64,000 bases of DNA. It comes from Synechococcales cyanobacterium. Lineage in GTDB: Bacteria > Cyanobacteriota > Cyanobacteriia > Leptolyngbyales > Leptolyngbyaceae. The translations under genes were made by a program, and so were the position numbers. Every line of letters starts with the position of its first letter. The first letter of the stretch is position 1. The notes beneath the pieces were generated by a model that was given only the letters and a program-made list of their open reading frames with translations, was not told the DNA's origin and did no database searches. Shown here piece after piece: positions 1-64,000 of the stretch. The DNA is taken from contig JAYUJY010000174.1 of NCBI GenBank assembly GCA_043764895.1, forward strand, positions 412 to 64,411, written 5' to 3'.

Positions 1-76
1 AATCACGGGTTTGACAAGAGCTTTCATGATTCTTATCTTGACACAATCACCCTCATTTGCGAAGATATTAATCTTA

Positions 77-104
77 ATCAATATTGACTTTCATCGATAT
101 TGAT
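77..104. promoter_or_regulatory. Candidate operator (direct repeat) upstream of the aquaporin-arsC-arsH genes
   Basis: ATCAATATTGAC (77-88) and ATCGATATTGAT (93-104) are a 16-bp-spaced direct repeat about 30 bp upstream of the GTG start at 133. No arsR gene lies inside the window. Position and symmetry are the only evidence. Confidence 0.2.
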
Positions 105-132
105 TGAGATTCACCTTAACCCAGGGTAGTGA

Positions 133-837
133 GTGAAAAACGACGCGCGGGAAGTACTAGCTGAATTCATTGGAACCTTTACGCTCATTTTTATGGGAAC
201 GGGTGCGGTGATAGTCAACCAAATTAGTCAGGGTACCCTAACGCACTTAGGCGTTAGCGGTGTGTTTGGGGCGGTAGTTGCAGCGTTGATCTACGCCCTA
301 GGTCACATTAGTGGCGCACATCTGAATCCTGCGGTGACTCTTGCGCTTTGGCAAGGCGGTTTCTTTCGGCGACATCGTGTTTTTCCTTACCTTTTGGCTC
401 AGATTTTAGGCGCGATCGCAGCCTCTAGCCTGTTGCTAATTATTTTCGGTCCTGTTGCGAATCTAGGTGCAACCTTGCCGCTTAACAACAACTGGCAGCA
501 ATCGTTTGTTCTGGAAATCATATTGACCTTTATATTAATGTTAGTGATTTTTGGGGCGGCAGTAGACCCTCGATCGCACCAGAGTTTTGCAGGACTGGCG
601 ATCGGGCTAACGGTGGGGCTAGAGGCGGCTTGCATGGGACCGATTACAGGCGCAAGTATGAACCCAGCGCGATCGTTTGGACCTGCGTTGCTGAGTGGTA
701 TTTGGCAACATCAATGGCTGTACTGGATCGCACCTATTATTGGCGCACAGTTGGCGATGCGGGTTTACCGATTGCTCTCAAATACGGGTTTAGATGATAT
801 TGCGAATTTGAAACAACCCATTAACTTAGGAGAATAA
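133..837 (+). CDS. MIP-family channel (aquaglyceroporin/NIP-like), probable arsenite channel
   Basis: 234-aa hydrophobic ORF with two NPA boxes (HLNPAVT, SMNPARS). It is followed after 2 nt by arsC and then arsH. Confidence 0.85.
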   Translation: MKNDAREVLAEFIGTFTLIFMGTGAVIVNQISQGTLTHLGVSGVFGAVVAALIYALGHISGAHLNPAVTLALWQGGFFRRHRVFPYLLAQILGAIAASSLLLIIFGPVANLGATLPLNNNWQQSFVLEIILTFILMLVIFGAAVDPRSHQSFAGLAIGLTVGLEAACMGPITGASMNPARSFGPALLSGIWQHQWLYWIAPIIGAQLAMRVYRLLSNTGLDDIANLKQPINLGE

Positions 838-839
838 TC

Positions 840-1229
840 ATGAAACGTGTGATGTTTGTGTGTAAGAAAAACTCTGCTCGATCGCAAATGGCCGAAGGTT
901 TTGCGAAGCATTTGGGCGCAGGAAAAATCGAAGTAACGAGTTCAGGTTTAGAGAAGAGTTCGGTCAGACCTGAAGCGATCGCTACGATGAAGGATGCGGG
1001 AATTGATATCACGACACAAACTTCCAATGCCTTGAGTGAATTCAAATCTAAAGATTTTGACATTGTAATTTCGCTGTGTGGATGCGGGGTAAATCTGCCG
1101 CCAGAGTGGGTTCAGCGTGAGGTGTTTGAAGATTGGCAATTGGACGATCCAGCAGAGCAGCCCGAGATCTTCCCCCGCGTTCGGGATGAAGTGAAGGCGC
1201 GAGTTGAGACCTTGATCGCATCGATTTAA
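840..1229 (+). CDS. arsC: Arsenate reductase, LMW-PTP fold (Cys8/Cys80/Cys82 type)
   Basis: P-loop CX5R(S) at the N-terminus (VCKKNSARSQMAEG). There is a CGC pair at residues 80-82. Size is 129 aa and the gene sits in an ars context. Confidence 0.9.
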   Translation: MKRVMFVCKKNSARSQMAEGFAKHLGAGKIEVTSSGLEKSSVRPEAIATMKDAGIDITTQTSNALSEFKSKDFDIVISLCGCGVNLPPEWVQREVFEDWQLDDPAEQPEIFPRVRDEVKARVETLIASI

Positions 1230-1269
1230 TCCAGGGCATTGATCACTGGGTAATTTCTAGGAATAAGTT

Positions 1270-1349
1270 TACCGGAAGCCCCCAACCCCCAATTCTGGGG
1301 GCTTCGGAATCATGCTCCCCCAGAATTGGGGGCTGGGGGGCTTCCGGGT
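1270..1349. repeat. Palindromic intergenic repeat family R1 (CCCCAATTCTGGGGG hairpins), copy A
   Basis: ACCGGAAGCCCCCAACCCCCAATTCTGGGGG...CCCCCAGAATTGGGGGCTGGGGGGCTTCCGG is a nested inverted repeat. A near-identical reverse-complement copy lies at 19801-19873. Confidence 0.85.
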
Positions 1350-1400
1350 AAGTTCTTTATTAAAAACAAGCCCTAATTCATTAATTTAACAGCATTAACA

Positions 1401-2048
1401 ATGTCGCAACTTACAAACACGGACAACCTATTTAATCACCCACCAAGAATCCTATTTCTTTACGGTTCACTGCGCGATCGATCGTACAGCCGATTACTCG
1501 CCGAAGAAGCCGCTCGGATTATGACAGACTTGGGCGCAGAGGTGAAATTCTTCGATTCGCGGGATCTTCCTCTTCAGGGCAGTGTGCCAGACACCCATCC
1601 AAAGGTTCAAGAACTCCGCGAACTGAGCCTGTGGTCGGAAGGGCAAGTGTGGTCTAGCCCAGAGATGCATGGGCAAATTACGGGCATCATGAAAAATCAG
1701 ATTGACTGGATTCCACTGACCCTAGGATCGGTCCGTCCGACCCAAGGAAGAACCCTCGCCGTAATGCAAGTCAGCGGCGGATCGCAATCGTTTAATTCAG
1801 TCAATACGATGCGGCTTCTCGGTCGATGGATGCGGATGTTCACTATTCCCAATCAATCTTCGGTCGCAAGAGCCTATAAGGAATTTAATGACGATGGCAC
1901 CATGAAAGACTCTGCTTACCGCGATCGGGTTGTGGATGTCATGGAAGAACTTTACAAATTTACAATGCTACTGAGAGACAAAGTAGATTACCTCACCGAT
2001 CGACATAGCGAACGAAAAGAAGCCGCTAAAAAAGTGTCTCAGGAATGA
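1401..2048 (+). CDS. arsH: ArsH, NADPH-dependent FMN reductase family
   Basis: [18 protein letters not shown] flavodoxin-like N-terminal motif and an overall ArsH-like sequence. Adjacent to arsC. Confidence 0.9.
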
Positions 2049-2219
2049 TTCTGCGACTCGTTAGTGACTCGTTAGTGACTCGCTATGAGGATCAAATATT
2101 GCGATTTTTGGGTTCTGTGAACGATGACAGAGCAAAGTATAGACTAATAGCCCTCTAAAAGCATGATATTTTAGAGGGCTGATACGGTTTATCCCCTAGT
2201 TCTGACGGAGTGATAGTGC

Positions 2220-4142
2220 ATGATCGCACAACGGAATTCATTGAAGCGCAGCCGCAAAAATTTCATTGAGTGGCTGACAGCGGAGGACCGCAGTGGAAAA
2301 AATGCTCATCACCAACAGCATTCTTGGTGGAAAGTGATGTGTCTGACCGGAGTCGATTATTTTTCGACCCTAGGCTATCAGCCCGGAATTGCCGCTTTGG
2401 CCGCCGGGGCACTCTCGCCGATCGCCACCCTGATTTTGGTATTGCTCACCTTGTTTGGAGCGCTGCCCATTTACCGGAAGGTCGCGGCCATTAGTCCCCA
2501 TGGTGAAGGCTCGATTTCGATGTTGGAGCGGTTGCTGCGGTGGTGGCAGGGCAAATTATTTGTGCTCTGTCTGCTGGGATTTGTCACCACTGATTTTATT
2601 ATCACTATTACCTTATCCGCCGCCGATGCCACCGCGCACATTGTTGAAAATCCATTCATTCCCGCAGCGCTTCATCATCAAAATGTTCCCATTACATTGC
2701 TCCTAGTTTGTATGCTGGGAGCAGTTTTTTTGAACGGGTTTCACGAAGCGATCGGACTGGCGGTTGTACTCGTGATTGCGTATTTGGGACTGAATTTTGT
2801 GACGATCGGCGTTGGAATTCAACACATCATTAGTAATCCAGTTGTTATTCAGAATTGGAAGACGGCACTGTTCACGAATCATGGAAGTCCTTGGATGATT
2901 TTGGGGACGGCCTTGATGCTCTTTCCAAAATTGGCCTTAGGCTTATCGGGATTTGAGACGGGGGTTGCGGTTATGCCGCTCGTAAAGGGCGATCACGGTG
3001 AAAACGATATTCCTGGACGCGTCCGCAACACTCATAAACTATTGAGTACGGCAGCGTTGATTATGAGTTTCTTCTTGATTACCAGTAGCTTTATCACGAC
3101 GCTACTCATCGAACCTGCGAAGTTTCAACCCGGTGGACCCGCCAACGGTCGCGCCCTCGCCTACTTAGCCCACACCTACTTGGGCGATGTTTTTGGGACT
3201 GTTTATGACCTGAGTACGATTTCGATTCTGTGGTTTGCCGGAGCGTCTGCCATGGCGGGACTGCTCAATATTGTGCCACGCTACTTGCCGCGCTATGGGA
3301 TGGCTCCTAACTGGGCGAGGGCGACCCGTCCGCTGGTGCTGGTCTATACTGCGATCGCCTTTGTTGTAACAATCTTGTTTAGAGCTGACGTAGAAGCTCA
3401 GGGTGGGGCCTATGCAACGGGCGTGTTGGTCCTCATGAGTTCAGCGGCCTTTGCCGTAACGTTGGCGGCTTACCAGCGTCGATCGCGTCGTAGGGCCGTG
3501 ATGTTTGGGTTGATTACTTTAGTATTTTTCTACACGACTATTGTCAACATTATTGAGCGTCCCGATGGCGTGAAGATTTCGGCCTTCTTTATTAGTGCGA
3601 TTATTCTCACGTCGCTAGTTTCTCGGATTTGGCGATCGACTGAAATCCGATCGGATGCCGTTGAAGTCGATGAGTTGGCGGCTGAATTCATTGCCGTTGA
3701 GAGTCAACATACCATTCGGCTAATTGCCCATCGCAGTCGCGGCGACAACAGTGACGAGTACTTCTATAAAGAACAAGAAATTCGCAATGACAATACCATT
3801 CCAGAGAACTCTCCTGTGTTGTTCTTAGAAGTCAAAATATCGGATGCATCTGAGTTTGAAGAAAAAATTATGGTTCGCGGCTTTGAGATTGACGGCTACC
3901 GTGTTCTTCGGGTCCAGAGTCCGGCGGTCCCCAATGCGATCGCTGCTGTCCTCTTGCATATTCGCAACGAAACTGGAAAGCTTCCCCACGCCTATTTCGG
4001 CTGGGTCGAAGGCAATCCGGTGCAATATTTGATGCGATATTTGTTGTTTGGGGAAGGGGATACGGCGGTGGTGACGCGAGAAGTTCTTCGGCGGGCTGAG
4101 AGCGACCCGAAAAAGAGACCTTCTGTTCATGTGAGCGGTTAG
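2220..4142 (+). CDS. Polytopic membrane protein, APC-superfamily-like transporter with cytoplasmic C-terminal domain (function uncertain)
   Basis: 640-aa ORF with about 12 hydrophobic segments followed by a roughly 160-aa hydrophilic tail. No diagnostic motif recognised. Confidence 0.4.
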
Positions 4143-4150
4143 AAGTATCG

Positions 4151-4259
4151 GTTTAGGGCACGGTCGGTTTGGGGCACGGCAAGCCATGCCCCTACAAATC
4201 TATTTTCCAGAGATTGTAGGGGCATGGCATGGCCATGCCCTAAACCCAACGAAAAAGAG
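4151..4259. repeat. MITE-like hairpin repeat family R2 (GGGCACGGC..GCC.TGCCCCTACA arms), copy 1
   Basis: Long inverted repeat TTTGGGGCACGGCAAGCCATGCCCCTACA ... TGTAGGGGCATGGCATGGCCATGCCCTAAA between convergent genes. Related copies lie at 23972-24058 and 59163-59262. Confidence 0.85.
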
Positions 4260-4278
4260 ATCAATACTCCAATTGTTC

Positions 4279-6642
4279 TTACAACACTGCAACACATTCA
4301 TACAGCGCCATTAAGGTATTGCGGGTTTTCGTTACTTCGGAAACTCCAGTACTAAATTGCATCTCTTTTTCAAGATCTAGCGTTTGTTGAACCTGCGCGA
4401 TCGTTGACGTTAGAAATTGCTGACCCGATCGCGCATCCATTCCGGGCATCAGCATGACAAACTCCCCGCTGTCCCACCGAGCGATCGCGCTGTCTGTCGG
4501 GAGCGTTGCGCGCAGGGCATCGGCCATTCCCTTCAAGATCCGCTCACTCGCCAAATACCCGAGCTTTCGAGTGATCGAGAGTAGGTTCTGAATCCCAATG
4601 ACGCCGAAACAAACGGGCTGATGAAGCCTTTCCGATTCTTGGATAAGTAACTCAAACTGTTCTTGCGATCCGGCTTGATTCCAACATTGAGTCAGCAGGT
4701 CTCGCTGTGATTGTTCTCGGAAGAGCTGCGATCGTTCCAGCCGATTGAAAATTCGAGTCATCAGTTCCGGCGCAATCACGGGCTTACTCACATAGTCATC
4801 AGCCCCGGCTGAAAACACTTTTTGCATCGTATCGGCGTCCCGGTGGGCCGTGAGAAATAGAATCGGCAATGTCGCAGTATTCATATCATTGCGAGTCTGC
4901 TGACACACCTCAATGCCATTCATCTCCGGCATCTCAAAGTCTAGTACCATCAAGTCTGGCTTGTCCTCACTCAGCATTTTTCTGGCCTGCCTAGGGTCAT
5001 TACAGGTCGTCACTTGCATTCCCCATGGCTCCAAAATCCCCTTCAGCAATAACAGCATCAGCCGATCGTCATCCACTAATAAAATCTTTGCCTCCGGCAC
5101 TGAATAGCGAGGAGCTTCGTCTAGCAGCGATTGATTAATCAGTCCCATTAGCGTTGCCAGCGGAATAGATTTTCGGAAGAATCCTTGTCCCCGATGGTTT
5201 GAAATAGCGACTCGATCGGCGGCAACTAGTCCATTGTCACCGTCATGGGTCACGATCCAGACGGGAACTCTCGGACAGTGATGCGTTAAGTGTTTTAAAA
5301 ATTCGATCGTCGCTGTTGAATCTACAGTTGAACCGACAGTTGGACCCACGTTGATGGATGCATTCAAGATCACCGCATCTGGGCACGCTCGTTCAATGGC
5401 GCTCACGGCTAGGTTCGGGTCAGCGGCCCTAACCATTTGAATGCCCCAGCGATAGGCTTCATTCATGAGTTGAGTGACCCATTCGCGATCGCCATCCACG
5501 ACCAAAATCCGTCGATCGGGAAGCCGTTCTCCCGTGACAACAGTCTCTTGGACACGGATGACATTTCCGGATGTTGCGGCCTCTAGCATTTGCGTCAACA
5601 TCCCCAACTGTTTATGCAACACTTGGATTTCAGATGGGGTATTGAGATGGGCACCCGAAATCCAAGTCCCGAGGGCTTGCAGGGTCGGTAGATGTTCAGC
5701 AATACAGACGCTACCCATGACGCCCACTAGAATGTGACCTTCTTGGCGAATTTTCGATCGCAGGTCCTCATCACTCGGATTACGCTGGAGCGCTTGGACG
5801 GAATGATCTAAAATCTGTATTCGTCGCAGCACTTTGGCCGCCTGTTTTTCCCAGAACTGTGCGATGAGCTGGGCCTGAGACGACTCGATCGCACCGCTCT
5901 CTGCATCCCTCGAATCCACTTTGGGTGCGCCCAAGGGGCTAATGATCGCAATGGAAGTGGGCGGAGCCTTCAACGCAGGATTGAGCCGATAGCCAAGTCC
6001 GTAGACCGTCTCGATCAAATCCCCTGCTCCGATCGGCTTTAGTTTTTGGCGGAGGCGCTTCATGTGAGTGCGCACGGTTTCTTCCCCGCGTGGGCCATTG
6101 TCAAGGGACCATAGGGCATCAAGCAGCGCCCGCTGACTGTAAATGCGATCTTGATGACGCAGCAGCAATTCTAGAATTCCGTATTCCTTCGTCGTCAGCA
6201 TCACAGGCGTGCCGTGGTAAGTCACATTGCATCGAGTCGGCTCAATGGCCAACGGTCCCCACGTTAGGACCGGAAGCTCCGTCACCATTCGCCGCCGCAG
6301 GAGTGCTCGAATTCTGGCTTCCAACTCGTTTAGGGCAAAGGGTTTGACTAGATAATCATCCGCGCCTGCGTCCAATCCAGAGACGCGATCGTAGGTGCTC
6401 CCCTGCGTTGACATAATCATCACCAACACTTGATTCCCCTGTTGGCGAAGCTGTTGACAAAACTCTAGTCCATCGATTCCATCTATTGATCGATCGAGCA
6501 AGATTAAATCATATTTCCCTTGTCCCACAAGTTGTAGCCCTTGCAATCCATCCTGGGCACTATCGATGACATATCGATTTTTCAACGACGTTTTCAAAAT
6601 TTCTAGAAGCTGGATGTCATCTTCAATGATCAGCAATTTCAT
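4279..6642 (-). CDS. Multidomain response regulator: REC + OmpR-type winged helix + HPt-like + pseudo-REC + REC + degenerate GGDEF
   Basis: N-terminal REC (LIIEDD...DLILLD...KP). trans_reg_C-like wHTH (TVYGLGYRL). Later REC (ILLVDDD...LMVLDFEMPEMNG...KP). C-terminal GGDEF-like domain whose active-site motif reads DSGEF. Confidence 0.8.
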   Translation of the reverse strand: MKLLIIEDDIQLLEILKTSLKNRYVIDSAQDGLQGLQLVGQGKYDLILLDRSIDGIDGLEFCQQLRQQGNQVLVMIMSTQGSTYDRVSGLDAGADDYLVKPFALNELEARIRALLRRRMVTELPVLTWGPLAIEPTRCNVTYHGTPVMLTTKEYGILELLLRHQDRIYSQRALLDALWSLDNGPRGEETVRTHMKRLRQKLKPIGAGDLIETVYGLGYRLNPALKAPPTSIAIISPLGAPKVDSRDAESGAIESSQAQLIAQFWEKQAAKVLRRIQILDHSVQALQRNPSDEDLRSKIRQEGHILVGVMGSVCIAEHLPTLQALGTWISGAHLNTPSEIQVLHKQLGMLTQMLEAATSGNVIRVQETVVTGERLPDRRILVVDGDREWVTQLMNEAYRWGIQMVRAADPNLAVSAIERACPDAVILNASINVGPTVGSTVDSTATIEFLKHLTHHCPRVPVWIVTHDGDNGLVAADRVAISNHRGQGFFRKSIPLATLMGLINQSLLDEAPRYSVPEAKILLVDDDRLMLLLLKGILEPWGMQVTTCNDPRQARKMLSEDKPDLMVLDFEMPEMNGIEVCQQTRNDMNTATLPILFLTAHRDADTMQKVFSAGADDYVSKPVIAPELMTRIFNRLERSQLFREQSQRDLLTQCWNQAGSQEQFELLIQESERLHQPVCFGVIGIQNLLSITRKLGYLASERILKGMADALRATLPTDSAIARWDSGEFVMLMPGMDARSGQQFLTSTIAQVQQTLDLEKEMQFSTGVSEVTKTRNTLMALYECVAVL

Positions 6643-6728
6643 GGGGGAGGGTCTCCTTCTGGATTTGAGCTAAACGGGATTTGAGGTCCAAATAGTGATT
6701 AAACGTCGATGCTTTTAACCCATTGTTT

Positions 6729-9614
6729 TCAGTCTACTATCTTAGCCTCTGGAAATTTCTCCGTTACATAGGTTTCAAGATCCTGTATTGCGATCGTAAT
6801 TGCGGCAAGAATCCTACCGATCTCAGATGCCTGTCGATCGGAATCACGATCGGGATCACGATCGGAACCCTCGGTGCTGGCCGTAAGAGGGCTAGTCAGC
6901 GCGGATTGATGGGTTGTGGCGGCGGTCTCAAGCTCCGCTGCTAGTGACGTTAAGACCGAGAGGCCAAGATTTCCGTGGGATCCTCGAATTTGGTGAGCGA
7001 TCGCACGTAACGTTTCATAGTCTTTTCGAGCATGTGCAGTTTGGAGATTGAGACTTCGGGCATGATTTTCGTGGACGGCAAGCTGTAAAAGTTCGATCGC
7101 GAGGGGACGGTTGTCCAAGGTCACTTGCATCAATGCTCTCCAGGCTTCCTCCCAGTTTTGCTTAGGCGGCGGTGCAGATGATGCGGTCTTTAGGGTTGTT
7201 GCTCCATCTGTAGACATTGATTCTTTGGGAGACATTGATTCTTTGGGAGACGTTAACGTGTTTGGATGCATTGTCATCGCTGATAGCTTGATCGAGATGG
7301 CTTGCAACTTGACGTCTAGATCCCCTAGCCGCAAGGGCTTCCCAAAAACATCATTCATCCCCGCATCCAAACAGGCTTTGACCGCAGACTCGGAGATGTT
7401 AGCGGTCATGGCCACAATGTGAATGTTCTGATACGCCTCATGGCTCGATCGAATGCGTTGGGTGACGGCCAGACCATCTAGTTTTGGCATTTGGACATCC
7501 ATCAAGATCAAATCGTAAGGCTGAAGTTTGATTTGTGTTAAAACAGCCTCACCATCGGTAACAACATCAGCGTGGTAGCCCAGTTGAGTGAGTTGAAGAA
7601 GAATCACTTTCTGATTAACTAGGTTATCTTCTGCGAGTAATATCTTTAGGGGCGATCGAGTAACAAGATCCATAGGGCTTAAGGCATTCAATTCACTCAA
7701 TTCATTCTCCACATCACCTTCCTGAGAACGAGCGACAAGCGTAAACAGTGGAACAACTGGAAAATTCAGCGTAAATTCAAATACCGATCCCACCCCGAGT
7801 TCACTGGTGACCTGCAATTGTCCACCCATCTGATTTACCAACTGTTGACTAATCACCAGTCCTAGCCCCGTCCCACCGTAACGTCGCTGAATGGACGAAT
7901 CCGCTTGAACAAAGGGCTGAAAAAGCCGATCGATCTGCGGTTTGGACATGCCAATTCCTGAATCTATGACTCGAAAGGTGAGGGAATAGAGGGTATTAGG
8001 GTCATTAGGTTGAGATTTGGTTTGCTGAGATTTAGTTTGCTGAGGTCTAACACGAGTCGAACCTGTTACTTCTAGACGCACTTGTCCCCGATCGGTAAAT
8101 TTCACCGCATTCCCTAAAAGATTAAGCAACACCTGCCGCAACCGCAAACCATCGCCCAGAAGTGCCGATGATGAACCGGACTGAAGATTTTTTTGAAGCG
8201 TCGTCTGAATACTATCCTGAATCCTGTATTGGAGTCCAATCGCCTTGGCATGGGCTTTCGTCTCAAGCAATGCGATCGTGAGCTTGACTTCATCGAATAG
8301 ATCAAAGGGAACTGATTCTAGCGATAGCTTCCCGGCATCAATCTTCGCAAAATCCAACACATCATTAATCAATCCCAACAACATCTCCCCGCTGCGATCG
8401 ATCGTTTGAATAGAGTCGCGATCTTGAGCGTCAAGTCCCGTGCGAGCCAATAGCAAATCGGTCATTCCCAAAATGCCATTCAACGGCGTCCGCAATTCAT
8501 GACTCATCACCGCCAAAAACTCACTCCGAACTTGCAGCAGCGCCTGTATCCGCAACCGATCGTTCACCACCGCAACTCCGCCCACTCCGCCCAACAACAA
8601 ACAAGGTGCAACCACCGGAATCCATACATTCAGATGAATCGCCACAAGTGCCCCGCTCACCCAAAGCCCTATTGATCCCACCACCACTGCGCACTGAACG
8701 CCCCAAGACCACCGACTCAACCCCCAGCTCAACAGTGCGCCCAAGGGCACTAATGCCCAAATATAGAGAGGATTTAGAACTAGTAAAAAGTTGTTTTGTA
8801 AAATATTATTGATCACCGTCAGATGAAAATAAACGCCGCTGCTGGGGACACTTCGATCGAAAGGCGTTTGAAGCGAGTCTGCCCCTGTGGTAGTCATGCC
8901 GATAAGGACGATTTTGTCTGTAAAAGCTGAGGCCGGAATTTCCCGAGCGAGGACGCTAGAAAAGCTATACCGAGTCGCTTTAGCGGTCGGTCCCTGCCAG
9001 TTCAGCCACAGTAACCGATCGCTTGGCAGCTTTACCGAGTCCTGTGTGATGAGCGAGTGGGTCTGAGAAACCGTAATTCCAAAGGCGTCTACACCCTGCT
9101 CATTAGGCTTGAGCGATCGGGCAATCCCGTCAGAACTACTTCGAGTCATGATATGTCCCATGCCGATCAAAGATTTCTGGAGCGCGGGACTTGGAAAGAT
9201 AGGCATTTGGTCCTGAGTCCAAGCAAGCGGCATCACAACGCGTTGATACTCATCCATCGCCTTCGCCAGTCCAGCATCTTCCCGACTTGGCTCTGAAAGA
9301 AGGATATCAAAGGCAATGACGCTTGGATTGGCGGGAGTGAGTTGTTCGATGAGCTGCTGATATCGCTTGCGAGACCACGGAAATGCCCCTAATTTTCTTA
9401 GACTATCGTCATCAATTTCAATCACGACCACTCGATCGTCCCAAGAACGCGCTCCTCTAGATTGAAACAAAACCCGATAGCTAGCATCTTCTAACGTCTG
9501 CCACATTCCACCCATTTGGGCCAAGCTCAGCCCCAACCCCAACAGGACACCAGGAAGCATTTTCACAAGATGAGGAGAGATTTTTTGAAGTTGAGCAGGC
9601 AGCATAGGGGACAA
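6729..9614 (-). CDS. CHASE2-sensor hybrid histidine kinase (CHASE2-TM-HisKA-HATPase-REC-HPt)
   Basis: CHASE2-like N-terminus (VVVIEIDDDSLRKLGAFPWSRKRY...AFDILLSEPS). H-box [14 protein letters not shown]-boxes DSGIGM/GGTGLGL, REC (ILLAEDN...LILMDVQMPKLDG), HPt (AHQIRGSHGNLG). Confidence 0.9.
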   Translation of the reverse strand: MSPMLPAQLQKISPHLVKMLPGVLLGLGLSLAQMGGMWQTLEDASYRVLFQSRGARSWDDRVVVIEIDDDSLRKLGAFPWSRKRYQQLIEQLTPANPSVIAFDILLSEPSREDAGLAKAMDEYQRVVMPLAWTQDQMPIFPSPALQKSLIGMGHIMTRSSSDGIARSLKPNEQGVDAFGITVSQTHSLITQDSVKLPSDRLLWLNWQGPTAKATRYSFSSVLAREIPASAFTDKIVLIGMTTTGADSLQTPFDRSVPSSGVYFHLTVINNILQNNFLLVLNPLYIWALVPLGALLSWGLSRWSWGVQCAVVVGSIGLWVSGALVAIHLNVWIPVVAPCLLLGGVGGVAVVNDRLRIQALLQVRSEFLAVMSHELRTPLNGILGMTDLLLARTGLDAQDRDSIQTIDRSGEMLLGLINDVLDFAKIDAGKLSLESVPFDLFDEVKLTIALLETKAHAKAIGLQYRIQDSIQTTLQKNLQSGSSSALLGDGLRLRQVLLNLLGNAVKFTDRGQVRLEVTGSTRVRPQQTKSQQTKSQPNDPNTLYSLTFRVIDSGIGMSKPQIDRLFQPFVQADSSIQRRYGGTGLGLVISQQLVNQMGGQLQVTSELGVGSVFEFTLNFPVVPLFTLVARSQEGDVENELSELNALSPMDLVTRSPLKILLAEDNLVNQKVILLQLTQLGYHADVVTDGEAVLTQIKLQPYDLILMDVQMPKLDGLAVTQRIRSSHEAYQNIHIVAMTANISESAVKACLDAGMNDVFGKPLRLGDLDVKLQAISIKLSAMTMHPNTLTSPKESMSPKESMSTDGATTLKTASSAPPPKQNWEEAWRALMQVTLDNRPLAIELLQLAVHENHARSLNLQTAHARKDYETLRAIAHQIRGSHGNLGLSVLTSLAAELETAATTHQSALTSPLTASTEGSDRDPDRDSDRQASEIGRILAAITIAIQDLETYVTEKFPEAKIVD

Positions 9615-9744
9615 AAGCAGTTCACTGCACCAATATTACTAGATATTAATAGATTTTTACGAGATAGACCTTGCTCTCCCCAAGCTATTTGATCCCTAGT
9701 TTCGATCGAAGTAGAAGATTCTTGTGACACTTGCGTACGCTATT

Positions 9745-11322
9745 TTACACCGAAGACTTTATTGGAATCCAAATCCGAAATTCCGTTCCCTGACCTATTT
9801 TTGAGCAGCATTTTAGGGTTCCTTTATGTTTTTCGACAATAATCTGGTAGCTGATAGATAAGCCCAAGCCAGTGCCTTTTCCAACAGGCTTTGTCGTAAA
9901 AAAGGGATCAAATAAACGATGCTGAATTTTCTCTAGAATTCCAATTCCATTGTCAATGATGCGAATCATCACGCCATCAGATTCGATCGCAGTACAGATC
10001 TGAATTTCTGGTTGTTTAATAAGTTTTTGTTGACAAGCCGACTCCATAGCGTCAATAGAATTGCTCAGTAGATTCATAAAAACTTGGTTGAGAAGACCCG
10101 CTGCACAGTCTATCAACGGCAAGTCAGCATATTGCTTGATCAGTATAATAGGAGGATGGTCGTAGCACGCTTTAAGCCGATACTGTAAAATAAGTAAGGT
10201 ACTTTCAAGGCCATCATGAATGTTTACCTGTTTAAATTCCGATTCATCCATGCGTGAGAAATTTCTGAGCGACAGCACAATATCCTGAATTCGACTCGCA
10301 CCCACTTGCATGGATGAAATAACTTGTAAAAAATCAATTTTCAAGAAATCGAACTCGATCTCATCCAATGTATGTTGGACGGATTTTGTTAAAACTGGAT
10401 AGGCAGTTTGGTAGACTGAAACTAGTTTAAATAAATCGTTTGTGTACTTGCTTACATAGGTTAAATTACCATAGATAAAGTTAACTGGATTATTGATTTC
10501 ATGGGCGATTCCGGCGACAAGCTGCCCGAGAGACGACATCTTTTCGGTTTGAATCAATTGACTTTGGGTCGATCGCAGCTTAGAAAGCGTCGTCTTTAAA
10601 GTTTCAGCTTGATCGTGAGTGGCTTGATACAATAACGCTTGCCCGATCGCACCCGTTACCTGTGCGAGCAAGTTCGATAAGACCACTAAATAATCAGCTT
10701 GGGCCGTCACGCGCGCGAATAGCGTTGCTTGATGGGCCGTATTGCCAACTGCAATTAAATATTGAGAAGTGGCATGAGTCGATCGAATCGGACAAAGAAT
10801 AAATTCGTCCATCCCCAACGTAGACCCTAAGTTAGGTTCGATCGGGGCATCAAGGGGACTTAAAATAAAATCTTGACCATCACTTCGATTTTTCAATCCT
10901 CCTAAACAAGGCCAGTCTAAAAGGGATAGCGTAAACTCGATCGGAGCTTCATCATCATCATAGCCGTCCCACAAAAAAGCCCTGAATACGTCTGAAGGAT
11001 CAGTATTTGACAACACATCCCGTTTAAAAATTAAGCATCGCTCAAAATTGAGATCGTACAGCATAAACTCCATAGCAATGGTTAATATTTCCGTCGGGAC
11101 AAACGTTGCTTTAAGGCGTTTTGCAATTTCATTGAGTTTCCGATAAAAATTAACTTGTACATCAAGTTTATTCTGAAACTCAATCATCGATCGTTCGACT
11201 TGAACCAGCCGTGTTACTTGGGCAACAAGCTGCTGATTAGAGGTCTCGACATGCTGTAAAGTACTCAGTTTATTGCGCAGTTTTTGGTTTTCAGCCTGAA
11301 GCCTTTCTAGTTCGAGGTTCAT
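9745..11322 (-). CDS. Sensor histidine kinase with N-terminal coiled coil and GAF-like region
   Basis: H-box GIAHEINNPVNF, N-box NLLSNSIDA, G-boxes DNGIGI/GKGTGLGLS. Confidence 0.85.
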   Translation of the reverse strand: MNLELERLQAENQKLRNKLSTLQHVETSNQQLVAQVTRLVQVERSMIEFQNKLDVQVNFYRKLNEIAKRLKATFVPTEILTIAMEFMLYDLNFERCLIFKRDVLSNTDPSDVFRAFLWDGYDDDEAPIEFTLSLLDWPCLGGLKNRSDGQDFILSPLDAPIEPNLGSTLGMDEFILCPIRSTHATSQYLIAVGNTAHQATLFARVTAQADYLVVLSNLLAQVTGAIGQALLYQATHDQAETLKTTLSKLRSTQSQLIQTEKMSSLGQLVAGIAHEINNPVNFIYGNLTYVSKYTNDLFKLVSVYQTAYPVLTKSVQHTLDEIEFDFLKIDFLQVISSMQVGASRIQDIVLSLRNFSRMDESEFKQVNIHDGLESTLLILQYRLKACYDHPPIILIKQYADLPLIDCAAGLLNQVFMNLLSNSIDAMESACQQKLIKQPEIQICTAIESDGVMIRIIDNGIGILEKIQHRLFDPFFTTKPVGKGTGLGLSISYQIIVEKHKGTLKCCSKIGQGTEFRIWIPIKSSV

Positions 11323-11349
11323 TGGACATTAATGGGTGAAACGGTGAAT

Positions 11350-12543
11350 TTATGAATAGATAGCAACTAGGACGAGCGTATAGTTGTGAAATGTGTTTCG
11401 TTGTCCGATCGGGGCGATTTCCCCATGGGAATAGAAGCCAATCCAAGGGAGATCTGTGCCAATACTGTTCTGGAGTTGATGGAGATTCTGATGCTTTTGA
11501 TTCTCTGTTAAAACTGATTTTCCTCGACCATAGCAATCAAACTGAAAGATCAACTTTGGCGATCGTCCGTCAAGTTGATCCTTAATAGATTGAGCCAGTT
11601 TTTCGGTGCCTTGGTAGATGAGTTCTTGGTCGCGTCGCATCACCCAAATGCTAGTTCCTTCAAACACCTCTGTTTGTAAGATTACTGCTCCCGCTGCTTC
11701 ATCTTTACGAGGTAAATAGCGAATCGCAAACTCGTCCTCACCCTGAAGTTTAAACCCGAAGCAAAAGGAAACCATGGTGCGATCCCATCGAGCCAGCTCG
11801 TCCTCCCTGAAGTACTGCCGCAGCACTTCAAAAACGGGTCTATGATCGAGTTCATAAATCATGTTGTCTGTCGCACGCGTGATTTTGTACTCAGTGCCGA
11901 TCGGAACACAGCCATGATTTGCGGCCCATGCAACTTGAGCGGTGCCAGACATAAGTGCAACAACGGTCCCATCCGTCAACACGCGATCGTCACAAAACTG
12001 GTACGTTAGTTTCATGTCTAAATTACTACCCGCAGCCCCGCCTAAGATGGGCAAGAAGTTTTGTGTTTGCAGCGTAGACTGTAGGCCCGTCGCAAGTCTA
12101 TCAAAGTTGAGGGTCAGCCCATCGGTAAAGAGGAATAGGGCGATCGGATTAGTCGGCATATCTATCTGAATCTTACGGCCCAAGGCTTTTCCCACCTGCT
12201 CAAAACTCAGTCTCTCAGAATCAGTTTCCTGATGATGCGTAAGGTGAGTTTTAAAGTGCAATTCATCAGACCTAATCACCATTACAGCAACAGAAAAACT
12301 AGATTCGTCTGCCTCTCCCTGTACGATCACGCCTTGCCCAGAGCAGCCGACCAAAGGACATCCTCCGGTCACTTGCCTAACGGCGGACAATAATTTTTCT
12401 GGATTGTATCCTAGTGAAGCGAAAAGTAGGACAAAATCCGGCTCCTCAGTTCCCGCCGCAAGAAATGCTTTTTTAACAGCCTCTTGAGCAGCTTTAACGG
12501 CGTTTCGCTGGTGACTAACTCCAACTCCAGTGAGCGTTCCCAT
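11350..12543 (-). CDS. FIST-domain signal-sensing protein
   Basis: 397-aa ORF with FIST_N/FIST_C-like layout (PDFVLLFAS...GCPLVGCSGQGVI...FLPILGGAAG...SHGEIAP). Sits directly upstream of the kinase. Confidence 0.75.
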   Translation of the reverse strand: MGTLTGVGVSHQRNAVKAAQEAVKKAFLAAGTEEPDFVLLFASLGYNPEKLLSAVRQVTGGCPLVGCSGQGVIVQGEADESSFSVAVMVIRSDELHFKTHLTHHQETDSERLSFEQVGKALGRKIQIDMPTNPIALFLFTDGLTLNFDRLATGLQSTLQTQNFLPILGGAAGSNLDMKLTYQFCDDRVLTDGTVVALMSGTAQVAWAANHGCVPIGTEYKITRATDNMIYELDHRPVFEVLRQYFREDELARWDRTMVSFCFGFKLQGEDEFAIRYLPRKDEAAGAVILQTEVFEGTSIWVMRRDQELIYQGTEKLAQSIKDQLDGRSPKLIFQFDCYGRGKSVLTENQKHQNLHQLQNSIGTDLPWIGFYSHGEIAPIGQRNTFHNYTLVLVAIYS

Positions 12544-12686
12544 GATTTATTTCTCCGTTAATTCTGCGTATCAACATCAACTATAAGCCGCTGTATTTAA
12601 GCGGCCTAAATCTGTGTATTGATAGAGTTCCCTAATGTATTAACAACAGAACATGCGATTAATCACACTAAAGTTAGAGATTATGG

Positions 12687-13706
12687 CTAAATACTGGGTT
12701 TTTGAGCCACGATCGTGCGGTGACGAGGGTCTGATTCGACGGTGTGACCGTTGACAAACCCTGTGTTTGTCAGGGCTGCTTCAATGTCAAAGGTATAGTA
12801 ATCGTCTGTCCAGGGTTCTGTACTTTTCATTAGAGTAAAGAGCACGGGCGGAAGGCTCTGAATCACTTGAGAGTATGGATTGTTATCGACGATCGCACAG
12901 GTTCCGCCCGGTCTGAGAATCCGGTTGATTTCTTGAAAAATTTCCACCGTGGCCGATCGAGGCAATTCATGCAAAACAAATTGCAGCGTCACTAAGTCAA
13001 ACGATTCATTGGCAAACCCTGTAGCTTCAGCTCGTCCATGAATCCAGGCGGCAATCTTATGCTCTGGGTCTCTCTGTTGGGCGATCGCTAACATATAAGG
13101 GGACAAGTCAAATCCAGTCGTGTAGACCGGGCTATTTTGCTGGGATTGATAATAGTGATGGAGCGTCAATGTTGATATTCCAACGCTACAGCCGATGTCT
13201 AGAATATCGATCGCAGTGACCTGTTGATCCGCTAAAACTTGATGAAAACTCGATCGCAATCGGGCCTGTGCCTCAACGGCTGTTAGTGCTTCTTCTTTCC
13301 AGATGCGGAGGGCCATGGAATAAGTTGCAGACTCCGCTTCAAAAGCCGCATCCCAACAAAGATTTCCGTCATCATAGGCATGGAACGGAACTTGATAATA
13401 ATCAGGATATTGAATCGTTGGGTTGGTCACATTTTTTAGGGTCGATTGGATTCCCGAAGCCTTTAACCGTTCGTAATTTTCACGCCAAGGAATGCCATTT
13501 TTTTCAGCCGTCTTAATCAAGACCTGACGAGCTTGCTGCTTCATTACGCTGTAAATAGGCTTCGTCTTGATCAAACGGTTGACGACCCGAGATAACAGGT
13601 TTTCCCCAGCCCAATCCGGCTTTTGCTTTTTGACCGTGGCTTCTTGACCTGTGGCTTTTTGACCTGTGGCTTCTTGACCTGTGAAGTGTTGCATTTCAGC
13701 GCTCAT
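12687..13706 (-). CDS. Class I SAM-dependent methyltransferase
   Basis: Motif I ILDIGCSVGIST and post-I/II motifs (LRPGGTCAIVD). The N-terminus carries a 15-bp in-frame tandem repeat (ATGQE/K x3). Confidence 0.8.
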   Translation of the reverse strand: MSAEMQHFTGQEATGQKATGQEATVKKQKPDWAGENLLSRVVNRLIKTKPIYSVMKQQARQVLIKTAEKNGIPWRENYERLKASGIQSTLKNVTNPTIQYPDYYQVPFHAYDDGNLCWDAAFEAESATYSMALRIWKEEALTAVEAQARLRSSFHQVLADQQVTAIDILDIGCSVGISTLTLHHYYQSQQNSPVYTTGFDLSPYMLAIAQQRDPEHKIAAWIHGRAEATGFANESFDLVTLQFVLHELPRSATVEIFQEINRILRPGGTCAIVDNNPYSQVIQSLPPVLFTLMKSTEPWTDDYYTFDIEAALTNTGFVNGHTVESDPRHRTIVAQKPSI

Positions 13707-13747
13707 AAGTTAACTGACCCAAATAACCGACCCAAACGAAGCAATTT

Positions 13748-14833
13748 CTATTTTAGCGGGAGTGGGCGCGCGACTACAATTCCGATCGCCCCATCGACAT
13801 TCCCGACATAAGTCGCCAAATCCGGTGATATTTTAATACCCGATCGCACCGACGCGTGCATGAGTCCGGTTCTTGACGATCGCGCTGTTCCATTGGTGTC
13901 AAGACGCTGATACACGATTCCACTATGAGTCACATCCAACTCTTTCATGCGAGTAACAATGCCAACGACATCACCGGGCTGAAGCTTAGAATAATGCTGA
14001 GAAATCTGCTGAGTGGGAATATAAAATACATTCTTCGTCTCGATCGCGGCTTCGGTTTCAGCAATGCAGGTGCGAAATTTTAGAGATGCAACTAAGACTG
14101 GATATTTCCTCCAATTCTGACTCATAAAGGAAAGCGATCGATCTAATGGGACACCCCCAAGCGATTGGCCCAGCTCTTGAACGAGTCCTCGCCTGTTGTG
14201 GTCCAATATCCAGTCTGAAAAATAGTGTAATCGACTGCAATAGTCACCTAAAGTTCCATTGCGATAACGATACTGCTGCAACGCATTAAAAAACAACGTT
14301 TCCGCTTGTGTGTCTGAAAGATTAGGCTGTTGGAACGTCTGCGCTAGAGCTAATACCGTTTCAACAAATAAGACACAATCAAACTGCTGAAGTGATGCGG
14401 TTAAGGTTTCCTGACCTGATCCATTTTGCAATGCATTTCGTGATGTGTTCTGCAATACGCGATCGAGTAAATTTGCCTGATATTCACTGCCTAAAAATGA
14501 TTCGCCAACGCGTTGTGTCAGTGTTCCGATCGGTAAGTTTCTCCAATCTTCAGTTCTAGCACGGCTACGAAGTTGATTAAAGATTTTGCGATCGCTTGGA
14601 CTCAGGGTGACAACGGAAAGGTCGATCGGTTGGGACGATGACACGGATGGCAATGAGAAACGGGATGGCGTAGCACGGGGTATCACCCGAATCTGAGGGG
14701 CTGCACTCACGGCTGTATCATGCATAGAAGACGTCGGTGCCGTGACCCAAAATAGTGCGCCTATCCCACACGATAGACCTCCCAATCCCCCGATCGTCCA
14801 TCGATGCCCCAAAGATCCCATTACACGCCTCAA
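13748..14833 (-). CDS. Secreted DUF1460-like (amidase-like) protein
   Basis: Signal/TM segment near the N-terminus. The blocks FLGSEYQANLLD...FDCVLFVETVLALA...HYFSDWI...THSGIVY resemble the DUF1460 family as I recall it. Confidence 0.45.
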   Translation of the reverse strand: MRRVMGSLGHRWTIGGLGGLSCGIGALFWVTAPTSSMHDTAVSAAPQIRVIPRATPSRFSLPSVSSSQPIDLSVVTLSPSDRKIFNQLRSRARTEDWRNLPIGTLTQRVGESFLGSEYQANLLDRVLQNTSRNALQNGSGQETLTASLQQFDCVLFVETVLALAQTFQQPNLSDTQAETLFFNALQQYRYRNGTLGDYCSRLHYFSDWILDHNRRGLVQELGQSLGGVPLDRSLSFMSQNWRKYPVLVASLKFRTCIAETEAAIETKNVFYIPTQQISQHYSKLQPGDVVGIVTRMKELDVTHSGIVYQRLDTNGTARSSRTGLMHASVRSGIKISPDLATYVGNVDGAIGIVVARPLPLK

Positions 14834-14964
14834 TTCACACTTTATTTCACCTGGGTTACTTTAACATTTCAAGCTACGGTTGAACTAAGTATTGAGCCAA
14901 ATTTTCGACCATCGTGCAATATTCTTCAATATTTCGATTAATATAAGCGTAATACTCCAAACTA

Positions 14965-15417
14965 ATGGAATCTTTTACTATGTTCATCCAATCTTTAAAA
15001 TTCATCGCACTCGGGGTCATGGGTGCGATCGCACTTAACGTCGTCACACCAACCCTTACCTCCGCAAAAGACGCCGCAAAACAGGCTCCACAAGCAGCCA
15101 CGCCTACCGCTAGAAAAGCTGCCCCATCCATTTGGGAGCAACTCAACCTCACCAAAGAACAAAAAGGTAAGCTCCAAGCTCTCCGAACTAAGCGAACCAT
15201 TACCATCAGCAAGGTTCTCAATAAAGATCAAAAAGCGACCTTTGATAAGCTGCGCGGCAAGAAGAAAGTGATGGACATGTTCACGGAACTCAAGCTAGAC
15301 GTAAACCAACAGAAATTGGTAAAGGCAGCGATCCAACAGGCCAATAAGGACATCATCTTAGTCCTCACCCCAGAACAACAAAAGCAACTCAGTGCCCGTA
15401 AGGAATCGGCTGAGTAG
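14965..15417 (+). CDS. Periplasmic Spy/CpxP-like (LTXXQ-motif) protein
   Basis: Signal peptide, then LNLTKEQKGKL and LTPEQQKQL motifs. 150 aa, lysine/glutamine-rich and helical. Confidence 0.55.
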   Translation: MESFTMFIQSLKFIALGVMGAIALNVVTPTLTSAKDAAKQAPQAATPTARKAAPSIWEQLNLTKEQKGKLQALRTKRTITISKVLNKDQKATFDKLRGKKKVMDMFTELKLDVNQQKLVKAAIQQANKDIILVLTPEQQKQLSARKESAE

Positions 15418-15424
15418 TTTTTAG

Positions 15425-15459
15425 GTTTGTCAGGATGAACCTTGATTTATTCTGACAAA
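15425..15459. terminator. Candidate bidirectional hairpin terminator
   Basis: GTTTGTCAG ... CTGACAAA is an 8-9-bp stem with an 18-nt loop, between convergent genes ending at 15417 and 15461. Confidence 0.3.
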
Positions 15460-15460
15460 T

Positions 15461-16828
15461 CTATTCCATAGGTAGACAAATTCTAAATTCAGATCCCTTG
15501 CCCTGAACAGACGTGCAGTCTAACGTTCCATGGTGTTTATCGACGATAATCTGTTGACTAATGGCAAGACCTAATCCTGTGCCACGACCGATCGGTTTGG
15601 TGGTGAAAGACTGCTCAAAAATGCGTTCTCGAATGGATTCTGGAACACCGATTCCATTGTCACGAATGGTAAAATAAACTTCATTTCGATCGACATTAGC
15701 AGATGTAATAATTTCAATCTGCCCGATGTGATTCTTCAAGTGATCGGGCTGCTCATAGTATTCATCAATGGCATCAATCGCATTTGCGATGACATTCATA
15801 AACACTTGATTGAGAGGTCCAGCATAGGCATCAATGGCTGGAATAGCGCCTAAAGAGGAGACGACTTGTATTTCAGGACGAGTGCTGTTGGCTTTCAGAC
15901 GATGCTTCAAAATCATCAGGGTGCTTTCTAACCCGTCATGAATCTGTATTTTCTCCTTTGCATGATCATCCGATCGGGCAAAACTTCGTAGCGACAGGCT
16001 AATTTCCTGAATTCGCGAAGAACTCGTCTGCATTGACTTTAGAAGCTTCGGCAAATCTTCTGCTAGATAGTCTACTTCTATTTCTTCTGAACGAGTTGTT
16101 ATCTGAGGATCGGGCGTTGGGTAAATCTCTTGATATAGAGCGATCAATCCTAAAAGATCTTGAATATAGCTAACGGCATGTTTGATATTTCCGTCAATGC
16201 AGCCAATGGGGTTATTGATTTCATGTCCAATGCCTGCAACAAGCTGCCCCAAGACCGACATTTTTTCACTTTGAATCAGTTGAAGTTGAGCCGTTTGAAG
16301 CTGATTGAGAGAGCCTTCAAGTTCTTGAGTTCGCTCTAGGACGCGCTGTTCAAGACGGTTGTTGAGATAGAATAAGTTGAGATGAAGCTTAATTCGAGCG
16401 AGGACTTCCTCATGTTGAAAAGGCTTGGTAATATAATCAACAGCCCCAAGTTCTAGTCCCTTCACCTTGTCTACTGTATCAGAAAGGGCAGTCATGAAAA
16501 TAATCGGCAGACGCTGCGTTCTTGGGTTAGCTTTGAGCTGACGACAGGTCTCAAAACCGTCAATTCCAGGCATCATGACATCCAGCAAAATCAAGTCGGG
16601 CAGGGCATAGTCTACTTGCTCAATAGCCGACTCACCGTCTGTTGCCACGAGCGTCGTCCAGCCTTGATCGCGAAGGGCATCCGACAAAACTTTTAGGTTG
16701 GTGGGATTATCATCCACAATTAGAATTTTGGGCGTGGATGAAAAATATTCTATTGACCCCTTGCGATCGCTGATCGTCTCACCGATCGTCACCGCGATGG
16801 TCGAAATGGGTTGAGCGCTAGCGATCAT
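15461..16828 (-). CDS. REC-domain histidine kinase (response regulator fused to HisKA/HATPase)
   Basis: REC ([10 protein letters not shown]...[13 protein letters not shown]...KP). H-box [12 protein letters not shown]-boxes [15 protein letters not shown]. The start overlaps the upstream kinase stop (ATGA). Confidence 0.9.
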
Positions 16829-19716
16829 GATACAGACTCCAAGGGAGCGAAGGATTTAAGGAACTCACGAATCTTTTTAGTTTGAAAACTATTCACAAGC
16901 GGACTCAATGCTGCGACAAAAGGTTCAAGTTCAGGATGATTCTTTGAGATTGTTTCTAGAGTGCCCGAGAGCGTCTGCAAATCACCCATCATTGCCAAAT
17001 GGCGTAGTTTTTCAAGCACGTCTGGACTCGGTGCAATCATCGGACCTGTGGGTTGTTTTGGCAGATGGTTTGTACTTGCAGCGGCACTGGACAAATCCTC
17101 GGCAAGAGCATAGGACCACTCTATGGGAAGAAGCTGGCCTAAGTGCGTGACAAGCTGCTCAAACTGAATGGGTTTGGCCAAGAAACCATTGGCCCCAGCT
17201 TGAAGACTGCGGGTTTGATCAGCCTCAAACACACTGGCGCTGGCGATCAAAATGGGTCGATCGGTCCACTCAGGTTGGGTTCGGAGTTGTTTGACGAGGC
17301 TAGCTCCGTCAAGTTTGGGAAGATTGAGATCGGAGATAGTGAGGTCGGGCTGGAGCGATTGGGCGATGGCTAAACCTGAGGCTCCGTCTTCGGCTTCTGT
17401 GACCTTAAACCCGAGATCTTTGAGCCAGATGGAGAGCAGTTGACGGTTCATCGCATCGTCGTCGATGAGCAGAATGTGCGGGATGAAGTCGGTTAAAGAA
17501 ACGTCTGAATTAGGAATGACTTTGCGACTGAATCCGACAATGCGAGAGGGAGTAATAGCCTCGTGCGATCGGCTAGACGTAATCACCGGAAGCGTGAGGT
17601 CGAAGAAGAAAATACTGCCTTCCCCAGCCTGACTCTGGACTTGGAGTTGGCTCTCCATGAGGTTGACGATGTTGGTACTAATGGCGAGACCCAAGCCAGT
17701 GCCTTCCGATTGTTTGCCCACATCACCCACCTGTTCAAAGGGCAGAAAAATCTTTTCTAACTGCTCAGGCGACATCCCCACTCCAGTGTCTTCGATTTGA
17801 AAGCGTAGCCGTGTGGTGTGATGGACTTTGGGCTGGGCCGCCGTAGACGAGTCGAGTTCGGTGACGCGCAGGGTGACGCTCCCTTGTTCGGTGAATTTAG
17901 TTGCGTTTCCTAAGAGATTAATGAGCACCTGACGCAACCGTTTTTCATCAGATTGGATGCAAATCGGCAGTTGAGCCTGAAAATCCACTTTAAATTGCAA
18001 TGCCTTCTGCTCAGCCCTCACTCGACAAATTTCGACCACGCCCTGCAAAAAAGGCAGCAACATGATTTCGCCGGGAGCCAGTTCGAGTTTGCGCGCTTCG
18101 ATTTTCGAGAGGTCGAGAATGTCGTTAATTAGGGTCAGCAGATGAGTGCCGCACTGGTGAATGATGTTAACGCCTTCTTTTTCTCCTTGGCTAAAAGTCT
18201 TCGATCGGGACAAAATTTGCGCATATCCAAGAATTCCGTTCAGAGGCGTGCGCAACTCGTGACTCATATTGGCCAAAAATTCGCTTTTGGCATGGTTCGC
18301 GGAGTCGGCGCAGTCTTTGGCGATCATCAGTTCTTGGGTGCGTTCTTGGACCTTGAGTTCGAGGGTTTTGGAATAGTTGCGAAGCTGGTGGTTGACAATC
18401 GCGAGCTGGTCGTTGGATTCTTCGAGTTTTTGTTGTTTGTGAGCGAGCGTTAGGGCAATAGCGCTTGTCATCAGGGTGCTAAGGGTCGGCACGACGGGAA
18501 TTAGCCAGCCGGATAAAAAGGCTCCGTAGGCACTTCCTAAAATGACGACAATTCCGGCGCTGGTAACGAAGATAAGGCTGCCTGAGGGAAGACGCTTGCG
18601 CTGCGATCGATCGGCAACGGCCCAACTCACGGCGGTGGCGGCGATCGCCCATGCGGTGATCCAACTATAGGTTAGGGGTGCGGTGAAGCTTTGGAGTTGG
18701 GTGGATTGTTGGAGTGCGCCTGTGGTGAGCTGATGGGCGATATTTGCGTGGATTAGGACGCCGGATGTGGGTTGATCGCCGCCAAACCAGGACTGGCTAT
18801 AGGGACTGCCAAAAAAGTCATTGGTACTCTGAGCAATCGAACCAATCAGAACCATTCGATCACGCAAGGTATCGGGTGAGATGCGATCGGCGAGAATATC
18901 CCGCATTTTGACTTGTTTAAATTTCGTGCTGTCGCCATACCAGTTGAGAAAAATCTGATATCCGCCTAGGTCTTGATTCACGTAACCGCCTTCACTATTG
19001 GCAATCTGTCGATAGTGCGTTTTGCCGAGTTGGTAGTAATTTTTAGCTTCGTCCGTAACCTTGAGTTCGATGCCTTTGGTTTTGAGATGGAGCAGGGCTA
19101 CTTGGGTGGCGAGGCCCGGTTTGATGGTTTTGTTTTCTTTTTCATCATCGGCGGTCAGTAGTGCTCGACGAATCCGACGATCGCCATCTAGGGTGAGATC
19201 CGCAAGGCCCACTTGCCCCAGTTTCTTAAGTTCGGGGGGCGGGGGAACTCGATCGCCGATGATCTTTTCGACGCCGATTAGTGCGGGTGTCGTTTGAAAT
19301 ACTTTTTTGAGGTCGTCGTAGCCTTTCCCGACGGGCAGATCACGGTAGAGATCCATGCCAATGGCGGTGGGTTTTTGAGCGCGAATTTTGGTGATCAGTT
19401 GGGCCAGAACGCTGTCTGGAATAGGCCAGTCCCCAACCTGCTGAAGATCTTGTTCATCAATGGTGACGACAATAATTTCAGATTGTTCTTTAGGGTTTTG
19501 CTGGCTTCGCACCCGAAAAAACGTATCACGGGCTTCCCATTCCGGTAGGTTAAATCCGCCGATCGCTTGGATGCCGACAATACTCAGGGTCACGATCGGC
19601 GCAACGCTAAGACAACGCCGCGATCGATAGGCCCAGCTCTGGCTAATCCAACCCTGACGAAGACTTTTTTGGATCTGGAGGAATTTTGGCAACTGGGGGA
19701 AGCGCAATCGAAACAT
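16825..19716 (-). CDS. CHASE2-sensor hybrid histidine kinase (CHASE2-TM-HisKA-HATPase-REC-HPt-like)
   Basis: CHASE2-like N-terminus ([21 protein letters not shown]...GMDLYRD). H-box [29 protein letters not shown] (ILLIDDD...[11 protein letters not shown]). The start is placed at the ATG at 19716, because the longer ORF to 19848 translates repeat R1. Confidence 0.88.
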
Positions 19717-19800
19717 GGGCAATGCGGTGGGAAAGGGCGACAGCGACGAACGGGAAGATAGGCTGTGAAGAGGGAATAGAGCGTGAAAAGGAGAATTTAG

Positions 19801-19873
19801 AAAGCCCCCCAGCCCCCAATTCTGGGGGAGCATGATTCCGAACATCACAGAATTGGGGGTTGAGGGCCGGAAC
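19801..19873. repeat. Palindromic repeat family R1, copy B (reverse orientation)
   Basis: AAAGCCCCCCAGCCCCCAATTCTGGGGGAGCATGATTCCGAA...CAGAATTGGGGGTTGAGGGCCGGAAC matches the reverse complement of 1270-1349. Confidence 0.85.
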
Positions 19874-19912
19874 TTTATGTCTACGCAAAGACCTGAACGA
19901 AGATCTTAGAGG

Positions 19913-20941
19913 CTACTGGTATTGCAGCATGGGCGCAGACTGAATCGACTGCAATCCTACGGAGGTCAGTAGTTCTTGCCAGTTCTTGCGCGATGCCTCA
20001 TGATCAGGCTTTTGCTCGATCGCTTCGGCAAGGGCAGATGCACTGTCATACCAGATGCCAACACTGGCAAGCGCCTCGGCTCGGGCGATCGCATCGGGCT
20101 TTTTCAAGGCGGCGGTCATTTCAGCCGTGGGTGCGATGCGTTGAATCCAGCCGTCCACGTAGGGCGTACTCGGACTCAGACGACCATCGATTTTCAAGGC
20201 CGTAAGCCACTGATAGTTTTTTCCTACGTCTAGCGCAGGAACCGAGGCGGGCAGTTGGACCCGTGCGATGCCTGCTTCCCCTGAAATCGGCAAAACAGTC
20301 TGATAGATCAACTGTCCAGCTTCATCCTTAAGGCTAAAGACCGCTTCTTCAGCATTGGATTCGGGCAAGTAAACCAAAATGCTCGGACGATCGGATAGCG
20401 TTGTCCCGTAGAACTCTTGTGGCACTAAGGCCATTAGGGCTGCGGGATACTGAGTAGACTCTGCGGGATTGACGTAGGCCGTGGCATCACGAGAGGCTCC
20501 ACCCGCCGTTTGCTTCGGGGCGCTACCGCTGGAGAACATGGCCCCACGGGATGCGCCGCCCACTGCCCGCAAGACTCGACCTGTGGGTTTGAACAGGATG
20601 CCGCGAGAGGCTCCTCCGACGGATTGGCGAATGGTTCGACCCGGCATGGGCTTGAACAAGGTGCCGCGAGAGGCTCCTCCGACGGAGGTTTTGGGTGCGC
20701 CGCCGTTACGGGAGACAAATTGGGTTCCCCGAGATGCGCCGCCTGTGGATTGTTTTGGGGCGGCATTTTGGCGGGAGGGCTTGAATATGACGGCTTGGGC
20801 TGGGGTCATTTCAAGGGCGATCGCGCCTAGGGTGAGGGCGATCAGACTCCAACGGCTCACGAGGGAGCTGGTATGGGTTCCGATCGTAGATTTCCTAACC
20901 ATATATTCTCCGAAGATATATTTGAGAGGGAGTTGTTTCAT
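19913..20941 (-). CDS. Secreted DUF928-family protein with five N-terminal GGASRG-containing repeats
   Basis: Signal peptide ending AQA. Five units of about 20 aa each end in GGASRG/GGASRD (aa 51-155). The C-terminal region (YQWLTALKIDG...PYVDGWIQRI) resembles DUF928. An alternative start lies at 20902. Confidence 0.7.
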   Translation of the reverse strand: MKQLPLKYIFGEYMVRKSTIGTHTSSLVSRWSLIALTLGAIALEMTPAQAVIFKPSRQNAAPKQSTGGASRGTQFVSRNGGAPKTSVGGASRGTLFKPMPGRTIRQSVGGASRGILFKPTGRVLRAVGGASRGAMFSSGSAPKQTAGGASRDATAYVNPAESTQYPAALMALVPQEFYGTTLSDRPSILVYLPESNAEEAVFSLKDEAGQLIYQTVLPISGEAGIARVQLPASVPALDVGKNYQWLTALKIDGRLSPSTPYVDGWIQRIAPTAEMTAALKKPDAIARAEALASVGIWYDSASALAEAIEQKPDHEASRKNWQELLTSVGLQSIQSAPMLQYQ

Positions 20942-21138
20942 GCGTAAACACGGATGAAGAGATCATTCTTTAGCGTAAACAAGGTTGATGAGTCTAGTCG
21001 GTCGTGGAATTGCGTGTTTCCTCGACTGACAGCGGTTGGATGCCGCCGTTTTTCAGTAAAACTACTCTTTTTTGAGGGATCTTTTGAGGAATCTAAGGTA
21101 AGCGTCTGACGCCAGTTAGGGGCTACACCCATTGCGGT

Positions 21139-23817
21139 CTAACGCCAGTTGCCGACCAAGACAAATCCCGACCAGAAAAAGGGATCGTCAAAGTCGGTTT
21201 GTTTCATAATTTCGATTTGGGCTTGGCGGAGGGCTTCGGCCTTGGTGGTGCCCGGTTGGCGGAGGTGAGTATAGAAGCGGGTCATCAGGCTTGCAGCGGC
21301 GGCGTCCTTGACGGGCCATAGGGTGGCAAGAGTCGATCGTGCGCCTGATTTGACCGCGAGTCCAGCGAGTCCTAGGGCCGCATATTCATCGCCCGCTGCC
21401 GTGTCGCAGGCACTGAGGACCAATAGTTCAATCGCTCTGGTGCGGCTAGTCTGCCGGGATTGGAGCACTTCTGACAGTTCTTTGATGTTCATCCGTCCGT
21501 CCCAGGTCAGCAGGAAAGTTTCTTCTTGCCGGGAGCTAAATTGACCGTGGGTGGCGAGGTGGACGACATCGGCGGAGCTATTGCTGAGCCTGTCGGCAAG
21601 GGCTTTGCTGGTAAATTGCTCGTTGAGCAGGGTCCGGGAGTTGACGAGATCGGCGATTTGTTGGATTTCTTTTTTGACGGCGGGGAGTGCGCTAAAACCC
21701 GATCGAGATTCGCTGATACCGCCAACGACGGCTCCAATATGTTGGTTGTCGAGGGGTTTGTCGGCCATGAGCTGCAATCCTGGGGAAAGCGTCACGGCAT
21801 ATTTTTCGATCAGATATTGTTTTCCGTCGTAGAGCGCCGCCATGGGAATGTTCCGCAGTTGGCCGTCTAGTACGAAGACGAGGGTTTTTGTATCCTTGAG
21901 GGCACCTGCTGTTTCTGCCGGACGGATCAGCCAATCGTAGAGCTGACTGGAAATCTCTAGGCGCGTTTTGCGATCGGAGACGGGGTTAATGGCCGCAAGG
22001 AGATTGTTGAGGGTGGTGTTGACCTGTTGGTTATTCCGATTGCTGCTGTGGTAGCGCAGAGGCTGTCCGGCGGTAGAGAAGATCACGGCAATGCGTTCGG
22101 GGAGCAGAATCGGGTAGACGACGGTGGCGGTGCGATCGACTTGATCGATTTGCTTGGCTTTGTCAAGGCAGGCTTCCCGAAAGAAATTATCGAGTTCGGC
22201 CACTTGCAAGGCTTCAATCAGGTTTCGAGCTTGGGTTAGCTCCTCTTGGTTGGGGTTCTGCGTCAGCAAAATATCCACCATTTCCCGATACACAGGTTCC
22301 ACGCTCTCACGGAAGGAGAACTGGATTTCAGGATTGATCGCTACGAGATCCCCACGCAGGGCTTGCAGCGCTTTGGTGGCCTCTTGATAGGCTTGCAGGG
22401 CACGCGATCGATCGTTTTGGGCGTTTAGAATCTGGCCGAGTTGCCATGCGGATTGAGAGATGATGTGTTCGGCTTGCAGTTGGCGCGCGATCGCGAGGGA
22501 TTGTTCGGTGACTTGCTGGGCTTCACGCAACTGTTTGGCTTCGACGTAGACCTGTCCCAATTGATGCAGACCGTAGGCTTCGGCTTCGGCGTCTCCTAAA
22601 CCTCGGGCGGACTGAATGGCTTGGGCTAGCCACTCGGACAAGTCTCGGAGCGGGGCGACTTGGGTGGGATCTTTTAGTCGGTTGATGTTTGCGGTGAGGT
22701 TGATGATGCTGTAAATCGAGAGGCGGCTAGGGGGGAGTTTGAGGAGCTGCGATCGGATATTGGGAAGGCGTGCATTGACTTCCTTGAGGTTGCCTTGGTT
22801 GAGGTAGATATTGAACTGTCCGAGTTGGGCTTGAACTTTTTCCAGTGGATTGACGGCCACTTTTTCCGCTTCTTCGAGATATTTCAACGCCGTTTCGTCT
22901 TTGCCGCTGCTATTGCAGGCATCCCCTAGCGCTAGGAGGGCAGAGCTAAGTTCTGGCGCAGATTTAAGCCGACGGGCGGTCATCACAGCAGCTTCGAGAG
23001 CGGCTTGACTTCCGGTCATGTCACCGACGACTTGCAACACGCTTCCGAGATTCCGAAATCCTGAGATTTTTAAGTCGGAGTCGGGGAGGGTGACGAGTTT
23101 TTGGTTTAAGCCTTCAAGTTGAGTTTTGGCACGACGATAGAAGCCTAGGCTCTGGAGCGCTTGGGCTTGGTTGATTTGGCTTCCAATATTGCCAACGGTG
23201 TCGCCTGCTTTTTCGTAGTATTGTGCAGACTGTTGCCAGGTAGCGAGGGCGAGTTCGGCTTTTCCCGTTTGGAGTAAGATGCCCGCTTGGGTGTTGAGAA
23301 CCTGCGCCCAGAGCGTCGCGTCGGTACCTTTGCCGCCTTGCGTTTGGGACTGTTCTTTGAGGAGTTTTAGGCTGGTATTAATGGCTTCTCTCGCGGCATC
23401 CCATTGATTGAGTTCTTGTTGGGCGAGGGCGAGGTAGTTCAGCGCTAGGGCTTGGGTCGTGCGATCGCCTTGACTAGCGGCTTGGTCGGCGGCGGCTTGC
23501 CAGAGTTTTGCGGCGGCGTTGAATTGTCCGGCTTGATAGGCCGATCGTCCGGCTTCTAAGCCTCCCGTGGCGTCCTTGAGGGGTGCAAAGGTGGGTGCAG
23601 CGGCGATCGAACCGGGCACTGGATTAGGGACTAGGCGATCGAGTGCGGCGGGAACGGTGCGTTTGCTGGGGGTGGGGTTGGCGAGGGTCTGGGCCGTTGC
23701 AAACAGAGGCACACTCATACAGCCTAAGGTGCTAGCCAGCAGGGCATGACGCAAAATCTTCGAGGTCCAGATGGACACCGAAGGCTGAACAGGATGAAGG
23801 CAAGGGCGATCGCGCAT
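21139..23817 (-). CDS. Secreted TPR + CHAT-domain (caspase-like) protease
   Basis: N-terminal signal peptide and multiple TPR-like helices. C-terminal CHAT domain with His (VVHLATHGQF) and Cys (LLVLSACDTAAGD) dyad. Confidence 0.88.
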   Translation of the reverse strand: MRDRPCLHPVQPSVSIWTSKILRHALLASTLGCMSVPLFATAQTLANPTPSKRTVPAALDRLVPNPVPGSIAAAPTFAPLKDATGGLEAGRSAYQAGQFNAAAKLWQAAADQAASQGDRTTQALALNYLALAQQELNQWDAAREAINTSLKLLKEQSQTQGGKGTDATLWAQVLNTQAGILLQTGKAELALATWQQSAQYYEKAGDTVGNIGSQINQAQALQSLGFYRRAKTQLEGLNQKLVTLPDSDLKISGFRNLGSVLQVVGDMTGSQAALEAAVMTARRLKSAPELSSALLALGDACNSSGKDETALKYLEEAEKVAVNPLEKVQAQLGQFNIYLNQGNLKEVNARLPNIRSQLLKLPPSRLSIYSIINLTANINRLKDPTQVAPLRDLSEWLAQAIQSARGLGDAEAEAYGLHQLGQVYVEAKQLREAQQVTEQSLAIARQLQAEHIISQSAWQLGQILNAQNDRSRALQAYQEATKALQALRGDLVAINPEIQFSFRESVEPVYREMVDILLTQNPNQEELTQARNLIEALQVAELDNFFREACLDKAKQIDQVDRTATVVYPILLPERIAVIFSTAGQPLRYHSSNRNNQQVNTTLNNLLAAINPVSDRKTRLEISSQLYDWLIRPAETAGALKDTKTLVFVLDGQLRNIPMAALYDGKQYLIEKYAVTLSPGLQLMADKPLDNQHIGAVVGGISESRSGFSALPAVKKEIQQIADLVNSRTLLNEQFTSKALADRLSNSSADVVHLATHGQFSSRQEETFLLTWDGRMNIKELSEVLQSRQTSRTRAIELLVLSACDTAAGDEYAALGLAGLAVKSGARSTLATLWPVKDAAAASLMTRFYTHLRQPGTTKAEALRQAQIEIMKQTDFDDPFFWSGFVLVGNWR

Positions 23818-23971
23818 AAGAACTGGGGTACGAACTCAGGGTGATTGTAGTTGTTCCCTAGAGTGCCCAGCTTTACAACGAGATTGCGCGTTTGAATTTA
23901 AATAAATGTTAAATCAGCTTTAAATATAGGTTGGCTTTAAAGCTAAGGAACAAAGCTGTATTAAAATCAGG

Positions 23972-24058
23972 CTTTGGGCACGGCATAGCCATGCCCCTAC
24001 ACTCTCTGAAACCCGGATCTGTTGGGGAATGGCTCGCCGTGCCCCAAACCCAACGAGG
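23972..24058. repeat. MITE-like hairpin repeat family R2, copy 2 (diverged right arm)
   Basis: CTTTGGGCACGGCATAGCCATGCCCCTACA ... GGGGAATGGCTCGCCGTGCCCCAAACCCAAC. Confidence 0.75.
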
Positions 24059-24117
24059 AGGAGTTGAATCGCTGGATTACTCAAGCCGCAGACGATTGGG
24101 GAAAATTGTAGATCTTA

Positions 24118-24828
24118 TTAAGTTCTGATTTCTAACCCATTGGATTCTAATGCTTTAAACCGATCGAGCAAACTTGCTTCGTTATGAAGGTCAATATCTT
24201 TATTGAATTGCTCAGATTCATAGTAGGCTCTAGACCTAAAGCTTGCTTCTTGCTCATATCGATCGGCATTTTTATATCGACGAATGGATGCTGCTAGGAC
24301 ATTAGGAAAATAAATCTGCTGGGAAAACACTTCGCTAGAGCGTTCTAGCCTGATCTGAGCGTACTTCTCGAAGCTTTCAGCGGCAAATGCAATACAGTTG
24401 TTTAGGAACAAGTTGTACCGAAATTCATCTAGGTGTAGCTTTGGCGATCGTGTGTTTGTCCCGACAAATAGTTCATCAATGAGTACACTTGATACCATCT
24501 TGGTGATAAATTCATCGCCTCCAAACGGTGGTGATTTCTTAAAGTACATTCGATCGACGCGCCTTATATCTCTCTGATCGTCGCGAAGCTGGCCTTCTGG
24601 GTAAAAAGAGCAGGTGTAGAGTTCAGGAATCAGTTGGCCGTAGCTATTCTTTTTGGTGAGCAGACAGGCTTCTTTATCACTGGCTTTTTGACAGGCTCTT
24701 AGCTTTTGGATATCAAACTTCATTCCAGCAAGATAAGCATGGCCGATCGAATTTTCACCATCGGTCGATTCGACGCCCAACATGAGAAGAGCCATAGTCT
24801 GATTTGAACTAGTCTGATTTGAACTCAT
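24118..24828 (-). CDS. Hypothetical protein, possible papain-like (PPPDE/LRAT-type His...Cys) fold
   Basis: IGHAYL early in the protein and YNLFLNNCIAFAAESF later resemble the His/Cys signature of permuted papain-fold peptidases. There is a 15-bp tandem duplication at the 5' end (SSNQT x2). Confidence 0.3.
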   Translation of the reverse strand: MSSNQTSSNQTMALLMLGVESTDGENSIGHAYLAGMKFDIQKLRACQKASDKEACLLTKKNSYGQLIPELYTCSFYPEGQLRDDQRDIRRVDRMYFKKSPPFGGDEFITKMVSSVLIDELFVGTNTRSPKLHLDEFRYNLFLNNCIAFAAESFEKYAQIRLERSSEVFSQQIYFPNVLAASIRRYKNADRYEQEASFRSRAYYESEQFNKDIDLHNEASLLDRFKALESNGLEIRT

Positions 24829-24831
24829 TCT

Positions 24832-25704
24832 TTAAATCTCCAATAATTTCCTTGCATGATGGACTAAATGATCGCGAATAAGACTTGTAATGAAGTAGTA
24901 ACTGTGGTCATAGTGTTCATGAAGCCGTAGGTTTAGGGTTTTCCCAGCCGATCGACAAGCGGTTTCAAACCGTTCTGGCTGGAGCTGAAGCTGAAGAAAT
25001 TGGTCGTCCAATCCTTGATCGATTAGAATCACATCCTCAAACGTCGATCGTGCCACTAATTCACACGCATCATACTCAGCCCAAGCTAGTTTGTCCTCAC
25101 CCAAATACAATCCCAACGCAGCTTGTCCCCAGGGGGCTTTGGTTGGTGCGACGATCGGAGAAAAAGCCGACACGCTAAGGTATTTTTCTGGATTTCGCAG
25201 GGCACAAACCAGCGCTCCATGACCGCCCATGCTGTGACCGAAGATGCTTTGTTTTACGCGTCCATTGTTGCCAACGGCTACAGGAAAATGCGCCTGAATG
25301 ATCGCGGGGAGTTCTTCCGTGACGTAGGTATACATTTGGTAGTGCGATCGCCAGGGTTCTTGGGTTGCATCGACATAAAACCCTGCGCCCTGACCGAGAT
25401 CGGTGCGATCGCTCAAGTCTGCAACCTGCACCCCACGCGGACTCGTATCCGATGCCACCAGCATGATTCCCAACTCCGCCGCCACTACGATCGCCCCAGA
25501 TTTCGCCATGAAATTTTCGTCACTGCACGTCAACCCCGACAAAAAATACAGCGCAGGCACTGGCTGCCTTACCGCTTGCGGCGGAACATACACCGAAAAA
25601 TTCATCGCACTCTGACAACACACAGATTCATGACGATAAAACCCGATCGTCCCCCCAAAACAGCAATGCTTCGATCGCACTATCAGTTCACCTAATTCAC
25701 TCAT
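24832..25704 (-). CDS. fghA: S-formylglutathione hydrolase (esterase D family)
   Basis: GHSMGGHGAL nucleophile elbow and an esterase D-like sequence throughout. Adjacent to class III ADH. Confidence 0.9.
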   Translation of the reverse strand: MSELGELIVRSKHCCFGGTIGFYRHESVCCQSAMNFSVYVPPQAVRQPVPALYFLSGLTCSDENFMAKSGAIVVAAELGIMLVASDTSPRGVQVADLSDRTDLGQGAGFYVDATQEPWRSHYQMYTYVTEELPAIIQAHFPVAVGNNGRVKQSIFGHSMGGHGALVCALRNPEKYLSVSAFSPIVAPTKAPWGQAALGLYLGEDKLAWAEYDACELVARSTFEDVILIDQGLDDQFLQLQLQPERFETACRSAGKTLNLRLHEHYDHSYYFITSLIRDHLVHHARKLLEI

Positions 25705-25749
25705 CTCCCCCTCCCAAAATTCTCAATTCTCAATTCACCCTTCTCAATT

Positions 25750-26865
25750 CTAAAACGTCACCACCGTCCGAATCCCTTCTCCTCGTTTCATTTTGTCAAA
25801 CGCATCGTTAATCCGATCGATCGGCATTACTTCGGTAATCAAATCATCAATATTAATCTTTCCATCCATATACCAATCCACAATCTTCGGCACATCCCGC
25901 CGACTTTTTGCCCCCCCAAATGCCGTTCCTTTCCACGTTCTTCCGGTCACAAGCTGAAACGGTTTGGTGCTAATTTCTTCGCCTGCTGCTGCAACGCCAA
26001 TAATCACACTCACCCCCCAACCCTTATGACAACATTCCAACGCTTGACGCATTAGATTAATGTTGCCTGTACATTCAAAAGTATAGTCCGCCCCGCCTTT
26101 AGTTAACTCTACCAAATACCCCACTAGCTCCCCATCAATCTCGCGAGGATTCACAAAATGGGTCATGCCGAGCTTCGTAGCAATCGATCGTTTGGACGGA
26201 TTGATATCGACGCCAACGATTTGAGTCGCGCCCACCATTTTTGCGCCTTGGATCACATTTAAGCCAATCCCGCCCAATCCAAACACCACCACCGTCGATC
26301 CCGGTTCCACCTTCGCTGTATTAATCACCGCCCCAAGTCCTGTCGTCACCCCACAGCCGATGTAGCAGACTTTTTCAAACGGCGCGTCTTTCCGAATTTT
26401 CGCTAGAGCAATCTCCGGGACCACCGTGTAATTGGCAAAAGTCGAGGTGCCCATGTAGTGATGCAGCGGCTTGCCATCCAGGGAAAATCGACTAGTTCCA
26501 TCGGGCATCATCCCGCGCCCTTGAGTCACTCGAATGGACTGGCAAAGATTGGTCTTGGGATTGAGGCAATACTCACAGTTGCGGCACTCGGGAATGTATA
26601 GCGGAATCACATGATCGCCCGGTTGCAGCGACGTCACGCCGGGGCCAATTTCCACCACAATTCCCGCACCTTCATGGCCAAGAATTGCCGGAAATAAGCC
26701 TTCCGGATCGTTGCCCGACAGCGTATAGGCATCCGTATGACAAATTCCCGTCGCCTTGATTTCCACTAGGACTTCCCCCAATCGAGGACCCTCTAGCTGA
26801 ACGGTCTCCAAGGAAAGAGGTTTTCCTGCTTCAATCGCAACCGCTGCACGCACATCCATGGTCAT
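25750..26865 (-). CDS. frmA: S-(hydroxymethyl)glutathione dehydrogenase / class III alcohol dehydrogenase
   Basis: Zn-ADH motifs ([18 protein letters not shown], CxxCxxC at [14 protein letters not shown]) and a GLGGIGL Rossmann motif. Confidence 0.92.
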
Positions 26866-26922
26866 TACCTTGGTATCTAGAATTAAAAGAGAGCCAAGAA
26901 TGACAAGACTCTCCCACTGATT

Positions 26923-27588
26923 CTATAATGCCTGATTCAAAATTCCATAGTGTCTCCAATTCGGCCCATCATAGTGCCACCATTCCGAATCAATAGTGGT
27001 TAATCCTTGAGCTTCCAATGCGGTGGTCAAGATTTGAACATGTTTCCGAGCGGTATCCGTCATCGCTGAAGAATTTCGGTGGGCACGATCGCTAAAGTCA
27101 TCAAACTCTGACGGCATTTCGAGATCACGGCCTTGAGCATTGACCAGAGTCACGTCCACCGCTGCACCTCGATTGTGGCGCGATCCGGTTGCGGGGTTGG
27201 CGACGTAGCGGCCATCAGGGAAAATCTTCCACATGGCTTTTTGGACGGACAGCGAGCGGTAACAATCGAAGATCTTAAGACCATAGCCTTGTGTTTTCAA
27301 TTCCTCCTGTGCTCGCTGAATCGATCGGGCGACGGGATCCCGTAGCAAACATCGGGCTTTGGAATACACCGCTTGTTTCAAAAAGTTATTCGTCGTTGCA
27401 TATCGCATATCCAGCAAAATATCTGGCGCGATCGATCGGATATCTATGAGCCGATAATCCTTTAGAAGCGGCGTAGAGGCGATCGCACTGGGTTTAGACA
27501 GCGGACGAACCAACGCCCCATTCCACCCAGTCAGCATGATGAGCATCATTGCGATCGTGCTCAAAGCCCAAAAATAACGACGTCTCAT
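26923..27588 (-). CDS. D-alanyl-D-alanine dipeptidase (VanX-like M15 peptidase), secreted
   Basis: DMRYATTNNF, SRHNRGAAVDVTL and EWWHY motifs, plus an N-terminal signal/TM segment. Confidence 0.85.
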   Translation of the reverse strand: MRRRYFWALSTIAMMLIMLTGWNGALVRPLSKPSAIASTPLLKDYRLIDIRSIAPDILLDMRYATTNNFLKQAVYSKARCLLRDPVARSIQRAQEELKTQGYGLKIFDCYRSLSVQKAMWKIFPDGRYVANPATGSRHNRGAAVDVTLVNAQGRDLEMPSEFDDFSDRAHRNSSAMTDTARKHVQILTTALEAQGLTTIDSEWWHYDGPNWRHYGILNQAL

Positions 27589-27720
27589 AGGATAATTAAT
27601 TTAGAGAGTTGAGAGTGATCATTACGCCCCAGAGTACCCAAAGATTAAGGGATATGGGTCACACTCGTTAATCAGCCGCTTATATAAGGTAATTTCCATC
27701 ATTTAGGCCATTTTTCCTGC

Positions 27721-28764
27721 ATGAAAAACATTCAACTTCCCGAACCTTTAATTGTTCTTGTGCCATCACGGGATACTGCGGCGATCGAATTCCGATCGAG
27801 TTCTAAATCAGAGTCCAAACGATCGCCGCAGTCCACCCCTTCGGACCCAACTGAACTAAGATCGCTGCGAATTGAAGAGTTTTTGTCCGCGCGATCGCTG
27901 TCGCTGAATAGTCAGAAAGCTTACCGCGCAGATCTCACCCGGTTTACCACCTGGAGTAACCAAAGCTGGCAGGCCGCCACTCCACGCTTGATGGCCCAGT
28001 TCAAAACCCATCTGATGCGGGTTGATCCGAAGACGGAATCTCGCGTTCTAGCGGATAGCTCGGTCCAACGCATTGTGCATAGCTTAAAAAGTTTTTATAG
28101 CTGGATGCAAGACACGGGATACATCACGGTTAATCCCATGAAAGCGATCGTCGCCCCGAAAGTCAAACAACCGCAAGCCGATCACTTAACAGATGAACAA
28201 GTCACCGCAATTTTTACAGCAGCCCTAGACCTCCATCCTGCCGAACGCAACCTAGCGCTGCTGTCTGTTTTGCGTCATGGACTGCGGGCGGGGGAAGTGT
28301 GCGGGCTAAATCTAGGCGACTATGACGGCGAACGGGTCACCATTCGCGAAGCCAAGGCAGACAGTACGGGCGTTGTGCCGATTGATGCGGATGGCCAGGG
28401 CTGGATCGATCAGTATTTGCGATTTCGGGCCGATCGAGGCGAAGACCTCACTGACACTAGCCTTCCCCTATTTGTCTCTCACTCCCACCAAAACGATGGC
28501 CAACGGCTCGGCTACCACGGCGTCCAAAAACTCATGGGTGCGATCGGGCGGGTCGTCGGCTTCAAGTTCCACGCCCACCAGTTCCGCCACACCTACGCCA
28601 CCAACCTTGTCCTCAAAGGCATGAACCCTTACCACGTCATGACGCTGACCCGCCACAAGTCACCGCACACCTTCCGCCGCTACACCCAAGCCGCCGACCA
28701 ACTCGCCGCCGAAACCGCCTTTCGATCGATTTCCGAATTTACAACAACCCACGATATCGAATAA
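27721..28764 (+). CDS. Tyrosine recombinase / phage-integrase family (XerC/D-like)
   Basis: Catalytic blocks RHGLRAGEV, HQFRHTYAT, LTRHKSPHTFRRY. The 3' end overlaps the convergent mrp gene by 26 nt. Confidence 0.85.
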   Translation: MKNIQLPEPLIVLVPSRDTAAIEFRSSSKSESKRSPQSTPSDPTELRSLRIEEFLSARSLSLNSQKAYRADLTRFTTWSNQSWQAATPRLMAQFKTHLMRVDPKTESRVLADSSVQRIVHSLKSFYSWMQDTGYITVNPMKAIVAPKVKQPQADHLTDEQVTAIFTAALDLHPAERNLALLSVLRHGLRAGEVCGLNLGDYDGERVTIREAKADSTGVVPIDADGQGWIDQYLRFRADRGEDLTDTSLPLFVSHSHQNDGQRLGYHGVQKLMGAIGRVVGFKFHAHQFRHTYATNLVLKGMNPYHVMTLTRHKSPHTFRRYTQAADQLAAETAFRSISEFTTTHDIE

Positions 28765-29398
28765 AAATAAGCACCACCGCCCACGATCCCAAAGCCACCT
28801 TAACCGCCACCAAGATATTCAAAATCGGAACAATGCCACCGCTCACCAATGCTCCCATTTCACCAAACGGCAACTCATAGCCTGCTAACGTAATCACAGA
28901 CAATACAATAAAAACCAACACCGAAATCTTTTCCCAAACCGCCGCATTCCATTTCTGATACACCGATTGCATCCATTCCGGCGAAGAGGTCATCGCCACT
29001 AATCCGATCGCTGTTCCCCCCGCCACTCCCGCCGCAAAACCACCTCCCGGACTCAAATGTCCCCGAATAGCAAGTTCAATGCCCACCAAAGCGGCGATCG
29101 TCGATCCCAACCTCGCCAAAATAATGGAGGACGGGTCAGTAAATTGATAAATCTTTTCCGCTGGACGTTCTGTTGCAAGTAAGAAGCTTGCTCCCATGAT
29201 GGCGATCGTAAAGACAATCACTTCAAAAATCGTGTCATACAACCGATTTCGCAAAATGATCGCCGAAACTGCATTGGGCAAACCGCTCTCTTTAACGACA
29301 GTTTCAACAATTGAGAAGTCTAGTACTGGTGAAGGATTCGCCAAGAACAGCATCTTAAAATAGAACAAAACACCTGCAATCAGATACACCCATTTCAT
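28739..29398 (-). CDS. Mrp/Mnh antiporter subunit B-like membrane protein
   Basis: 219-aa polytopic ORF, last gene of a translationally coupled mrp-like cluster. Assignment is by order and hydrophobicity. Confidence 0.55.
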   Translation of the reverse strand: MKWVYLIAGVLFYFKMLFLANPSPVLDFSIVETVVKESGLPNAVSAIILRNRLYDTIFEVIVFTIAIMGASFLLATERPAEKIYQFTDPSSIILARLGSTIAALVGIELAIRGHLSPGGGFAAGVAGGTAIGLVAMTSSPEWMQSVYQKWNAAVWEKISVLVFIVLSVITLAGYELPFGEMGALVSGGIVPILNILVAVKVALGSWAVVLIFIRYRGLL

Positions 29399-29979
29399 GA
29401 TTGAACCCCTTCTAAATCAGTAGAACGTAGCAGGACAAGAGTAGACGTTAGACTGGGTTTCACAATTTCATAAATCCGATTCAGCCGCGTCACCAATTGA
29501 TAGGAACTAGCCTGAGTGTGATTAATCATTGAAGCTGAGACTGAATCTGGGCTTGACTCTGAGCAAAGTGTGCTGTGAATCTCCTGTTGAACAAGGGCTT
29601 CATTCAAGCCTCTAGCGTCAGAATAGGGCACTAATCTGACTCTGACATAATAGGGATCGAGCGAGGTTTGGATTGTATCAACTAGACTTTGAAAATTAGG
29701 ATTTCGATCGCTACTATCAAACTCATCCTGTAACACTCCGATCGTCAAGACTAAGGACGATCGAACCGCAACAGCATACAGCGTAATCGCTAACAATGTC
29801 CCCACTAATGCTTCCGTCAAAGCCACATCCGGCGCACCCAAAACTGAGTAGACCAATGCTGCGATCGCCCCCAAGACACCGCGAATAACGAGTGCATGGT
29901 ATGGATTAGTTTGAAAAACGACCATCATTGCAGCTAAGGGCAATAGCGCGATGATGATATACAAGTAGCTATCGATCAT
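29395..29979 (-). CDS. DUF4040/MrpA C-terminal-like membrane subunit
   Basis: Three N-terminal TM helices (ALLPLAAMMVV..., VLGAIAALVYSVLGAPDVALTEALVG) as in the MbhD/MrpA C-terminal domain. 4-nt overlaps on both sides. Confidence 0.5.
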   Translation of the reverse strand: MIDSYLYIIIALLPLAAMMVVFQTNPYHALVIRGVLGAIAALVYSVLGAPDVALTEALVGTLLAITLYAVAVRSSLVLTIGVLQDEFDSSDRNPNFQSLVDTIQTSLDPYYVRVRLVPYSDARGLNEALVQQEIHSTLCSESSPDSVSASMINHTQASSYQLVTRLNRIYEIVKPSLTSTLVLLRSTDLEGVQS

Positions 29980-30302
29980 GCCTCTTCTCCCGGCTCAAAA
30001 TTGGGGTCAAAATACAGTGCGTCATGCTGCATTTTTACATCATCACTCGAACATGACGCTAATACATATCCCAGCATCGTATTCCAAAGCATTAATGAAA
30101 CGATCGCGAGTAGTAATAGTGGCCATTCCCTGGGTCTTAGAAAGAGCAATCCCACAACAATACTGAGGGATCCGAGTGTATCCGAAACTGAAAGATTGTG
30201 TAACTTAAACAGAACCGATCGATCGCCTAGAAGTGACCACGTTCCCCAAAAACAAAATATTAATCCGATCGTAATCCAAACAGAACTAAGCACCGTAATC
30301 AT
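29976..30302 (-). CDS. Mrp antiporter subunit G-like
   Basis: 108-aa three-TM ORF in the position of mrpG, with ATGA overlaps to its neighbours. Confidence 0.5.
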   Translation of the reverse strand: MITVLSSVWITIGLIFCFWGTWSLLGDRSVLFKLHNLSVSDTLGSLSIVVGLLFLRPREWPLLLLAIVSLMLWNTMLGYVLASCSSDDVKMQHDALYFDPNFEPGEEA

Positions 30303-30574
30303 GATTCACCGACCCGTTTCAAAATATGAGACAACAGCATGAATCCAGCATTTCCCACACTAATCATAATCACCCCACTCACTCCGATCATCCAGTCATC
30401 TCGCAATACTGAAAGCATCAAAACAATAATAGATGACTTTGTAGAAATGCTGGCCATCGATAACATCGTCTGCCAAATATCTTCATTTTTCCAAGCCGCA
30501 TACATGGGAATCAGCAGAGAGAGAGTCATCGCAATCAATGCCATATTTAAGACCATTATCATCACATCTGTCAT
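30299..30574 (-). CDS. Mrp antiporter subunit F-like
   Basis: 91-aa three-TM ORF in the position of mrpF, translationally coupled. Confidence 0.5.
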   Translation of the reverse strand: MTDVMIMVLNMALIAMTLSLLIPMYAAWKNEDIWQTMLSMASISTKSSIIVLMLSVLRDDWMIGVSGVIMISVGNAGFMLLSHILKRVGES

Positions 30575-30972
30575 GGCAATCTCCTGCTCGGTCGAACTTG
30601 GTGAACTTCGTACCAGCCTTCTTCGTGATAGTTCAAGACCGTTGTTTTCGGGGTAAAGGTAATTAAGAAAATATCTAAAAAGACCAGTCCCGGCGATCGT
30701 CTCAACTGAACCCGTTCCATCACAATAGCTTCTTCAGTGTGAGGGTTGAGAATGAGTTCAACCGCTTCCATGTAAGCCTGTGGAATAGCGAGAATGATTT
30801 TCCAAATGCCCTGCAATAGGTCTTTTAAGCGTTCCGGTGAGGCGCTACTTCTAGGAAGTAGAAAGGCAATCAAAAGTCCAATCACGATATTGGCGATCGT
30901 AAAATTAGCCGTCAACAAGAACCAAATAATCAGTCTTAAAACAACATCTCCAATCATACAAATACCATCCAA
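30571..30972 (-). CDS. Mrp antiporter subunit E-like
   Basis: 133-aa ORF with two N-terminal TM helices followed by a soluble part. Lies directly after the MrpD-like gene. Confidence 0.5.
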   Translation of the reverse strand: MDGICMIGDVVLRLIIWFLLTANFTIANIVIGLLIAFLLPRSSASPERLKDLLQGIWKIILAIPQAYMEAVELILNPHTEEAIVMERVQLRRSPGLVFLDIFLITFTPKTTVLNYHEEGWYEVHQVRPSRRLP

Positions 30973-32426
30973 AAGAGTGCAACCAAACTCAAACTCATCA
31001 CCCCAACCAAATGTTCAAACTGTTCCATTACGCGGGGCAACTTAATAGACAGCTTGCGGAAAATAAACCAATAAGCCAGCCAACCTAATCCGATCGTCCC
31101 CACAGATTTCATCATGTTTTCCAGGGTGTAGGCTTGCAGATACAAACCATTGCCCACCACCAAACCACCCAATAGCAGAGCGATCGCTACCCAAAATCCA
31201 GGATTCGCAGGCTTTAGTGCAGCAGCTTTATCTAATTTGGTATCGCCATGAGGTAGAAAGATGAACTTTGCAAATGAAATAGCGGTTCCCAATGCAGCAA
31301 TATTCATGACAATCACTTGCCAAGGAAGCAACTCTTTCATCGTTAAAGCCTTCGTCCCAAACCCTGCGAGTAAGGGCATCCCAGAAATGGAAAGACTAGC
31401 GATCGTCAATGCAATCCAAAGCCGATTATCGATCGATTTCTGTTGCAGTACTTTAAAGTCACGACTAGGAAGATTTCCCACCATTAAGAACAACGCTGAT
31501 TTAACTAAGCCATGAGTCAACGCATAAAATCCACCCACAACAGGAGCCGCCAAAATAAACCCTAACTGTGAAACCGTATGAAACGCCAGCATCCGTTTAG
31601 TGTCTTTTTCAAACACTGCACAGGATACGCCTAGCATGGCTGTTGCCAATCCCAAACACCGCACGATCGGATTGATTTCCTCTAGTAGCAACGCACAGCG
31701 CACTAATGGAAAAATTCCAGCTTTCACAACAATTCCCGACATCAAAGCCGACACAGGCGTTTCTGATTCTGCATGGGTCAACGGCAACCATAACCCCGAA
31801 ACAAAAACGCCTCCTTTTACTAAAAGACCCAAGAAAATCAATGAAACGGCTTCTGTAGGTGCATTCCTGAGACCGATAAAATCAAAAGAATGGTGTGTTT
31901 GGTAAATCAGGATAGCTCCGACCAAATAGAACAACATCGCGACATTACTAACAAATAAATACCGCAATGCAACCCAAAGCGATCGATCGGTTCTAGAGTA
32001 CGCAATCAGCAAAAATGCCGAAATACTAATCACTTCAAGTGCGACATACAAACTAATAAAATCCGAACAGGCAAAGGCCGCATTCAAACTGCCATGTAAA
32101 ATCAAAACTTGAGCATAAAAGAACGTACTCTTGTCCGTGCGCCAGCAATACAAAACAACGGCCATGGTCACTAAGGCATTCGTTAAGATGAAAAATCCAG
32201 CTAAGGGATCTAGAATTAAACTCACCCCAAAATGATCCATCAACCTTAACGTGAGCGGCGCTTGATTAGGGAGCAGCAACAGGCCCGCATAGGCCGCAGA
32301 ACCGATCGTCCCGATTAAGGCTAACGATCGGTCTAATTTTGGAATGAGATAGATAATAAAGCCGATTAAAAATGGAAAGGCAATCCAAATTAACGCCATA
32401 AGATCCATTGTCAAAATATCCTTCAT
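30954..32426 (-). CDS. mrpD: Mrp antiporter subunit D (NuoN/NuoM-like proton-conducting subunit)
   Basis: 490-aa polytopic ORF of about 14 TM segments with NuoM/N-like blocks (FLLIAYSR, LPLTHAESETPVSALMSG, GFGTK). Confidence 0.8.
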   Translation of the reverse strand: MKDILTMDLMALIWIAFPFLIGFIIYLIPKLDRSLALIGTIGSAAYAGLLLLPNQAPLTLRLMDHFGVSLILDPLAGFFILTNALVTMAVVLYCWRTDKSTFFYAQVLILHGSLNAAFACSDFISLYVALEVISISAFLLIAYSRTDRSLWVALRYLFVSNVAMLFYLVGAILIYQTHHSFDFIGLRNAPTEAVSLIFLGLLVKGGVFVSGLWLPLTHAESETPVSALMSGIVVKAGIFPLVRCALLLEEINPIVRCLGLATAMLGVSCAVFEKDTKRMLAFHTVSQLGFILAAPVVGGFYALTHGLVKSALFLMVGNLPSRDFKVLQQKSIDNRLWIALTIASLSISGMPLLAGFGTKALTMKELLPWQVIVMNIAALGTAISFAKFIFLPHGDTKLDKAAALKPANPGFWVAIALLLGGLVVGNGLYLQAYTLENMMKSVGTIGLGWLAYWFIFRKLSIKLPRVMEQFEHLVGVMSLSLVALFWMVFV

Positions 32427-32863
32427 ACCGTACTACTCTTTTCAATTTCATGAGTTTCCAGCGTGGGATTATTACGTGCCAATTTCATGACCCCCACTAA
32501 CATCAATGCCTGAATCGAAAACCCAATTACGATCGCAGTCAGAATCACGGCTTGAGGCACCGGATCAGCGTAAGCGCCCTTTTGTGAGTCTACTAAAATG
32601 GGCGTAAAAAAGCCGATTCGACTGGCAATCACGACATAATACGCAATCACACCCGTGCTCATCACATCCATAGAAATGATCTTCATCACCAAATTTTTTT
32701 TGAACACAATTCCAAAAAAACCACACAAGATTGTGATCAGAACTAATCCTTCGACCCAGTTTTCTAACATATCTTCCTCCCAATAGACGCCGAGACCACT
32801 ATTTAAAATCAAAAAACGATCGCCTCCAAAGATTGGATCAAAATCGTTGTTGAATACCATCAA
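32423..32863 (-). CDS. mrpC: Mrp antiporter subunit C (NuoK-like)
   Basis: Three-TM NuoK-like ORF (PQAVILTAIVIGFSIQALMLV). A shorter start at about 32770 gives the usual length of about 115 aa. Confidence 0.6.
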   Translation of the reverse strand: MMVFNNDFDPIFGGDRFLILNSGLGVYWEEDMLENWVEGLVLITILCGFFGIVFKKNLVMKIISMDVMSTGVIAYYVVIASRIGFFTPILVDSQKGAYADPVPQAVILTAIVIGFSIQALMLVGVMKLARNNPTLETHEIEKSSTV

Positions 32864-33038
32864 GACTATAACTTTAAATCTATGGTTAAGTTAAAGTTTA
32901 TAGCTTTAATATTATGCTTTATTCTGAGTTCAAGACGTCACAAATTACTATAACGATCGGCGTTCTAATCCATTGACTTCACCCAATGTCTCTATCGACA
33001 CAGAGGATTGAAACGAAGTTATGGATCTTATTAAATCC

Positions 33039-33643
33039 TCATTCCTTAGAACGAAGCTTGCGAATGTCATTCTGAACGAAGGCTAGATCCACAAAGTTAT
33101 CGGCCACCGTGATCATCGATTCCTGCATCATCGATCGAACGCCCACCACTTCTAAGCGCACCCCCCGCTGTACAATTTTTTCTAACGCATAGACCAGATC
33201 TACATCCTGACTCACCAAAACCAACACGTTCACTTGATTAGAATGATCGGCAAACTGTAACATATCGATCGCAATTTCAACGCCCATATCGGCATATCGT
33301 GATCCGTCTGCACTGACGGTTAGCTCTTTCTGTATAACACGATAGCCGTTGTTTTCATCCAACGTAAAAAGGAAGATTGCTTGTTATTGCCAGGGCTAAA
33401 TCCCGTGTAGAAATAGGCTCGCAACAAATCTCTTCCCTGCAACAAACAGGGCAGTAGTTTTTCATAATCAACCTCCAAATTCAAGTGGTTAGCAGCCCTG
33501 AACAAACTACCCCCATCCACAAAAATTGCTACACGATCGCCCCAATCAAGCGGGATTCTCTCGCCCTCGCTCAAACTCCAACCCATGCTGTACCTATTTC
33601 CTATCAATCTGATGAAATGCTCAAGTTGTATTGAACATCGCAA
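33039..33643 (-). pseudogene. NYN/LabA-like (DUF88) RNase-domain gene split by a 1-nt frameshift
   Basis: ORF 33320-33643 carries the NYN N-terminal half (VAIFVDGGSLFRAANHL...AYFYTG). ORF 33039-33362 carries the C-terminal half (ADMGVEIAIDML...LVLVSQDVDLVYALE). Adding one T to the T5 run (AAAAA at 33366-33370 on the + strand) fuses them as ...SSFFTLDENNGYRV... Confidence 0.8.
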
Positions 33644-33906
33644 TTAACAAAAGTTAATAAATAAGACGGACCCCTTCAGCGCTAACTTCAGCGTTAAGTC
33701 GGTCGTTTTACAAAACAGATTGTAGAATGGCAAGTGGACTTGTATAAATGTCCAGGAAACGTCAAAATCTGCCCTAGGACAAATGGTCTGGCCAACAGCT
33801 TTGAAGCATTAAAAAGTATGACTGTATCTTACCTAGAAACTCTTCTTGAATGAGCGCTACAATTGTAAAAATATAATTCTTAATACGATTGCTCTAAGAG
33901 GAAACA

Positions 33907-34689
33907 ATGCAGGATGCTTTAGTGCTGGGAGCCAGCCAGGGGATTGGGTTTGGGTTTGTTCAGCATTTCCTAAATCAAGACCCGACCCGTCAGGTTTATG
34001 CCACCTACCGATCGATCGATTCTGCTGCCCCGCTCTTGGCCTTGGCCAACCAGTATAGCGATCGGTTGACCTGCATTAGGCTAGAGATTACCGATGAGGA
34101 CCAAATTATTCAATGTCTCCAACAAGTGGCCACTGGGTTGGCTGCTGGGTTAGCTGCTGGGTCAAGAGTGTCCGATCGGCAGCTCGGCTGGGTGATTAAT
34201 TGCATTGGAATGCTCCATCAAGGCGACCTTCAACCGGAAAAAAGTCTCCGCCAAATCAACACAGAACAGCTCACAACCTATTTCCAAGTCAACAGCATTG
34301 GGTCAATTTTACTCGCCAAGCACCTCGCCCCACTGATCAAAACCACCGATCGCGTTATTTTTGCGACGATTTCGGCCAAAGTCGGCAGTATCACAGACAA
34401 TCAACTGGGCGGCTGGTACGGCTACCGCGCCTCGAAAGCGGCTCTCAACATGTTCATGCGATCGATCGCCATTGAGTACCGCCGGACCTGCAAAGGCGCG
34501 ATCGTCGTCGTCCTCCATCCCGGAACCACCGAAACAGGCTTATCCGAACCCTTTCGCCGAGGCGTCCCTCCGGAGAAACTCTTTTCCATCGATCGATCGG
34601 TTGGCCAGTTGATGCAAGTTATGAACGGTCTCAGCCCTGAGGACAGTGGAGAATTTTTCTCGTGGGATGGAACCCCGTTGCCTTGGTAG
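33907..34689 (+). CDS. Short-chain dehydrogenase/reductase (SDR) family oxidoreductase
   Basis: N-terminal VLGASQGIG Rossmann motif and catalytic YRASKAAL. Contains a 12-bp in-frame tandem repeat (GLAAGLAAG). Confidence 0.85.
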   Translation: MQDALVLGASQGIGFGFVQHFLNQDPTRQVYATYRSIDSAAPLLALANQYSDRLTCIRLEITDEDQIIQCLQQVATGLAAGLAAGSRVSDRQLGWVINCIGMLHQGDLQPEKSLRQINTEQLTTYFQVNSIGSILLAKHLAPLIKTTDRVIFATISAKVGSITDNQLGGWYGYRASKAALNMFMRSIAIEYRRTCKGAIVVVLHPGTTETGLSEPFRRGVPPEKLFSIDRSVGQLMQVMNGLSPEDSGEFFSWDGTPLPW

Positions 34690-34753
34690 TTTAATCGGAG
34701 TCCGATCGCAAAATCTGTCTCAAGTTCATACAGTCATAGCGATCGCGTGAGCT

Positions 34754-37700
34754 ATGATAGTGGGTCAACTGGATAATGTTCGTCAAAAATCGTTAACAAC
34801 CCAGTTGGCTATTCAACCTTCTCCTACCGCTGCAACTGCTATGCCCACTTCCTTATCCATCACGCCTAAACAACGCGAAAAAGCACGGGAACGGTATGCA
34901 GCGTTGGATGCCACCTCTCGGGCTGTGGTACAAATGGCGTCGATTATTTATGAACCCGTTCCCCGCGCAACACTGCTGTCCTGCCTCGACACGATCGGCA
35001 TCAAAAACACTGAACCGATTGCTGAGACACCAAAAACCACACATGCCGCAATAAGAGAAGCAATTGCCAAAAAACGTGGCCACAGCGAGAATGCTCGATC
35101 GTTTACCGCATCCACCTTCAACGACATTTTAATGCCGCTGTTCAAAAACTCGCTGCTCGAAACCAGCATGATGGGCGTCACTTGCGGCGATGCGATCGTG
35201 GAAATTGCGACGCGCGATGCCATTAAATGCGGTCTATTTAAAGAAATGGTGGAGGCGATTCATCACTACATGCCCGTCAAACAGCGTTTCTCTTACGGTG
35301 GGCCGCGTTACTTCAGTAGTGAACGTCAATTCATTCGGGAAATTCGCGTTTCCATTTACAGTCAAGAAGGTGTTGAGGCGATCGAAACGCTGTTCCAAGA
35401 GTACTACGCTTACGGAACTCGGAGCGTGATGCTTTCCGTTAATGGTTGCATTAATCAAATTGCTGATAACCCGTTCGATCGGGAGTGGTTAGAGAGTCTA
35501 GAAGACCTCCAGCTTCAGAAGATCATCCTGTCCAGCGTCTTGTCCAGTTCCATCATGGAACTCAACAACGTGGAAGAGGCGATCGGCTTGCTGCACGACT
35601 ATAGCGAGCAGGATGATGCTGACACGAGCACGCTGCTCACCTACGCCGATCTAATGATTATTCGAGGGGATCTCGATGCGGCTCAATCGGTCATTGCAAA
35701 AATGCCCCAAGCCGCTGAAGAAATCGGCTATCCGTTGAATGGGGCGATCGCCTTTCTCAAGGGCGACAATGATCGTGCGATCGTGCTGTTCCGCGAAACC
35801 CTGGCGTACTTTCGCAAAGTGGTAGGCAAACGGAAAATCTATTTTAGAATGCCGATCGGATTGTTATTTGTATTGGCGCTGATCAAAGAAGGGACATCCG
35901 ACAGTCTCAAAGAAGCGATGGAGTATGTCACGATCGCCCGCAAGGAAAAGATGCCGCTCAGTCCCACCTACGCGATTCTGGACACCTTTCTCCAAATCCA
36001 GCAGGGCACCTTCAGCAAAAAAGCCGCACTCCTAAACGAAGCCCCAGCCCTCAACGGTGACAGTTGGACCATGCTGATCAGCGCCCTCTGCATCTACTGG
36101 AGCGATCGAGATGAGGCTGCAAAATGTCTGCCACCCGGAGTCAAAGACCTCTTCGATCGATCCCGCAGCAATGGATTCTTATGGTTCGCGATGGAGAGCG
36201 CCGAACTGCTTGCCCGCATCACCGAGTCCAGCGACAACCCCGACGAAAGCGAACAGTGGCAAGCCATCGCGGACACCCTTCGAGACGGATCGAGCTACGA
36301 ATCGATTGTGGACCTGATCGCACCCCAAGAAGCCTGGGAACAGAGCCTAGCCGCGCTGACGAACCTCACAGGCATCGTTCCCGCCAGCACCATCAATAAA
36401 GCCTCCAGCCGCATCATCTGGACCCTCACGCCCGCAGGCAAAAGCTACAGCCTCCAGCCGAAAGAACAGAGTCTCAGCGCCAAAGGCACCTGGAACAAAG
36501 GCCGCCCGATCGCCCTTAAACGCCTGCGCGGCACCCCCGATGAGATTCCCGCCCTCACGGCCCAAGATTTGCGCATCGCGACGACCTACATCAAAGCCGA
36601 AACCTACGGCTACTACAACAAGCCCGAATACCTCTGGGCCGACGACGCCATTCTGGGACTGGTCGGCCATCCCCTCGTCTTTTTTGAAGCCAATCCCAGC
36701 ATCGCCATTGAAGTGGTCAAAGGCTTCCCCGAAATCTTAGTCAGCAAAATCAAGGGCGGCAAATTGGCGCTGTCTTTTTCGCCCAAGCTTCCGGTTTACG
36801 ACAATACGATCGTCACGAAAGAAACGCCCACCCGCATCAAAATCATCGAAATCACGCCCGATCATCGCCGCATCAACGAAATCCTAGGCTCCAAAAACAA
36901 ACTCGAAGTCCCTGAATCCGCCAAAGATAAAGTTCTCGAAGCGATCGGCAGTATTTCCAGCCTCGTCACGGTCCAATCCGACATTGGCGGCGGCATGAGT
37001 AACGCCGAAGAAGTCCCTACCATTAGCACGCCTCACGTCCATCTGCTGCCGTCGGGCGAAGGACTACGGCTTTCCATGCTAATTTCGCCCTTTGGCAACG
37101 GCGGCACCTACTATCGTCCCGGCGTCGGCGGTGAAACGGTGATTGCCGAAGTCGAAGGCAAACGTCTTCAAACCACCCGCGATCTTAAAGCTGAAAAGCA
37201 GCTCACCAAGCTCGCCATCACCGCCTGTCCGACGTTAGCCGAATGGGAAGAAATCCAGGGTGAATGGGTAATTGAAACCGCAGAAGCATCACTAGAGTTA
37301 TTGCTGCAACTACGCGCACTGGGCGATCGAGCGATCGTAGAGTGGCCCCAAGGCGAAAAAATGCGCGTGTCCAACAGCGCCGGATTTGATAATCTCCACA
37401 TGAAGCTCAAGAGTCAGAATGAATGGTTCACGGCCAGCGGAGAACTGCGCCTACCCGACGGTTCAGTGATTGAGATGCAGAACCTATTGCGATTGCTCGA
37501 CCAATCCACCGGGCGTTTCATTTCTTTAGGTGATGGTGAATTTGTTGCCCTTACTAACGAGTTCCGCCGCCGCCTTGAAGAACTACGCGACTACTCCGAA
37601 AGCACCCGTGACGGTCTGCGGTTTAACAAACTGACGGCACCGACGATCGAAGACTGGATTGACGATGTAGGAAGCTTAGAATCGGACAAAGCCTGGAAAG

Positions 37701-39145
37701 AACAAATCGCCCGCATCCAAGAACTGCGCGACTACCAACCCGAACTCCCCACCACGCTCCAAGCTGAACTGCGCGATTACCAAGTCGAAGGCTTCACCTG
37801 GCTTGCCCGTCTTGCAAAATGGGGCGTCGGAGCCTGCCTAGCCGATGACATGGGCCTCGGCAAAACGCTGCAAACCCTGGCACTGATGCTCGTTCGTGCG
37901 CCTCAAGGTCCGACCCTAGCTATTGCCCCCACTTCCGTCTGTATGAACTGGCTCAGTGAAGCCCAAAAGTTTGCGCCGACGCTCAATCCCATTCAGTTCG
38001 GCTCTGGCAACCGCCAAAAGGTCTTAGACGAACTTAAGCCGTTTGATCTCGTGGTCTGTAGTTACGGTTTGCTCCAACAGGAAGAAGTCGCTGAAATGCT
38101 AGCCAAAATTCAATGGCAAACTATTGTCCTCGACGAAGCCCAATCCATCAAGAACTTCGCCACCAAACGATCGCAGGCGGCTATGAATCTACAAGGTGAA
38201 TTCAAACTATTAACAACCGGAACGCCCATTGAAAATCACTTAGGTGAACTGTGGAACTTGTTTAGATTTATCAATCCTGGATTACTCGGATCGCTCGATC
38301 AGTTTAACCAACGCTACGCCAACGCGATCGAAAAAGGACTCGATAAAAAAGTACGCGATCGCTTGCGAAAACTTATCCAGCCCTTCATCCTTCGTCGCAC
38401 TAAGACCCAAGTTCTACAAGAGCTTCCGTCCCGTACCGAAATCGTACTGAACGCCGAACTCAGTAAAGAAGAAATGGTTTTCTATGAAGCCCTGCGCCGA
38501 GAAGTCATCGCCAAACTCGAAGAAAGCGACGCCCCCGCCGGACAAAAACACCTGCAAGTTCTTGCTGAAATCATGCGCCTCCGCCGTGCCTGCTGCAACA
38601 CCCAACTGGTCAAACCCGAAATCGCCATTCCCAGCAGCAAACTCGAAGTCTTCGCGAACATCGTCACCGAACTCCTCGACAACAACCACAAAGCCCTCGT
38701 TTTCAGCCAATTCGTCGATCACCTTTCACTCATCCGCGCCTACCTCGACGAACAAGGCATCCACTACCAATACCTCGACGGCAGCACCCCCATGAAGGAC
38801 CGCAAAAAGCGCGTCGATGCGTTCCAAGCGGGAGAAGGCGACATCTTCCTCATCAGTCTTAAAGCAGGCGGAACCGGACTCAACCTCACCGCCGCAGATT
38901 ATGTTATCCACATGGATCCTTGGTGGAACCCTGCCGTGGAAGATCAAGCCTCCGATCGTGCCCACCGCATGGGCCAAAAACGCCCCGTGACCATCTACCG
39001 CATTGTGGCAAAAGACACGATCGAAGAAAAAATTGTCCAACTCCACCAACAAAAACGCGCCCTCGCAGACAGCCTCCTTGAAGGCACCGAAATGAGTGGA
39101 AAAATGAACACCAACGACCTGATCAAGATGATTCAAGAACGATAA
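34754..39145 (+). CDS. Large SNF2-family helicase/ATPase with about 950-aa N-terminal non-helicase region
   Basis: SNF2 motifs LADDMGLGKT (I), VLDEAQSIKN (II), TGTPIEN (III). Helicase_C includes QASDRAHRMGQ (VI). The start may be the downstream ATG near 34841. Confidence 0.9.
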   Translation: MIVGQLDNVRQKSLTTQLAIQPSPTAATAMPTSLSITPKQREKARERYAALDATSRAVVQMASIIYEPVPRATLLSCLDTIGIKNTEPIAETPKTTHAAIREAIAKKRGHSENARSFTASTFNDILMPLFKNSLLETSMMGVTCGDAIVEIATRDAIKCGLFKEMVEAIHHYMPVKQRFSYGGPRYFSSERQFIREIRVSIYSQEGVEAIETLFQEYYAYGTRSVMLSVNGCINQIADNPFDREWLESLEDLQLQKIILSSVLSSSIMELNNVEEAIGLLHDYSEQDDADTSTLLTYADLMIIRGDLDAAQSVIAKMPQAAEEIGYPLNGAIAFLKGDNDRAIVLFRETLAYFRKVVGKRKIYFRMPIGLLFVLALIKEGTSDSLKEAMEYVTIARKEKMPLSPTYAILDTFLQIQQGTFSKKAALLNEAPALNGDSWTMLISALCIYWSDRDEAAKCLPPGVKDLFDRSRSNGFLWFAMESAELLARITESSDNPDESEQWQAIADTLRDGSSYESIVDLIAPQEAWEQSLAALTNLTGIVPASTINKASSRIIWTLTPAGKSYSLQPKEQSLSAKGTWNKGRPIALKRLRGTPDEIPALTAQDLRIATTYIKAETYGYYNKPEYLWADDAILGLVGHPLVFFEANPSIAIEVVKGFPEILVSKIKGGKLALSFSPKLPVYDNTIVTKETPTRIKIIEITPDHRRINEILGSKNKLEVPESAKDKVLEAIGSISSLVTVQSDIGGGMSNAEEVPTISTPHVHLLPSGEGLRLSMLISPFGNGGTYYRPGVGGETVIAEVEGKRLQTTRDLKAEKQLTKLAITACPTLAEWEEIQGEWVIETAEASLELLLQLRALGDRAIVEWPQGEKMRVSNSAGFDNLHMKLKSQNEWFTASGELRLPDGSVIEMQNLLRLLDQSTGRFISLGDGEFVALTNEFRRRLEELRDYSESTRDGLRFNKLTAPTIEDWIDDVGSLESDKAWKEQIARIQELRDYQPELPTTLQAELRDYQVEGFTWLARLAKWGVGACLADDMGLGKTLQTLALMLVRAPQGPTLAIAPTSVCMNWLSEAQKFAPTLNPIQFGSGNRQKVLDELKPFDLVVCSYGLLQQEEVAEMLAKIQWQTIVLDEAQSIKNFATKRSQAAMNLQGEFKLLTTGTPIENHLGELWNLFRFINPGLLGSLDQFNQRYANAIEKGLDKKVRDRLRKLIQPFILRRTKTQVLQELPSRTEIVLNAELSKEEMVFYEALRREVIAKLEESDAPAGQKHLQVLAEIMRLRRACCNTQLVKPEIAIPSSKLEVFANIVTELLDNNHKALVFSQFVDHLSLIRAYLDEQGIHYQYLDGSTPMKDRKKRVDAFQAGEGDIFLISLKAGGTGLNLTAADYVIHMDPWWNPAVEDQASDRAHRMGQKRPVTIYRIVAKDTIEEKIVQLHQQKRALADSLLEGTEMSGKMNTNDLIKMIQER

Positions 39146-39227
39146 TCGATCGGTTTAAGAGCAAGTTTACAAACAACGTTCTTTGAGAATTCTAGAACTG
39201 GGATTAGCGACTGTTAACATTACTGGC

Positions 39228-39285
39228 GAACCTACTGTAAAGTCGATCGCGTCATCGGATGCTCTGACAGTCGGTCGGTTTGTCT
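39228..39285 (+). repeat. Cassette-boundary repeat family R4, partial copy a
   Basis: GAACCTACTGTAAAGTCGATCGCGTCATCGGATGCTCTGACAGTCGGTCGGTTTGTC matches the right half of copies at 40081, 40975 and 41747. Confidence 0.8.
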
Positions 39286-39307
39286 ATTAGATGACTGCTG
39301 AAACGCT

Positions 39308-39706
39308 TTAACTAGGAACAATAAGCCGAAGATTAGGAAGACCTTGAAAGTCTTTGAGATTGTGGGTAACGAGTTCTAAGTCATGACGAATGGCTGTTGC
39401 AGCAATCCAAGCATCTTGAGAGGAAAGTGCCCGTCCAGATTGCTGAGCATCTGCACGAACTTTAGCCCATGTTTTGCAGAGGCGATCGTCTACGGGGATA
39501 GCCAGGTAATTTGATAGATAGTGTTCGAGTTGGGAAATGCGTCGATCGCCCCACTGTCGTACAAATGCCCATTGATAAAGTTCGGCGATACTCATGAATG
39601 AGAGTGCGAGTTCCTGGCCATTGAGCAGAGATTCGTAGGGTTGAATATAGTCACTTCCTTTGAAAATAAAGGACGCAATATTGGTGTCAATTAAAACAAG
39701 GCTCAT
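39308..39706 (-). CDS. vapC: PIN-domain toxin (VapC family)
   Basis: LIDTNI N-terminal acidic motif and a later AWIAATA...LVTHNLKDF block. Paired with a small upstream ORF. Confidence 0.85.
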   Translation of the reverse strand: MSLVLIDTNIASFIFKGSDYIQPYESLLNGQELALSFMSIAELYQWAFVRQWGDRRISQLEHYLSNYLAIPVDDRLCKTWAKVRADAQQSGRALSSQDAWIAATAIRHDLELVTHNLKDFQGLPNLRLIVPS

Positions 39707-39715
39707 ACTAATTGA

Positions 39716-40006
39716 CTAGAGCGTTTCTTGACGCTGCGTTTGAAGAAAGCTGAGAAAATTTTCAATAGAATCTTCATCGGGCCAAAATGCAGCCGTAAGA
39801 TCTTTGAGGGTTTTAGGGGGAGACGTTTTCTGAGAAGATTGGAGCTGTGAGATCGTCCGACCTTCCCAAAATTCGATGCTTTGCTGTGTTAGAGCAGTGG
39901 GTTCAAGTAAGAGGTTAAGAACTTGTATTCGTTCGGTGCTGGAAAGGGGCTGAATGGCAGCGATCGCAGCTTCAAGTTGGGGTGTCATAGTCAATAGCTC
40001 CTCCAA
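39716..40006 (-). CDS. Antitoxin partner of VapC (small acidic-tailed protein)
   Basis: 96-aa ORF ending 10 nt upstream of the vapC start. The call is positional. Confidence 0.6.
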   Translation of the reverse strand: MEELLTMTPQLEAAIAAIQPLSSTERIQVLNLLLEPTALTQQSIEFWEGRTISQLQSSQKTSPPKTLKDLTAAFWPDEDSIENFLSFLQTQRQETL

Positions 40007-40080
40007 AATTCATGTCGTTCTCTATCATAGTCTTCGCTCGACTAACAAAGCGTAGGTTATGCTTCTCTACCACTGATCGC

Positions 40081-40175
40081 TAATCTGCCGATGGTCTACG
40101 ACCGACCTTGGGGCATCGAACCTGTTGCAAAGTCGATCGCGTCATCGGATGATCTGACAGTCGATCGGCTTGTCC
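40081..40175 (+). repeat. Cassette-boundary repeat family R4, copy b
   Basis: TAATCTGCCGATGGTCTACGACCGACCTTGGGGCATCGAACCTGTTGCAAAGTCGATCGCGTCATCGGATGATCTGACAGTCGATCGGCTTGTCC. Confidence 0.85.
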
Positions 40176-40192
40176 TAAAACAACTTACTTAT

Positions 40193-40579
40193 TCACCAAA
40201 TCACATTGACGGGATACTGAAAGATGTAGCGATCGATGCTAATGATGGGAATATCCTCGACTTGACTTTGGGCGACGAGCAGTCGGTCGAAGGGGTCTCG
40301 GTGCAAGTTTGGGAGCGATGCAACTTGGAGAATGTGGGGTAAGTTGACGGGAAGAATCATGAATCGATTTGTAGTAATTCGTGATGGAATGTAGGTTTCG
40401 GCAGGTTCTGGGAGTGTGAGCTTTCCAGTTCCTTGTTTAATTATGATTTCCCAGCCGTTGATCACGCTAAAGAGAATCGTGTGATCTGGATTGGCGATCG
40501 TGTCTCTTGCGATCGTAGAAAGTTGAGGGTTGTCAGTGACCCACCAGATAAAAGCATGGGTGTCGAGCAGAAACTTCAT
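40193..40579 (-). CDS. vapC: PIN-domain toxin (VapC family)
   Basis: MKFLLDTHAFIWW N-terminus and C-terminal DPFDRLLVAQS, typical of VapC. Confidence 0.88.
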   Translation of the reverse strand: MKFLLDTHAFIWWVTDNPQLSTIARDTIANPDHTILFSVINGWEIIIKQGTGKLTLPEPAETYIPSRITTNRFMILPVNLPHILQVASLPNLHRDPFDRLLVAQSQVEDIPIISIDRYIFQYPVNVIW

Positions 40580-40588
40580 GGGAATGGA

Positions 40589-40906
40589 TTATAACGGGTT
40601 GAGAAAATCATTGAGGAGAGCCTCGGGGAGAGGTGCATTGAAGTCATCTGAAATCCAGACTTTCCCTTGGTCCTGTCCTGGCTTTCTAGGAGAGCTGTTT
40701 TCTAAGATTTGTAGCCGATCGCGTTTCAACCGATCGCGTTTCAACCGATCGCGTTTCATCTGTGCGACCTCGATTTCGAGTTTGACGAGTCGCTCTTCTA
40801 ATACAGAGGTTGCGATGACCCAAGGTCGGTCGTAGACCATCGACTCTTTTCTGAGATGGAACCAGTCGCTGAGTCGAGAGGTGAGACTTTTGAGTGAGAT
40901 AGCCAT
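40589..40906 (-). CDS. Antitoxin partner of VapC, containing a 15-bp x3 tandem repeat and an inverted R4 fragment
   Basis: The C-terminal KVWISDDFNAPLPEALLNDF motif is typical of VapC-associated antitoxins. KRDRL x3 is encoded by the tandem repeat at 40715-40759. Residues MVYDRPWV are encoded by an inverted R4 fragment at 40814-40844. Confidence 0.65.
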   Translation of the reverse strand: MAISLKSLTSRLSDWFHLRKESMVYDRPWVIATSVLEERLVKLEIEVAQMKRDRLKRDRLKRDRLQILENSSPRKPGQDQGKVWISDDFNAPLPEALLNDFLNPL

Positions 40907-40974
40907 GGGAACGTCCTCGATCGCATTTCTACAAAATTATAACAAGGCTATTCACGAAGTTCTCTGCCATCATC

Positions 40975-41065
40975 TAATCCGCCGATGGTCTACGACCGAC
41001 TTTGGGCCATCGCATCTGCTGCAAGATCGATCGCGTCATCGGATGGTCGGACAGTCGATCGACTT
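40975..41065 (+). repeat. Cassette-boundary repeat family R4, copy c
   Basis: CTAATCCGCCGATGGTCTACGACCGACTTTGGGCCATCGCATCTGCTGCAAGATCGATCGCGTCATCGGATGGTCGGACAGTCGATCGACTTC. Confidence 0.85.
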
Positions 41066-41119
41066 CAGCACAAACCCGTCGTCGCAGCGATTTTGCGTTA
41101 ACTTAGAGTCAGTCCATCG

Positions 41120-41749
41120 GTGGGAACTGAAATCATGTCGATCGTCCTTAACGCCAGCGAACTCACGCTCAACGACTTGCATGACCGATTTGCCATCACC
41201 CGCGTCACCGAACCCACATTCTTTTCCGAATGGTACACAGATTTACCTCACTTGAGTGAAGTCGAACAGATTATGCTCGATCGAGTCCAACGGAATTTTC
41301 TGGACCAACTCGCTGCCCGGTCGATCATTGAAGAGACCGTCAAAATGGTCATCGTCTCGCCATTGCTTGATTTAGCCGGATTTTATAGAGCGCCCTACGG
41401 CATCGAATCCGAAGTCCCAGTTCAAATCATTATTCCTAGTGAAGACGGAATCATCCAAGGCCGAATTGATACCTTAATTGTTCAGCACAAGCTTTGGATC
41501 TTAGCTGTAGAATCAAAACGAACCCAACTCTCCATCCATGTCGCGCTGCCACAAGCGATCGCCTATCTCCTCGCTACCCCAACGCCCCAAACAACCGTCT
41601 TTGGACTCGTTACTAACGGCAGTGAATTCCTGTTTATCAAATTCGATCGGACGACAGGTCTGCACTACGATTTATCCAACGTATTCTCACTCCTGAATCG
41701 AGGTAACGATCTCTACACCGTCGCCCAAATATTGAAACAACTCGGTTAA
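41120..41749 (+). CDS. PD-(D/E)xK nuclease-fold protein (HsdR-N-terminal-like)
   Basis: The GRIDTLIV ... LAVESKR arrangement fits a D...ExK nuclease core. An alternative ATG start lies at 41135. Confidence 0.55.
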   Translation: MGTEIMSIVLNASELTLNDLHDRFAITRVTEPTFFSEWYTDLPHLSEVEQIMLDRVQRNFLDQLAARSIIEETVKMVIVSPLLDLAGFYRAPYGIESEVPVQIIIPSEDGIIQGRIDTLIVQHKLWILAVESKRTQLSIHVALPQAIAYLLATPTPQTTVFGLVTNGSEFLFIKFDRTTGLHYDLSNVFSLLNRGNDLYTVAQILKQLG

Positions 41750-41839
41750 TGCCAATGGTCTACGACCGACCTTGGGTCATCGCACCTGCTGCAAAATAGC
41801 TTGGGTCATTGGATGGTCTGACAGTCGATCGGCTTGTTC
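41747..41839 (+). repeat. Cassette-boundary repeat family R4, copy d
   Basis: TAATGCCAATGGTCTACGACCGACCTTGGGTCATCGCACCTGCTGCAAAATAGCTTGGGTCATTGGATGGTCTGACAGTCGATCGGCTTGTTC. Its first TAA is the stop codon of the preceding gene. Confidence 0.85.
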
Positions 41840-41898
41840 ATTGTGGCGATTGCCGTCGAGGGAAGTGGGTTAACGATCGAATTGAGAATGAATCACCT

Positions 41899-42261
41899 CT
41901 ATGCAGTCTGTTGCAAGGTTTGTTTTAGTTGTTTCATCCAAGCTTTGGTTCCGTAGATTCCTTGAAGGATGGAGGGGACGCGAAGATGAATATCTAGAGT
42001 TTCCCAATGAAGGGCGTTGCCGGAGGGTGTAAGTTCGATCGCAGCAATGTCTTTGGGGTCGGCGTCGGCGAGTCCTTGAAGGAGGTGATGAGGGACGGTG
42101 AAGGTGGAGCCGTCTTTAAGTTCGATGACGATGGTATGAGTGGTGCGATCGTAGTAGGCATTTTGCGCGCGTGGTTCGGTTGCGTCGGCCAGCATGGCTC
42201 TCGCTTGGGCGCGATCGAGTTGTTCTTTGAGATTTTCTTCGGTCAGGTTAGGTTTTTCCAT
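41899..42261 (-). CDS. DUF2442-family protein
   Basis: The C-terminal half (IVIELKDGSTFTVPHHLL...IELTPSGNALHWETLDIHLRV) matches the DUF2442 pattern. Overlaps its DUF4160 partner by 14 nt. Confidence 0.7.
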   Translation of the reverse strand: MEKPNLTEENLKEQLDRAQARAMLADATEPRAQNAYYDRTTHTIVIELKDGSTFTVPHHLLQGLADADPKDIAAIELTPSGNALHWETLDIHLRVPSILQGIYGTKAWMKQLKQTLQQTA

Positions 42262-42493
42262 GGATATTTTCCCAGGCTTGGAGAAGTTCGGTTTGGTACT
42301 GAGTCACAAGTTCGAGGGCTTGGACACCTGTACGAGGTTTTCCTCTGAGTTCAATGATGCTCGGAGGGATCGTTTCATTTCCTAAGCTAATTTTAGCTTC
42401 TTCTCCGGCGCGAAAGACATGGACATGGGACGGAAGATGATCGTCGAGATAGATAACAACTCTGAATCCATCTTGTCTCAGGATATTTGGCAT
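42248..42493 (-). CDS. DUF4160-family protein
   Basis: MPNILRQDGFRVVIYLDDHLPSHVHVF is a DUF4160 signature. The start is chosen at the internal ATG at 42493, because the longer ORF abuts the NLR stop. Confidence 0.7.
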   Translation of the reverse strand: MPNILRQDGFRVVIYLDDHLPSHVHVFRAGEEAKISLGNETIPPSIIELRGKPRTGVQALELVTQYQTELLQAWENIHGKT

Positions 42494-42535
42494 TTTGGGA
42501 TGTTGAGTTCGACTGTACGACTTGCTGACTGCCAA

Positions 42536-44935
42536 TCATAAAACATCCTGGCTATGCTGCGAAATCGCTTGAGTCATCGGATGCTCGGACAGGCGATCGG
42601 CTTGTCCATTCGTGTGCGCGGTGATAATTAGATCAACCAATCCATTGAATGTGCTTTCGACGTAGGGATGATCTTGGGGGAGCCGATCGAGGAAGACAGT
42701 TAGAGCTTTTTGGTAAAGGGTTTCGGCTTCCTCGTAACGCTCGAATTGAGTATAGAGTCCAGCGAGATTGTTATACCAAACAGCAACGTCTGGATGATCT
42801 TCTCCGAGATGTTGAATACCGATCGCCAAGGCGCGGAGGTAGAGGGGTTCTGCCGCTTCATAACGTCCCATCGATTCGTATAAAAGCGCCAAATTATTTA
42901 AACTCATTCCTATGTTTGGATGGTCCGGACCTAATTGCTTTTCGCCAATCGCCAAGGCGCGGAGGTAGAGGGGTTCTGCGGCTTCGTAACGTCCCATCGA
43001 TTTGTATAAAAGCGCCAAATTGTTCAAATTCGTTCCCGTAGACGGATGGTCCGGACCCAATTGCTTTTCGCCAATCGCCAAGGCGCGGAGGTAAAGGGGT
43101 CCTGCGGCTTCATAACGTCCCATGGATTCGTATAAAAGCGCCAAATTGTTCAAGCTCGTTCCCGTGGTCAGATGGTCTATTCCTAATTGCTTTTCTCTAA
43201 TCGCCAACGCACGAAGGTTGAGGGATTCTGCCGCTTCGTAACGTCCCATCGGTCGATATAAACCCGCCAAGTTATTCAAAATTGTTCCCGTCTCTAGATG
43301 GTCTGGTCCTGATTGCTTTTCTCTGATCGCCAATGCACGAAGATAAAGAGGCTCCGCTGCTTCGTAACGTCCCATTGATTCGTATAAACTCGCCAAATTA
43401 TTCAAGCTCGACCCTGTGGTCAGATGGTCCGGTCCTAATTGCTTGCTAATGATCGCCAAGGCTCGCAGGAAGAAGGATTCTGCCGCTTCGTAACGGCCCA
43501 TCGATCGATATAAACCCGCCAAATTATTCAAGCTCGTACCCGTGTCCGGATGGTCCGGGCCTAACTGCTTTTCTCTGATCGACAAGGCCAGTTCACTACA
43601 CCGAAGCCCCGGTCCAAATAACCCTTGAGTAGAGTAATAAAGGCTAAGGTTTGCTGCCACAGCGGCGATCGACTCTCCAAAAACCTCCACAGACTGCCGC
43701 TCCGTCAGATCCTCCCAATGGGTCATCCACAGCGCCGCATCCTCCACCTGCCCCACATCCATCGTCTGCTTACACCGCTCCCTTGCCGCCTCTAACATCA
43801 CCGCCACATAGCGCTCCCTTGCCTCACTCCCGTCAGCTCTCTCATCCAGCTTCACCACCAAAAACTCCCGCAGCATCGGATGCAACTGCTCATCCATTCC
43901 CACCAAATGCAAATTCACCAACTCATCCCAAGCCTCCTCAAGCTCTTCCTCATCCCACTCCGCTAGACAACTCCGCACCGCCACCGCAGGAATCCCCGCC
44001 AACCCAAACAAACTCAAAAACGCCCCCAAATATTGCGCCTTAGAACCCTCCTCCAGCGCCAGCCAGCTCACCTCAAAAGCAGCCGCCAAACTCACATGCG
44101 TCGTTGTCATCGGCTGTCCCCGCAGCAACGCCTTCGCCACCAGCCCCTGCCCCTTCAACCGCTCCAACACCACCACAAAACTAGTCCTGAGACTCTTCGC
44201 CAAATACCGCCCCACCAGCTCGATCGCCAACGGCAAATTTCCCAACCACTCACACACCTTCGTCGCCGCTTCTCTCTCCCGATCGACCCGCCCCGTCCCC
44301 ACAATCTCACCCAGCAACCCCAACGACTCCGGCAAACTAAACACCCCCAAATCCAACCGCCGCACCTGTAACCGCTCCCTTGTGGTCAACAGCACCCGAA
44401 ACGCCCCATCTGTCGGCAAATAAGGCCGCACCGCCGCATAATCCTGACTCGTCACCACATCATCCACAATCACCAGCCTCCGCCCCTCAATGCCCTGCCG
44501 CCAAAAGGCATAACATTCCTGCACCTTCTGCACATCACTACTCCTCGTCCCCGTCTCCGGCAGCCCCATCCGCACCGCATAGCTCAACACCTGCCCCACA
44601 ATATCCCGCCCACTCAGCCACCACACCCCTCCCGGATAATCCTCGTCATGCCGCACCGCATATTGAACCGCCAGCTCCGTCTTCCCCACGCCGCCCATCC
44701 CCGCTGTCGCCGCCGCGATCGCCACTCTCGACTCTTCCATCAGCAACCCATGTAACGTCGCAAGCTCCTTCTCCCGTCCCACAAAGGTTTCCGTTCCATT
44801 GCGATCGAGAGTCGGACGTTCTACCGATCGTTTTTCCCCATGGTAATGCGTCCCACCTGTAAAGTTTTGATTGTGATCGCCATCATTATGAACATCATAA
44901 AACTCTTGACGATCGGACGTAAAATCTTCATTCAT
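42536..44935 (-). CDS. NLR-like STAND NTPase: N-terminal short signalling motif + NB-ARC + TPR array
   Basis: Walker A GMGGVGKTELA and Walker B LVIVDDV. The C-terminal half carries at least 7 units of 42-aa TPR (NNLAxLYxSMGRYEAAEPLYLRALAI). N-terminal residues 18-33 (HNQNFTGGTHYHG) match the C-terminus of the upstream gene. Confidence 0.9.
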   Translation of the reverse strand: MNEDFTSDRQEFYDVHNDGDHNQNFTGGTHYHGEKRSVERPTLDRNGTETFVGREKELATLHGLLMEESRVAIAAATAGMGGVGKTELAVQYAVRHDEDYPGGVWWLSGRDIVGQVLSYAVRMGLPETGTRSSDVQKVQECYAFWRQGIEGRRLVIVDDVVTSQDYAAVRPYLPTDGAFRVLLTTRERLQVRRLDLGVFSLPESLGLLGEIVGTGRVDREREAATKVCEWLGNLPLAIELVGRYLAKSLRTSFVVVLERLKGQGLVAKALLRGQPMTTTHVSLAAAFEVSWLALEEGSKAQYLGAFLSLFGLAGIPAVAVRSCLAEWDEEELEEAWDELVNLHLVGMDEQLHPMLREFLVVKLDERADGSEARERYVAVMLEAARERCKQTMDVGQVEDAALWMTHWEDLTERQSVEVFGESIAAVAANLSLYYSTQGLFGPGLRCSELALSIREKQLGPDHPDTGTSLNNLAGLYRSMGRYEAAESFFLRALAIISKQLGPDHLTTGSSLNNLASLYESMGRYEAAEPLYLRALAIREKQSGPDHLETGTILNNLAGLYRPMGRYEAAESLNLRALAIREKQLGIDHLTTGTSLNNLALLYESMGRYEAAGPLYLRALAIGEKQLGPDHPSTGTNLNNLALLYKSMGRYEAAEPLYLRALAIGEKQLGPDHPNIGMSLNNLALLYESMGRYEAAEPLYLRALAIGIQHLGEDHPDVAVWYNNLAGLYTQFERYEEAETLYQKALTVFLDRLPQDHPYVESTFNGLVDLIITAHTNGQADRLSEHPMTQAISQHSQDVL
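42553..42606 (+). repeat. Cassette-boundary repeat family R4, partial copy e embedded in the NLR 3' end
   Basis: TATGCTGCGAAATCGCTTGAGTCATCGGATGCTCGGACAGGCGATCGGCTTGTCC. On the minus strand it encodes the NLR tail GQADRLSEHPMTQAISQH. Confidence 0.7.
42683..43564 (-). repeat. Tandem 126-bp coding repeats (TPR units) inside the NLR gene
   Basis: Six near-identical 42-aa units (aa 458-709) plus a more diverged seventh. The repeats are visible at DNA level (..CGCCAAGGCGCGGAGGTAGAGGGGTTCTGC(C/G)GCTTC(A/G)TAACGTCCCAT..). Confidence 0.85.
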
Positions 44936-45001
44936 GACTAAAAACCGGGATTGCTAAGAAGAATAGATTGAGTGCTAATTTAATGTCTAGACTTAGAGCG
45001 A

Positions 45002-45439
45002 TTAGGCAGGGTGATTATGCGTTCCTCCAGTAAAGTTTTTATTGTGAGAACCGATATTTTGAACCGCATAGCCTGTGCCACCCGTCGCGATGTTTTGCAC
45101 GATCGGGCTATTGTTTTCAATCTGCGTCAACTCAAAATGCAGATCATTCGCCAAATCCTTAACAGCCTTCTCAAAATCCGGCGACTGTTTCCAAAGACTC
45201 TCCAGAAAATTCTTCAGCGCCTGCACTTCTTCCGGTTTCTGCTCAGAAGCCCCAACCAGCGCTTCGACCGCTCGCTTATTCGGATGAATCTTCTCAAATA
45301 CAGCATTCCCTAACGCCGTCAGCTTCGTCGCCGCCTTCATCGTCAGCGTCTTCCCCAGTTCTCCCGCCCCGCCCTCAATAAATTTATCCAACGCAATCTT
45401 ACCGATCGCCATCGCCGCCGCCGTCGTCAAAACTTCCAT
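45002..45439 (-). CDS. Small helical Bell-like effector candidate with C-terminal signalling motif
   Basis: 146 aa from the ATG at 45439, with GGAG 7 nt upstream. Hydrophobic/amphipathic N-terminal helix (MEVLTTAAAMAIGKIALDKFIEGGAGELGK). The C-terminus VQNIATGGTGYAVQNIGSHNKNFTGGTHNHPA shares NFTGGTH.H with the NLR N-terminus. Confidence 0.7.
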   Translation of the reverse strand: MEVLTTAAAMAIGKIALDKFIEGGAGELGKTLTMKAATKLTALGNAVFEKIHPNKRAVEALVGASEQKPEEVQALKNFLESLWKQSPDFEKAVKDLANDLHFELTQIENNSPIVQNIATGGTGYAVQNIGSHNKNFTGGTHNHPA

Positions 45440-45631
45440 CACAAGTCTCCCAATCCTAAATTTAAGGTAGATATTTACTTCTTCGAGGACTAGACGAAGT
45501 ATTCCGCACAATTCTCCCGCTCTACCAAAAATTCATCAAAACCTTCACACGACTCATCTTCGATCGTCATTTCCGGAATTCGATCGACAACCATTGAAGT
45601 TCCACCTGTCACTGATCTGTGGAGCATTCCT

Positions 45632-46714
45632 ATGGGACTTTTTGATAAGATTCGGGGCGAATTTGTTGACATTATCGAGTGGTTGGACAACTCCAATGAC
45701 ACGATCGCCTATCGGTTTGAACGGTTCCAGAACGAGATTAAGATGGGCGCAAAGCTCACCGTCAGGCCAGGACAACGCGCCGTTTTTGTCAACGAAGGGC
45801 AAATTGCAGACATCTTTGATCCAGGACTATTTCAACTCTCCACCCAGAACCTGCCCCTTCTGAGCACCCTCCAAGGCTGGAAATACGGCTTCAATTCCCC
45901 TTTCAAAGCAGAAGTCTACTTCTTTAATACTCGCATCTTCACCAACCTCAAATGGGGCACCGCCAACCCAATCATGGTCCGCGATCCAGAACTTGGACCC
46001 GTACGATTGCGCGCCTTTGGGTCCTATAGCATTCGAGTTGTTGATCCCAGAGCATTGTTAGAAGAACTTATCAGCACCGATGGACTCTTTCAAGTCGATG
46101 AAATCAGCGATCAAATTCGCAACATGATCATGACATCCTTTGCGAATAACTTAGGCTCCAATCGCATTCCACTTCTCGATCTCGCCTCCAACTACGGTAG
46201 CCTTGGCAATACCATTCGCACCACGATGCAGCCTGACGTTCAGCGCTTTGGTCTCGACCTAGCGCAGCTTCTCATTGAAAACATTTCCCTCCCACTCGAC
46301 GTCGAAACCGCCCTCGACAAACGGGCCTCCATGGGAATCCTCGGAAACATGCAGCAATACGCGCAGTTCCAAGCCGCCAACGCGATCGAAGCCTCCGCCA
46401 AAACCCCTAACGGCAGTCCCGGACTCGACTTCGGCGTCGGCATCGCCATGGGCCAACAAATGATGAACACCTTCGCCCAACCCCAGCAAGCCACCGTCCA
46501 AACCGTCCCGCCGCCCCCTGTGCAAACCGCCGTTTGGTACCTCTCTCGCAACGGTCAGAACTTCGGTCCCTTCGAGCCTGCGCAGATGATTCAGCAAGGC
46601 ATGACCGCAGAAACCTTCGTCTGGCGATCGGGCCTACCCGGCTGGCTTCGATCGCGCGAAGTGCCTGAAATGGCCCTGATCTTAGGAACGGTTCCGCCGC
46701 CGCCACCCTCGTAG
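45632..46714 (+). CDS. SPFH/band-7-like (COG4260, virion-core-like) protein with C-terminal GYF_2 domain
   Basis: The N-terminus MGLFDKIRGEFVDIIEW...VRPGQRAVFVNEGQ is typical of this SPFH class. The C-terminal WYLSRNGQNFGPFEPAQMIQQG...FVWRSGLPGW fits the GYF_2 pattern. A Pro-rich linker separates them. Confidence 0.75.
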   Translation: MGLFDKIRGEFVDIIEWLDNSNDTIAYRFERFQNEIKMGAKLTVRPGQRAVFVNEGQIADIFDPGLFQLSTQNLPLLSTLQGWKYGFNSPFKAEVYFFNTRIFTNLKWGTANPIMVRDPELGPVRLRAFGSYSIRVVDPRALLEELISTDGLFQVDEISDQIRNMIMTSFANNLGSNRIPLLDLASNYGSLGNTIRTTMQPDVQRFGLDLAQLLIENISLPLDVETALDKRASMGILGNMQQYAQFQAANAIEASAKTPNGSPGLDFGVGIAMGQQMMNTFAQPQQATVQTVPPPPVQTAVWYLSRNGQNFGPFEPAQMIQQGMTAETFVWRSGLPGWLRSREVPEMALILGTVPPPPPS

Positions 46715-46755
46715 AAACGCCCATCCTTCTTTGTACAACAAACCACACTGCACGA

Positions 46756-48030
46756 GTGGCGATGATTAACAGCCCAAAAAATGAAGCCCGATCGTTTCAA
46801 GACTTTCCCTGTCCTCAGTGCGGCGGGAAACTCGAATTCTCGCCGAAAGCGGGGCAACTGCAATGTATCTACTGCGGCTATAAAGAGACTCGTCCAGCCG
46901 CCACGGAATCCACCGCCGTTCGAGAAATTCCCTACACTGAATTTCTCGATAGCCAAGCCGTCAAAACCGCACCGCTTTCCGAAACCGCCCTAGAAGTTGC
47001 CTGCCCAAGCTGCCGCGCTCGCATCACCTTCCAGCCCCCTGACGTCGCCGGGAAATGTCCCTTCTGCGCAACGGCGATCGTCACTCAAGGCGAAAAAGCC
47101 CATCCCGTGGTCGAACCGGGCGGCGTATTGCCCTGCAAAATCACCCAGAAAAAAGCCCGCAAAAACGTCCAAAAATGGCTCGGCAACAACTGGTTCTTGC
47201 CGACCGCCCTCAAGTCCCTCGCCCAACAAGAAGCTATGCAGGGCGTCTACATTCCCTACTGGACCTACGACGCCAAAACCGAAAGCCAGTACACCGGAAG
47301 TCGCGGCGAATACTACACCACTACCGAAATTTACACCACCACTGATGACGATGGGAACCCGTCCATCCAAACCCGTGAAGTCCAACACACACGCTGGTAT
47401 CCGGCCTCGGGTCACGTCTCCCGGCACTTCGACGATCTCCTAATTCCTGCGACAACTCAGCTTAATGAAAAATATCTCGATCGCCTATCCGACTGGAAAT
47501 TAGACCAAATCGTTCCCTACTCGTCATCCTACTTAGCAGGCTTCAAAGCACAACGTTATCAAGTCACCCTCGAAGCCGGATTGACCCTAGCAAAGTCCAA
47601 AATGGCCTCCCAAATCCACACCGACGCCTGCCATGACATCGGCGGAGATACCCAAAGTGTTGATCACATCCAAACTCAACATCACGACATTACTTTCAAA
47701 CATATTCTGCTGCCCCTGTGGCTTTCCGCCTATCGGTACAAAAATAAGCAATACCAAGTCATGGTCAACGCCCAAACGGGAGACGTGTCCGGTGAACGGC
47801 CTTACAGCAATACTAAAATTGCGATCGCCGTTATGCTTGGAATCACGATCGTTCTAGCCTTCTGCTATGCCGTATCCCGTGGGCAAAACAACAGCGCTCC
47901 ATCGAATAGCCGAACTCGAATTCGCATTGAGAACAGTGCCCCTAGACGAGATCCGCCCACGCTTTCAAATCCCGCCGTCTCCAAACCCGCCGCCACTAAA
48001 CCTCAGCCTCAAAGCAAAAAGCGACCGTAA
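46756..48030 (+). CDS. Double zinc-ribbon protein with C-terminal TM anchor
   Basis: CPQCGG..x..CIYCG and CPSCRA..x..CPFC zinc ribbons. One TM helix near aa 355-375 (IAIAVMLGITIVLAFCYAV). Lies 41 nt downstream of the SPFH gene. Confidence 0.6.
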   Translation: MAMINSPKNEARSFQDFPCPQCGGKLEFSPKAGQLQCIYCGYKETRPAATESTAVREIPYTEFLDSQAVKTAPLSETALEVACPSCRARITFQPPDVAGKCPFCATAIVTQGEKAHPVVEPGGVLPCKITQKKARKNVQKWLGNNWFLPTALKSLAQQEAMQGVYIPYWTYDAKTESQYTGSRGEYYTTTEIYTTTDDDGNPSIQTREVQHTRWYPASGHVSRHFDDLLIPATTQLNEKYLDRLSDWKLDQIVPYSSSYLAGFKAQRYQVTLEAGLTLAKSKMASQIHTDACHDIGGDTQSVDHIQTQHHDITFKHILLPLWLSAYRYKNKQYQVMVNAQTGDVSGERPYSNTKIAIAVMLGITIVLAFCYAVSRGQNNSAPSNSRTRIRIENSAPRRDPPTLSNPAVSKPAATKPQPQSKKRP

Positions 48031-48311
48031 CTGAACCACCCATAGCCACTCCCCTTAATTAGCAATCTAAATGAATTAACTACATTAGAAAAACATCCGA
48101 TCGTAAAATTTTAGGTAATCACACGTAAGTAGTTGTTATTTCCTCATAGAGATCAGTAGACTCTCTTATAGATCATCTGTTTCTGCTCCAAACAAAACGG
48201 GCATCATGGGACTACGAGGCTGATACGCTCAGTATTCGTACGGGACCACAGATTTTCTGTGTATTCTAGGACACAAATTAGCGAATTTTTTTGGAATGAG
48301 GGCTGGATTAG

Positions 48312-49733
48312 ATGTTGGTCCCTGAAAATCGATTGTTTTGTCGCTTGGATGGCTTAAGTCAGACGGTGCGGGATAAAAATCGGAGCGATGCGCTACAAGC
48401 CCTTCGCCTGTTGGAGGTAAAAAGTGTTCCCGTCTTTGAAGAAGTGGTTCAGACGGCGGCTCATTTTGCGCAAGTGCCCGTAGCATGGCTCAGCGTAGTC
48501 GATCGTCATACTGAATGTCTCAAGGCAACCTTTGGGCTATCCCGCCTGGGTTTGATGAATGATTTGGTCATGCGTCGATCGATCGATCCGGATGATTCCT
48601 TTGGGCAGTACGTGACCGATAGCCACCAGCCTCTGCATATTTCCGATACGTTAGCGCATCCCGTTTTTGCTCAGAGCATTTTAACTCAGCAGTACGGTAT
48701 TCGATCGTACTTAGGGGTGCCGTTGGTGACGAGTAAGGGAGAATACTTAGGCGTGCTGTCGATTCTCGATACCGTACCGCGCGAATTTACGGTGCCGCAG
48801 ATTGAATTTTTGATGTTGACGGCTCGGCTCGGGATGAGTGAGTATGAGCGATCGTACTATCAGCGTCAGGCTGAGGATTTGGCCTTATCAGCCAGACAAC
48901 CTGTTGATCCTGCACCGACTCAAACCCATTTACCAGAGACCACCCTCGCTGGAGTCCTCGATCAGGCCATCATTCCGTTGAAGTTTGAACTCTTAGCGCA
49001 GCTCACTCAGGAACTTCGGACGCCGCTGACCTCCGTCATGGGCATGGCCAGCGTACTTACCCGTGAAATTTATGGTCCGTTGACGCTGAAGCAACGCGAA
49101 TATCTCAATATCATTCACCATAGTGGCGAGTATTTGCTGTCATTGGTGAAGGAAATCTTAGAACTATCACAGTTGGATCTGTCGCAGCGAGTGCTCAATC
49201 CAGTATCGGTGGATATTGAGATGCTCTGTCAACAGGCGATCGCGACGCTAGAACAATCAGCAGCCCGTCGTGAGCAACAGATTCGTCTAACGGTGGAACC
49301 GGGCAATCGGATTTGGATACTCGACAAAGAAAAAATCCGTCAGATGTTGTATCACCTGATTTTCAGCGTCGTGCAATCGTCGAACGGCGGCAGTCAGGTC
49401 CATCTCCATGTTTCAAACAAAAACGGTGCGCTCCGACTAACAGTGTGGGTCACGCATCCTTGTCTAGACGAGACGCTGTTTGGACGCGGTGAATTTCAGC
49501 CGTTGCGCAATGGTCGATCGAGTGGCGTGGCCGTAATGGATGCGCCGACGTTACGCGCTGGAGTGGTCAGCCCTGAAGTCGGAATTCACGACATCCTTCA
49601 ACAAAACATGGGCTTCCTCCTCAGTCGCCAATTGATCGAGCTTCACGGCGGCCAAATCCAAATCCAAGGGGAATCGAGTCCGGGTTATCGCTATGTGATC
49701 ACCCTTCCTCGACTAACATCAAAGTCAGTATAG
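48312..49733 (+). CDS. GAF-domain histidine-kinase-like protein lacking the phospho-acceptor His (pseudokinase)
   Basis: GAF-like N-terminal half. The HisKA-like helix reads TQELRTPLTSVMG (Q in place of H). The N, G1 and G2 boxes of the ATPase domain are not recognisable. Confidence 0.75.
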   Translation: MLVPENRLFCRLDGLSQTVRDKNRSDALQALRLLEVKSVPVFEEVVQTAAHFAQVPVAWLSVVDRHTECLKATFGLSRLGLMNDLVMRRSIDPDDSFGQYVTDSHQPLHISDTLAHPVFAQSILTQQYGIRSYLGVPLVTSKGEYLGVLSILDTVPREFTVPQIEFLMLTARLGMSEYERSYYQRQAEDLALSARQPVDPAPTQTHLPETTLAGVLDQAIIPLKFELLAQLTQELRTPLTSVMGMASVLTREIYGPLTLKQREYLNIIHHSGEYLLSLVKEILELSQLDLSQRVLNPVSVDIEMLCQQAIATLEQSAARREQQIRLTVEPGNRIWILDKEKIRQMLYHLIFSVVQSSNGGSQVHLHVSNKNGALRLTVWVTHPCLDETLFGRGEFQPLRNGRSSGVAVMDAPTLRAGVVSPEVGIHDILQQNMGFLLSRQLIELHGGQIQIQGESSPGYRYVITLPRLTSKSV

Positions 49734-49754
49734 AAAGAAGCGAAATTTTGAAGT

Positions 49755-49789
49755 GTAGGGGTGCTGTGCGATCGTACCCCCCTACTTTA
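49755..49789 (+). terminator. Candidate rho-independent terminator
   Basis: GTAGGGGT ... ACCCCCCTAC hairpin followed by TTTA, 20 nt after the stop at 49733. Confidence 0.35.
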
Positions 49790-49891
49790 ATGATTAGAGG
49801 AGAAGGGCGATCGATATCTGATGCATAACAAGTTTTAGAATCGGCTAAACTGAGAATAAATCTATATCAGTAGAGTCTGGAGCTAATTTTT

Positions 49892-50161
49892 ATGCCGATC
49901 GCTTTACCACCGGAATTAGAATTATTTGCCCAACGTCAGATTGAGAGTGGAAAGTATCGTTCCATTGAAGAGGTCTTAGTAGATGGCCTTCGATCGTTAT
50001 GGGAAAAAGAAGATCTCTATCAAGGCCGTTTAGAAGAATTACGTCAGGAGGCACAGCGAGGAATTGCATCCGTGGCGCGAGGTGAACTCATCGATTTTGA
50101 TACGGCAATGGATGCAATTCGCGAAAAAATGCAACAACGCTATGGGGTCTCATGCGATTAG
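49892..50161 (+). CDS. parD: ParD-family antitoxin
   Basis: MPIALPPELELFAQRQIESGKYRSIEEVLVDGLR is a ParD/RHH-type antitoxin signature. Overlaps the parE-like start by 10 nt. Confidence 0.85.
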   Translation: MPIALPPELELFAQRQIESGKYRSIEEVLVDGLRSLWEKEDLYQGRLEELRQEAQRGIASVARGELIDFDTAMDAIREKMQQRYGVSCD

Positions 50162-50454
50162 CGTTGAATATTTCAGGGGATGCGAATCGGGATCTTGAGG
50201 CGATCGCAGATTACATCGGTGCAAACTATGGATTGTCCAGCAGCAATCAATTTATTGCGGGGATTACGGCTCGGTTGAAGTAGTTGGCACAATTTTCCAT
50301 GATGGGTCCAAGTCGTGAAGAAATCGCACCGGGGTTTCGCTCTCTAATCTACGAGCGATATTTGATTTTGTATGTGGTTCAGGAAAATTCACTGAATGTG
50401 ATACGAGTTGTGAGTGGATATCAGGATTTGACTGGGTTATTTGGGAATGAGTAA
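50152..50454 (+). pseudogene. parE: ParE/RelE-family toxin interrupted by an in-frame TAG
   Basis: Translation is MRLALNISGDANRDLEAIADYIG...ITARLK*LAQFSMMGPSREEIAPGFRSLIYERYLILYVV...IRVVSGYQD, with the TAG at 50281-50283. Both halves are ParE-like. Confidence 0.8.
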
Positions 50455-50511
50455 ATTGGGGTTGGGGTTGCGATCGCCCGATTTATTGAAGTTTGGGCGA
50501 TCGTAATAACT

Positions 50512-50625
50512 TATGATCCTATTCTTTAAGAGCTGTGCTTGGCCTGATTCCACCCAGTTATCGGGCATTGCTGAAGGCAGAACAGTAAGGCGATCGCTCG
50601 AGTGAGTTGGGAGTGATGGGCAATC
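50512..50625 (+). repeat. Repeat family R3 copy a: xisH 3'-end remnant fused to xisI 3'-end plus downstream tail
   Basis: TATGATCCTATTCTTTAAGAG matches xisH at 54848-54868. It is followed by TGTGCTTGGCCTGATTCCACCCAGTTATCGGGCATTGCTGAAGGCAGAACAGTAAGGCGATCGCTCGAGTGAGTTGGGAGTGATGGG. Confidence 0.85.
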
Positions 50626-50790
50626 GGGTTGGTATTACTATCAGCGTCTCAAATCAGTGGCAGCAGATCGCCTCAACTCAACGCCAGTATCTTTCAACTA
50701 TCCGCTATATTTGTTTTTCATGCCGCGTTGTGTGACATTGACCTCAGTTTTCAAACATAAAGAGAGGCAATCCCTGAAGATCAACCTCTC

Positions 50791-50814
50791 TAATTCTAAT
50801 TCTAATTCTAATTA
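50791..50814. repeat. Hexanucleotide microsatellite (TAATTC)x3 + TAATTA
   Basis: Read directly: TAATTCTAATTCTAATTCTAATTA. Confidence 0.9.
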
Positions 50815-50837
50815 CATTGCTGCTCGGTTTAAAGTTT

Positions 50838-51197
50838 TCAAGAGAACTCAGGACAATATGTTGGTTTAGCTACACGCGCCACTGTTTTATCCAAGAGCCA
50901 AAATGCTTGCTTCATCTCGGAACTTTCCAGTTCCTGATTTTTTACCCATTCGATATCTAAGATATCGCTTTGACTCATTCCCTGACTACGCAATTCACAA
51001 TAATTCTTACCTAGATGTACCCAAGGTACTGGATCTGCATCAAGAGTTTTGATCGCTAACTCCGATCCAAGGTTGCCCTCCATCATGACTTTCAAATCGT
51101 AAACAAAGCCACCATCTATCAAGAAGTTGGCCTGTGCAGGCAAACTAATAAACAACCAAACTACTGCCACTGCCAGCGACATGATAAACCCTTTCAT
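50838..51197 (-). CDS. Small secreted hypothetical protein
   Basis: 119-aa ORF with a clear signal peptide (MKGFIMSLAVAVVWLFISLPAQA). Lies in the HIP1-free AT-rich segment. Confidence 0.5.
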   Translation of the reverse strand: MKGFIMSLAVAVVWLFISLPAQANFLIDGGFVYDLKVMMEGNLGSELAIKTLDADPVPWVHLGKNYCELRSQGMSQSDILDIEWVKNQELESSEMKQAFWLLDKTVARVAKPTYCPEFS

Positions 51198-51364
51198 GAA
51201 TGTTCCTCTCTGGTACTAATTTTCATACATTTAGTTACCTAGTACTACGCGGCGTACGTTACCCAGTCTTTAGATTAATCATGGCTTTACCTAGCCTGAT
51301 TTGCCATTTTAAATAGCTAGTTTATTTACGCCGGAGACTACTAGGAATTGGTGCTTGCTGCTGA

Positions 51365-51880
51365 TCAAGCAAGAATCTTGAGCTTTGCGGTGTTGAATTC
51401 ACCTTCTGTGAGAGCACCAGCGTTCTTCAATTCAACAAGCTTCTTTAGTTCATCAGCCAAGTTACTGCCATTAGGTTGCTGTCCCGTGCGAGAGGACTTT
51501 TTAGCTGCTTCAATGCGTTGAGCTAACTCAGTGTAGAACTTATTGGCATCTTCAACTTCCTGTTTGATAGTTCCAGCAAACGGGAGGACATTTTCGCGCT
51601 CATCATACCCAGGCTTGAAGCTCTTTGCGTTCAAATCCCCAGACCCTGAGTAGTTAATTTCAACAAACCCATATCCAGCTATGTTCCATGAAGAAGGACG
51701 GTTGAACTGATAACTTGTGATATCCTCCAAACGCACTTTCTTCTCCCCTTTTCGACTCTTTGAGATTCCACTCAACTTGTAGATTGTCAAGAACTCAGAG
51801 TCTATTACCCATTCAGCGTACAAACGCTTAAATCCTACAGTGCTATCTTCATTTTTCAGAAGCTTGCCAAAGTCCGACAT
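51365..51880 (-). CDS. SHOCT-domain protein with N-terminal PH-like/unknown domain
   Basis: C-terminal DELKKLVELKNAGALTEGEFNTAKLKIL fits the SHOCT motif. Confidence 0.7.
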   Translation of the reverse strand: MSDFGKLLKNEDSTVGFKRLYAEWVIDSEFLTIYKLSGISKSRKGEKKVRLEDITSYQFNRPSSWNIAGYGFVEINYSGSGDLNAKSFKPGYDERENVLPFAGTIKQEVEDANKFYTELAQRIEAAKKSSRTGQQPNGSNLADELKKLVELKNAGALTEGEFNTAKLKILA

Positions 51881-52592
51881 TGCTATTTCCTCAATCCTTA
51901 TCAGATGATTAAAGTGTTCCCATCAGAAGAGAGTATCTAACTTACGATTCCTCCACTATAAATCTTGAGGTACAAGCGGCATAACTATCGAGTTGAACCG
52001 CCTTAAAACTTCTTGCGATTGCAAACGCAGTTACAGAGTGGCTCAACGGCACACCTTTCTAACAAGTCGGTTCTAACGAGATTGTTCTACTGTACCTGGT
52101 AGGATTTAGTTTTCCCAACGTAGAATATTTTATATCTTGAAGTAAATAATCATATAGACGGCTAGTTTGCTGCCTAAGTATCCAGAGCGGGATCTTAGAC
52201 TGACAAGCTATGTATATAGCAATCCTAAATGATTCATGAATTTTGGGATCCCATTTCAATCCTGGAATGCTTATCGGTCAACGGTTTCGGTCGTTAGATT
52301 TTTTACAAATGATTTAGGACTGCTATATTTCAGGAGCAAGAATCTTACCACTCTACCTAAGATTCCAAAACTAGGAATTAGAGTAATTTGGAGATAGACA
52401 TGGATCCAAAGCCGATCGCTCATCACTCCAGCCCAATCGCATAAACCGAACTCCCGAATCAAGCAACCTGAATCCCAAATCAACTAATCTGAGTCTCCGA
52501 TCGAGTAACCTACATCCCAAATCAAGTAAATCGGTCTTCAACTCATAAAGCTTCTCGATCGTCCTTAAAATGAACCTCCGATTGAATAAATC

Positions 52593-53075
52593 TTAAATCT
52601 GAGTTAATTCTCGATCGGGATTGTATTTTAAACGGAGCAGTTGATGGTGATGAAGTGAAAGTATCGCATAAGTTTTCCCGTTGTCATCACTGAAGTCCAC
52701 TTCATAAACATCAGAGGCCAAGATTTTGGCGATCGTACCGACTTGTCCAACGGAAAGACCTCGATCGGGCAGATCTTCAATTAAGGCAACGACATCCCGG
52801 TATTGAATCTTGATGGATTGTGAAATCTTTTGTAGAGAATACTGTAGGGATTGCTTGTATTTGTCTCTCTGCTCCATTCGTTCTGCCACATTTTCTGGCG
52901 AAACCTCACTATAGGTTGAGGTGCCGTCTTCATGGTGGACAGTGACAGAGTATCCATTTTCACGCAGCCTTTGGGCATGTCTACCTCGGACAGGTTTCCC
53001 CATTTGACTGAGATTATATTCAGGTAACATTTCATCTTCTTCCATCGAAGAAGTGATGTCTTTAGCTTGGGTCAT
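52593..53075 (-). CDS. BrnA-position antitoxin candidate fused to a DUF4926 domain
   Basis: Start taken at the ATG at 53075, overlapping the brnT stop by 14 nt. The N-terminal part (MLPEYNLSQMGKPVRGRHAQRL) is antitoxin-like. The C-terminal DVVALIEDLPDRGLSVGQVGTIAKILASDVYEVDFSDDNGKTYA fits DUF4926. Confidence 0.6.
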   Translation of the reverse strand: MTQAKDITSSMEEDEMLPEYNLSQMGKPVRGRHAQRLRENGYSVTVHHEDGTSTYSEVSPENVAERMEQRDKYKQSLQYSLQKISQSIKIQYRDVVALIEDLPDRGLSVGQVGTIAKILASDVYEVDFSDDNGKTYAILSLHHHQLLRLKYNPDRELTQI

Positions 53076-53337
53076 AGAGACGAGCCTCCTGAGAGGTGCA
53101 AGGGCGAGCACTAATGATTCGGATACGGTTTCCCCGTTCTGCATAGACGACTAACAGTAGCCGATTGTATTTGGATAAACCAATATCAATATAGCGCAAC
53201 TCCTCGAAAGAATGTTCTGTATCTTCAAAGGTCTCAGCATCGGTGTCTTCAAACACGGTAGAAGCTTCTTCAAAGGAAACGCCATGTTTTGTAAAATTAA
53301 TCTGGGCCTTATTCTCATCCCACTCAAAAGATCCCAT
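53062..53337 (-). CDS. brnT: BrnT-family (DUF497) toxin
   Basis: FEWDENKAQINFTKHGVSFEEASTVFED ... IRIISARP is a characteristic BrnT sequence. Confidence 0.88.
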   Translation of the reverse strand: MGSFEWDENKAQINFTKHGVSFEEASTVFEDTDAETFEDTEHSFEELRYIDIGLSKYNRLLLVVYAERGNRIRIISARPCTSQEARLYDPS

Positions 53338-53432
53338 CGATTTATTGACAGCACTTGATTTTGCGGTTCTTATAGTAACATTTCTGAGTTTTCGCTGAGC
53401 AAGTTAATCTAAAAGACATCTTGAAAAAGGCA

Positions 53433-53527
53433 ATCGTGCTTGGCCTGATTCCACCCAGTTATCGGGCATTGCTGAAGGCAGAACAGTAGGGCGATCGCTT
53501 CAATGAGTTGGGAGTGATGGGCGATCG
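53433..53527 (+). repeat. Repeat family R3 copy b (xisI 3'-end plus tail, no xisI body)
   Basis: ATCGTGCTTGGCCTGATTCCACCCAGTTATCGGGCATTGCTGAAGGCAGAACAGTAGGGCGATCGCTTCAATGAGTTGGGAGTGATGGGCGATCG. Confidence 0.85.
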
Positions 53528-53544
53528 AATTCCCATTCAATTTA

Positions 53545-53961
53545 TTACAGCAGCAATCGACGAAATCCAGCTTGTGAAAAGTGTTCATCGGCAGTTAATA
53601 CATCGGAGATGTTGCGATCGCGCATGACCGTAAAGGAAATACAATCTACTAATCCCCATTCTTTATCTAATCGGGTTTTAAAGAGTTCCAAGGCGCGGCT
53701 ATAAAGCTGAGTTGAAAGGGGGACGATCGTGACGTTTGGATCAGTTTCTAGAGACGTGAGGAGTTGGACAGCGGCTTTTCTGTAACGGGCTTTAGAGAGG
53801 GCATTACCGAGTTCGAGGAGAATTGCTTGGGTTGTAACGAGTTTTGTTTTTTGTCTTGTCAGTTCTGCGGCGATCGCCATGGCTTGGAAATGGTGCCGAT
53901 CGGTCACTGAAGAAAGAGCAATGGCAAAGGAGGTATCCAGAAAGACTTCAGTCATGAGCAT
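53545..53961 (-). CDS. vapC: PIN-domain toxin (VapC family)
   Basis: VFLDTSFAIAL N-terminal motif and C-terminal LVDCISFTVMRDRNISDVLTADEHF. Overlaps the upstream small ORF by 14 nt. Confidence 0.85.
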   Translation of the reverse strand: MLMTEVFLDTSFAIALSSVTDRHHFQAMAIAAELTRQKTKLVTTQAILLELGNALSKARYRKAAVQLLTSLETDPNVTIVPLSTQLYSRALELFKTRLDKEWGLVDCISFTVMRDRNISDVLTADEHFSQAGFRRLLL

Positions 53962-54181
53962 TCGGTTCTGGATAAATTTCGACTTGGGTAGACCAGCCGA
54001 TCGGACCTTCTAAATTAAGCGCTTGTGCCGTTTGTAGAAAGCTCGTAGGCTGGGCTGGGCTGGAAAGTTGATTGAGCTTCAAAAGTAACCATTCGGTGAG
54101 AACAAGTCCATTCCGATCGGCTTGCTGGGTAAGCGCAACGTATAATTCGTCGTTGAGTTCTAAGGAGAGATGCTGGCTCAT
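53948..54181 (-). CDS. Antitoxin partner of VapC
   Basis: 77-aa ORF overlapping the vapC start. The call rests on position and size. Confidence 0.6.
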   Translation of the reverse strand: MSQHLSLELNDELYVALTQQADRNGLVLTEWLLLKLNQLSSPAQPTSFLQTAQALNLEGPIGWSTQVEIYPEPNAHD

Positions 54182-54217
54182 GGGACGATCGGGAGAGTTA
54201 AGGTTGTACTTAGTATA

Positions 54218-54330
54218 GCGATCGATCGCTTGAGTAGCTTAGGAAGATGGACGATCGTGCTTGGCCTGATTCCACCCAGTTATCGGGCATTGCTGAAGTC
54301 CCAGCAGTAGCGCGATCGCTTGAGTAAGTC
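54218..54330 (+). repeat. Repeat family R3 copy c (tail fragment + xisI 3'-end + partial tail)
   Basis: GCGATCGATCGCTTGAGTAGCTTAGGAAGATGGACGATCG is followed by TGCTTGGCCTGATTCCACCCAGTTATCGGGCATTGCTGAAGTCCCAGCAGTAGCGCGATCGCTTGAGTAAGTC. Confidence 0.8.
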
Positions 54331-54467
54331 TGCGTTATGGTCGATCGGATGAGTATCATTAGATAAGCAGCGGCAGATAGCCTTCGTAATACAATCGCGT
54401 ACTATCATCTGTGTCATCGACTTGTTAGCGCTAATATGGTAAGTAAGATCCTAATTTTAAATGAGCA

Positions 54468-54890
54468 ATGGCAAAAGATACTTTCTATCCCCAAGTAAAA
54501 CGTGCGCTCATTAAGGACGGATGGAAGATTACGGATGATCCTCTCAAATTAGAAGTTGGAGGCGTTAAACTAGAGGTGGATTTGGGTGCAGAGCGTGTGT
54601 TAGAAGTCGTTCTAGCAGCGGAGCGTGCTAGTGAAAAGATTGCTGTCGAGGTGAAAAGCTTTATTTCAAACTCACCCATCAATGAATTGCATGGCGCATT
54701 GGGGCAGTTTATTGCTTACCGTACAGCACTCTCAGAGTTGGAACCCGATCGTAAACTTTACTTAGCCGTTCCGATCGCAACTTTTTCTGATTTTTTTCAA
54801 TTGCCGTTTCTACAGCGTTTGATTCGAGAAAACCAGTTGATTCTCATGGTTTATGATCCTATTCTTCAAGAGGTTGTCCAATGGCTGTAA
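54468..54890 (+). CDS. xisH: XisH-family protein
   Basis: MAKDTFYPQVKRALIKDGWKITDDPL...IAVEVKSF...ALGQFIAYR...KLYLAVP...MVYDP matches the XisH family. Confidence 0.9.
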   Translation: MAKDTFYPQVKRALIKDGWKITDDPLKLEVGGVKLEVDLGAERVLEVVLAAERASEKIAVEVKSFISNSPINELHGALGQFIAYRTALSELEPDRKLYLAVPIATFSDFFQLPFLQRLIRENQLILMVYDPILQEVVQWL

Positions 54891-55249
54891 GTCCTATTTC
54901 ATTGACACACTTTGAATCTGAAGTTTCGATCGATCGCTGCCGATCGGCAATCCTAACCATTTTGAGTGTAGCGATTGCGACTGAGACTGACCGTGACGTA
55001 GAAACGGAGATGATTTGCGATGAGATCCGCGATCGTTATTTGTTATTGGGACAGGGTTGGCGTGGGCAGGAGCGGGTTTATGCCGTGTGGATGCATCTAG
55101 AGATTCGCAAGGGACGGATTTGGATTCAACGAAATCAGACAGAGGTTGATTTGGAGGCTGAGTTGTTACGGTTGGGAATTCCGCAAAAATCGATCGTGCT
55201 TGGCCTGATTCCACCCAGTTATCGGGCATTGCTGAAGTCCCAGCAGTAG
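54881..55249 (+). CDS. xisI: XisI-family protein
   Basis: ...YLLLGQGWRGQERVYAVWMHLEIRKGRIWIQRNQTEVDLEAELLRLGIPQKSIVLG matches XisI. Overlaps xisH by 10 nt. Confidence 0.88.
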   Translation: MAVSPISLTHFESEVSIDRCRSAILTILSVAIATETDRDVETEMICDEIRDRYLLLGQGWRGQERVYAVWMHLEIRKGRIWIQRNQTEVDLEAELLRLGIPQKSIVLGLIPPSYRALLKSQQ

Positions 55250-55279
55250 CGCGATCGCTTGAGTGAGTTGGGAGTGATA
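55193..55279 (+). repeat. Repeat family R3 copy d (the resident xisI 3'-end and downstream tail)
   Basis: ATCGTGCTTGGCCTGATTCCACCCAGTTATCGGGCATTGCTGAAGTCCCAGCAGTAGCGCGATCGCTTGAGTGAGTTGGGAGTGAT. Confidence 0.85.
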
Positions 55280-55346
55280 ATCAAACTGCCCACGCTAAAC
55301 ACAACTGCTATCATAAGGTCAGTGAAAGACACGGAGCATTGGCATA

Positions 55347-55820
55347 ATGACCCTCCTCCAAGACGATCGACAACTCACCCATTTATCCAACCCAACCTTA
55401 TACAGTTGTGATTATGCGGCATGGGTAGAACAGACGGTGACGCTGCTGCGCGATCGATAGTTTGAAGCGGTAGATTTAGAGAACTTGATTGATGAGTTGG
55501 AGGATATGAGTCGGCGGGAAAAACGATCGCTCACTAGCAATGTGCGCGTAATTTTGATGCATTTGTTGAAATACAAATTTCAGGCTGAAAAAAGATCTAG
55601 ATCGTGGTTGGTTACGCTTCGGGAATATCGGATTCGATCGGCGGAGATTTTGGCGGATAGTCCAAGTTTACAGAACTATTTGAATGATCAGTTTGAACTT
55701 TGTTATGCACAGGCACGGCGGGAAGCAGCAGATGAGACTGGATTGGAGATTGAGGAATTTCCGATCGAATCACCCTTTACGGTTTGGCAATGTTTAGATG
55801 AGAACTTCCGCCCAGATTAA
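55347..55820 (+). pseudogene. DUF29-family gene with an in-frame TAG
   Basis: From the ATG at 55347: MTLLQDDRQLTHLSNPTLYSCDYAAWVEQTVTLLRDR*FEAVDLENLIDELEDMSRREKRSL..., with the TAG at 55458-55460. The sequence is DUF29-like on both sides of the stop. Confidence 0.75.
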
Positions 55821-56854
55821 GGGCTAGGGTAATCATTAGGCATAATTTCAACACTTTTTACAAAGAAGAATAGATCGCTGGGACGCGCACCAGGAAGTCG
55901 ATCGCCATTGGGTTCAGCGGCGTATTCCAAAATGATGTTCTTTCCTTTAAAGGACTCCTTCAGTAGGCTCCATCCATTGGGGTGATCCATAAACCAACTA
56001 TTACATTGCGTGGTGCAGTAAGCCACAATATCCGGCCCTGTTTCTGACTGGACAATGATCCGCATGTTGTCAACGCCGCCGCCACCAATGAGTTTTCCCT
56101 TGACAGTGATCGATTTATTCTCCATTGATACCTGTTTAAATTTAAACTGACTTTGAGAAATCCAGCATTCTGAATACAGTTCACGATACCAACTGTCTCC
56201 TTTCTCATCGACTTTAGGCTTTTCTCGATCGACAAAAACTTCCCCACGCTGAAAGACTTTTTTAACCGATGCCTTAAGGCTAGGCTGCGATCGGCAATTC
56301 GTCGGTGCATTACTAATTTCAGCATTAAACCCAACACTAGCTGTCGGCTCACTTCCACGAGAATTGATCGCAGAATTAGCCATCGCCATCACATTTCTTT
56401 TATGTCCATTTTTGATATAGGCCATGTAGAGAACGCCATTTTCTTGCCAAGATACAGACGCATTAATATAGGCCGATCTCTCGCTGCGATATAGAGCCTT
56501 CTTCCCTTTTGCTAGTGTCACTCTTTCAGACTTCGTGAAGGAATTATTCTCAAAGGCTGGCATCTGCCCTCCTTTTCTAGCCGAAAAAGATCCCCAATTA
56601 CAAGGAGTCGCACCCTTACATTCACGAGTGAATCCAAACGTAAATCCATATCCGGCATTTTCCCTGAATACGCTCCAATAACGATGTTGTTCAGTCTCAA
56701 TCTGAGATGGGGCAAGAATTGGAATTTGAGTGCGTCCCATAATCTGATAGGCACTTCCAACTAATTCGCCAATCGGCAAATTGAGCGCCTGGGCTGGACT
56801 AGCAAACAAAAGTGATAGTGTGGCGATCGTAATAGGAAGGGACTTATTTTTCAT
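55817..56854 (-). CDS. Secreted hypothetical protein
   Basis: 345-aa ORF with a signal peptide (LLFASPAQA). No family recognised. There may be an SH3b-like stretch in the middle. Confidence 0.45.
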   Translation of the reverse strand: MKNKSLPITIATLSLLFASPAQALNLPIGELVGSAYQIMGRTQIPILAPSQIETEQHRYWSVFRENAGYGFTFGFTRECKGATPCNWGSFSARKGGQMPAFENNSFTKSERVTLAKGKKALYRSERSAYINASVSWQENGVLYMAYIKNGHKRNVMAMANSAINSRGSEPTASVGFNAEISNAPTNCRSQPSLKASVKKVFQRGEVFVDREKPKVDEKGDSWYRELYSECWISQSQFKFKQVSMENKSITVKGKLIGGGGVDNMRIIVQSETGPDIVAYCTTQCNSWFMDHPNGWSLLKESFKGKNIILEYAAEPNGDRLPGARPSDLFFFVKSVEIMPNDYPSP

Positions 56855-56895
56855 AGCTTTTAGAAAGATTAATTTTAGTTAAAAATTGAACAACA

Positions 56896-57768
56896 TTAAG
56901 TAAACTGCTTGAGAATCCGATCGCACCGATCGCTCCCAGCCTTGTTTCCAGCGTTAACATATTCATTTTTTGCGTATTCTAAAACTCGTTTGGCTTCGGG
57001 ATAGTTTTTTTGATGAAGGAACGTCATCCCAGCAGCGTAATACGCATTCGCAAACTTTGGATTGACGCGTGTGGCATTGCGGAAGGCTTCGAGTGCGCCG
57101 GGAAAATCTCGATCGCTGTAAAGGACCGTCCCGAGACCGTAGTAGGCATCGTAGTAGTTAGGATTGAGCTGGATGGCTTTGCGGAACGATGCAGCAGCGC
57201 CTCGGTTCCATTTCGATCGATGGTGGACGATGCCAAGATGATAATAGGGTTCGGGGATAGCTAGGCTAAGTGTCGTAGCTTTTTGGAGTTCTTCGGTCGC
57301 GCCTTTGAGATCGTTTTCTTGATGCAACACTAGACCGAGATTGTAGTGCGCCATGCCGAGATTCGGATCAAGTTCGATCGATCGTTTGAGATACTCTTTA
57401 GCCTGTTTTAGATTGTTTCCTTCGAGCAACGCCGCACCAAGATTGGCATAGGTCATTGCAAAGGTTGGATCAAGACGAATGGCATTGTAAAACGTAGATG
57501 CCGCCTCTTGGACTTTACCCGTTTGGCGCTGGGCGAGTCCGAGATTGTAGTGGGCCGGAAAAAAGATGGGGTTGAGCTGCGTGGACCGTTTGAATGCGTC
57601 GATCGCCCCCTCGGGATTGCCGGATTGAATCTGCTGGAGTCCTTGCTGATATAGAGATTCGGCAGATTCGGCCCGGACGGATAGGGTCGAAACCGTTGCC
57701 ATAACCAGTGCGGTCATCAGAACGGTTATGCGGGACGTTAGGAGAGAGGCGATCGACGTTTTCATCGG
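56896..57768 (-). CDS. Secreted TPR-repeat protein
   Basis: Signal peptide followed by about 7 canonical 34-aa TPR units (A..YNLGL......A...F..AI.L.P). The start is set at the ATG at 57768 to avoid overlap with the upstream peroxiredoxin. Confidence 0.8.
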   Translation of the reverse strand, partial: PMKTSIASLLTSRITVLMTALVMATVSTLSVRAESAESLYQQGLQQIQSGNPEGAIDAFKRSTQLNPIFFPAHYNLGLAQRQTGKVQEAASTFYNAIRLDPTFAMTYANLGAALLEGNNLKQAKEYLKRSIELDPNLGMAHYNLGLVLHQENDLKGATEELQKATTLSLAIPEPYYHLGIVHHRSKWNRGAAASFRKAIQLNPNYYDAYYGLGTVLYSDRDFPGALEAFRNATRVNPKFANAYYAAGMTFLHQKNYPEAKRVLEYAKNEYVNAGNKAGSDRCDRILKQFT

Positions 57769-57769
57769 G

Positions 57770-58225
57770 CTAGACCAATCCCTGTACAACGGTCAAGGAT
57801 TCATCGATATGACCTTGGAAATTGAGTTGGGAGTTGGTGATGTGTTTGACGATGCCAGACTTATCAATCACGTACGTGACGCGGCCTGGAAGAATCCCAA
57901 ACGTAGACGGCACGCCGAAAGATTTACGAATTGCGTTTCCAGTGTCGCTGAGGAGCGTGAAGGGAAGATTGTATTTGGTTGCGAAGGTTTTGTGGGACGC
58001 CACGTCATCTCCGCTAATTCCGATCACTTCAGCTCCCGCGTCCTGAAAGGCGGTGTAGCTATCGCGAAAGCTGCAAGATTCCTTCGTACAGCCGGGAGTG
58101 TCATCCTTTGGATAGAAGTACAAAACGACGCACTTGGTCCCATTAAAGCTTTTCAAATTCACCGTCTCGCCCGTCTGAGACTGAAGCACGACGTCCGGAA
58201 TTGCATCCCCAACTTGAATACCCAT
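57770..58225 (-). CDS. bcp: Peroxiredoxin Q / bacterioferritin comigratory protein
   Basis: The YFYPKDDTPGCT active-site motif is typical of BCP/PrxQ. 151 aa. Confidence 0.92.
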   Translation of the reverse strand: MGIQVGDAIPDVVLQSQTGETVNLKSFNGTKCVVLYFYPKDDTPGCTKESCSFRDSYTAFQDAGAEVIGISGDDVASHKTFATKYNLPFTLLSDTGNAIRKSFGVPSTFGILPGRVTYVIDKSGIVKHITNSQLNFQGHIDESLTVVQGLV

Positions 58226-58333
58226 GATTGATTGACCTGTTATTGAGCTGTATCCGATCGTCAGTATAGCGCAGTGCTAATATACCAAGAGCGCCCCAAT
58301 GAAGTGTTCTGAGGGATCGTTCTGAGAGATTGT

Positions 58334-59098
58334 ATGGAACCACTATCGATCGCATTATCCCTGTTACTCGGCCTGATTTCGCCTGTCGGCATCGTGAGCG
58401 ATCGCGTGGCTGAACAGCAAATTCGCAAGCAGCTTTATAAAGCCGAGTCGTTGCAGGTCCGGATTGACAACGCGCCGACGTATCAATTAGTCAAGGGAAA
58501 AATAGATCAGGTCCGCGTGGCGGGTCGGGGTTTGTACTTGACGCCGGATGTGCGCATTGAGGGACTGGACATCGAGACGGACCCGATCGCTCTAGTGGGA
58601 TTGAGTACCAAACTGGAGAAACCCCTTCAGGCAGCAGTTCGGCTAACCTTAACCGAAGCCGACATCAACCGCGCATTTTTAGATCCGCAATTTACAGCCG
58701 CATTTAACAACCTCGGCACCGATCGCACAGGCAAGCGAGGCCGTTACCAGGTGCTCAATCCGCAGATTAAGCTGTTGGGACGCGATCGCATTCGCCTTGC
58801 AGCGCAACTCACTGAGCGAGGTTATCCAGGGACGCTCAATCTCACGATGGAAACCAACATTACCGTCGTGGCAGGGCGATCGATCGAACTCGTCAATCCC
58901 ATCATCAAAGTCAACGACAAACTCGCCCCCCAAATCCTCGTCGATTCGCTCTCAAAAGGGGCCAGTCAACGGTTTGACCTCAACCAATTTGAGTCCATGG
59001 GCATGACCCTTCGAGTGCTTAAATTAGAACAAGTTCAAGAAGGACTTCAACTGGTTGGGTTTGCTCAAGTCCGCCCAAAACCCGAGAAAATGCCTTAG
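58334..59098 (+). CDS. DUF2993/LmeA-like membrane-anchored protein
   Basis: N-terminal hydrophobic anchor followed by repeated beta-rich blocks (VRIDNAPTYQLVKGKIDQVRVAGRG ... ). Family recall only. Confidence 0.45.
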   Translation: MEPLSIALSLLLGLISPVGIVSDRVAEQQIRKQLYKAESLQVRIDNAPTYQLVKGKIDQVRVAGRGLYLTPDVRIEGLDIETDPIALVGLSTKLEKPLQAAVRLTLTEADINRAFLDPQFTAAFNNLGTDRTGKRGRYQVLNPQIKLLGRDRIRLAAQLTERGYPGTLNLTMETNITVVAGRSIELVNPIIKVNDKLAPQILVDSLSKGASQRFDLNQFESMGMTLRVLKLEQVQEGLQLVGFAQVRPKPEKMP

Positions 59099-59162
59099 TA
59101 CTGAGCAGCATAAATAAGACCATTATTAAAATCAATCAAAACGAGGGTCGCTATTAGATCTC

Positions 59163-59262
59163 TTCTTTGTTGGGTTCCGGGCACGGCGAGCCGTGCCCCT
59201 ACAGATCCGGGTTCCAGAGATTGTAGGGGCATGGCTTGCCGTGCCCTAAACCCAACAAAGAG
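59163..59262. repeat. MITE-like hairpin repeat family R2, copy 3 (most symmetric)
   Basis: CTTTGTTGGGTTCCGGGCACGGCGAGCCGTGCCCCTACA ... TGTAGGGGCATGGCTTGCCGTGCCCTAAACCCAACAAAG lies between convergent genes. Confidence 0.88.
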
Positions 59263-59297
59263 GCATTGAATATCCGGATTATTTACGCCGCAGACTA

Positions 59298-61919
59298 CTA
59301 GTCCATCTGCTGAAGGGCCAGACGTTCTAAGGCCGGACGAGCGCGAAGTGCAGGTTGGAAATTAGGTTTGTTTGCAAGGGCATGGTCGATCGATTGCAGG
59401 GCTTCCGCGTAGCGCTGAAGCTCAATGAGCACGCGGCTGCGCCAGTACCAAGGAATATGGCTTTCGGGCTTGAGATGGATGGCGCGATCGAAACAGGCGA
59501 TGGCTTCTCGATGACGTTTGAGCTTCATCAGCGCACTGGCAAGACTGCACCACAGTTTAGGCTCGTTGGGCGTGTTGTGAATGGCGCGATCGTAGCAACT
59601 AATGGCATCTTCATAGCGCCCCAAGCCAAACAACGTATCCCCGCGAATTTTTAACGCTTCGGGATTATCAGGGTTGCGCTGAAGCTCAGGGGTATAGGTC
59701 GTGAGCGATCGGGTTTTTTGGCGAACTTTTTCTAGGAGCGGACCCCGCAAAATCCACGATCCCGTTTGGTCGGTGTTGCGGCCAGTGCCCAGGTTGGGGT
59801 TAGCTTTGGCGGCGACGAGAGCGGCCAGGAGATTTAGGGAGTCGAGGGGCGCGGGCATCTCGGTGCTGGCGCTTTCAGCGAAGGTCGATTGGCTATCGAT
59901 ATGGTTAAGCTTGGCGGCAATTTTGGCAGCGGTGCGTTGGCCTGTGATATTGGCGGCATTGGCGACGGCGGTCGTGCGCAGGTCTGAGGAAGATTCTCCT
60001 AAACTTTGGGGCAGAATCGGAAGACTGAGGATCGTGGAATCGTCTTCGATCGCTTCATCCAGTGGATTAGGGATAGGTCGGAGACTGTTCTGGCAACGCG
60101 ATCGTTCTTTTTTTGCGTCGGGTTCATTGGGGTGAAGGGTGAGGATTTGGGCATAGACGGTGATGGCCTCTTCCAGTCGGTTCATGCTTTCTAGAATTTT
60201 GGCTTTGGCCTGCAACGTTTTAAGATGGTCTGGATCGGACATGAGTGCCTGGTCCACGTCCTGAAGCGCACCGTCCCAGTCTCGGCGCTGACAGCGGATA
60301 TCACTGCGCACCAGCCAAGCTTTGGCATGGTCAGATTCACTGCCGAGGAGGACATCTAGAATCACGATCGCTTCGTCATAGCGTTGAAGTTTGGCAAGAG
60401 TCGTGCCGTAGGTCAGCAGGGTGCGGGGATTGCTGGGATCGCTTTGGTAAGCAGATTTGGCGAGTACGAGGGCTTCAGAATAATGGCCGAACTGAAGTAG
60501 GGCGTAAGCGTCAGCTCGATCGATGAGGATTCGCTTCCGACTTTCGACTGCAAGCTGAAATTTTGGCTTAATTTCGACGGCGCGGCTATAGGCGAGCAGC
60601 GCTTTGTTCGGGTGCCCAAGCGTTTCCAAGACCTTACCCCGATCGTGCCATGCCCAGACGTTATCGGGCTGGAGTTCGACGACCTTGACATAGACCCCGA
60701 GGGCTTCTTCTGGTCGGTTGAGATTTTCGAGCAGGACGCCGAGCTTTAGCCAAACGCTGGCATCATTGGGCGCATGTTGCGTGGCTTTTTGATAGGCCGC
60801 GATCGCATTTTCAAATTGCTGAATCCCGTCGTAGGCCATGCCTTGCTTCATCCACAGCGTCGCATCTTCCGGCTGACGTTGAAGCGCCCGATCGTATGCC
60901 GCGATCGCCTCGCGGAAATGCTGTCTCTGGAGCAAATAATCCCCACGCTCGACCCAAGCAATACTACTCGTACTCGGGTCTAAATTAGAATCTACACCGT
61001 TCGGAGTTAAGGCGGTGCAAGAAGTGGCGGCCCCCTCTCGGCAGATTGCCGTTACCCCCAGCGCTGGAATGGGCCGATCGATCGATGGAAGAGACGCACC
61101 GAAGCACTCACTTGTCGATGATTGCTGAAGGATTTCAAGAACTTCCTCCGCGCAGCCGTAGCGTTCATTCACGTCATAGCGTACGAGTCGATCGAGCACT
61201 TCTGCAAATTCAGGACTCACCTCGGCTTGATCTCGCCAAAACAGTTCCCGACTCTCTGGATCGCGCTGGAGATGCTTGGGAGAATAGCCCGTCATGGCCT
61301 GAATGCCAATCATGCCGATCGCATAGAGATCACTTTCAAAACAAGAACAGCCCAATAGCTGCTCTGGAGGTGCATAGCCCGAAGAACCCACAATAATCGC
61401 TGGGTCATCAATGGACGACAGGGTAAGCTGCTTCACCGCCCCAAAGTCAATCAACACAATCTTACGATCGCCTTCACGGCGGATCAAGTTGCTAGGCTTG
61501 ATATCCCGATGAATCACCTGATTCTGATGCACAAAAACTAATAGGGTTAAAATCTCCTGAATCAAGCTCTTCGTGTCGGCCTCAGTCAGCGGCAAACTGT
61601 TTTTGAAGCTCTGATTCAAAACCCATCCTGGAATATATTCTTGAACAAGATAAAGTTGTCGAGCCTCTTCAAAGTGCGCCGTCAGATGGGGAATCTGATC
61701 GTGGTGTCCGAGCGCGTGCAGCACCACCGCCTCTGCCTCAAACAATCGTTTTGCCGCCTCCCACGCTTCAGGACTTTTCACCTTAGGCTGTAATTTTTTG
61801 ACAACGCAAAACGGTTTGCCGGGAAGGTGCTGGTCTCGTGCCAGATAGGTCTGCCCAAAACCACCGCCCCCAAGCTGGCGCAAAACATCATATCGTCCGG
61901 CAAGGAGTTTATGGGGCAT
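59298..61919 (-). CDS. Ser/Thr protein kinase with C-terminal TPR repeats
   Basis: Hanks kinase motifs GGGGFG, VVKK, HRDIKPSNL, DFG, APE. Multiple TPR units in two C-terminal blocks. Confidence 0.92.
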   Translation of the reverse strand: MPHKLLAGRYDVLRQLGGGGFGQTYLARDQHLPGKPFCVVKKLQPKVKSPEAWEAAKRLFEAEAVVLHALGHHDQIPHLTAHFEEARQLYLVQEYIPGWVLNQSFKNSLPLTEADTKSLIQEILTLLVFVHQNQVIHRDIKPSNLIRREGDRKIVLIDFGAVKQLTLSSIDDPAIIVGSSGYAPPEQLLGCSCFESDLYAIGMIGIQAMTGYSPKHLQRDPESRELFWRDQAEVSPEFAEVLDRLVRYDVNERYGCAEEVLEILQQSSTSECFGASLPSIDRPIPALGVTAICREGAATSCTALTPNGVDSNLDPSTSSIAWVERGDYLLQRQHFREAIAAYDRALQRQPEDATLWMKQGMAYDGIQQFENAIAAYQKATQHAPNDASVWLKLGVLLENLNRPEEALGVYVKVVELQPDNVWAWHDRGKVLETLGHPNKALLAYSRAVEIKPKFQLAVESRKRILIDRADAYALLQFGHYSEALVLAKSAYQSDPSNPRTLLTYGTTLAKLQRYDEAIVILDVLLGSESDHAKAWLVRSDIRCQRRDWDGALQDVDQALMSDPDHLKTLQAKAKILESMNRLEEAITVYAQILTLHPNEPDAKKERSRCQNSLRPIPNPLDEAIEDDSTILSLPILPQSLGESSSDLRTTAVANAANITGQRTAAKIAAKLNHIDSQSTFAESASTEMPAPLDSLNLLAALVAAKANPNLGTGRNTDQTGSWILRGPLLEKVRQKTRSLTTYTPELQRNPDNPEALKIRGDTLFGLGRYEDAISCYDRAIHNTPNEPKLWCSLASALMKLKRHREAIACFDRAIHLKPESHIPWYWRSRVLIELQRYAEALQSIDHALANKPNFQPALRARPALERLALQQMD

Positions 61920-62024
61920 GGGTCGCGATCGGGTTTTCTATTTCTATGTCCCCTTTAACGTTCCCGAACTGGATTGGAATAACTCACGATTCCGGTGCAA
62001 GTTCATGCGTTATTTACCGATCGT

Positions 62025-62531
62025 TTACGAGTTATTTATATTTTTCATCGTACGCTGCATTTCCCGCTGATCGTCCTTGCGACGACTATCTTCTCGTTTG
62101 TCGTGAAGCTTTCTACCTTTTACGAGGGCGAGATCGATTTTGACAATGCCGCGCTTAAAGTACATTTTTAGCGGCACCAAGGTCAGTCCTTCTTGATCGA
62201 CCCGACCGACGAGCTTACGGATTTCCTGGCGGTGCATCAAGAGCTTGCGCGTACGGCGAGGATCGTGGTTGAACACTTGGGCTGTGGTCTGGTGAGGCGA
62301 GACGTGGACGTTGTGGAGATGGATTTCATTTTGACGAATCAGCGCAAACCCGTCCCGCAGATTGGCCTTGCCTTCCCGGATGGACTTGACCTCAGTCCCA
62401 ACGAGCGCAATGCCCACTTCAAAAGTGTCTAAGATTTCATATTCAAACCGCGCCTGCCGATTATCCGCAACGATTTTGAAGCCGTCACCGGGAGGGGTTG
62501 ATTTTTTGGCGGGTGTTTTTTTCGTGTTCAT
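62025..62531 (-). CDS. smpB: SsrA-binding protein
   Basis: [40 protein letters not shown] is a canonical SmpB sequence. Confidence 0.95.
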
Positions 62532-62546
62532 ACTCTTAATTCTACT

Positions 62547-63410
62547 CTAAAGCCCTGCGAACCATTCGTAGCCTTGATCTTCCCAAAAGCCCTTGACGGG
62601 GTTTAGGCCGTAGGTGGCGGTGGCGATCAACAGGGCACGATCGCGCCTCGAACTCAGCCACTCCGGAGGAATCAGCGCTTTGGTAAAGGTGATGCGCGTG
62701 ACCCATTTGCTCAACTTGTAGCCTAGTTTAATGGGCGAGGCGAGGCGGAGGGGTGCGCCGTTGGGAACCGGAATCGGATTGCCGTTCATCTCATAGGCCA
62801 AAATCGTCTGGGGGTGCAGGACCGAGGCGATATCCCAGCTCTCGTAGTAGCCATCGGCGGATTGGAAATAAACGTACTTTACATCAGAGGCAGGCTGGGC
62901 CAGTCGGGCAAGATCCACAAGGCTGACCCCCGCCCACTGAACCACCGCCGCCCACCCTTCAACGCAAACGTGGCGAATAATCATGGATTTTTTGTCGATC
63001 GGGTAGAGATCGCTGAGGGCAAGGCTCAAAGGTTTAGCAACTGCGCCGTCAATGGTGAGCCGAAACTCCTGCGGGTCTAGCACTGGGTAGTTGCGAGAAA
63101 ATCCATTGACAATCAAATCGTCAGGCTTAACGGCACTTAGCGGCAGGTCTGGAATCGGTCTTTGGGCGTTGAGCAGGAGAGACTCCACCGATTCATTCCA
63201 GGGTTCGGTGAGAAAGCCAACGAGATTGCCTAGATCGGCAGACGCGCACCCGCCGAGGGTCAGGCTCATTCCGGACAGTCCCGTGAGTTTTAGAAAGTCT
63301 CGACGTGTAATCATAGAAAGTAAGTCTGATGCAAGGTCTTTTAATTCTGACAGCATTTCTGACCAAACGGGTCGATCGCCCAATGTTCCATGTCGTTCGT
63401 TGCTACTCAT
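62547..63410 (-). CDS. Molybdopterin-dependent oxidoreductase (sulfite-oxidase/MsrP-like fold), Tat-exported
   Basis: Twin-arginine signal TRRDFLKLTG with a lipobox-like LGGC. Oxidoreductase_molybdopterin-like block HVCVEGW. Confidence 0.75.
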   Translation of the reverse strand: MSSNERHGTLGDRPVWSEMLSELKDLASDLLSMITRRDFLKLTGLSGMSLTLGGCASADLGNLVGFLTEPWNESVESLLLNAQRPIPDLPLSAVKPDDLIVNGFSRNYPVLDPQEFRLTIDGAVAKPLSLALSDLYPIDKKSMIIRHVCVEGWAAVVQWAGVSLVDLARLAQPASDVKYVYFQSADGYYESWDIASVLHPQTILAYEMNGNPIPVPNGAPLRLASPIKLGYKLSKWVTRITFTKALIPPEWLSSRRDRALLIATATYGLNPVKGFWEDQGYEWFAGL

Positions 63411-63688
63411 TACGTTAACCTGGACGATCGCTAATTGTTTGAATGCTCATCCCGCAAAAGACTTGAATAACCGTATCAGGCTCCCAGCGGAGAGCCTATA
63501 TCTTAATGGCTTTTGGCTGGGAAAATAGACACTTACATCGTAAGATAATATAGAGTTTGATTGAGAACATTTTTTCAATATCCTTTCAGAAAAGAGTTTG
63601 ACTAGCTAGGGACGATAGAGATTCCGCATTCTGCGTCGGGATGAGCGATCGCATAGAGTATCCTAGAACTACTCAACCCTCCTGAATC

Positions 63689-64000
63689 ATGGCCATCATC
63701 TCTTCAAAACCCGCCGATCATTCAAACCGTCGCCCAGCCGATGAAGAGTCGGCGGTTGATGCGTTGTTGGATGTGTTGCAGGATGCGCAGACGGAGTTGC
63801 CGCTGGAGACGATGCAAACGGGTAAGGGACGGCGAAGCAAGGCCAAACCTAAAGAAGACAGTACGCCTACACCAGAAGATAAAACCAATAGCGAACTCCT
63901 TAAAGGCGATCGAATTGTTGAAGAAACGCAGAAGCAAGACGAAAAAATCCGTCCCCAAACCATCCAAGAATACGTCGGCCAAAAAGATCTCAAAGATGTT
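63689..64000 (+). CDS. ruvB: Holliday junction helicase RuvB, 5' partial (runs off the window)
   Basis: Open frame from the ATG at 63689 to the window end. A low-complexity N-terminal extension is followed by IRPQTIQEYVGQKDLKDV, the conserved RuvB N-terminal motif. It is absent from the ORF track because it is open-ended. Confidence 0.8.
   Translation, partial: MAIISSKPADHSNRRPADEESAVDALLDVLQDAQTELPLETMQTGKGRRSKAKPKEDSTPTPEDKTNSELLKGDRIVEETQKQDEKIRPQTIQEYVGQKDLKDV

Follow-up and report, generated by a model that had tools for sequence, protein, structure and literature searches.

The window, a stretch of 64,000 nucleotides of cyanobacterial DNA, contains four minus-strand genes that run head to tail: a TPR-CHAT gene (21139-23817, 892 residues), a DUF928 gene (19913-20941, 342 residues), a CHASE2 hybrid histidine kinase gene (16825-19716) and a REC-histidine kinase gene (15461-16828, 455 residues). 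The features of these genes given below lie on the same strand. The open reading frames and Pfam domains bear out the preliminary description of this DNA in both coordinates and domain content; the mechanical open reading frame of the CHASE2 kinase runs further, to a GTG at 19848. The gaps of 197 and 196 nt and the 4-nt ATGA overlap between the two kinase genes (16825-16828) are likewise as claimed. The same overlap is seen again in orthologous loci, and through it the REC-kinase is predicted to be translationally coupled to the upstream CHASE2 kinase gene. The palindromic repeat R1 (CCCCCAATTCTG ... CAGAATTGGGGG; 19813-19859, no strand assigned) lies inside the DUF928-CHASE2 gap as described, but is not a cassette-specific element: a second copy at 1286-1332, against 0.37 chance matches expected, marks it as a dispersed repeat. 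R1 forms a strong hairpin (RNA fold of -35.5 kcal/mol, z -2.9) without a U-tract, and terminator prediction makes no call there. A candidate sigma-70-like promoter is located at 24105-24134 on the minus strand, about 290 nt upstream of the CHAT start; promoter-like matches in this region are rarer than in the shuffled region, and the candidate, scoring 9/12 in the consensus scan, is a weak pointer only. No terminal response regulator is encoded within the cassette.

The TPR-CHAT protein consists of a signal peptide (about 23692-23817), a TPR region (about 22138-23535; TPR_12 match of 9e-21 in Pfam) and a CHAT domain (21148-21954). The latter matches PF12770 at 9.6e-65 over residues 622-890, with 219 bits (cutoff 24) and coverage of profile positions 3-289 of 289. 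The catalytic His motif HLATHGQF (21538-21561) and the catalytic Cys motif LSACDTA (21397-21417), which the preliminary description had picked out as the dyad, are intact here and unchanged across 78 CHAT orthologs. The signal peptide, with its n-region, hydrophobic stretch and AxA-type site, is present in all 78 orthologs and in five paralogs. TPR-CHAT is predicted to be a Sec-exported, caspase-like (clan CD) protease.

The DUF928 protein also carries the signal peptide that had been proposed for it (about 20792-20941), built in the same three parts as that of CHAT. This is followed by an arm with five GGASR modules (20489-20791) and the globular DUF928 domain (19928-20503), which matches PF06051 at 4.6e-51 over residues 147-338 (173.6 bits, cutoff 26; profile positions 2-184 of 184). 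The five GGASR(G/D) copies (20729-20743, 20666-20680, 20603-20617, 20546-20560 and 20489-20503) recur with a period of 19-21 residues. They vary in their synonymous codons, and a tandem repeat is not detected at the DNA level. GGASR is 100% invariant over 635 instances, with Gly at position +1 in 93%, and the module copy number ranges from 3 to 9 among the proteins compared. In most of the inspected family representatives the motif occurs only once, for example as PPxPPxRGxPGxRxGGASRGxC. The present protein shows the hallmark derived in this analysis, a signal peptide and then G-[AGT]-[ST]-R ahead of the domain, with the motif expanded to five copies and without the following Cys found in the single-copy members. 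In the AF2 model the arm is disordered (pLDDT <50), and would thereby be accessible to a protease, while the domain (pLDDT >90) folds into a beta-sandwich with four helices. Structural comparison of the domain returns generic Ig and FN3 folds, the best of which, MtxA, is uninformative; MG-like beta-sandwich domains are among the weak matches, and there is no enzyme-like match. DUF928 is predicted to be a Sec-exported protein, in which an Ig-like beta-sandwich plus helical domain sits behind a disordered repeat arm. The family comprises 6810 clusters at 50% identity, and the only paper in the libraries searched that mentions DUF928 gives it no function, consistent with the preliminary statement that none had been assigned.

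The CHASE2 kinase matches PF05226 at 4.7e-55 (187 bits), and Pfam finds HisKA, HATPase_c and Response_reg in the same protein. Both hydropathy and the AF2 model place the CHASE2 ectodomain (about 18637-19590) between one N-terminal hydrophobic helix (TM1, 19552-19617 by hydropathy) and three C-terminal ones (18445-18594). This bracketing supports the predicted extracytoplasmic location of CHASE2. The domain is modelled with a pLDDT of 94, and comparison of the model with the PDB yields no structural relative, so that the fold gives no pointer to a class of ligand. The marks of a hybrid kinase are the SHELRTPL H-box (18238-18264) in HisKA (18094-18291), the HATPase (17590-17949), and the REC domain (17140-17475) with its Asp motif (17317-17337); the H-box and the Asp motif are conserved. 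The protein ends in a conserved tail (16828-17064) with an invariant His (at 16981-17004). The preliminary description contained an HPt-like domain and an HPt-mediated relay, neither of which was borne out: we found no Hpt domain in Pfam even at E values up to 10, nor by searching PDB sequences with a profile of the tail. Because the tail is conserved and has an invariant His, it may still be a cryptic HPt. A true Hpt is present in a second CHASE2 kinase of the window (6729-9614), which has no DUF928 neighbour. The REC-kinase has Response_reg, weak HisKA and HATPase_c matches in Pfam, corresponding to a REC domain (16388-16726) with its Asp motif (16568-16588), the H-box GHEINNP (16208-16228) and an HATPase (15467-15817). 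No HPt is detectable in the cassette. It is simpler to assume that the CHASE2 kinase passes the phosphate directly to the REC domain of the REC-kinase, which is translationally coupled to it.

How far is this arrangement conserved? All of 80 related cyanobacterial loci have DUF928, 78 have CHAT, 76 the CHASE2 kinase and 74 the REC-kinase, with a shared order and strand, and the absences coincide with contig ends. The four-gene order is retained in about 76 of these loci, while of nine specific genes that flank the cassette in the window, not one is found beside it in any of the 80. The orthologous cassette is syntenic across Nostocales and Leptolyngbya-like lineages, and it is vertically conserved rather than sporadic. 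Genes for TpsA-type (TPS/haemagg_act) two-partner-secretion exoproteins precede CHAT in 63 of the 80 loci; here they are absent, and the whole 64-kb window contains no TpsA-like sequence.

The linkage extends to distant paralogs, in which the gene order is shuffled. Thirteen plasmid-borne DUF928 paralogs (24-33% identity) have CHASE2 adjacent in 9 cases, an exported TPR-CHAT within reach in 10, and one or both in all 13. In 80 metagenome loci of distant paralogs, a CHASE2 gene directly adjoins DUF928 in 55 of the 70 evaluable cases. Where at least 6 kb are available on both sides of DUF928, CHASE2 occurs in 34 of 37 loci, CHAT in 24, and either of them in all 37; in 13 of these loci an exported CHAT is missing within 10 kb. 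Thus, some DUF928-CHASE2 pairs occur without a nearby exported CHAT, and DUF928-CHAT pairs without CHASE2 also exist. Many paralogous DUF928 genes adjoin CHAT-like-CHASE2 fusion proteins, sometimes together with DUF1822 and a sigma factor, and a POTRA-TPR-CHAT fusion also exists. In a survey starting from CHASE2, five of eight CHASE2 proteins are flanked by CHAT and DUF928, with histidine kinase, cyclase or GGDEF outputs, and CHASE2 proteins with GGDEF, cyclase, cytoplasmic caspase-like or AAA outputs have the same partners. Some CHASE2 sensors lack a DUF928 neighbour, namely a CHASE2-SpoIIE protein, two Dgc2-like proteins and the second CHASE2 kinase of the window. Hence, the three families, on whose co-occurrence the preliminary description depended, are found together far more often than expected by chance, in the orthogroup as well as in the distant paralogs. 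The two gaps of about 197 nt, together with the strong hairpin, might split the transcripts and leave the four genes as independent neighbours without a shared function, but this reading is effectively ruled out by the comparative data: order and orientation are kept in about 76 genomes amid unrelated flanks, and the linkage survives in the shuffled loci. By these comparisons, CHAT, DUF928 and CHASE2 form a conserved functional unit, whose members are predicted to meet outside the cytoplasm.

The three members are not equally coupled, however. Across 12 triads, the distances of DUF928 and the CHASE2 ectodomain are correlated (Mantel r 0.73, p 2e-4), and they remain so after removal of the orthologs (r 0.64, p 4e-4), whereas DUF928 and the CHAT catalytic domain are not (r 0.16, p 0.23). 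By the same test across the paralogous systems, CHAT co-diverges with neither DUF928 nor CHASE2. The tight evolutionary pair is DUF928 and CHASE2, rather than all three proteins, and some of these pairs dispense with an exported CHAT nearby.

We propose that the locus encodes a self-contained periplasmic signalling cassette, in which CHAT acts on the DUF928 arm and thereby alters the input to CHASE2; we give this reading a probability of roughly one half. The course given next is inferred where it concerns DUF928-CHASE2 binding, the cut by CHAT and its position, the way in which regulation runs, and the path of the phosphoryl group. DUF928 would be the cognate periplasmic partner of CHASE2, as either a ligand or a co-receptor. 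The exported CHAT protease would act on its arm, most likely at the invariant Arg-Gly bond, and the cut would shed peptides of 19-21 residues or trim the arm. The altered DUF928 would change what CHASE2 sees and switch the kinase activity. The REC domain of the REC-kinase, the translationally coupled product of the last gene, would then receive the phosphoryl signal, and this kinase would act on a response regulator encoded elsewhere. Several observations count against this course: Csx29, a known CHAT protease, is not known to cut after Arg, the CHAT catalytic domain does not co-diverge with DUF928, many DUF928-CHASE2 pairs lack a nearby exported CHAT, some CHASE2 sensors lack DUF928, the gaps and the hairpin might separate the transcripts, and the cassette has neither a detectable HPt nor a terminal response regulator. 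A more specific version, in which DUF928 is the cognate ligand and CHAT cuts the GGASR/G bonds to free several peptides of about 20 residues that activate the CHASE2 kinase, seems doubtful to us. In filamentous cyanobacteria the periplasm is continuous along the filament, so that such a peptide signal could pass from cell to cell. If it exists, a peptide signal driven by a caspase-family protease would be the bacterial counterpart of polyprotein neuropeptide precursors.

Does CHAT need to produce the signal at all? DUF928 could instead be a periplasmic co-receptor of CHASE2 for an external or envelope-derived ligand, much as in LuxP-LuxQ or TorT-TorS, with the arm as a tether or docking element and CHAT serving the maturation or release of TpsA-type exoproteins or the turnover of the complex. 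This possibility deserves attention, although we consider it rather unlikely. It agrees with the co-divergence of DUF928 with CHASE2 and not with CHAT, with the pairs that lack an exported CHAT, and with a domain that resembles binding-type Ig-like sandwiches with helices and no enzyme; the TpsA genes before CHAT in 63 of 80 loci and the POTRA-TPR-CHAT fusion fit the exoprotein role. However, CHAT, DUF928 and CHASE2 occur without a nearby TpsA in the window and in several other loci, and DUF928-CHAT pairs exist where CHASE2 is missing. Moreover, the extreme conservation and copy expansion of a short disordered motif fit a peptide that is processed or recognised better than they fit a tether.

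An improbable variant would make DUF928 a bait, pseudo-substrate or inhibitor of the protease, with CHASE2 monitoring protease activity or envelope proteolytic stress, and with other envelope proteins or the receptor itself as the true CHAT substrates. DUF928 is indeed hub-like in its pairwise links to both CHAT and CHASE2, multiple identical modules could titrate a protease, and some of the weak structural matches are MG-like beta-sandwich domains. Nevertheless, these matches are generic, DUF928 has no thioester or other inhibitor hallmark, and the co-divergence marks CHASE2, not CHAT, as its intimate partner. More improbable still is a conflict or programmed-cell-death system that senses invader- or damage-derived signals in the manner of the caspase-CHASE2 fusions. 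The paralogous DUF928 genes beside CHAT-like-CHASE2 fusions, some with DUF1822 and a sigma factor, do match that architecture (PMC8195603). Yet the output here is a kinase pair and not a cytoplasmic caspase, Pfam and neighbour annotation place no ECF sigma or DUF1822 gene beside the cassette, whose neighbours are unrelated, and the PADLOC anti-phage models give only weak partial domain matches of 20-26 bits with no significant full-length match. The cassette is also conserved syntenically and vertically in Nostocales and Leptolyngbya-like lineages instead of occurring sporadically.

CHASE2 was defined in 2003. The domain heads histidine kinases, diguanylate cyclases, adenylate cyclases, phosphatases and caspase-like effectors. 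Its ligands were still described as unknown in 2023 (PMC10581220). We found no literature on the CHAT-DUF928-CHASE2-kinase combination, and the cassette is probably an undescribed, widespread envelope-signalling module that offers a testable lead to a CHASE2 ligand. In cyanobacteria, DUF928 emerges as a regular genomic and co-diverging partner of CHASE2, usually alongside an exported caspase-like protease. It is thus a concrete, purifiable candidate for a CHASE2 ligand or co-receptor, with GGASR as a candidate cleavage motif. These associations place DUF928 and the many exported cyanobacterial TPR-CHAT proteins in a functional context for the first time, and they link both with two-partner-secretion exoproteins and with the caspase-CHASE2 “conflict” systems.

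Several known systems resemble parts of the proposed cassette. In Gram-positive peptide signalling, a secreted precursor is matured by an extracellular protease and sensed by a membrane histidine kinase; S. mutans SepM-CSP-ComD and Phr maturation are examples. The proposed order of secreted precursor, dedicated extracytoplasmic protease and sensed peptide is the same, and candidate genes for precursor, protease and membrane kinase lie together and are conserved in the cassette. However, the protein families are entirely different, the setting is the cyanobacterial periplasm, and the putative precursor is a folded protein of 290 residues that carries 3-9 tandem modules. LuxP-LuxQ and TorT-TorS are pairs of a periplasmic binding-protein co-receptor and a hybrid kinase. 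DUF928 is similarly a soluble periplasmic protein, by prediction, encoded beside a hybrid kinase ectodomain with which it co-evolves, but it is not a Venus-flytrap protein, it has a disordered repeat arm, and a protease accompanies it. The type III-E Craspase (TPR-CHAT Csx29) and separase are cytoplasmic or nuclear proteases controlled by RNA or securin. They share the TPR and CHAT architecture, the His/Cys dyad and the character of a site-specific regulatory protease, while the TPR-CHAT protein described here has a signal peptide and envelope partners.

Two further systems contain CHASE2 itself. In S. meliloti, a protein signal acts on CHASE2 cyclases via an outer-membrane partner (PMC7529298, PMC13001267), and a proteinaceous input to a CHASE2 receptor through a dedicated envelope partner is what we propose here. 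There, though, a beta-barrel of the outer membrane serves as the partner and an exogenous basic protein (uL2) as the signal, there is no DUF928, CHAT protease or repeat precursor, and the output is cAMP instead of a kinase pair. The EACC2-caspase-CHASE2 proteins, described with ECF sigma and DUF1822 by Kaur et al. 2021 (PMC8195603; the term DUF928 is absent from its whole text), also bring a caspase-superfamily domain together with CHASE2, and DUF928 adjoins such fusions in paralogous loci. In those proteins, the caspase is a cytoplasmic effector fused N-terminally to CHASE2 (PMC8195603). In the present cassette, by contrast, CHAT belongs to a separate TPR protein with a predicted export signal, and the output is HisKA-HATPase-REC.

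In the window, ORF calling and Pfam searches recovered four minus-strand ORFs exactly where the preliminary description had placed them. The TPR-CHAT gene (21139–23817, −; TPR_12 and CHAT, the latter at 9.6e-65) is followed after 197 nt by the DUF928 gene (19913–20941, −; DUF928 at 4.6e-51, residues 147–338), and after a further 196 nt by the gene for the CHASE2 hybrid kinase (16825–19716, −; CHASE2 at 4.7e-55, HisKA, HATPase_c and Response_reg), which shares a 4-nt ATGA overlap with the REC-kinase gene (15461–16828, −; Response_reg, a weak HisKA and HATPase_c). The mechanical ORF start of the CHASE2 gene is the GTG at 19848; conservation among the orthologs starts at the ATG at 19716, and the stretch between them contains a palindromic repeat. 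The hairpin in this second gap belongs to a dispersed palindromic repeat, in which CCCCCAATTCTG and CAGAATTGGGGG enclose a loop of about 23 nt and which RNA folding predicts to form a strong hairpin. Its two copies, at 19813–19859 (the DUF928–CHASE2 gap) and at 1286–1332, are both intergenic, and there are five matches to the arm, against 0.37 expected. Co-transcription of the cassette genes appears possible; the gaps contain neither minus-strand terminator-like sites nor known RNA elements (Rfam, E up to 1).

How widely is this arrangement kept? A scan of the genome collection with the DUF928 alignment yielded 80 loci, from Nostoc, Calothrix, Aulosira, Leptolyngbya, Pantanalinema, Alkalinema, Lyngbya and others, in which the cassette genes were counted by tblastn and ORF clustering. 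DUF928 is present in 80/80 loci, TPR-CHAT in 78/80, the CHASE2 kinase in 76/80 and the REC-kinase in 74/80, and the absences coincide with contig ends. The order is always CHAT, DUF928, CHASE2 kinase and REC-kinase on one strand, and the 4-nt overlap of the kinase genes recurs. The flanks of these first 80 loci, about 1.2 Mb outside the cassettes, contain only one additional CHASE2 ORF and two additional CHAT ORFs. Moreover, none of the nine specific genes flanking the cassette in the window (0/9) recurs beside it in the 80 loci, and the cassette is therefore an autonomous unit. Individual loci depart from the common layout by addition: one has a further TPR-CHAT directly upstream (L064), and a Nostoc MAG carries a paralogous TpsA-CHAT and DUF928 cluster (28% identity) directly downstream of the main cassette (L014:15276–20841).

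The genes around the cassette in the window are functionally unrelated, encoding an esterase, an alcohol dehydrogenase, an M15 dipeptidase, an integrase, an LTXXQ protein, an AmiA-like amidase, a methyltransferase and a FIST protein. The LTXXQ-motif gene (14965–15417, +), LTXXQ being the family of the periplasmic stress proteins CpxP and Spy, converges on the REC-kinase gene, and a close relative (L089) has a short ORF at the equivalent position. Immediately upstream of CHAT lies a 236-aa ORF (24118–24828, −) with neither a Pfam match nor a counterpart in related loci; a 1463-aa ORF is found at 34754–39145 (+), and the tyrosine integrase gene (27721–28764, +) is separated from the cassette by 4 kb on its upstream side. 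With respect to a horizontal-transfer island, the GC content of the cassette (17000–24000) is 52–56%, against 43–47% in the immediate flanks; this is high for the window yet inside its range of 42–56%, other parts reaching 54–56%, and the genes downstream of the cassette are also present in the same close relative. A second signalling cluster (4279–12543, −) lies on the same strand, 3 kb downstream. It comprises the FIST gene (11350–12543, −), a histidine kinase (9745–11322, −) that matches the cassette REC-kinase at 47% identity over the C-terminal ~300 residues, another CHASE2-HisKA-HATPase-REC kinase, this one bearing a true Hpt domain (6729–9614, −), and a REC-Trans_reg_C-REC-GGDEF protein (4279–6642, −). 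This second CHASE2 kinase comes with neither a DUF928 nor a CHAT partner of its own.

The linkage extends beyond the orthogroup. Distant DUF928 paralogs on cyanobacterial plasmids (23 records, 24–33% identity) were examined at 13 loci with Pfam. In 9/13 a CHASE2 gene is an immediate neighbour, in 10/13 an exported TPR-CHAT lies within the examined flank, and all 13 have one or the other, or both. The cytoplasmic part of the nine adjacent CHASE2 proteins varies: an N-terminal CHAT-like domain in five, AAA_35 in one, HATPase in one and none in two. A metagenome scan with a narrower alignment of a different DUF928 subfamily gave another 80 loci, annotated by purpose-built HMMs. There, CHASE2 directly adjoins DUF928 in 55 of 70 evaluable loci. 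Among the 37 loci with full flanks (at least 6 kb on either side), CHASE2 is within reach in 34, CHAT in 24, a TPS gene in 21, and CHASE2 or CHAT in all 37. Thus, the proposed co-occurrence of DUF928, CHAT and CHASE2 holds in the orthogroup, in the plasmid paralogs and in the metagenome loci. In the reverse survey, we started from eight proteins with CHASE2 ectodomains 36–52% identical to that of the window and with other outputs. TPR-CHAT and DUF928 lie beside five of them (two kinases, one cyclase and two GGDEF proteins). This pair of neighbours is not found with a CHASE2-SpoIIE protein or with two Dgc2-like CHASE2-PAS-GGDEF proteins. Since the two Dgc2-like orthologs examined have neither DUF928 nor CHAT beside them, a connection with the characterised CHASE2-GGDEF protein Dgc2 was rejected.

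We compared pairwise divergences by a Mantel test over 12 triads, using for CHAT the catalytic domain only, so that the TPR part might behave differently. All three pairs correlate: DUF928 with the CHASE2 ectodomain (r 0.73, p 2e-4), DUF928 with CHAT (r 0.48, p 8e-4) and CHAT with CHASE2 (r 0.52, p 0.003). When the two orthologs of the window were removed, significance was retained only by DUF928 and CHASE2 (r 0.64, p 4e-4), as compared to r 0.16, p 0.23 for DUF928 and CHAT, and r 0.27, p 0.075 for CHAT and CHASE2. Because of this co-divergence, and because DUF928 follows the sensor whatever its output domain, DUF928 and CHASE2 form the core pair, to which the exported protease is often added as a more exchangeable third member.

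The DUF928 protein of the window begins with a signal peptide, followed by five units of 19–21 residues, each closed by GGASR; the repeat peptide follows the pattern G.LFTP..G.GAP.QATGGASR. Among 120 cluster representatives of the orthogroup, the arm has 3 to 9 copies (mode 5) and GGASR is invariant in 635/635 instances; the residue after its Arg is Gly in 93%, and position +4 is Phe in 93%. The copies are encoded by differing synonymous codons and no tandem repeat was detected at the DNA level; recent tandem duplication was accordingly rejected as their origin, and the peptide itself is therefore under selection. In the distant paralogs, a single copy of a related motif precedes a Cys (consensus PPxPPxRGxPGxRxGGASRGxC), and duplications of this single-copy motif recur. 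AlphaFold, run on the 120-sequence alignment, gives a disordered arm (pLDDT <50) and, for residues ~170–340, a confident seven-strand beta-sandwich with four helices. A sequence search of the PDB gave no match, and Foldseek matched only the C-terminal domain of MtxA (E 1.5e-5), a protein of unknown function, and generic Ig, FN3 and CBM sandwiches; a function could thus not be assigned from the fold. The domain looks like a binding module rather than an enzyme. The family is large, with 6810 clusters at 50% identity (E up to 0.001).

The predicted topology brings the three proteins together outside the cytoplasm. A Sec-type signal peptide is present at the start of 78/78 TPR-CHAT orthologs and 5/5 paralogs, and the DUF928 proteins likewise start with one. 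The AlphaFold model of the CHASE2 region (pLDDT 94, pTM 0.92) places one N-terminal transmembrane helix ahead of an alpha/beta ectodomain and three more helices behind it, in agreement with hydropathy; the ectodomain is therefore predicted to be periplasmic and the kinase cytoplasmic. Across the orthologs, the CHAT His (HLATHGQF) and Cys (LSACDTA) and the kinase H-boxes are invariant, and the REC Asp motifs are conserved in both kinases. When the ectodomain model (18637–19590) was compared with the PDB by Foldseek, the best E-value was 1.1 and the TM-scores were below 0.2. The CHASE2 fold therefore appears unrepresented among solved structures and, despite the pLDDT of 94, gave no usable hint to the ligand. 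The alignment contains many invariant acidic residues (E44, D86, D107, D162 and D164), which could be complementary to the invariant Arg of the DUF928 motif.

In 63/80 orthologous loci, one to three tandem TpsA-type genes (“filamentous hemagglutinin N-terminal domain”) lie directly upstream of CHAT, at ~1500–7100 in locus coordinates (e.g., L002:1581–4346 and 4431–6962). Their ~830-aa products have in common a segment at the C-terminus that is strongly conserved, QQIATGC...S.FVATGRGGVPQNP...LTC. TpsB genes were not seen next to them, and no TpsA-type gene occurs anywhere in the 64-kb window. A motif common to this C-terminus (S.FVATGRGGVPQNP) and the DUF928 repeat was rejected, as the repeat HMM scored TpsA no better than shuffled sequence. 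Among the 13 plasmid loci, TpsA is present in 6 and TpsB (ShlB) in 1, and one of the ten exported TPR-CHAT proteins bears POTRA domains. In this protein, from Calothrix brevissima plasmid4 (L093:9251–13153, −), POTRA and POTRA_2 precede the TPR and CHAT domains, and its gene adjoins a CHASE2–DUF928 pair. The POTRA-TPR-CHAT architecture may point to a direct connection of the exported proteases with two-partner secretion.

How might the cassette signal? The best-supported reading of these sequences is that DUF928 would serve as a periplasmic ligand or co-receptor of CHASE2, that the TPR-CHAT protease would act on the disordered DUF928 arm, with the invariant Arg-Gly bond as the most plausible site, and that the kinase would read the resulting change. 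The preliminary description had CHAT processing DUF928 and CHASE2 sensing the products; a ligand generated by proteolysis is plausible. Its underlying observation is now supported much more strongly than the sequence alone could show, and synteny, signal peptides and topology uphold the functional unit and its extracytoplasmic location. The HPt relay to the downstream kinase is not supported: no HPt domain is detectable in the hybrid-kinase tail, which comprises ~60 conserved residues and includes an invariant His (in YHLAMMGD). Pfam does not match this tail, and its matches to PDB sequences include no HPt. Most simply, the hybrid kinase would pass the phosphoryl group straight to the REC of the coupled downstream kinase, its own REC acting as a modulator. 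This REC is a separable module, since one ortholog (L098:7001–11110) has, in place of the hybrid kinase, a CHASE2-HisKA-HATPase protein and a 221-aa REC protein encoded separately, with the REC-kinase next. The cassette contains no terminal response regulator that is conserved across the orthologous loci. A defence-system identity was also considered and dropped, as PADLOC gave only weak matches, none of them meaningful. The emphasis thus shifts to the DUF928–CHASE2 partnership, with links to two-partner secretion.

In the literature searched, DUF928 is mentioned only in PMC5587647, which describes a CHASE2/DUF928/WD40 neighbourhood in N. punctiforme, found in one of seven cyanobacteria surveyed, and the acid-stress response of sll1891. 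No discussion of CHASE2 together with the CHAT domain was found there; the co-mentions were a metacaspase survey, in which “Chat” is an author's surname, and two conference proceedings. EACC2-caspase-CHASE2 fusions with ECF sigma and DUF1822 have been described (Kaur et al. 2021, PMC8195603), in a text from which the term DUF928 is absent; they are the fusion proteins seen here beside paralogous DUF928 genes. The ligands of CHASE2 are still termed unknown (PMC10581220), and the cassette turns this question into a directly testable one. The system represents an undescribed variant of sensor-kinase signalling coupled to an accessory protein or a protease; its nearest functional precedent is found in the CHASE2 cyclases of S. 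meliloti, which respond to a protein signal via the outer-membrane protein NsrA (PMC7529298, PMC13001267).

Follow-up and report, generated by a model that had tools for sequence, protein, structure and literature searches.

Yeast alpha-factor (with Kex2), cyanobactin PatE and neuropeptide precursors are multi-copy peptide precursors that contain little beyond a leader and cores. CHASE2 is a widespread extracytoplasmic sensor domain of histidine kinases, cyclases, GGDEF proteins and Ser/Thr kinases. We know of no substrates of the exported TPR-CHAT proteases of cyanobacteria, and to our knowledge DUF928 is an uncharacterised Pfam family with no assigned function. The ligands of CHASE2 are still called unknown in papers from 2016 and 2023 (PMC5192318 among them). 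In Burkholderia and Pseudomonas, a LysM-FecR accessory protein is paired with a CHASE2 kinase (PMC5192318). In Anabaena, HetF, the one cyanobacterial CHAT protease known to us to have a mapped site, cleaves PatU3 behind Arg117, an arginine that cannot be replaced (PMC9457339). Finally, MtxA, an exported protein with Ig-like and TPR-like parts, is encoded beside signal-transduction genes (PMC4439547).

The locus described here lies in a window of 64,000 nt from a Synechococcales cyanobacterium (the whole stretch of DNA that was analysed), and comprises the following features.

15461-16828, minus strand: REC-HisKA-HATPase kinase (RR-kinase, the fourth cassette gene), 455 aa; Pfam, position conserved in related loci
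16825-19848, minus strand: CHASE2-HisKA-HATPase-REC hybrid sensor kinase (downstream), 1007 aa; Pfam, position conserved in related loci
19913-20941, minus strand: DUF928 gene, 342 aa; ORF list, Pfam PF06051, 426 homologues, alignment
19916-20434, minus strand: folded DUF928 domain, residues 170-342; AlphaFold pLDDT about 90, Foldseek
20435-20485, minus strand: linker from the last motif to the folded domain, residues 153-169; AlphaFold pLDDT below 50 for residues 144-167
20486-20542, minus strand: unit 5, residues 134-152, AMFSSGSAPKQTAGGASRD; counterpart of the single motif in ordinary DUF928 proteins
20543-20599, minus strand: unit 4, residues 115-133, ILFKPTGRVLRAVGGASRG
20600-20662, minus strand: unit 3, residues 94-114, TLFKPMPGRTIRQSVGGASRG
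20663-20725, minus strand: unit 2, residues 73-93, TQFVSRNGGAPKTSVGGASRG
20726-20791, minus strand: unit 1, residues 51-72, VIFKPSRQNAAPKQSTGGASRG
20792-20941, minus strand: predicted Sec-type signal peptide, residues 1-50; judged from sequence
21139-23817, minus strand: TPR-CHAT protease gene (upstream), 892 aa; Pfam CHAT (E = 9.6e-65) and TPR_12

With HetF and PatU3 this locus has in common a cyanobacterial CHAT protease with TPRs, and the indispensable arginine at the cleavage site of PatU3 may have a counterpart in the invariant Arg of the units. HetF is, however, a distant CHAT relative whose CHAT domain is cytoplasmic and acts on a cytoplasmic regulator of division or differentiation, whereas the protease and the DUF928 protein of the window both bear export signals, the putative cleavage site being present in several copies. 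The tandem units, whose invariant boundaries each close with a basic residue and whose number varies, recall the multi-copy precursors, as does the co-encoded protease, a candidate for dedicated processing; unlike these, DUF928 keeps a large folded domain, most of its relatives have a single unit, and release is putative. As in the LysM-FecR pairs, an accessory gene encoding a signal peptide stands directly upstream of a CHASE2 transducer, but DUF928 is unrelated (Ig-like plus helical), carries a repeated motif and comes with a protease. No LysM or FecR domain was found in the window protein, for which Pfam reports only DUF928.

The match to PF06051 spans residues 147-338 (E = 4.6e-51; 173.6 bits against a cut-off of 26), and on this sequence match the protein is a clear member of the family; NCBIfam holds no model that matches it. 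The start codon of the gene is uncertain (Met1 at 20941 or Met14 at 20902), and in most homologues the N-terminus is 13-24 aa shorter than in the ORF of the window. The predicted signal peptide has a basic n-region, an h-region (WSLIALTLGAIAL) and an AQA/V site directly before unit 1 (...LGAIALEMTPAQA/V); signal peptides and membrane topology were called by eye and hydropathy only. The DUF928 stop codon and the start of the CHASE2 kinase are 64 nt apart, the RR-kinase gene overlaps the stop of the CHASE2 kinase gene by 4 nt, and the CHASE2 domain (kinase residues 87-404) is flanked by hydrophobic segments, as read by eye from the translation. A promoter and terminator scan returned fewer matches than were obtained in shuffles.

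A preliminary description of this DNA had pointed to five tandem units of about 20 aa ending in GGASR(G/D), and translation of the gene reproduces the peptide that it quoted. The units occupy residues 51-152 (window 20486-20791, minus strand) and are 22, 21, 21, 19 and 19 aa long; the span given earlier, 20477-20791, was mostly right, but its lower end runs 9 nt past the last GGASRD. They begin, as was also proposed, right after the predicted signal-peptidase site, with AQA/V in register with the unit boundaries. Phe is found at position 3 in all five units, and the tail is GGASRG in units 1-4 and GGASRD in unit 5. A chance origin of the five GGASR copies is excluded: 200,000 shuffles of residues 51-152 gave a mean of 0.006 copies and a maximum of 2.

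The repetition is confined to the protein sequence. Tandem Repeats Finder reported no DNA array at the unit region, only two units are alike in their DNA (93% of 40 nt), and the codons of the tail vary from unit to unit (GGC GGC GCA TCT CGG GGA, GGA GGA GCC TCT CGC GGC and GGC GGC GCA TCC CGT GGG for GGASRG; GGT GGA GCC TCT CGT GAT for GGASRD). Because the synonymous codons differ and there is no DNA array, the peptide is maintained by selection and does not stem from recent duplication. Units 3 and 4 have no GAP box, a trait common to orthologues of 65-83% identity; since this absence is conserved, the individual units are old and not freshly homogenised. Elsewhere in the window no gene contains the motif P..x.GGxSR, and in the scanned loci it was found in DUF928 ORFs only. 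A formylglycine or sulfatase-type modification site was rejected, as the motif is not C/SxPxR. The long antisense ORFs reported on the plus strand (20481-20957 and 20510-20830) do exist, but they are shadows: all homology favours the minus-strand gene, and a real antisense gene was rejected.

We next consider the relatives of the window protein that share its repeats, as represented by 120 listed homologues (43-93% identical) from Nostocales, Leptolyngbya, Pantanalinema, Alkalinema, Desertifilum and others. All 120 have units at a spacing of 19-23 aa with conserved boundaries. The preliminary description had named an unstructured linker without conserved unit boundaries as the finding that would speak against it, and the homologues show the opposite. 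Copy number, counting every GGxSR, ranges from 3 to 9 in this subfamily with a mode of 5, and protein lengths step by about 22 aa (306, 328, 350, 372, 394). The 504 internal units of these homologues give the consensus N-L-F-T-P-x-x-G-x-G-A-P-x-Q-A-T-G-G-A-S-R-G, in which GGASR is 100% conserved, so that the tail described earlier as invariant proves to be so well beyond the window. Outside GGASR, almost all positions are 60-94% conserved (F 94%, P5 87%, P12 92%, Q 79%, A 82%). The signal-peptidase AXA site abuts unit 1 in the homologues (...SAYA/VTFTPP...), and the AXA/VTF junction is conserved. Arg is followed by Gly in 92% of internal units and by Val, Leu or Asp in the last unit, which fits a graded or protected final site. 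The loci that were fetched all carry GGASR, as opposed to the GGGTR variant.

In the wider family, a single unit is the rule. A query with unit 5 and the domain retrieved 4317 DUF928 proteins among 1.84 billion cluster representatives; among the best 150 of these, 82 have one box, 28 have two to six and 40 have none by regular expression, these 40 comprising fragments and variant boxes. Thus the comparison of repeat number suggested in the preliminary description has a divided answer, in that the family typically has a single unit, whereas the subfamily in the window typically has many. In 47 diverse single-box members, only the G, G and R of the box are invariant among N-terminal columns, while F, P-P, P and a Cys that follows the Arg by 3-5 residues come close to invariance. 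Ordinary DUF928 proteins thus have one box and two later Cys (exactly two in the mature part in 113 of 120 single-box proteins), whereas the repeat subfamily has 3-9 boxes and has lost both. The last unit and domain of the window protein align with ordinary members, and the family box, F.PP..G.P..T.GG(A/G)(S/T)R, which follows the signal peptide, is present in five copies in the window protein. The 'unit' of the preliminary description is, then, the N-terminal box that defines the DUF928 family (x-L/V-F-x-P-P-x-x-G-x-P-x-x-T-G-G-A-S-R-G), and a single subfamily has amplified it. As one unit is the family norm, the function of the motif would not need multiple copies.

Hundreds of orthologues stand in databases under the name 'DUF928 domain-containing protein'. 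A single-box member was also found in a Waterburya MAG. Waterburya and Synechocystis are unicellular cyanobacteria, and Synechocystis forms no heterocysts. The DUF928 family includes Synechocystis sll1891 according to a survey (PMC5587647), which also reports that a CHASE2 gene lies close to a DUF928 gene in Nostoc punctiforme and cites an acid-stress response of sll1891.

In an AlphaFold model of the window protein built with 48 sequences, residues 170-342 form a seven-strand Ig-like sandwich followed by a C-terminal bundle of four helices (pLDDT about 90), and the repeat region has a pLDDT of 34-63, with short, low-confidence strands drawn at the GGASRG positions. A stable beta-solenoid was rejected given this low confidence in the repeats. 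The single-box relative P0160 likewise gives a confident domain, with a pLDDT below 50 in its GGGSR loop. In these models the box looks like an exposed, flexible linear motif and not like part of the fold. The best solved match of the domain in Foldseek is the C-terminal domain of MtxA (4z29; E = 5e-5, TM 0.52 normalised to the target), followed by FN3- or CBM-like sandwiches. Like the window protein, MtxA is exported, joins a seven-strand Ig-like sandwich to a helical domain (TPR-like in MtxA) that comes after it, and is encoded next to signalling genes. MtxA differs, however, in that it has no detectable sequence similarity to DUF928 and no GGASRG box, and its function is likewise unknown. 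A PDB sequence search with the DUF928 family profile gave spurious histone matches only.

The gene order around the repeat proteins is rigid. In about 75 of 80 related loci, each from a different genome (Nostocales, Leptolyngbya, Pantanalinema, Alkalinema, Lyngbya) and judged where the flank suffices, the genes follow one another on one strand in the order TPR-CHAT, DUF928, CHASE2 hybrid kinase, RR-kinase; Tolypothrix PCC 7910 has the same four-gene cassette, and one repeat locus (L033) is an exception in having no CHAT gene upstream. We also looked up the contexts of eight individual single-box DUF928 genes. A TPR-CHAT gene is nearby in seven of them, the eighth being cut by a contig end, and a CHASE2 gene lies directly downstream in five, with a kinase, GGDEF or cyclase output. 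A gene with a TPS (two-partner-secretion) domain is found in five of the eight single-box loci; among repeat loci it stands directly upstream of CHAT in 41 of 74 and elsewhere in the flank in at least 17 more, and the cassette of the window has none. DUF928 thus stands at the centre of a conserved module that also includes CHAT and CHASE2. This linkage places the genes in one pathway and does not tell which product acts on which.

The TPR-CHAT protein of the window has the catalytic motifs HLATHG and LSACDTA and an N-terminal segment resembling a signal peptide. The HxxxHG and SAC motifs are kept in all 76 partner CHAT orthologues, almost all of which, when read from the first ATG, begin with a signal peptide with an AXA site (for example MxFxIKQxRWLYISLSILSLCLAVTITPARA/S); the few that do not look like mis-called starts. 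Thus the protease and DUF928 are predicted to share a compartment, and all partners of the module are predicted to be periplasmic and not cytoplasmic. The best solved sequence matches of the TPR part are the TPRs of Pins/LGN, which bind long extended peptides. For the CHAT domain no solved relative was detectable by sequence, the TPRs alone being matched.

An invariant, exposed Arg box, an adjoining, intact, exported protease and a downstream sensor are together best explained by a periplasmic proteolytic signalling module. Tentatively, and at somewhat short of an even chance, we take the units to be docking and cleavage sites of the exported TPR-CHAT protease, within a module of the periplasm that governs the CHASE2 kinase. 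The TPR array of the protease would hold the extended unit of about 20 residues while the CHAT domain cuts behind the invariant Arg of GGASR, which would thus occupy P1. How far DUF928 has been processed would then determine how active the CHASE2 hybrid histidine kinase and its partner RR-kinase are, and amplification to 3-9 units may add avidity or allow stepwise trimming. We infer, in other words, that the protease binds the units and cuts them after Arg, and that CHASE2 reads the outcome. The invariant Arg is compatible with the P1 position of an Arg-specific CHAT (clan CD) protease, and cleavage by HetF after an arginine is a precedent that supports this reading. Conservation over about 20 residues exceeds what a typical protease site needs, and this counts against a cleavage site. 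Some DUF928 genes have no CHASE2 neighbour, which likewise counts against the docking-and-cleavage model. Alternatively, the motif could just as well bind CHASE2 as its ligand or inhibit the protease.

Both of these possibilities leave the motif uncleaved. A multivalent motif might dock on the periplasmic domain of CHASE2 and cluster receptors, or might bind the TPR array as an inhibitor or pseudosubstrate and hold the protease inactive. We regard this as rather doubtful. In its favour, conservation spans all 20-22 aa, more like an extended-peptide ligand than a cleavage site; the TPR region is nearest to Pins/LGN, which are binders of extended peptides; the motif is exposed in the AlphaFold model; and the five single-box genes directly before a CHASE2 gene (out of eight) are followed by varied outputs. 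Nonetheless, the catalytic dyad is intact in 76 of 76 partner proteases, implying that proteolysis is part of the system, and an Arg-specific clan CD protease would require just such an invariant Arg. The linkage to CHAT (7/8) is also tighter than that to CHASE2 (5/8).

The preliminary description had likened the repeats to a multi-copy propeptide, in which one precursor gives rise to several short peptides. In this reading the protease, or another enzyme, would free pieces of about 20 aa with GGASR(G) at their ends, and these would be the diffusible signal sensed by CHASE2, whether within the periplasm of the filament or extracellularly. Part of this reading has held up. Conserved boundaries separate the units and keep step with the signal-peptidase site, which means that cutting would give pieces of the form xxF.P...GGASR(G); copy number runs from 3 to 9 and changes by about 22 aa at a time, a pattern shared with known multi-copy precursors; and a protease gene and an extracytoplasmic sensor with no assigned ligand are adjacent. 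In single-motif members, a cut before the conserved Cys that follows the Arg would free an N-terminal peptide. On the other side, one copy is the family norm, and the units are followed by a folded domain of 170 aa under strong selection, which leader-plus-core precursors do not have. The units are moreover not identical: units 3 and 4 have no GAP box, a distinction that orthologues preserve. We therefore consider release of the units as signals unlikely. Unlikelier again is the fuller version of this idea, in which the cassette would be a new cyanobacterial peptide-signalling system, with Arg-cut GGASR peptides (about 20 aa) as CHASE2 ligands, unit number as the signal dose and a periplasm shared along the filament as the carrier of communication between cells.

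The same description had compared the units with PatS and HetN, and here the likeness, that of small cyanobacterial peptides rich in Arg, Gly and Ser, goes no further than analogy. RGSGR is absent from the 342-aa sequence, which also tells against a propeptide of this kind; HetR, the target of PatS, is cytoplasmic, whereas the partners of DUF928 are predicted to be periplasmic; and the family occurs in unicellular cyanobacteria, including Synechocystis (PMC5587647). A PatS-like morphogen was thus rejected for having the wrong motif and the wrong compartment. We also rejected a double-glycine leader, against which the Sec-type signal of the DUF928 protein speaks; no C39 peptidase or ABC exporter was found among the Pfam-scanned ORFs of the window or in the Pfam-annotated gene tables of related loci.

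Two further explanations fare much worse. The repeats might be a passive element, that is, a disordered spacer or a weak beta-hairpin scaffold that positions the DUF928 domain in the periplasm, and the low pLDDT, the richness in Pro, Gly, Ser and Ala, the low-confidence strands at GGASRG and the labile copy number would suit it. This is very improbable, however, as the five-residue core is invariant in 504 units across cyanobacterial orders while synonymous sites drift, and the same box is the most conserved part of the single-copy relatives. Clan CD includes transamidases, and some of its enzymes act as transpeptidases. That CHAT joins the Arg of DUF928 to another molecule, such as the cell wall or a TPS-domain exoprotein, is, despite the many TPS genes beside CHAT, equally improbable, since the cassette of the window has no TPS gene and the motif is N-terminal and repeated, unlike known sorting signals.

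The searchable literature holds no description of the box, its amplification or the CHAT-DUF928-CHASE2 cassette; it mentions DUF928 in one paper, a WD40 survey, and gave neither a combination of CHASE2 with CHAT nor GGASRG in a relevant context. The module thus appears to be undescribed.

DUF928, an exported TPR-CHAT protease and CHASE2 are tied together in a rigid cassette, and the invariant, exposed Arg motif is their likely point of contact. The question of what CHASE2 senses is thereby narrowed to defined proteins, peptides and point mutants. The cassette may also be framed as an accessory protein that feeds a sensor kinase. If cleavage does release the units as signals, bacterial peptide signalling would gain a new type; if the units are not released, the module would still add a new case to the two-component systems that are fed by regulated proteolysis in the periplasm.

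Mature DUF928 proteins with a single GGxSR box, the short N-terminal motif that is present three to nine times in the repeat subfamily, contained exactly two cysteines in 113 of 120 cases (alignments A2 and A3 of single-box members), one placed 3–5 residues past the Arg and the other within the sandwich (..ilC..). Because there are exactly two, one near the Arg and one in the sandwich, these sequences suggest that the pair forms a disulfide. Both cysteines are missing from the repeat subfamily, whose members often have one unrelated Cys (WYDC). The start of the window's DUF928 gene is ambiguous (20902–20941, minus strand), lying at either the first ATG or Met14. Reading from the first ATG gives an N-terminus 13–24 aa longer than in most homologues, and the Met14 start (MVRKSTIG...) results in a more typical signal peptide; the long form is common to the closest relatives (92–93% identical).

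The window encodes a second CHASE2 system (4279–9614), which comes with neither a DUF928 nor a CHAT gene. Outside the DUF928 gene described above, the window contains no further GGxSR box. The stretch from 9745 to 15417 separates the two systems. In L090, a relative at 83% identity, the amidase and the methyltransferase likewise lie downstream of the cassette.

4279–6642, minus: REC/Trans_reg_C/REC/GGDEF protein, next after the second CHASE2 hybrid kinase
6729–9614, minus: CHASE2-HisKA-HATPase-REC-Hpt hybrid kinase, the second of its kind in the window
9745–11322: histidine kinase
11350–12543: FIST N+C sensor protein
12687–13706: methyltransferase
13748–14833: AmiA-like amidase
14965–15417, plus: LTXXQ periplasmic protein

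Other large genes of the window are as follows.

27721–28764, plus: phage-type integrase
34754–39145, plus: SNF2-family helicase with TPRs, 1463 aa
42536–44935, minus: NB-ARC plus TPR (STAND-type) protein
59298–61919, minus: Ser/Thr kinase that carries a long array of TPRs

Directly after the cassette of a Nostoc locus (L015, 12198–14891) there is a second DUF928 gene with a convergent second TPR-CHAT gene; DUF928/TPR-CHAT modules are therefore paralogous and able to cluster. Typical cyanobacterial DUF928 genes also occur on MAG contigs labeled ‘Actinomycetota bacterium’ (locus L060, JBLNEP010000040.1, where the entire cassette is present, and family protein P0272), which are probably mis-binned.

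Immediately upstream of the CHAT gene is an ORF that matches nothing in Pfam or NCBIfam and has no homologue in any of the ~90 fetched loci.

24118–24828, minus: ORF of 236 aa

Its slot is the position of a TPS-domain gene in many relatives, which encode a two-partner secretion (TPS) domain protein of ~850–1050 aa immediately upstream of TPR-CHAT.

L003–L081, ~1400–4000 in locus coordinates, and also L083–L087: TPS-domain gene upstream of TPR-CHAT in many of these loci

In L084 and L086, a ~490-aa protein with no Pfam match on record (confirmed for L084) adjoins the TPS-domain gene. A secreted TpsA-like exoprotein may be a further part of the full module.

What the first reader, a model, noticed from the sequence alone, without database searches (positions are those of the whole stretch)
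39228..42606. A ~90-bp direct repeat (R4) brackets each of four successive small gene cassettes and is fused to the NLR 3' end
Seen. Copies on the + strand lie at 39228-39285 (right half only), 40081-40175, 40975-41065, 41747-41839 and 42553-42606 (right half only). The consensus is roughly TAAT..GCC(G/A)ATGGTCTACGACCGACCTTGGG.CATCGCA.CTGCTGCAA.ATCGATCGCGTCATCGGATGGTCTGACAGTCGATCGGCTTGTC. The element contains an internal direct repeat (GATGGTCTACGACCGAC / GATGGTCTGACAGTCGATCGG). Between successive copies sit exactly one module each: VapBC-1, VapBC-2, the PD-(D/E)xK gene and DUF2442/DUF4160. In copy d the first TAA is the stop codon of the preceding gene. In copy e the element supplies the last ~18 codons of the NLR (GQADRLSEHPMTQAISQH). 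The reverse strands of copies a and b would encode similar tails (Q(T/A)DRLS(E/D)HPMTRSTLQ). An inverted left-half fragment (40814-40844) is embedded in the VapB-2 coding sequence (MVYDRPWV). Inference. Either a recombination or insertion site is used repeatedly to stack cassettes, in an integron-like logic without a visible intI, or a small mobile element targets gene ends.
Basis: partly seen in the sequence, partly recalled or inferred. Interest (0 to 1): 0.6.

Follow-up and report, generated by a model that had tools for sequence, protein, structure and literature searches.

The report
Reiterated NLR gene tail between cassettes
The 90-bp repeat is two things joined: old copies of the last ~20 codons of the neighbouring NLR immune-type gene, left behind as toxin-antitoxin and defence gene cassettes were stacked at that gene's end, plus a tiny 24-base hairpin insert; the same stacking pattern recurs across this cyanobacterial genome and its relatives.

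Summary
Observation confirmed: five direct copies, with one gene module between each pair. R4 is composite.

Right half (~58 nt): the native 3' coding tail of the NB-ARC/TPR gene (..ADRLSEHPMT..). It occurs only here in this genome. It is the normal C-terminus of NLR-like proteins across Leptolyngbyaceae-type cyanobacteria. Copies a-d are untranslated relics that keep the reading frame, and their differences fall mostly at third codon positions.

Left half: a 24-nt hairpin module, about 40 copies genome-wide, inserted into CG^ATCG (HIP1 core) like Nostoc SDR5. A relative shows the empty site.

A congener has one tail followed directly by VapBC-2, so the two differ by an indel whose ends lie inside the tail. 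At least 10 related genomes carry tail/cassette arrays behind NLR genes.

Genome-wide, 84 loci have local direct repeats. Of 71 PIN and ParE/RelE toxin genes, 42% lie between such pairs, which enclose 3.3% of the genome. Repeat edges coincide with CGATCG.

Best reading: repeated cassette insertion at the gene end with long target duplication, or an equivalent homologous integration. It is not an attC or integron array, a MITE or an RNA element. The enzymology is unresolved. The scan had already noted a sister array (xisI 3' end) in this window.

The parts
42549..42611 (-). Copy e: the working 3' end of the NB-ARC/TPR (NLR) gene, codons ..GQADRLSEHPMTQAI.., followed by a divergent end SQHSQDVL*
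   Evidence: It aligns with the NLR tail of G008 up to ..ATT T(T/C)G CA.
41781..41842 (-). Copy d, tail relic; reads EQADRLSDHPMTQAILQQVR*, not preceded by a start codon
41753..41782 (+). Copy d, 24-nt hairpin module within its flanking C(A/G)..ATCG (here CAATGG...CATCG)
   Evidence: (I1).
41011..41068 (-). Copy c, tail relic; reads VDRLSDHPMTRSILQQMR and continues through the hairpin as WPKVGRRPSAD*
   Evidence: It is contiguous with the VapB-2 upstream region as in G008.
40983..41012 (+). Copy c, 24-nt hairpin module in CG^ATCG
   Evidence: (I2).
40117..40176 (-). Copy b, tail relic; reads GQADRLSDHPMTRSTLQQVR, then CPKVGRRPSAD* through the hairpin
   Evidence: It is 90% identical to the working NLR tail of G008.
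40089..40118 (+). Copy b, 24-nt hairpin module in CG^ATCG
   Evidence: (I3).
39227..39290 (-). Copy a, tail relic without hairpin; reads QTDRLSEHPMTRSTLQ*. Its homology to b ends exactly at the CG of the CGATCG site where b carries the hairpin
40813..40842 (-). Inverted copy of the 24-nt hairpin module inserted in frame in VapB-2 (adds MVYDRPWV)
   Evidence: I3. The empty site GAACCGATCGCAGC is seen in the G002 orthologue.
39308..40006 (-). Cassette 1: VapC-1 (PIN, 39308-39706) plus an upstream 96-aa partner (39716-40006)
40193..40906 (-). Cassette 2: VapC-2 (PIN, 40193-40579) plus a 105-aa partner (40589-40906)
   Evidence: Orthologues lie directly behind the NLR tail in G008.
41120..41749 (+). 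Cassette 3: PD-(D/E)xK / HSDR_N-like gene, opposite orientation
   Evidence: E 2.5e-4, below the cut-off. An 83% identical copy lies at another locus of G008, with homology 41090-41750 only.
41899..42535 (-). Cassette 4: DUF4160 (42248-42535) plus DUF2442 (41899-42261)
   Evidence: The same pair follows an NLR tail in G021.
42536..44935 (-). Anchor gene: 799-aa NB-ARC + TPR (NLR-like) protein whose 3' end is the repeated sequence

Best explanation
R4 is not an element of its own. Its right half is the 3' coding tail of the NLR gene. Each time a gene-size cassette (VapBC-1, VapBC-2, PD-(D/E)xK, DUF4160/DUF2442) was added at the end of that gene, about 56-109 nt of the tail was duplicated. The gene therefore kept a working end (copy e), and a relic copy (d, c, b, a) was left on the far side of each cassette. 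This is 'insertion with long target duplication', iterated at one gene end. The relic copies are untranslated scars that remain substrates for recombination, which removes or reshuffles cassettes.

The left half is a separate 24-nt hairpin module of the SDR5 kind. It entered a CG^ATCG site at the very end of the tail and was copied along with it into b, c and d.

Shown: the identity of both halves; the relic nature of a-d; the indel with ends inside the tail relative to a congener; the recurrence of tail/cassette arrays in related genomes; and the genome-wide bracketing of TA genes by local direct repeats.

Inferred: that the duplications arise at insertion through break repair at staggered or different breaks, possibly at CGATCG. 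The alternative is Campbell-type homologous integration of a cassette circle carrying one tail copy. Within this statement I put break-type duplication at about 60% and homologous integration at about 40%.
For: 1. Tail identity. NLR orthologues and paralogues end with the same sequence: G008 ..TNGQADRLSEHTMTRSILQQVRSVD*, G019 ..GQADHLSDHPMTRSILQQIQAAN*, and many genera ..RTDELSDDPMTRSLLQQLQ..*. The sequence model R1 hits 43 of 90 family genomes.
2. The right half is unique to this locus in G000.
3. Relics a-d keep the tail frame. Pairwise differences among them fall 12/10/33 on codon positions 1/2/3. They therefore diverged largely while coding, as successive or different working tails would.
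4. Neighbouring copies share derived states: a,b TRST; b,c,d the hairpin; d,e TQAI.
5. G008 has a single tail that aligns with e towards the NLR and with c towards VapB-2. The difference is an indel of [DUF4160/2442-d-PD] with both ends in the tail.
6. e and d share only the proximal ~56 nt. Beyond that e has new sequence while d keeps the old end, as expected if the last cassette entered inside the tail.
7. Parallel arrays (NLR, tail, TA cassette, tail, TA cassette, tail) occur in at least 10 genomes of at least 6 genera.
8. In G000, 84 loci carry local direct repeats of 40-250 nt. 30 of 71 PIN and ParE/RelE genes lie between such pairs, against 3.3% of the genome (p about 1e-25). 22 of 71 lie within pairs no more than 1.5 kb apart, which cover 1.2% of the genome.
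9. Other arrays reiterate the 3' end of other anchor genes: xisI and the C65 methylase-like gene. The repeat is therefore target-derived, not cassette-borne.
10. No recombinase gene lies in the locus or in the related arrays.
11. The phenomenon is documented for restriction-modification units, with repeats often spanning stop codons, including in a cyanobacterium (PMC2853133).
Against: No true empty site (NLR tail followed directly by the SNF2 flank) was found, and no strain of the same species was available.

Copy identities are only 85-90%, so the events are old and their order cannot be proved.

The simple proximal-insertion series conflicts with one fact. b carries the hairpin, although VapBC-2 already sits next to a hairpin-less tail in G008. 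Gene conversion between b and c, or independent histories, must be invoked.

In the xisI array the relic copies lie upstream of the intact xisHI. That fits homologous (Campbell) integration or decay of tandem modules better than break-type duplication.

The same RelE-like cassette with a similarly marked distal tail occurs in several genera, which suggests that cassette-plus-tail units can travel together.

Attempts to find empty sites for other G000 arrays in congeners were uninformative.
Confidence: 0.6

Rival explanations
1. Portable-homology cassette exchange. Cassettes circulate as circles carrying one tail copy, excised by RecA recombination between two tails. They integrate by single crossover into any NLR tail, which is conserved across many NLR paralogues and genomes. 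On this view the array is built purely by homologous recombination, not by target duplication at a break.
For: The tail is conserved at DNA level across paralogues and genera. The same RelE-like cassette lies in tail arrays of G021/G088/G094, G061 and G080, with distal tails carrying shared marks such as an 8-codon insert after MTR in G061 and G080. Relic tails resemble each other more than they resemble the resident working tail. In the xisI array an intact xisHI lies between two copies of its own 3' end, which is Campbell-like. Crossovers inside the tail explain the G000/G008 difference.
Against: It does not explain how the first duplicate arises. It does not explain why TA cassettes all over the genome are bracketed by repeats derived from whatever local gene end they sit at (transketolase-like, methylase-like, RM S-like anchors). 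Homology arms of 56-109 nt at 85-90% identity are poor RecA substrates.
Confidence: 0.22
2. Graveyard of tandem NLR genes. Each relic tail is what is left of a separate NLR paralogue whose body was deleted, with TA cassettes simply sitting between former genes.
For: Tandem runs of 4-5 full NLR genes, each with the tail, exist in G069 (L035). In some genomes the extra copy is a 77-100-aa C-terminal NLR fragment that includes the last TPR (L026, L031, L039). Third-position-biased divergence fits formerly working genes.
Against: In G000 the four relics have nearly the same extent (58-64 nt, within about 10 nt). Three share a hairpin insertion at the identical site, which is unlikely for independent deletions. 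The G000/G008 difference has both ends inside the tail. Non-paralogous single-copy anchors show the same reiteration.
Confidence: 0.1
3. Integron-type array. R4 copies are attC-like sites recombined by an integron integrase acting in trans (a CALIN).
For: The genome encodes an integron-integrase homologue above the curated cut-off (TIGR02249, 355.8 bits) on contig C89, with small divergent cassettes. Copy b can fold on the minus strand into a bulged hairpin (z = -2.6). TA cassettes are typical of chromosomal integrons (PMC3874152).
Against: The intI homologue is split over two frames and lies on another contig. Its neighbouring attC-like sites (CCTAAC...GTTAGC) bear no likeness to R4. The b fold depends on the unrelated hairpin module, and copies c and d (z about -0.6 and -0.8) and their plus strands do not fold better than shuffles; a and e were not folded. 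The tail alignment has no conserved structure or covariation. There are no RYYYAAC/GTTRRRY cores. The repeat is coding sequence of the anchor gene with codon-type variation. Cassettes lie in both orientations.
Confidence: 0.03
4. Functional non-coding element. R4 is a transcribed or processed RNA, a terminator, or an operator placed before or after each TA operon.
For: Each copy lies 15-75 nt upstream of the next minus-strand operon. One promoter-like match overlaps copy e.
Against: There are no Rfam matches. Folding is not better than shuffles for most copies, and there is no conserved structure. Promoter and terminator matches are at chance level. The variation pattern is that of codons. Copy d is flanked by two convergent gene ends.
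Confidence: 0.03

Closest known systems
Insertion with long target duplication (Nobusato et al. 2000, Gene 259:99; Furuta, Abe & Kobayashi 2010, PMC2853133)
   Same: A gene unit without any mobility gene is flanked by direct repeats longer than 30 bp that derive from the target. The repeats often span a stop codon. It has been seen in many phyla, including the cyanobacterium Microcystis.
   Different: It was described for restriction-modification units, mostly as single events with near-identical repeats. Here the cargo is toxin-antitoxin and small defence cassettes. The event is iterated 3-4 times at one gene end to give an array. The repeats are old (85-90% identical). About a third to two fifths of the PIN and ParE/RelE toxin genes are so bracketed.
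SDR5, small dispersed repeat of Nostocaceae (Elhai et al. 2008, as cited in PMC4390886 and PMC5861425)
   Same: A very small (here 24 nt, 8 codons) hairpin module inserted precisely between the 3rd and 4th base of HIP1 (GCG^ATCGC). It is dispersed in genes and spacers and tolerated in frame.
   Different: It is found here in Leptolyngbyaceae-type genomes, whereas PMC5861425 states that no SDR-like repeat was found outside the Nostocaceae. Sequence likeness to SDR5 itself could not be tested because the paper is not held.
Chromosomal integron cassette arrays (attC, IntI)
   Same: Gene-size, often TA, cassettes each separated by a similar ~60-120-nt repeat, in a stacking logic.
   Different: The repeat is the anchor gene's coding tail, not a structured attC. 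There is no adjacent integrase. Orientations are mixed, and each array in the genome has its own target-derived repeat.
Tandem accretion of islands at the 3' end of a gene or tRNA by site-specific integrases (for example tycheposon and genomic-island arrays; from my own knowledge)
   Same: The 3' end of the target gene is reiterated between successive cargo blocks, and the gene keeps a working end.
   Different: Those elements carry, or depend on, a tyrosine integrase and a fixed att core. None is seen in or near these arrays, and repeat extents vary between arrays.
Orphan toxin/immunity cassettes behind rhs and cdiA genes (from my own knowledge)
   Same: A fragment of the main gene is repeated in front of each downstream module and allows recombination with the main gene.
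   Different: There the repeated piece is an internal conserved motif and each orphan supplies a new C-terminal toxin domain. Here the extreme C-terminus is repeated and the cassettes are autonomous operons.

Membership tests
Insertion with long target duplication | Direct repeats longer than 30 bp flank an inserted gene unit | tested here: met
   Repeats of 56-109 nt bracket each of the four cassettes.
Insertion with long target duplication | The repeat is target sequence, present once at the uninterrupted site in a related genome | tested here: inconclusive
   G008 has one tail where G000 has e...c, and it matches e on one side and c on the other. No site free of all cassettes was found, and the polarity (insertion versus deletion) is not proved.
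Insertion with long target duplication | No transposase or integrase inside or beside the inserted unit | tested here: met
   ORFs and Pfam. The nearest tyrosine recombinase is 10.5 kb away among housekeeping genes. There is no serine recombinase in the genome.
Insertion with long target duplication | The repeat is unique to the locus (not a dispersed element) | tested here: met
   The right half is found only at the five places.
Integron cassette array (attC / CALIN) | attC: an imperfect palindrome with R''/L''/L'/R' boxes and a GTTRRRY core, with structure conserved while sequence varies | tested here: not met
   No such cores are present. Only copy b (minus strand) folds better than shuffles among the three full copies tested on both strands. 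The consensus structure is -0.45 kcal/mol with no covariation.
Integron cassette array (attC / CALIN) | Integron integrase with attI next to the array (not required for a CALIN) | tested here: not met
   The only intI homologue is on contig C89, split over two frames, with different attC-like sites.
SDR5-like small dispersed repeat (left half) | A module of about 21-27 nt able to form a hairpin, dispersed in many copies | tested here: met
   24 nt with an 11-bp stem including two G-U pairs. 42 copies with at most 2 mismatches in the 16-nt core. Present in most congeners.
SDR5-like small dispersed repeat (left half) | Precise insertion between the 3rd and 4th nucleotide of HIP1 (GCG^ATCGC) | tested here: met
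   33 of 42 copies are flanked by CGA...TCG. The empty site CCGATCGC is seen in the G002 VapB-2 orthologue. The rule is quoted in PMC4390886.
SDR5-like small dispersed repeat (left half) | Sequence relatedness to Nostocaceae SDR5 | not tested
   Elhai et al. 2008 is not held and no SDR5 sequence was at hand.
MITE / small transposable element (whole R4) | Terminal inverted repeats, short target duplication and dispersed copies | tested here: not met
   The whole unit and its right half occur only at this locus. No terminal inverted repeats were found.
Site-specific integrative island accretion at a gene 3' end | An integrase-encoding element and a fixed att core shared by all repeats | tested here: not met
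   No integrase lies in the arrays of G000 or of 15 related loci. The extents of relic tails vary between arrays from about 30 nt to 100 codons.

The most novel reading that the evidence does not exclude
HIP1-rich cyanobacteria may have a break-and-join activity at the HIP1 core (CGATCG). The same activity would insert the 24-nt hairpin modules and also let gene-size TA and defence cassettes enter at nearby sites with duplication of the interval. That would build integrase-free cassette arrays at gene ends. It would give HIP1 a concrete role in gene flow and explain how TA-rich islands grow in these genomes.
Probability: 0.2. Interest if true: 0.8.

Novelty: new variant of a known kind. Interest (0 to 1): 0.6.

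Why it matters
It shows how a defence or TA island can grow gene by gene without an integron or a transposase. Each addition copies the end of the gene it lands in, so the host gene survives and a dated scar is left. The relic tails are a readable record of successive events at one NLR gene. The pattern is not local. It recurs behind NLR genes in many Leptolyngbyaceae-type genomes, and it brackets a third to two fifths of this genome's PIN and ParE/RelE genes. Long target duplication was known for restriction-modification units but appears not to have been described for TA cassettes or as iterated arrays. The exact coincidence of repeat edges and of the 24-nt module with CGATCG gives a testable link to the unexplained abundance of HIP1 in cyanobacteria. 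The hairpin module also extends SDR5-type elements beyond the Nostocaceae.

Tried and rejected
- Rfam scan of 38000-44000 at E <= 1: no match.
- Single-strand folding of the full copies: only b (minus strand) beats shuffles, and that fold pairs the unrelated hairpin module with the tail.
- Consensus folding of 12 tails: no structure.
- Promoter and terminator scans: chance level.
- Integron hypothesis: an intI homologue exists but is elsewhere, frameshifted, and has unlike attC-type sites.
- Strain variation through exact-protein look-ups: only the same sample was found, with 100% identical sequence.
- Empty-site searches in congeners for three other G000 repeat loci: the contexts were too rearranged at species-level divergence to read.
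- The first profile for the search for related loci was too diverse; a narrower one worked.
- Elhai 2008 could not be read.
- A tyrosine recombinase in the window (27721-28764) was considered and set aside. It lies among housekeeping genes 10.5 kb away.
- CGATCG at the edges of R4 itself was considered as evidence but not relied on, because R4 holds 2-3 such sites in 90 nt. Only the genome-wide statistic is used.

Full report
**Observation.** The repeat is real. The repeat finder gives five direct copies of a 58-nt unit (39227, 40117, 41011, 41781, 42549; 72-90% identity). It gives three copies of the full ~92-nt unit (40080, 40974, 41744; 82-88%). It also gives an inverted copy of the left part inside the VapB-2 frame at 40813-40842.
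- two PIN toxins, each with an upstream partner;
- a PD-(D/E)xK / HSDR_N-like gene on the other strand (below the Pfam cut-off);
- DUF4160/DUF2442;
- then a 799-aa NB-ARC + TPR protein whose last codons are copy e.

Two independent public assemblies of the same sample are identical over 12 kb.

**R4 is a composite.** BLAST of each copy against the whole 5.0-Mb assembly separates two parts. The right half occurs only at these five places. The left ~30 nt occurs on many contigs.

**The left half is a 24-nt hairpin module.** About 30-42 dispersed copies exist in G000: CGATGGTCTACGACCGACCKKRGGTCATCG, with an 11-bp stem including two G-U pairs and the loop GACCGACC. The module is present in most genomes of the genus and in some of the family.
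- 33 of 42 copies are flanked by CGA...TCG, so 24 nt sit inside a CGATCG site.
- The VapB-2 orthologue of congener G002 has the intact site GAACCGATCGCAGC where G000 has CG + 24 nt + ATCG. This adds eight in-frame codons, MVYDRPWV.
- The G008 NLR tail likewise has ..GTGCGATCGGTG.. where copies b and c carry the module.

[quoted passage not shown] PMC5861425 states that no SDR-like repeat was found outside the Nostocaceae. I could not read Elhai 2008, so sequence relatedness is untested.

**The right half is the NLR gene's own tail.**
- In G008 the orthologous NLR (84-85% DNA identity) ends ..ITAHTNGQADRLSEHTMTRSILQQVRSVD*.
- A TPR fragment in G019 ends ..GQADHLSDHPMTRSILQQIQAAN*.
- A sequence-only model of the tail (A2, R1) hits 43 of 90 genomes of the family.
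- In fetched loci it is the C-terminus of large TIR/NB-ARC/TPR proteins..RTDELSDDPMTRSLLQQLQ..*.
- Named records place these genomes in Myxacorys, Stenomitos, Phormidesmis, Leptolyngbya and allies.

The element is therefore not 'fused to' the NLR; the NLR end is the source of the element.

**Nature of copies a-d.** On the minus strand they still read the tail:
- a: QTDRLSEHPMTRSTLQ*
- b: GQADRLSDHPMTRSTLQQVR + CPKVGRRPSAD* through the hairpin
- c: VDRLSDHPMTRSILQQMR + WPKVGRRPSAD*
- d: EQADRLSDHPMTQAILQQVR*

None is preceded by a usable open frame. Differences among a-d fall 12/10/33 on codon positions 1/2/3. The pairs are not independent, but the bias is the opposite of what in-situ neutral decay, an attC-type structural constraint or a mobile element would give. 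It means the copies diverged largely while they were working gene ends. Neighbours share derived states: a,b TRST; b,c,d the hairpin at the identical site; d,e TQAI.

**Cassette turnover at the tail.** G008 has Bell-like gene, NLR, one tail and VapBC-2. Its tail aligns with copy e and the NLR on one side. On the other side it aligns with copy c, the spacer and VapB-2; the overlap is the ~50-nt tail. G000 and G008 thus differ by an indel of [DUF4160/2442-d-PD-(D/E)xK] whose ends lie inside the tail.
- Homology with G008 stops at the VapC-2 stop codon, that is at the edge of copy b.
- The PD-(D/E)xK gene has an 83% identical copy at a different G008 locus. Homology is confined to 41090-41750, the stretch between c and d.
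- In G002, VapB-2 keeps a truncated c-type copy (hairpin plus part of the tail) next to a different gene.
- e and d share only the proximal ~56 nt. Distal to that, e has new sequence (SQHSQDVL*) while d keeps the older end. This is expected if the last cassette entered within the tail.

**Recurrence in relatives.** Clustered tail copies spaced 0.65-1.15 kb occur in at least 10 genomes of at least 6 genera. Examples:
- G021: TIR-NB-ARC/TPR, DUF4160, DUF2442, tail, PIN pair, tail, RelE pair, tail.
- G088, G090, G013, G014, G101, G094 and G068 show NLR, tail, TA cassette, tail, and so on.

The extents of relic copies differ between arrays, from about 30 nt to 77-100-aa NLR fragments, which argues against a fixed recombination core. 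No recombinase accompanies these arrays.

**Not specific to the NLR.**
Copies lie at 50535, 53436, 54257 and 55196, with TA cassettes and xisHI itself between them. The unit is bounded on both sides by CGATCG.
- A self-comparison of the genome finds 84 loci with direct repeats of 40-250 nt, at least 80% identical and 0.5-4 kb apart.
- Several of these reiterate the 3' end of an adjacent long gene with TA cassettes between. C65 is methylase-like and was checked by alignment. C30, C83 and C148 also show this.
- 20 of 39 PIN and 10 of 32 ParE/RelE genes lie between such pairs, which enclose 3.3% of the genome (p about 1e-25).
- 22 of 71 lie between pairs no more than 1.5 kb apart, covering 1.2% of the genome. 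No repeat overlaps the toxin domains.
- Copies span the stop codon of a long ORF somewhat more often than chance (12.4% against 7.1%), but not starts.

**CGATCG at repeat edges.** 27 of 266 repeat edges end exactly with CGATCG in both copies, against about 4 per neighbouring offset. A further 21 have it straddling the edge by 2 nt in one copy. 26 of 84 loci show this. Copy a of R4 ends exactly at the CG of the site that carries the hairpin in b. I treat the link to a CGATCG-directed break as a lead, not a result.

**Mechanism.** The closest documented process is 'insertion with long target duplication', found by genome comparison for restriction-modification units. In that process there is no mobility gene, the repeats are longer than 30 bp, they are derived from the target, and they often span a stop codon. 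Cases include one in Microcystis, and the mechanism is unknown but thought to involve double-strand breaks (PMC2853133). R4 fits this as an iterated case with TA and defence cargo.

What I cannot separate is break-type duplication from Campbell-type homologous integration of a cassette circle carrying one tail. Three facts point towards homologous integration:
- the xisI array, where relics lie upstream of an intact xisHI;
- cassette-plus-tail units shared across genera;
- the hairpin in b, although hairpin-less G008 already has VapBC-2 at the tail.

Against homologous integration stands the genome-wide use of whatever local gene end is at hand. Decay of tandem NLR genes remains possible; G069 has 4-5 in a row. 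It fits the uniform extents and the shared hairpin poorly.

**Rejected readings.** The integron reading fails on structure, on sequence cores and on the integrase. The intI homologue is on C89, split over two frames, and has unlike attC-type sites. An RNA or regulatory element is not supported.

**Limits.**
- No conspecific genomes were available.
- Empty-site searches for other loci were unreadable at species-level divergence.
- The order of events in the array is inferred.

Noticed in passing
window 50535-55287: Second array of the same logic. The last ~55 nt of xisI plus ~35 nt downstream occur four times in direct orientation, with BrnT-like and PIN TA cassettes and xisHI itself between them. 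42 nt are 100% identical in all four copies, and the unit is bounded on both sides by CGATCG.
   Followed up: partly
G000 whole genome (e.g. C65:21907-24822, C30:676-3161, C148:28987-31115, C83:4248-5793, C62:32985-35860, C119:8696-10317, C181:2472-4400): 84 loci carry local direct repeats of 40-250 nt spaced 0.5-4 kb. Many partition TA-size cassettes and reiterate the 3' end of an adjacent long gene. 30 of 71 PIN and ParE/RelE genes lie inside such brackets, against 3.3% of the genome.
   Followed up: partly
G000 whole genome: The edges of these local repeats coincide exactly with CGATCG (HIP1 core) about 7 times more often than neighbouring offsets (27 of 266 edges at offset 0; 26 of 84 loci). 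CGATCG itself occurs 24,867 times, about 20 times the uniform expectation.
   Followed up: partly
G000:C89:22400-25227: An integron-integrase homologue above the NCBIfam cut-off (TIGR02249, 355.8 bits) is split over two frames. Next to it lie small divergent cassettes (193-aa ORF, a 75+91-aa pair, 74-aa ORF) separated by attC-like sites (CCTAAC...CACCCG...CGGGTG...GTTAGC).
   Followed up: partly
window 45002-45511 and 44830-44935: The small protein upstream of the NLR ends ..KNFTGGTHNHPA and the NLR begins ..HNQNFTGGTHYHGEK. This shared terminal motif resembles Bell-domain/NLR amyloid-signalling pairs, as already noted by the scan. G008 has the same pair.
   Followed up: no
L030:7548-7585 and 8344-8382 (G061); L034:7712-7739 (G080): Relic NLR tails in two other genera carry a different 8-codon insertion right after ..PMTR (RLCFTEYL / KLRYTKCS), at the ACG-CGA-TCG site. 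This looks like another family of 24-nt modules in CGATCG.
   Followed up: no
L035 (G069, Phormidium tanganyikae record) 1597-15919: Four or five full-length NLR-like genes in tandem (772-1102 aa). Most end with the ELSD(D/H)P(M/I)TRSLLQ tail.
   Followed up: no
many loci: The C-terminal peptide ..(R)T(D/S)ELSD(D/H)PMT(R/Q)SLLQQLQ.. is a conserved end of TPR-type NLR proteins across Leptolyngbyales. No Pfam family covers it in the G000 protein and its function is unknown.
   Followed up: no
window 27721-28764: A 347-aa tyrosine recombinase (Phage_integrase, 73.8 bits) lies between alcohol-dehydrogenase/esterase genes and an Mrp-type antiporter operon. It is one of only five tyrosine recombinases in the genome, and no serine recombinase was found.
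   Followed up: partly
L044:4149-4781 (G008:C238): The PD-(D/E)xK cassette gene of the array sits in G008 between an SppA-like peptidase gene and a small retropepsin-like pair, without flanking repeats.
   Followed up: partly
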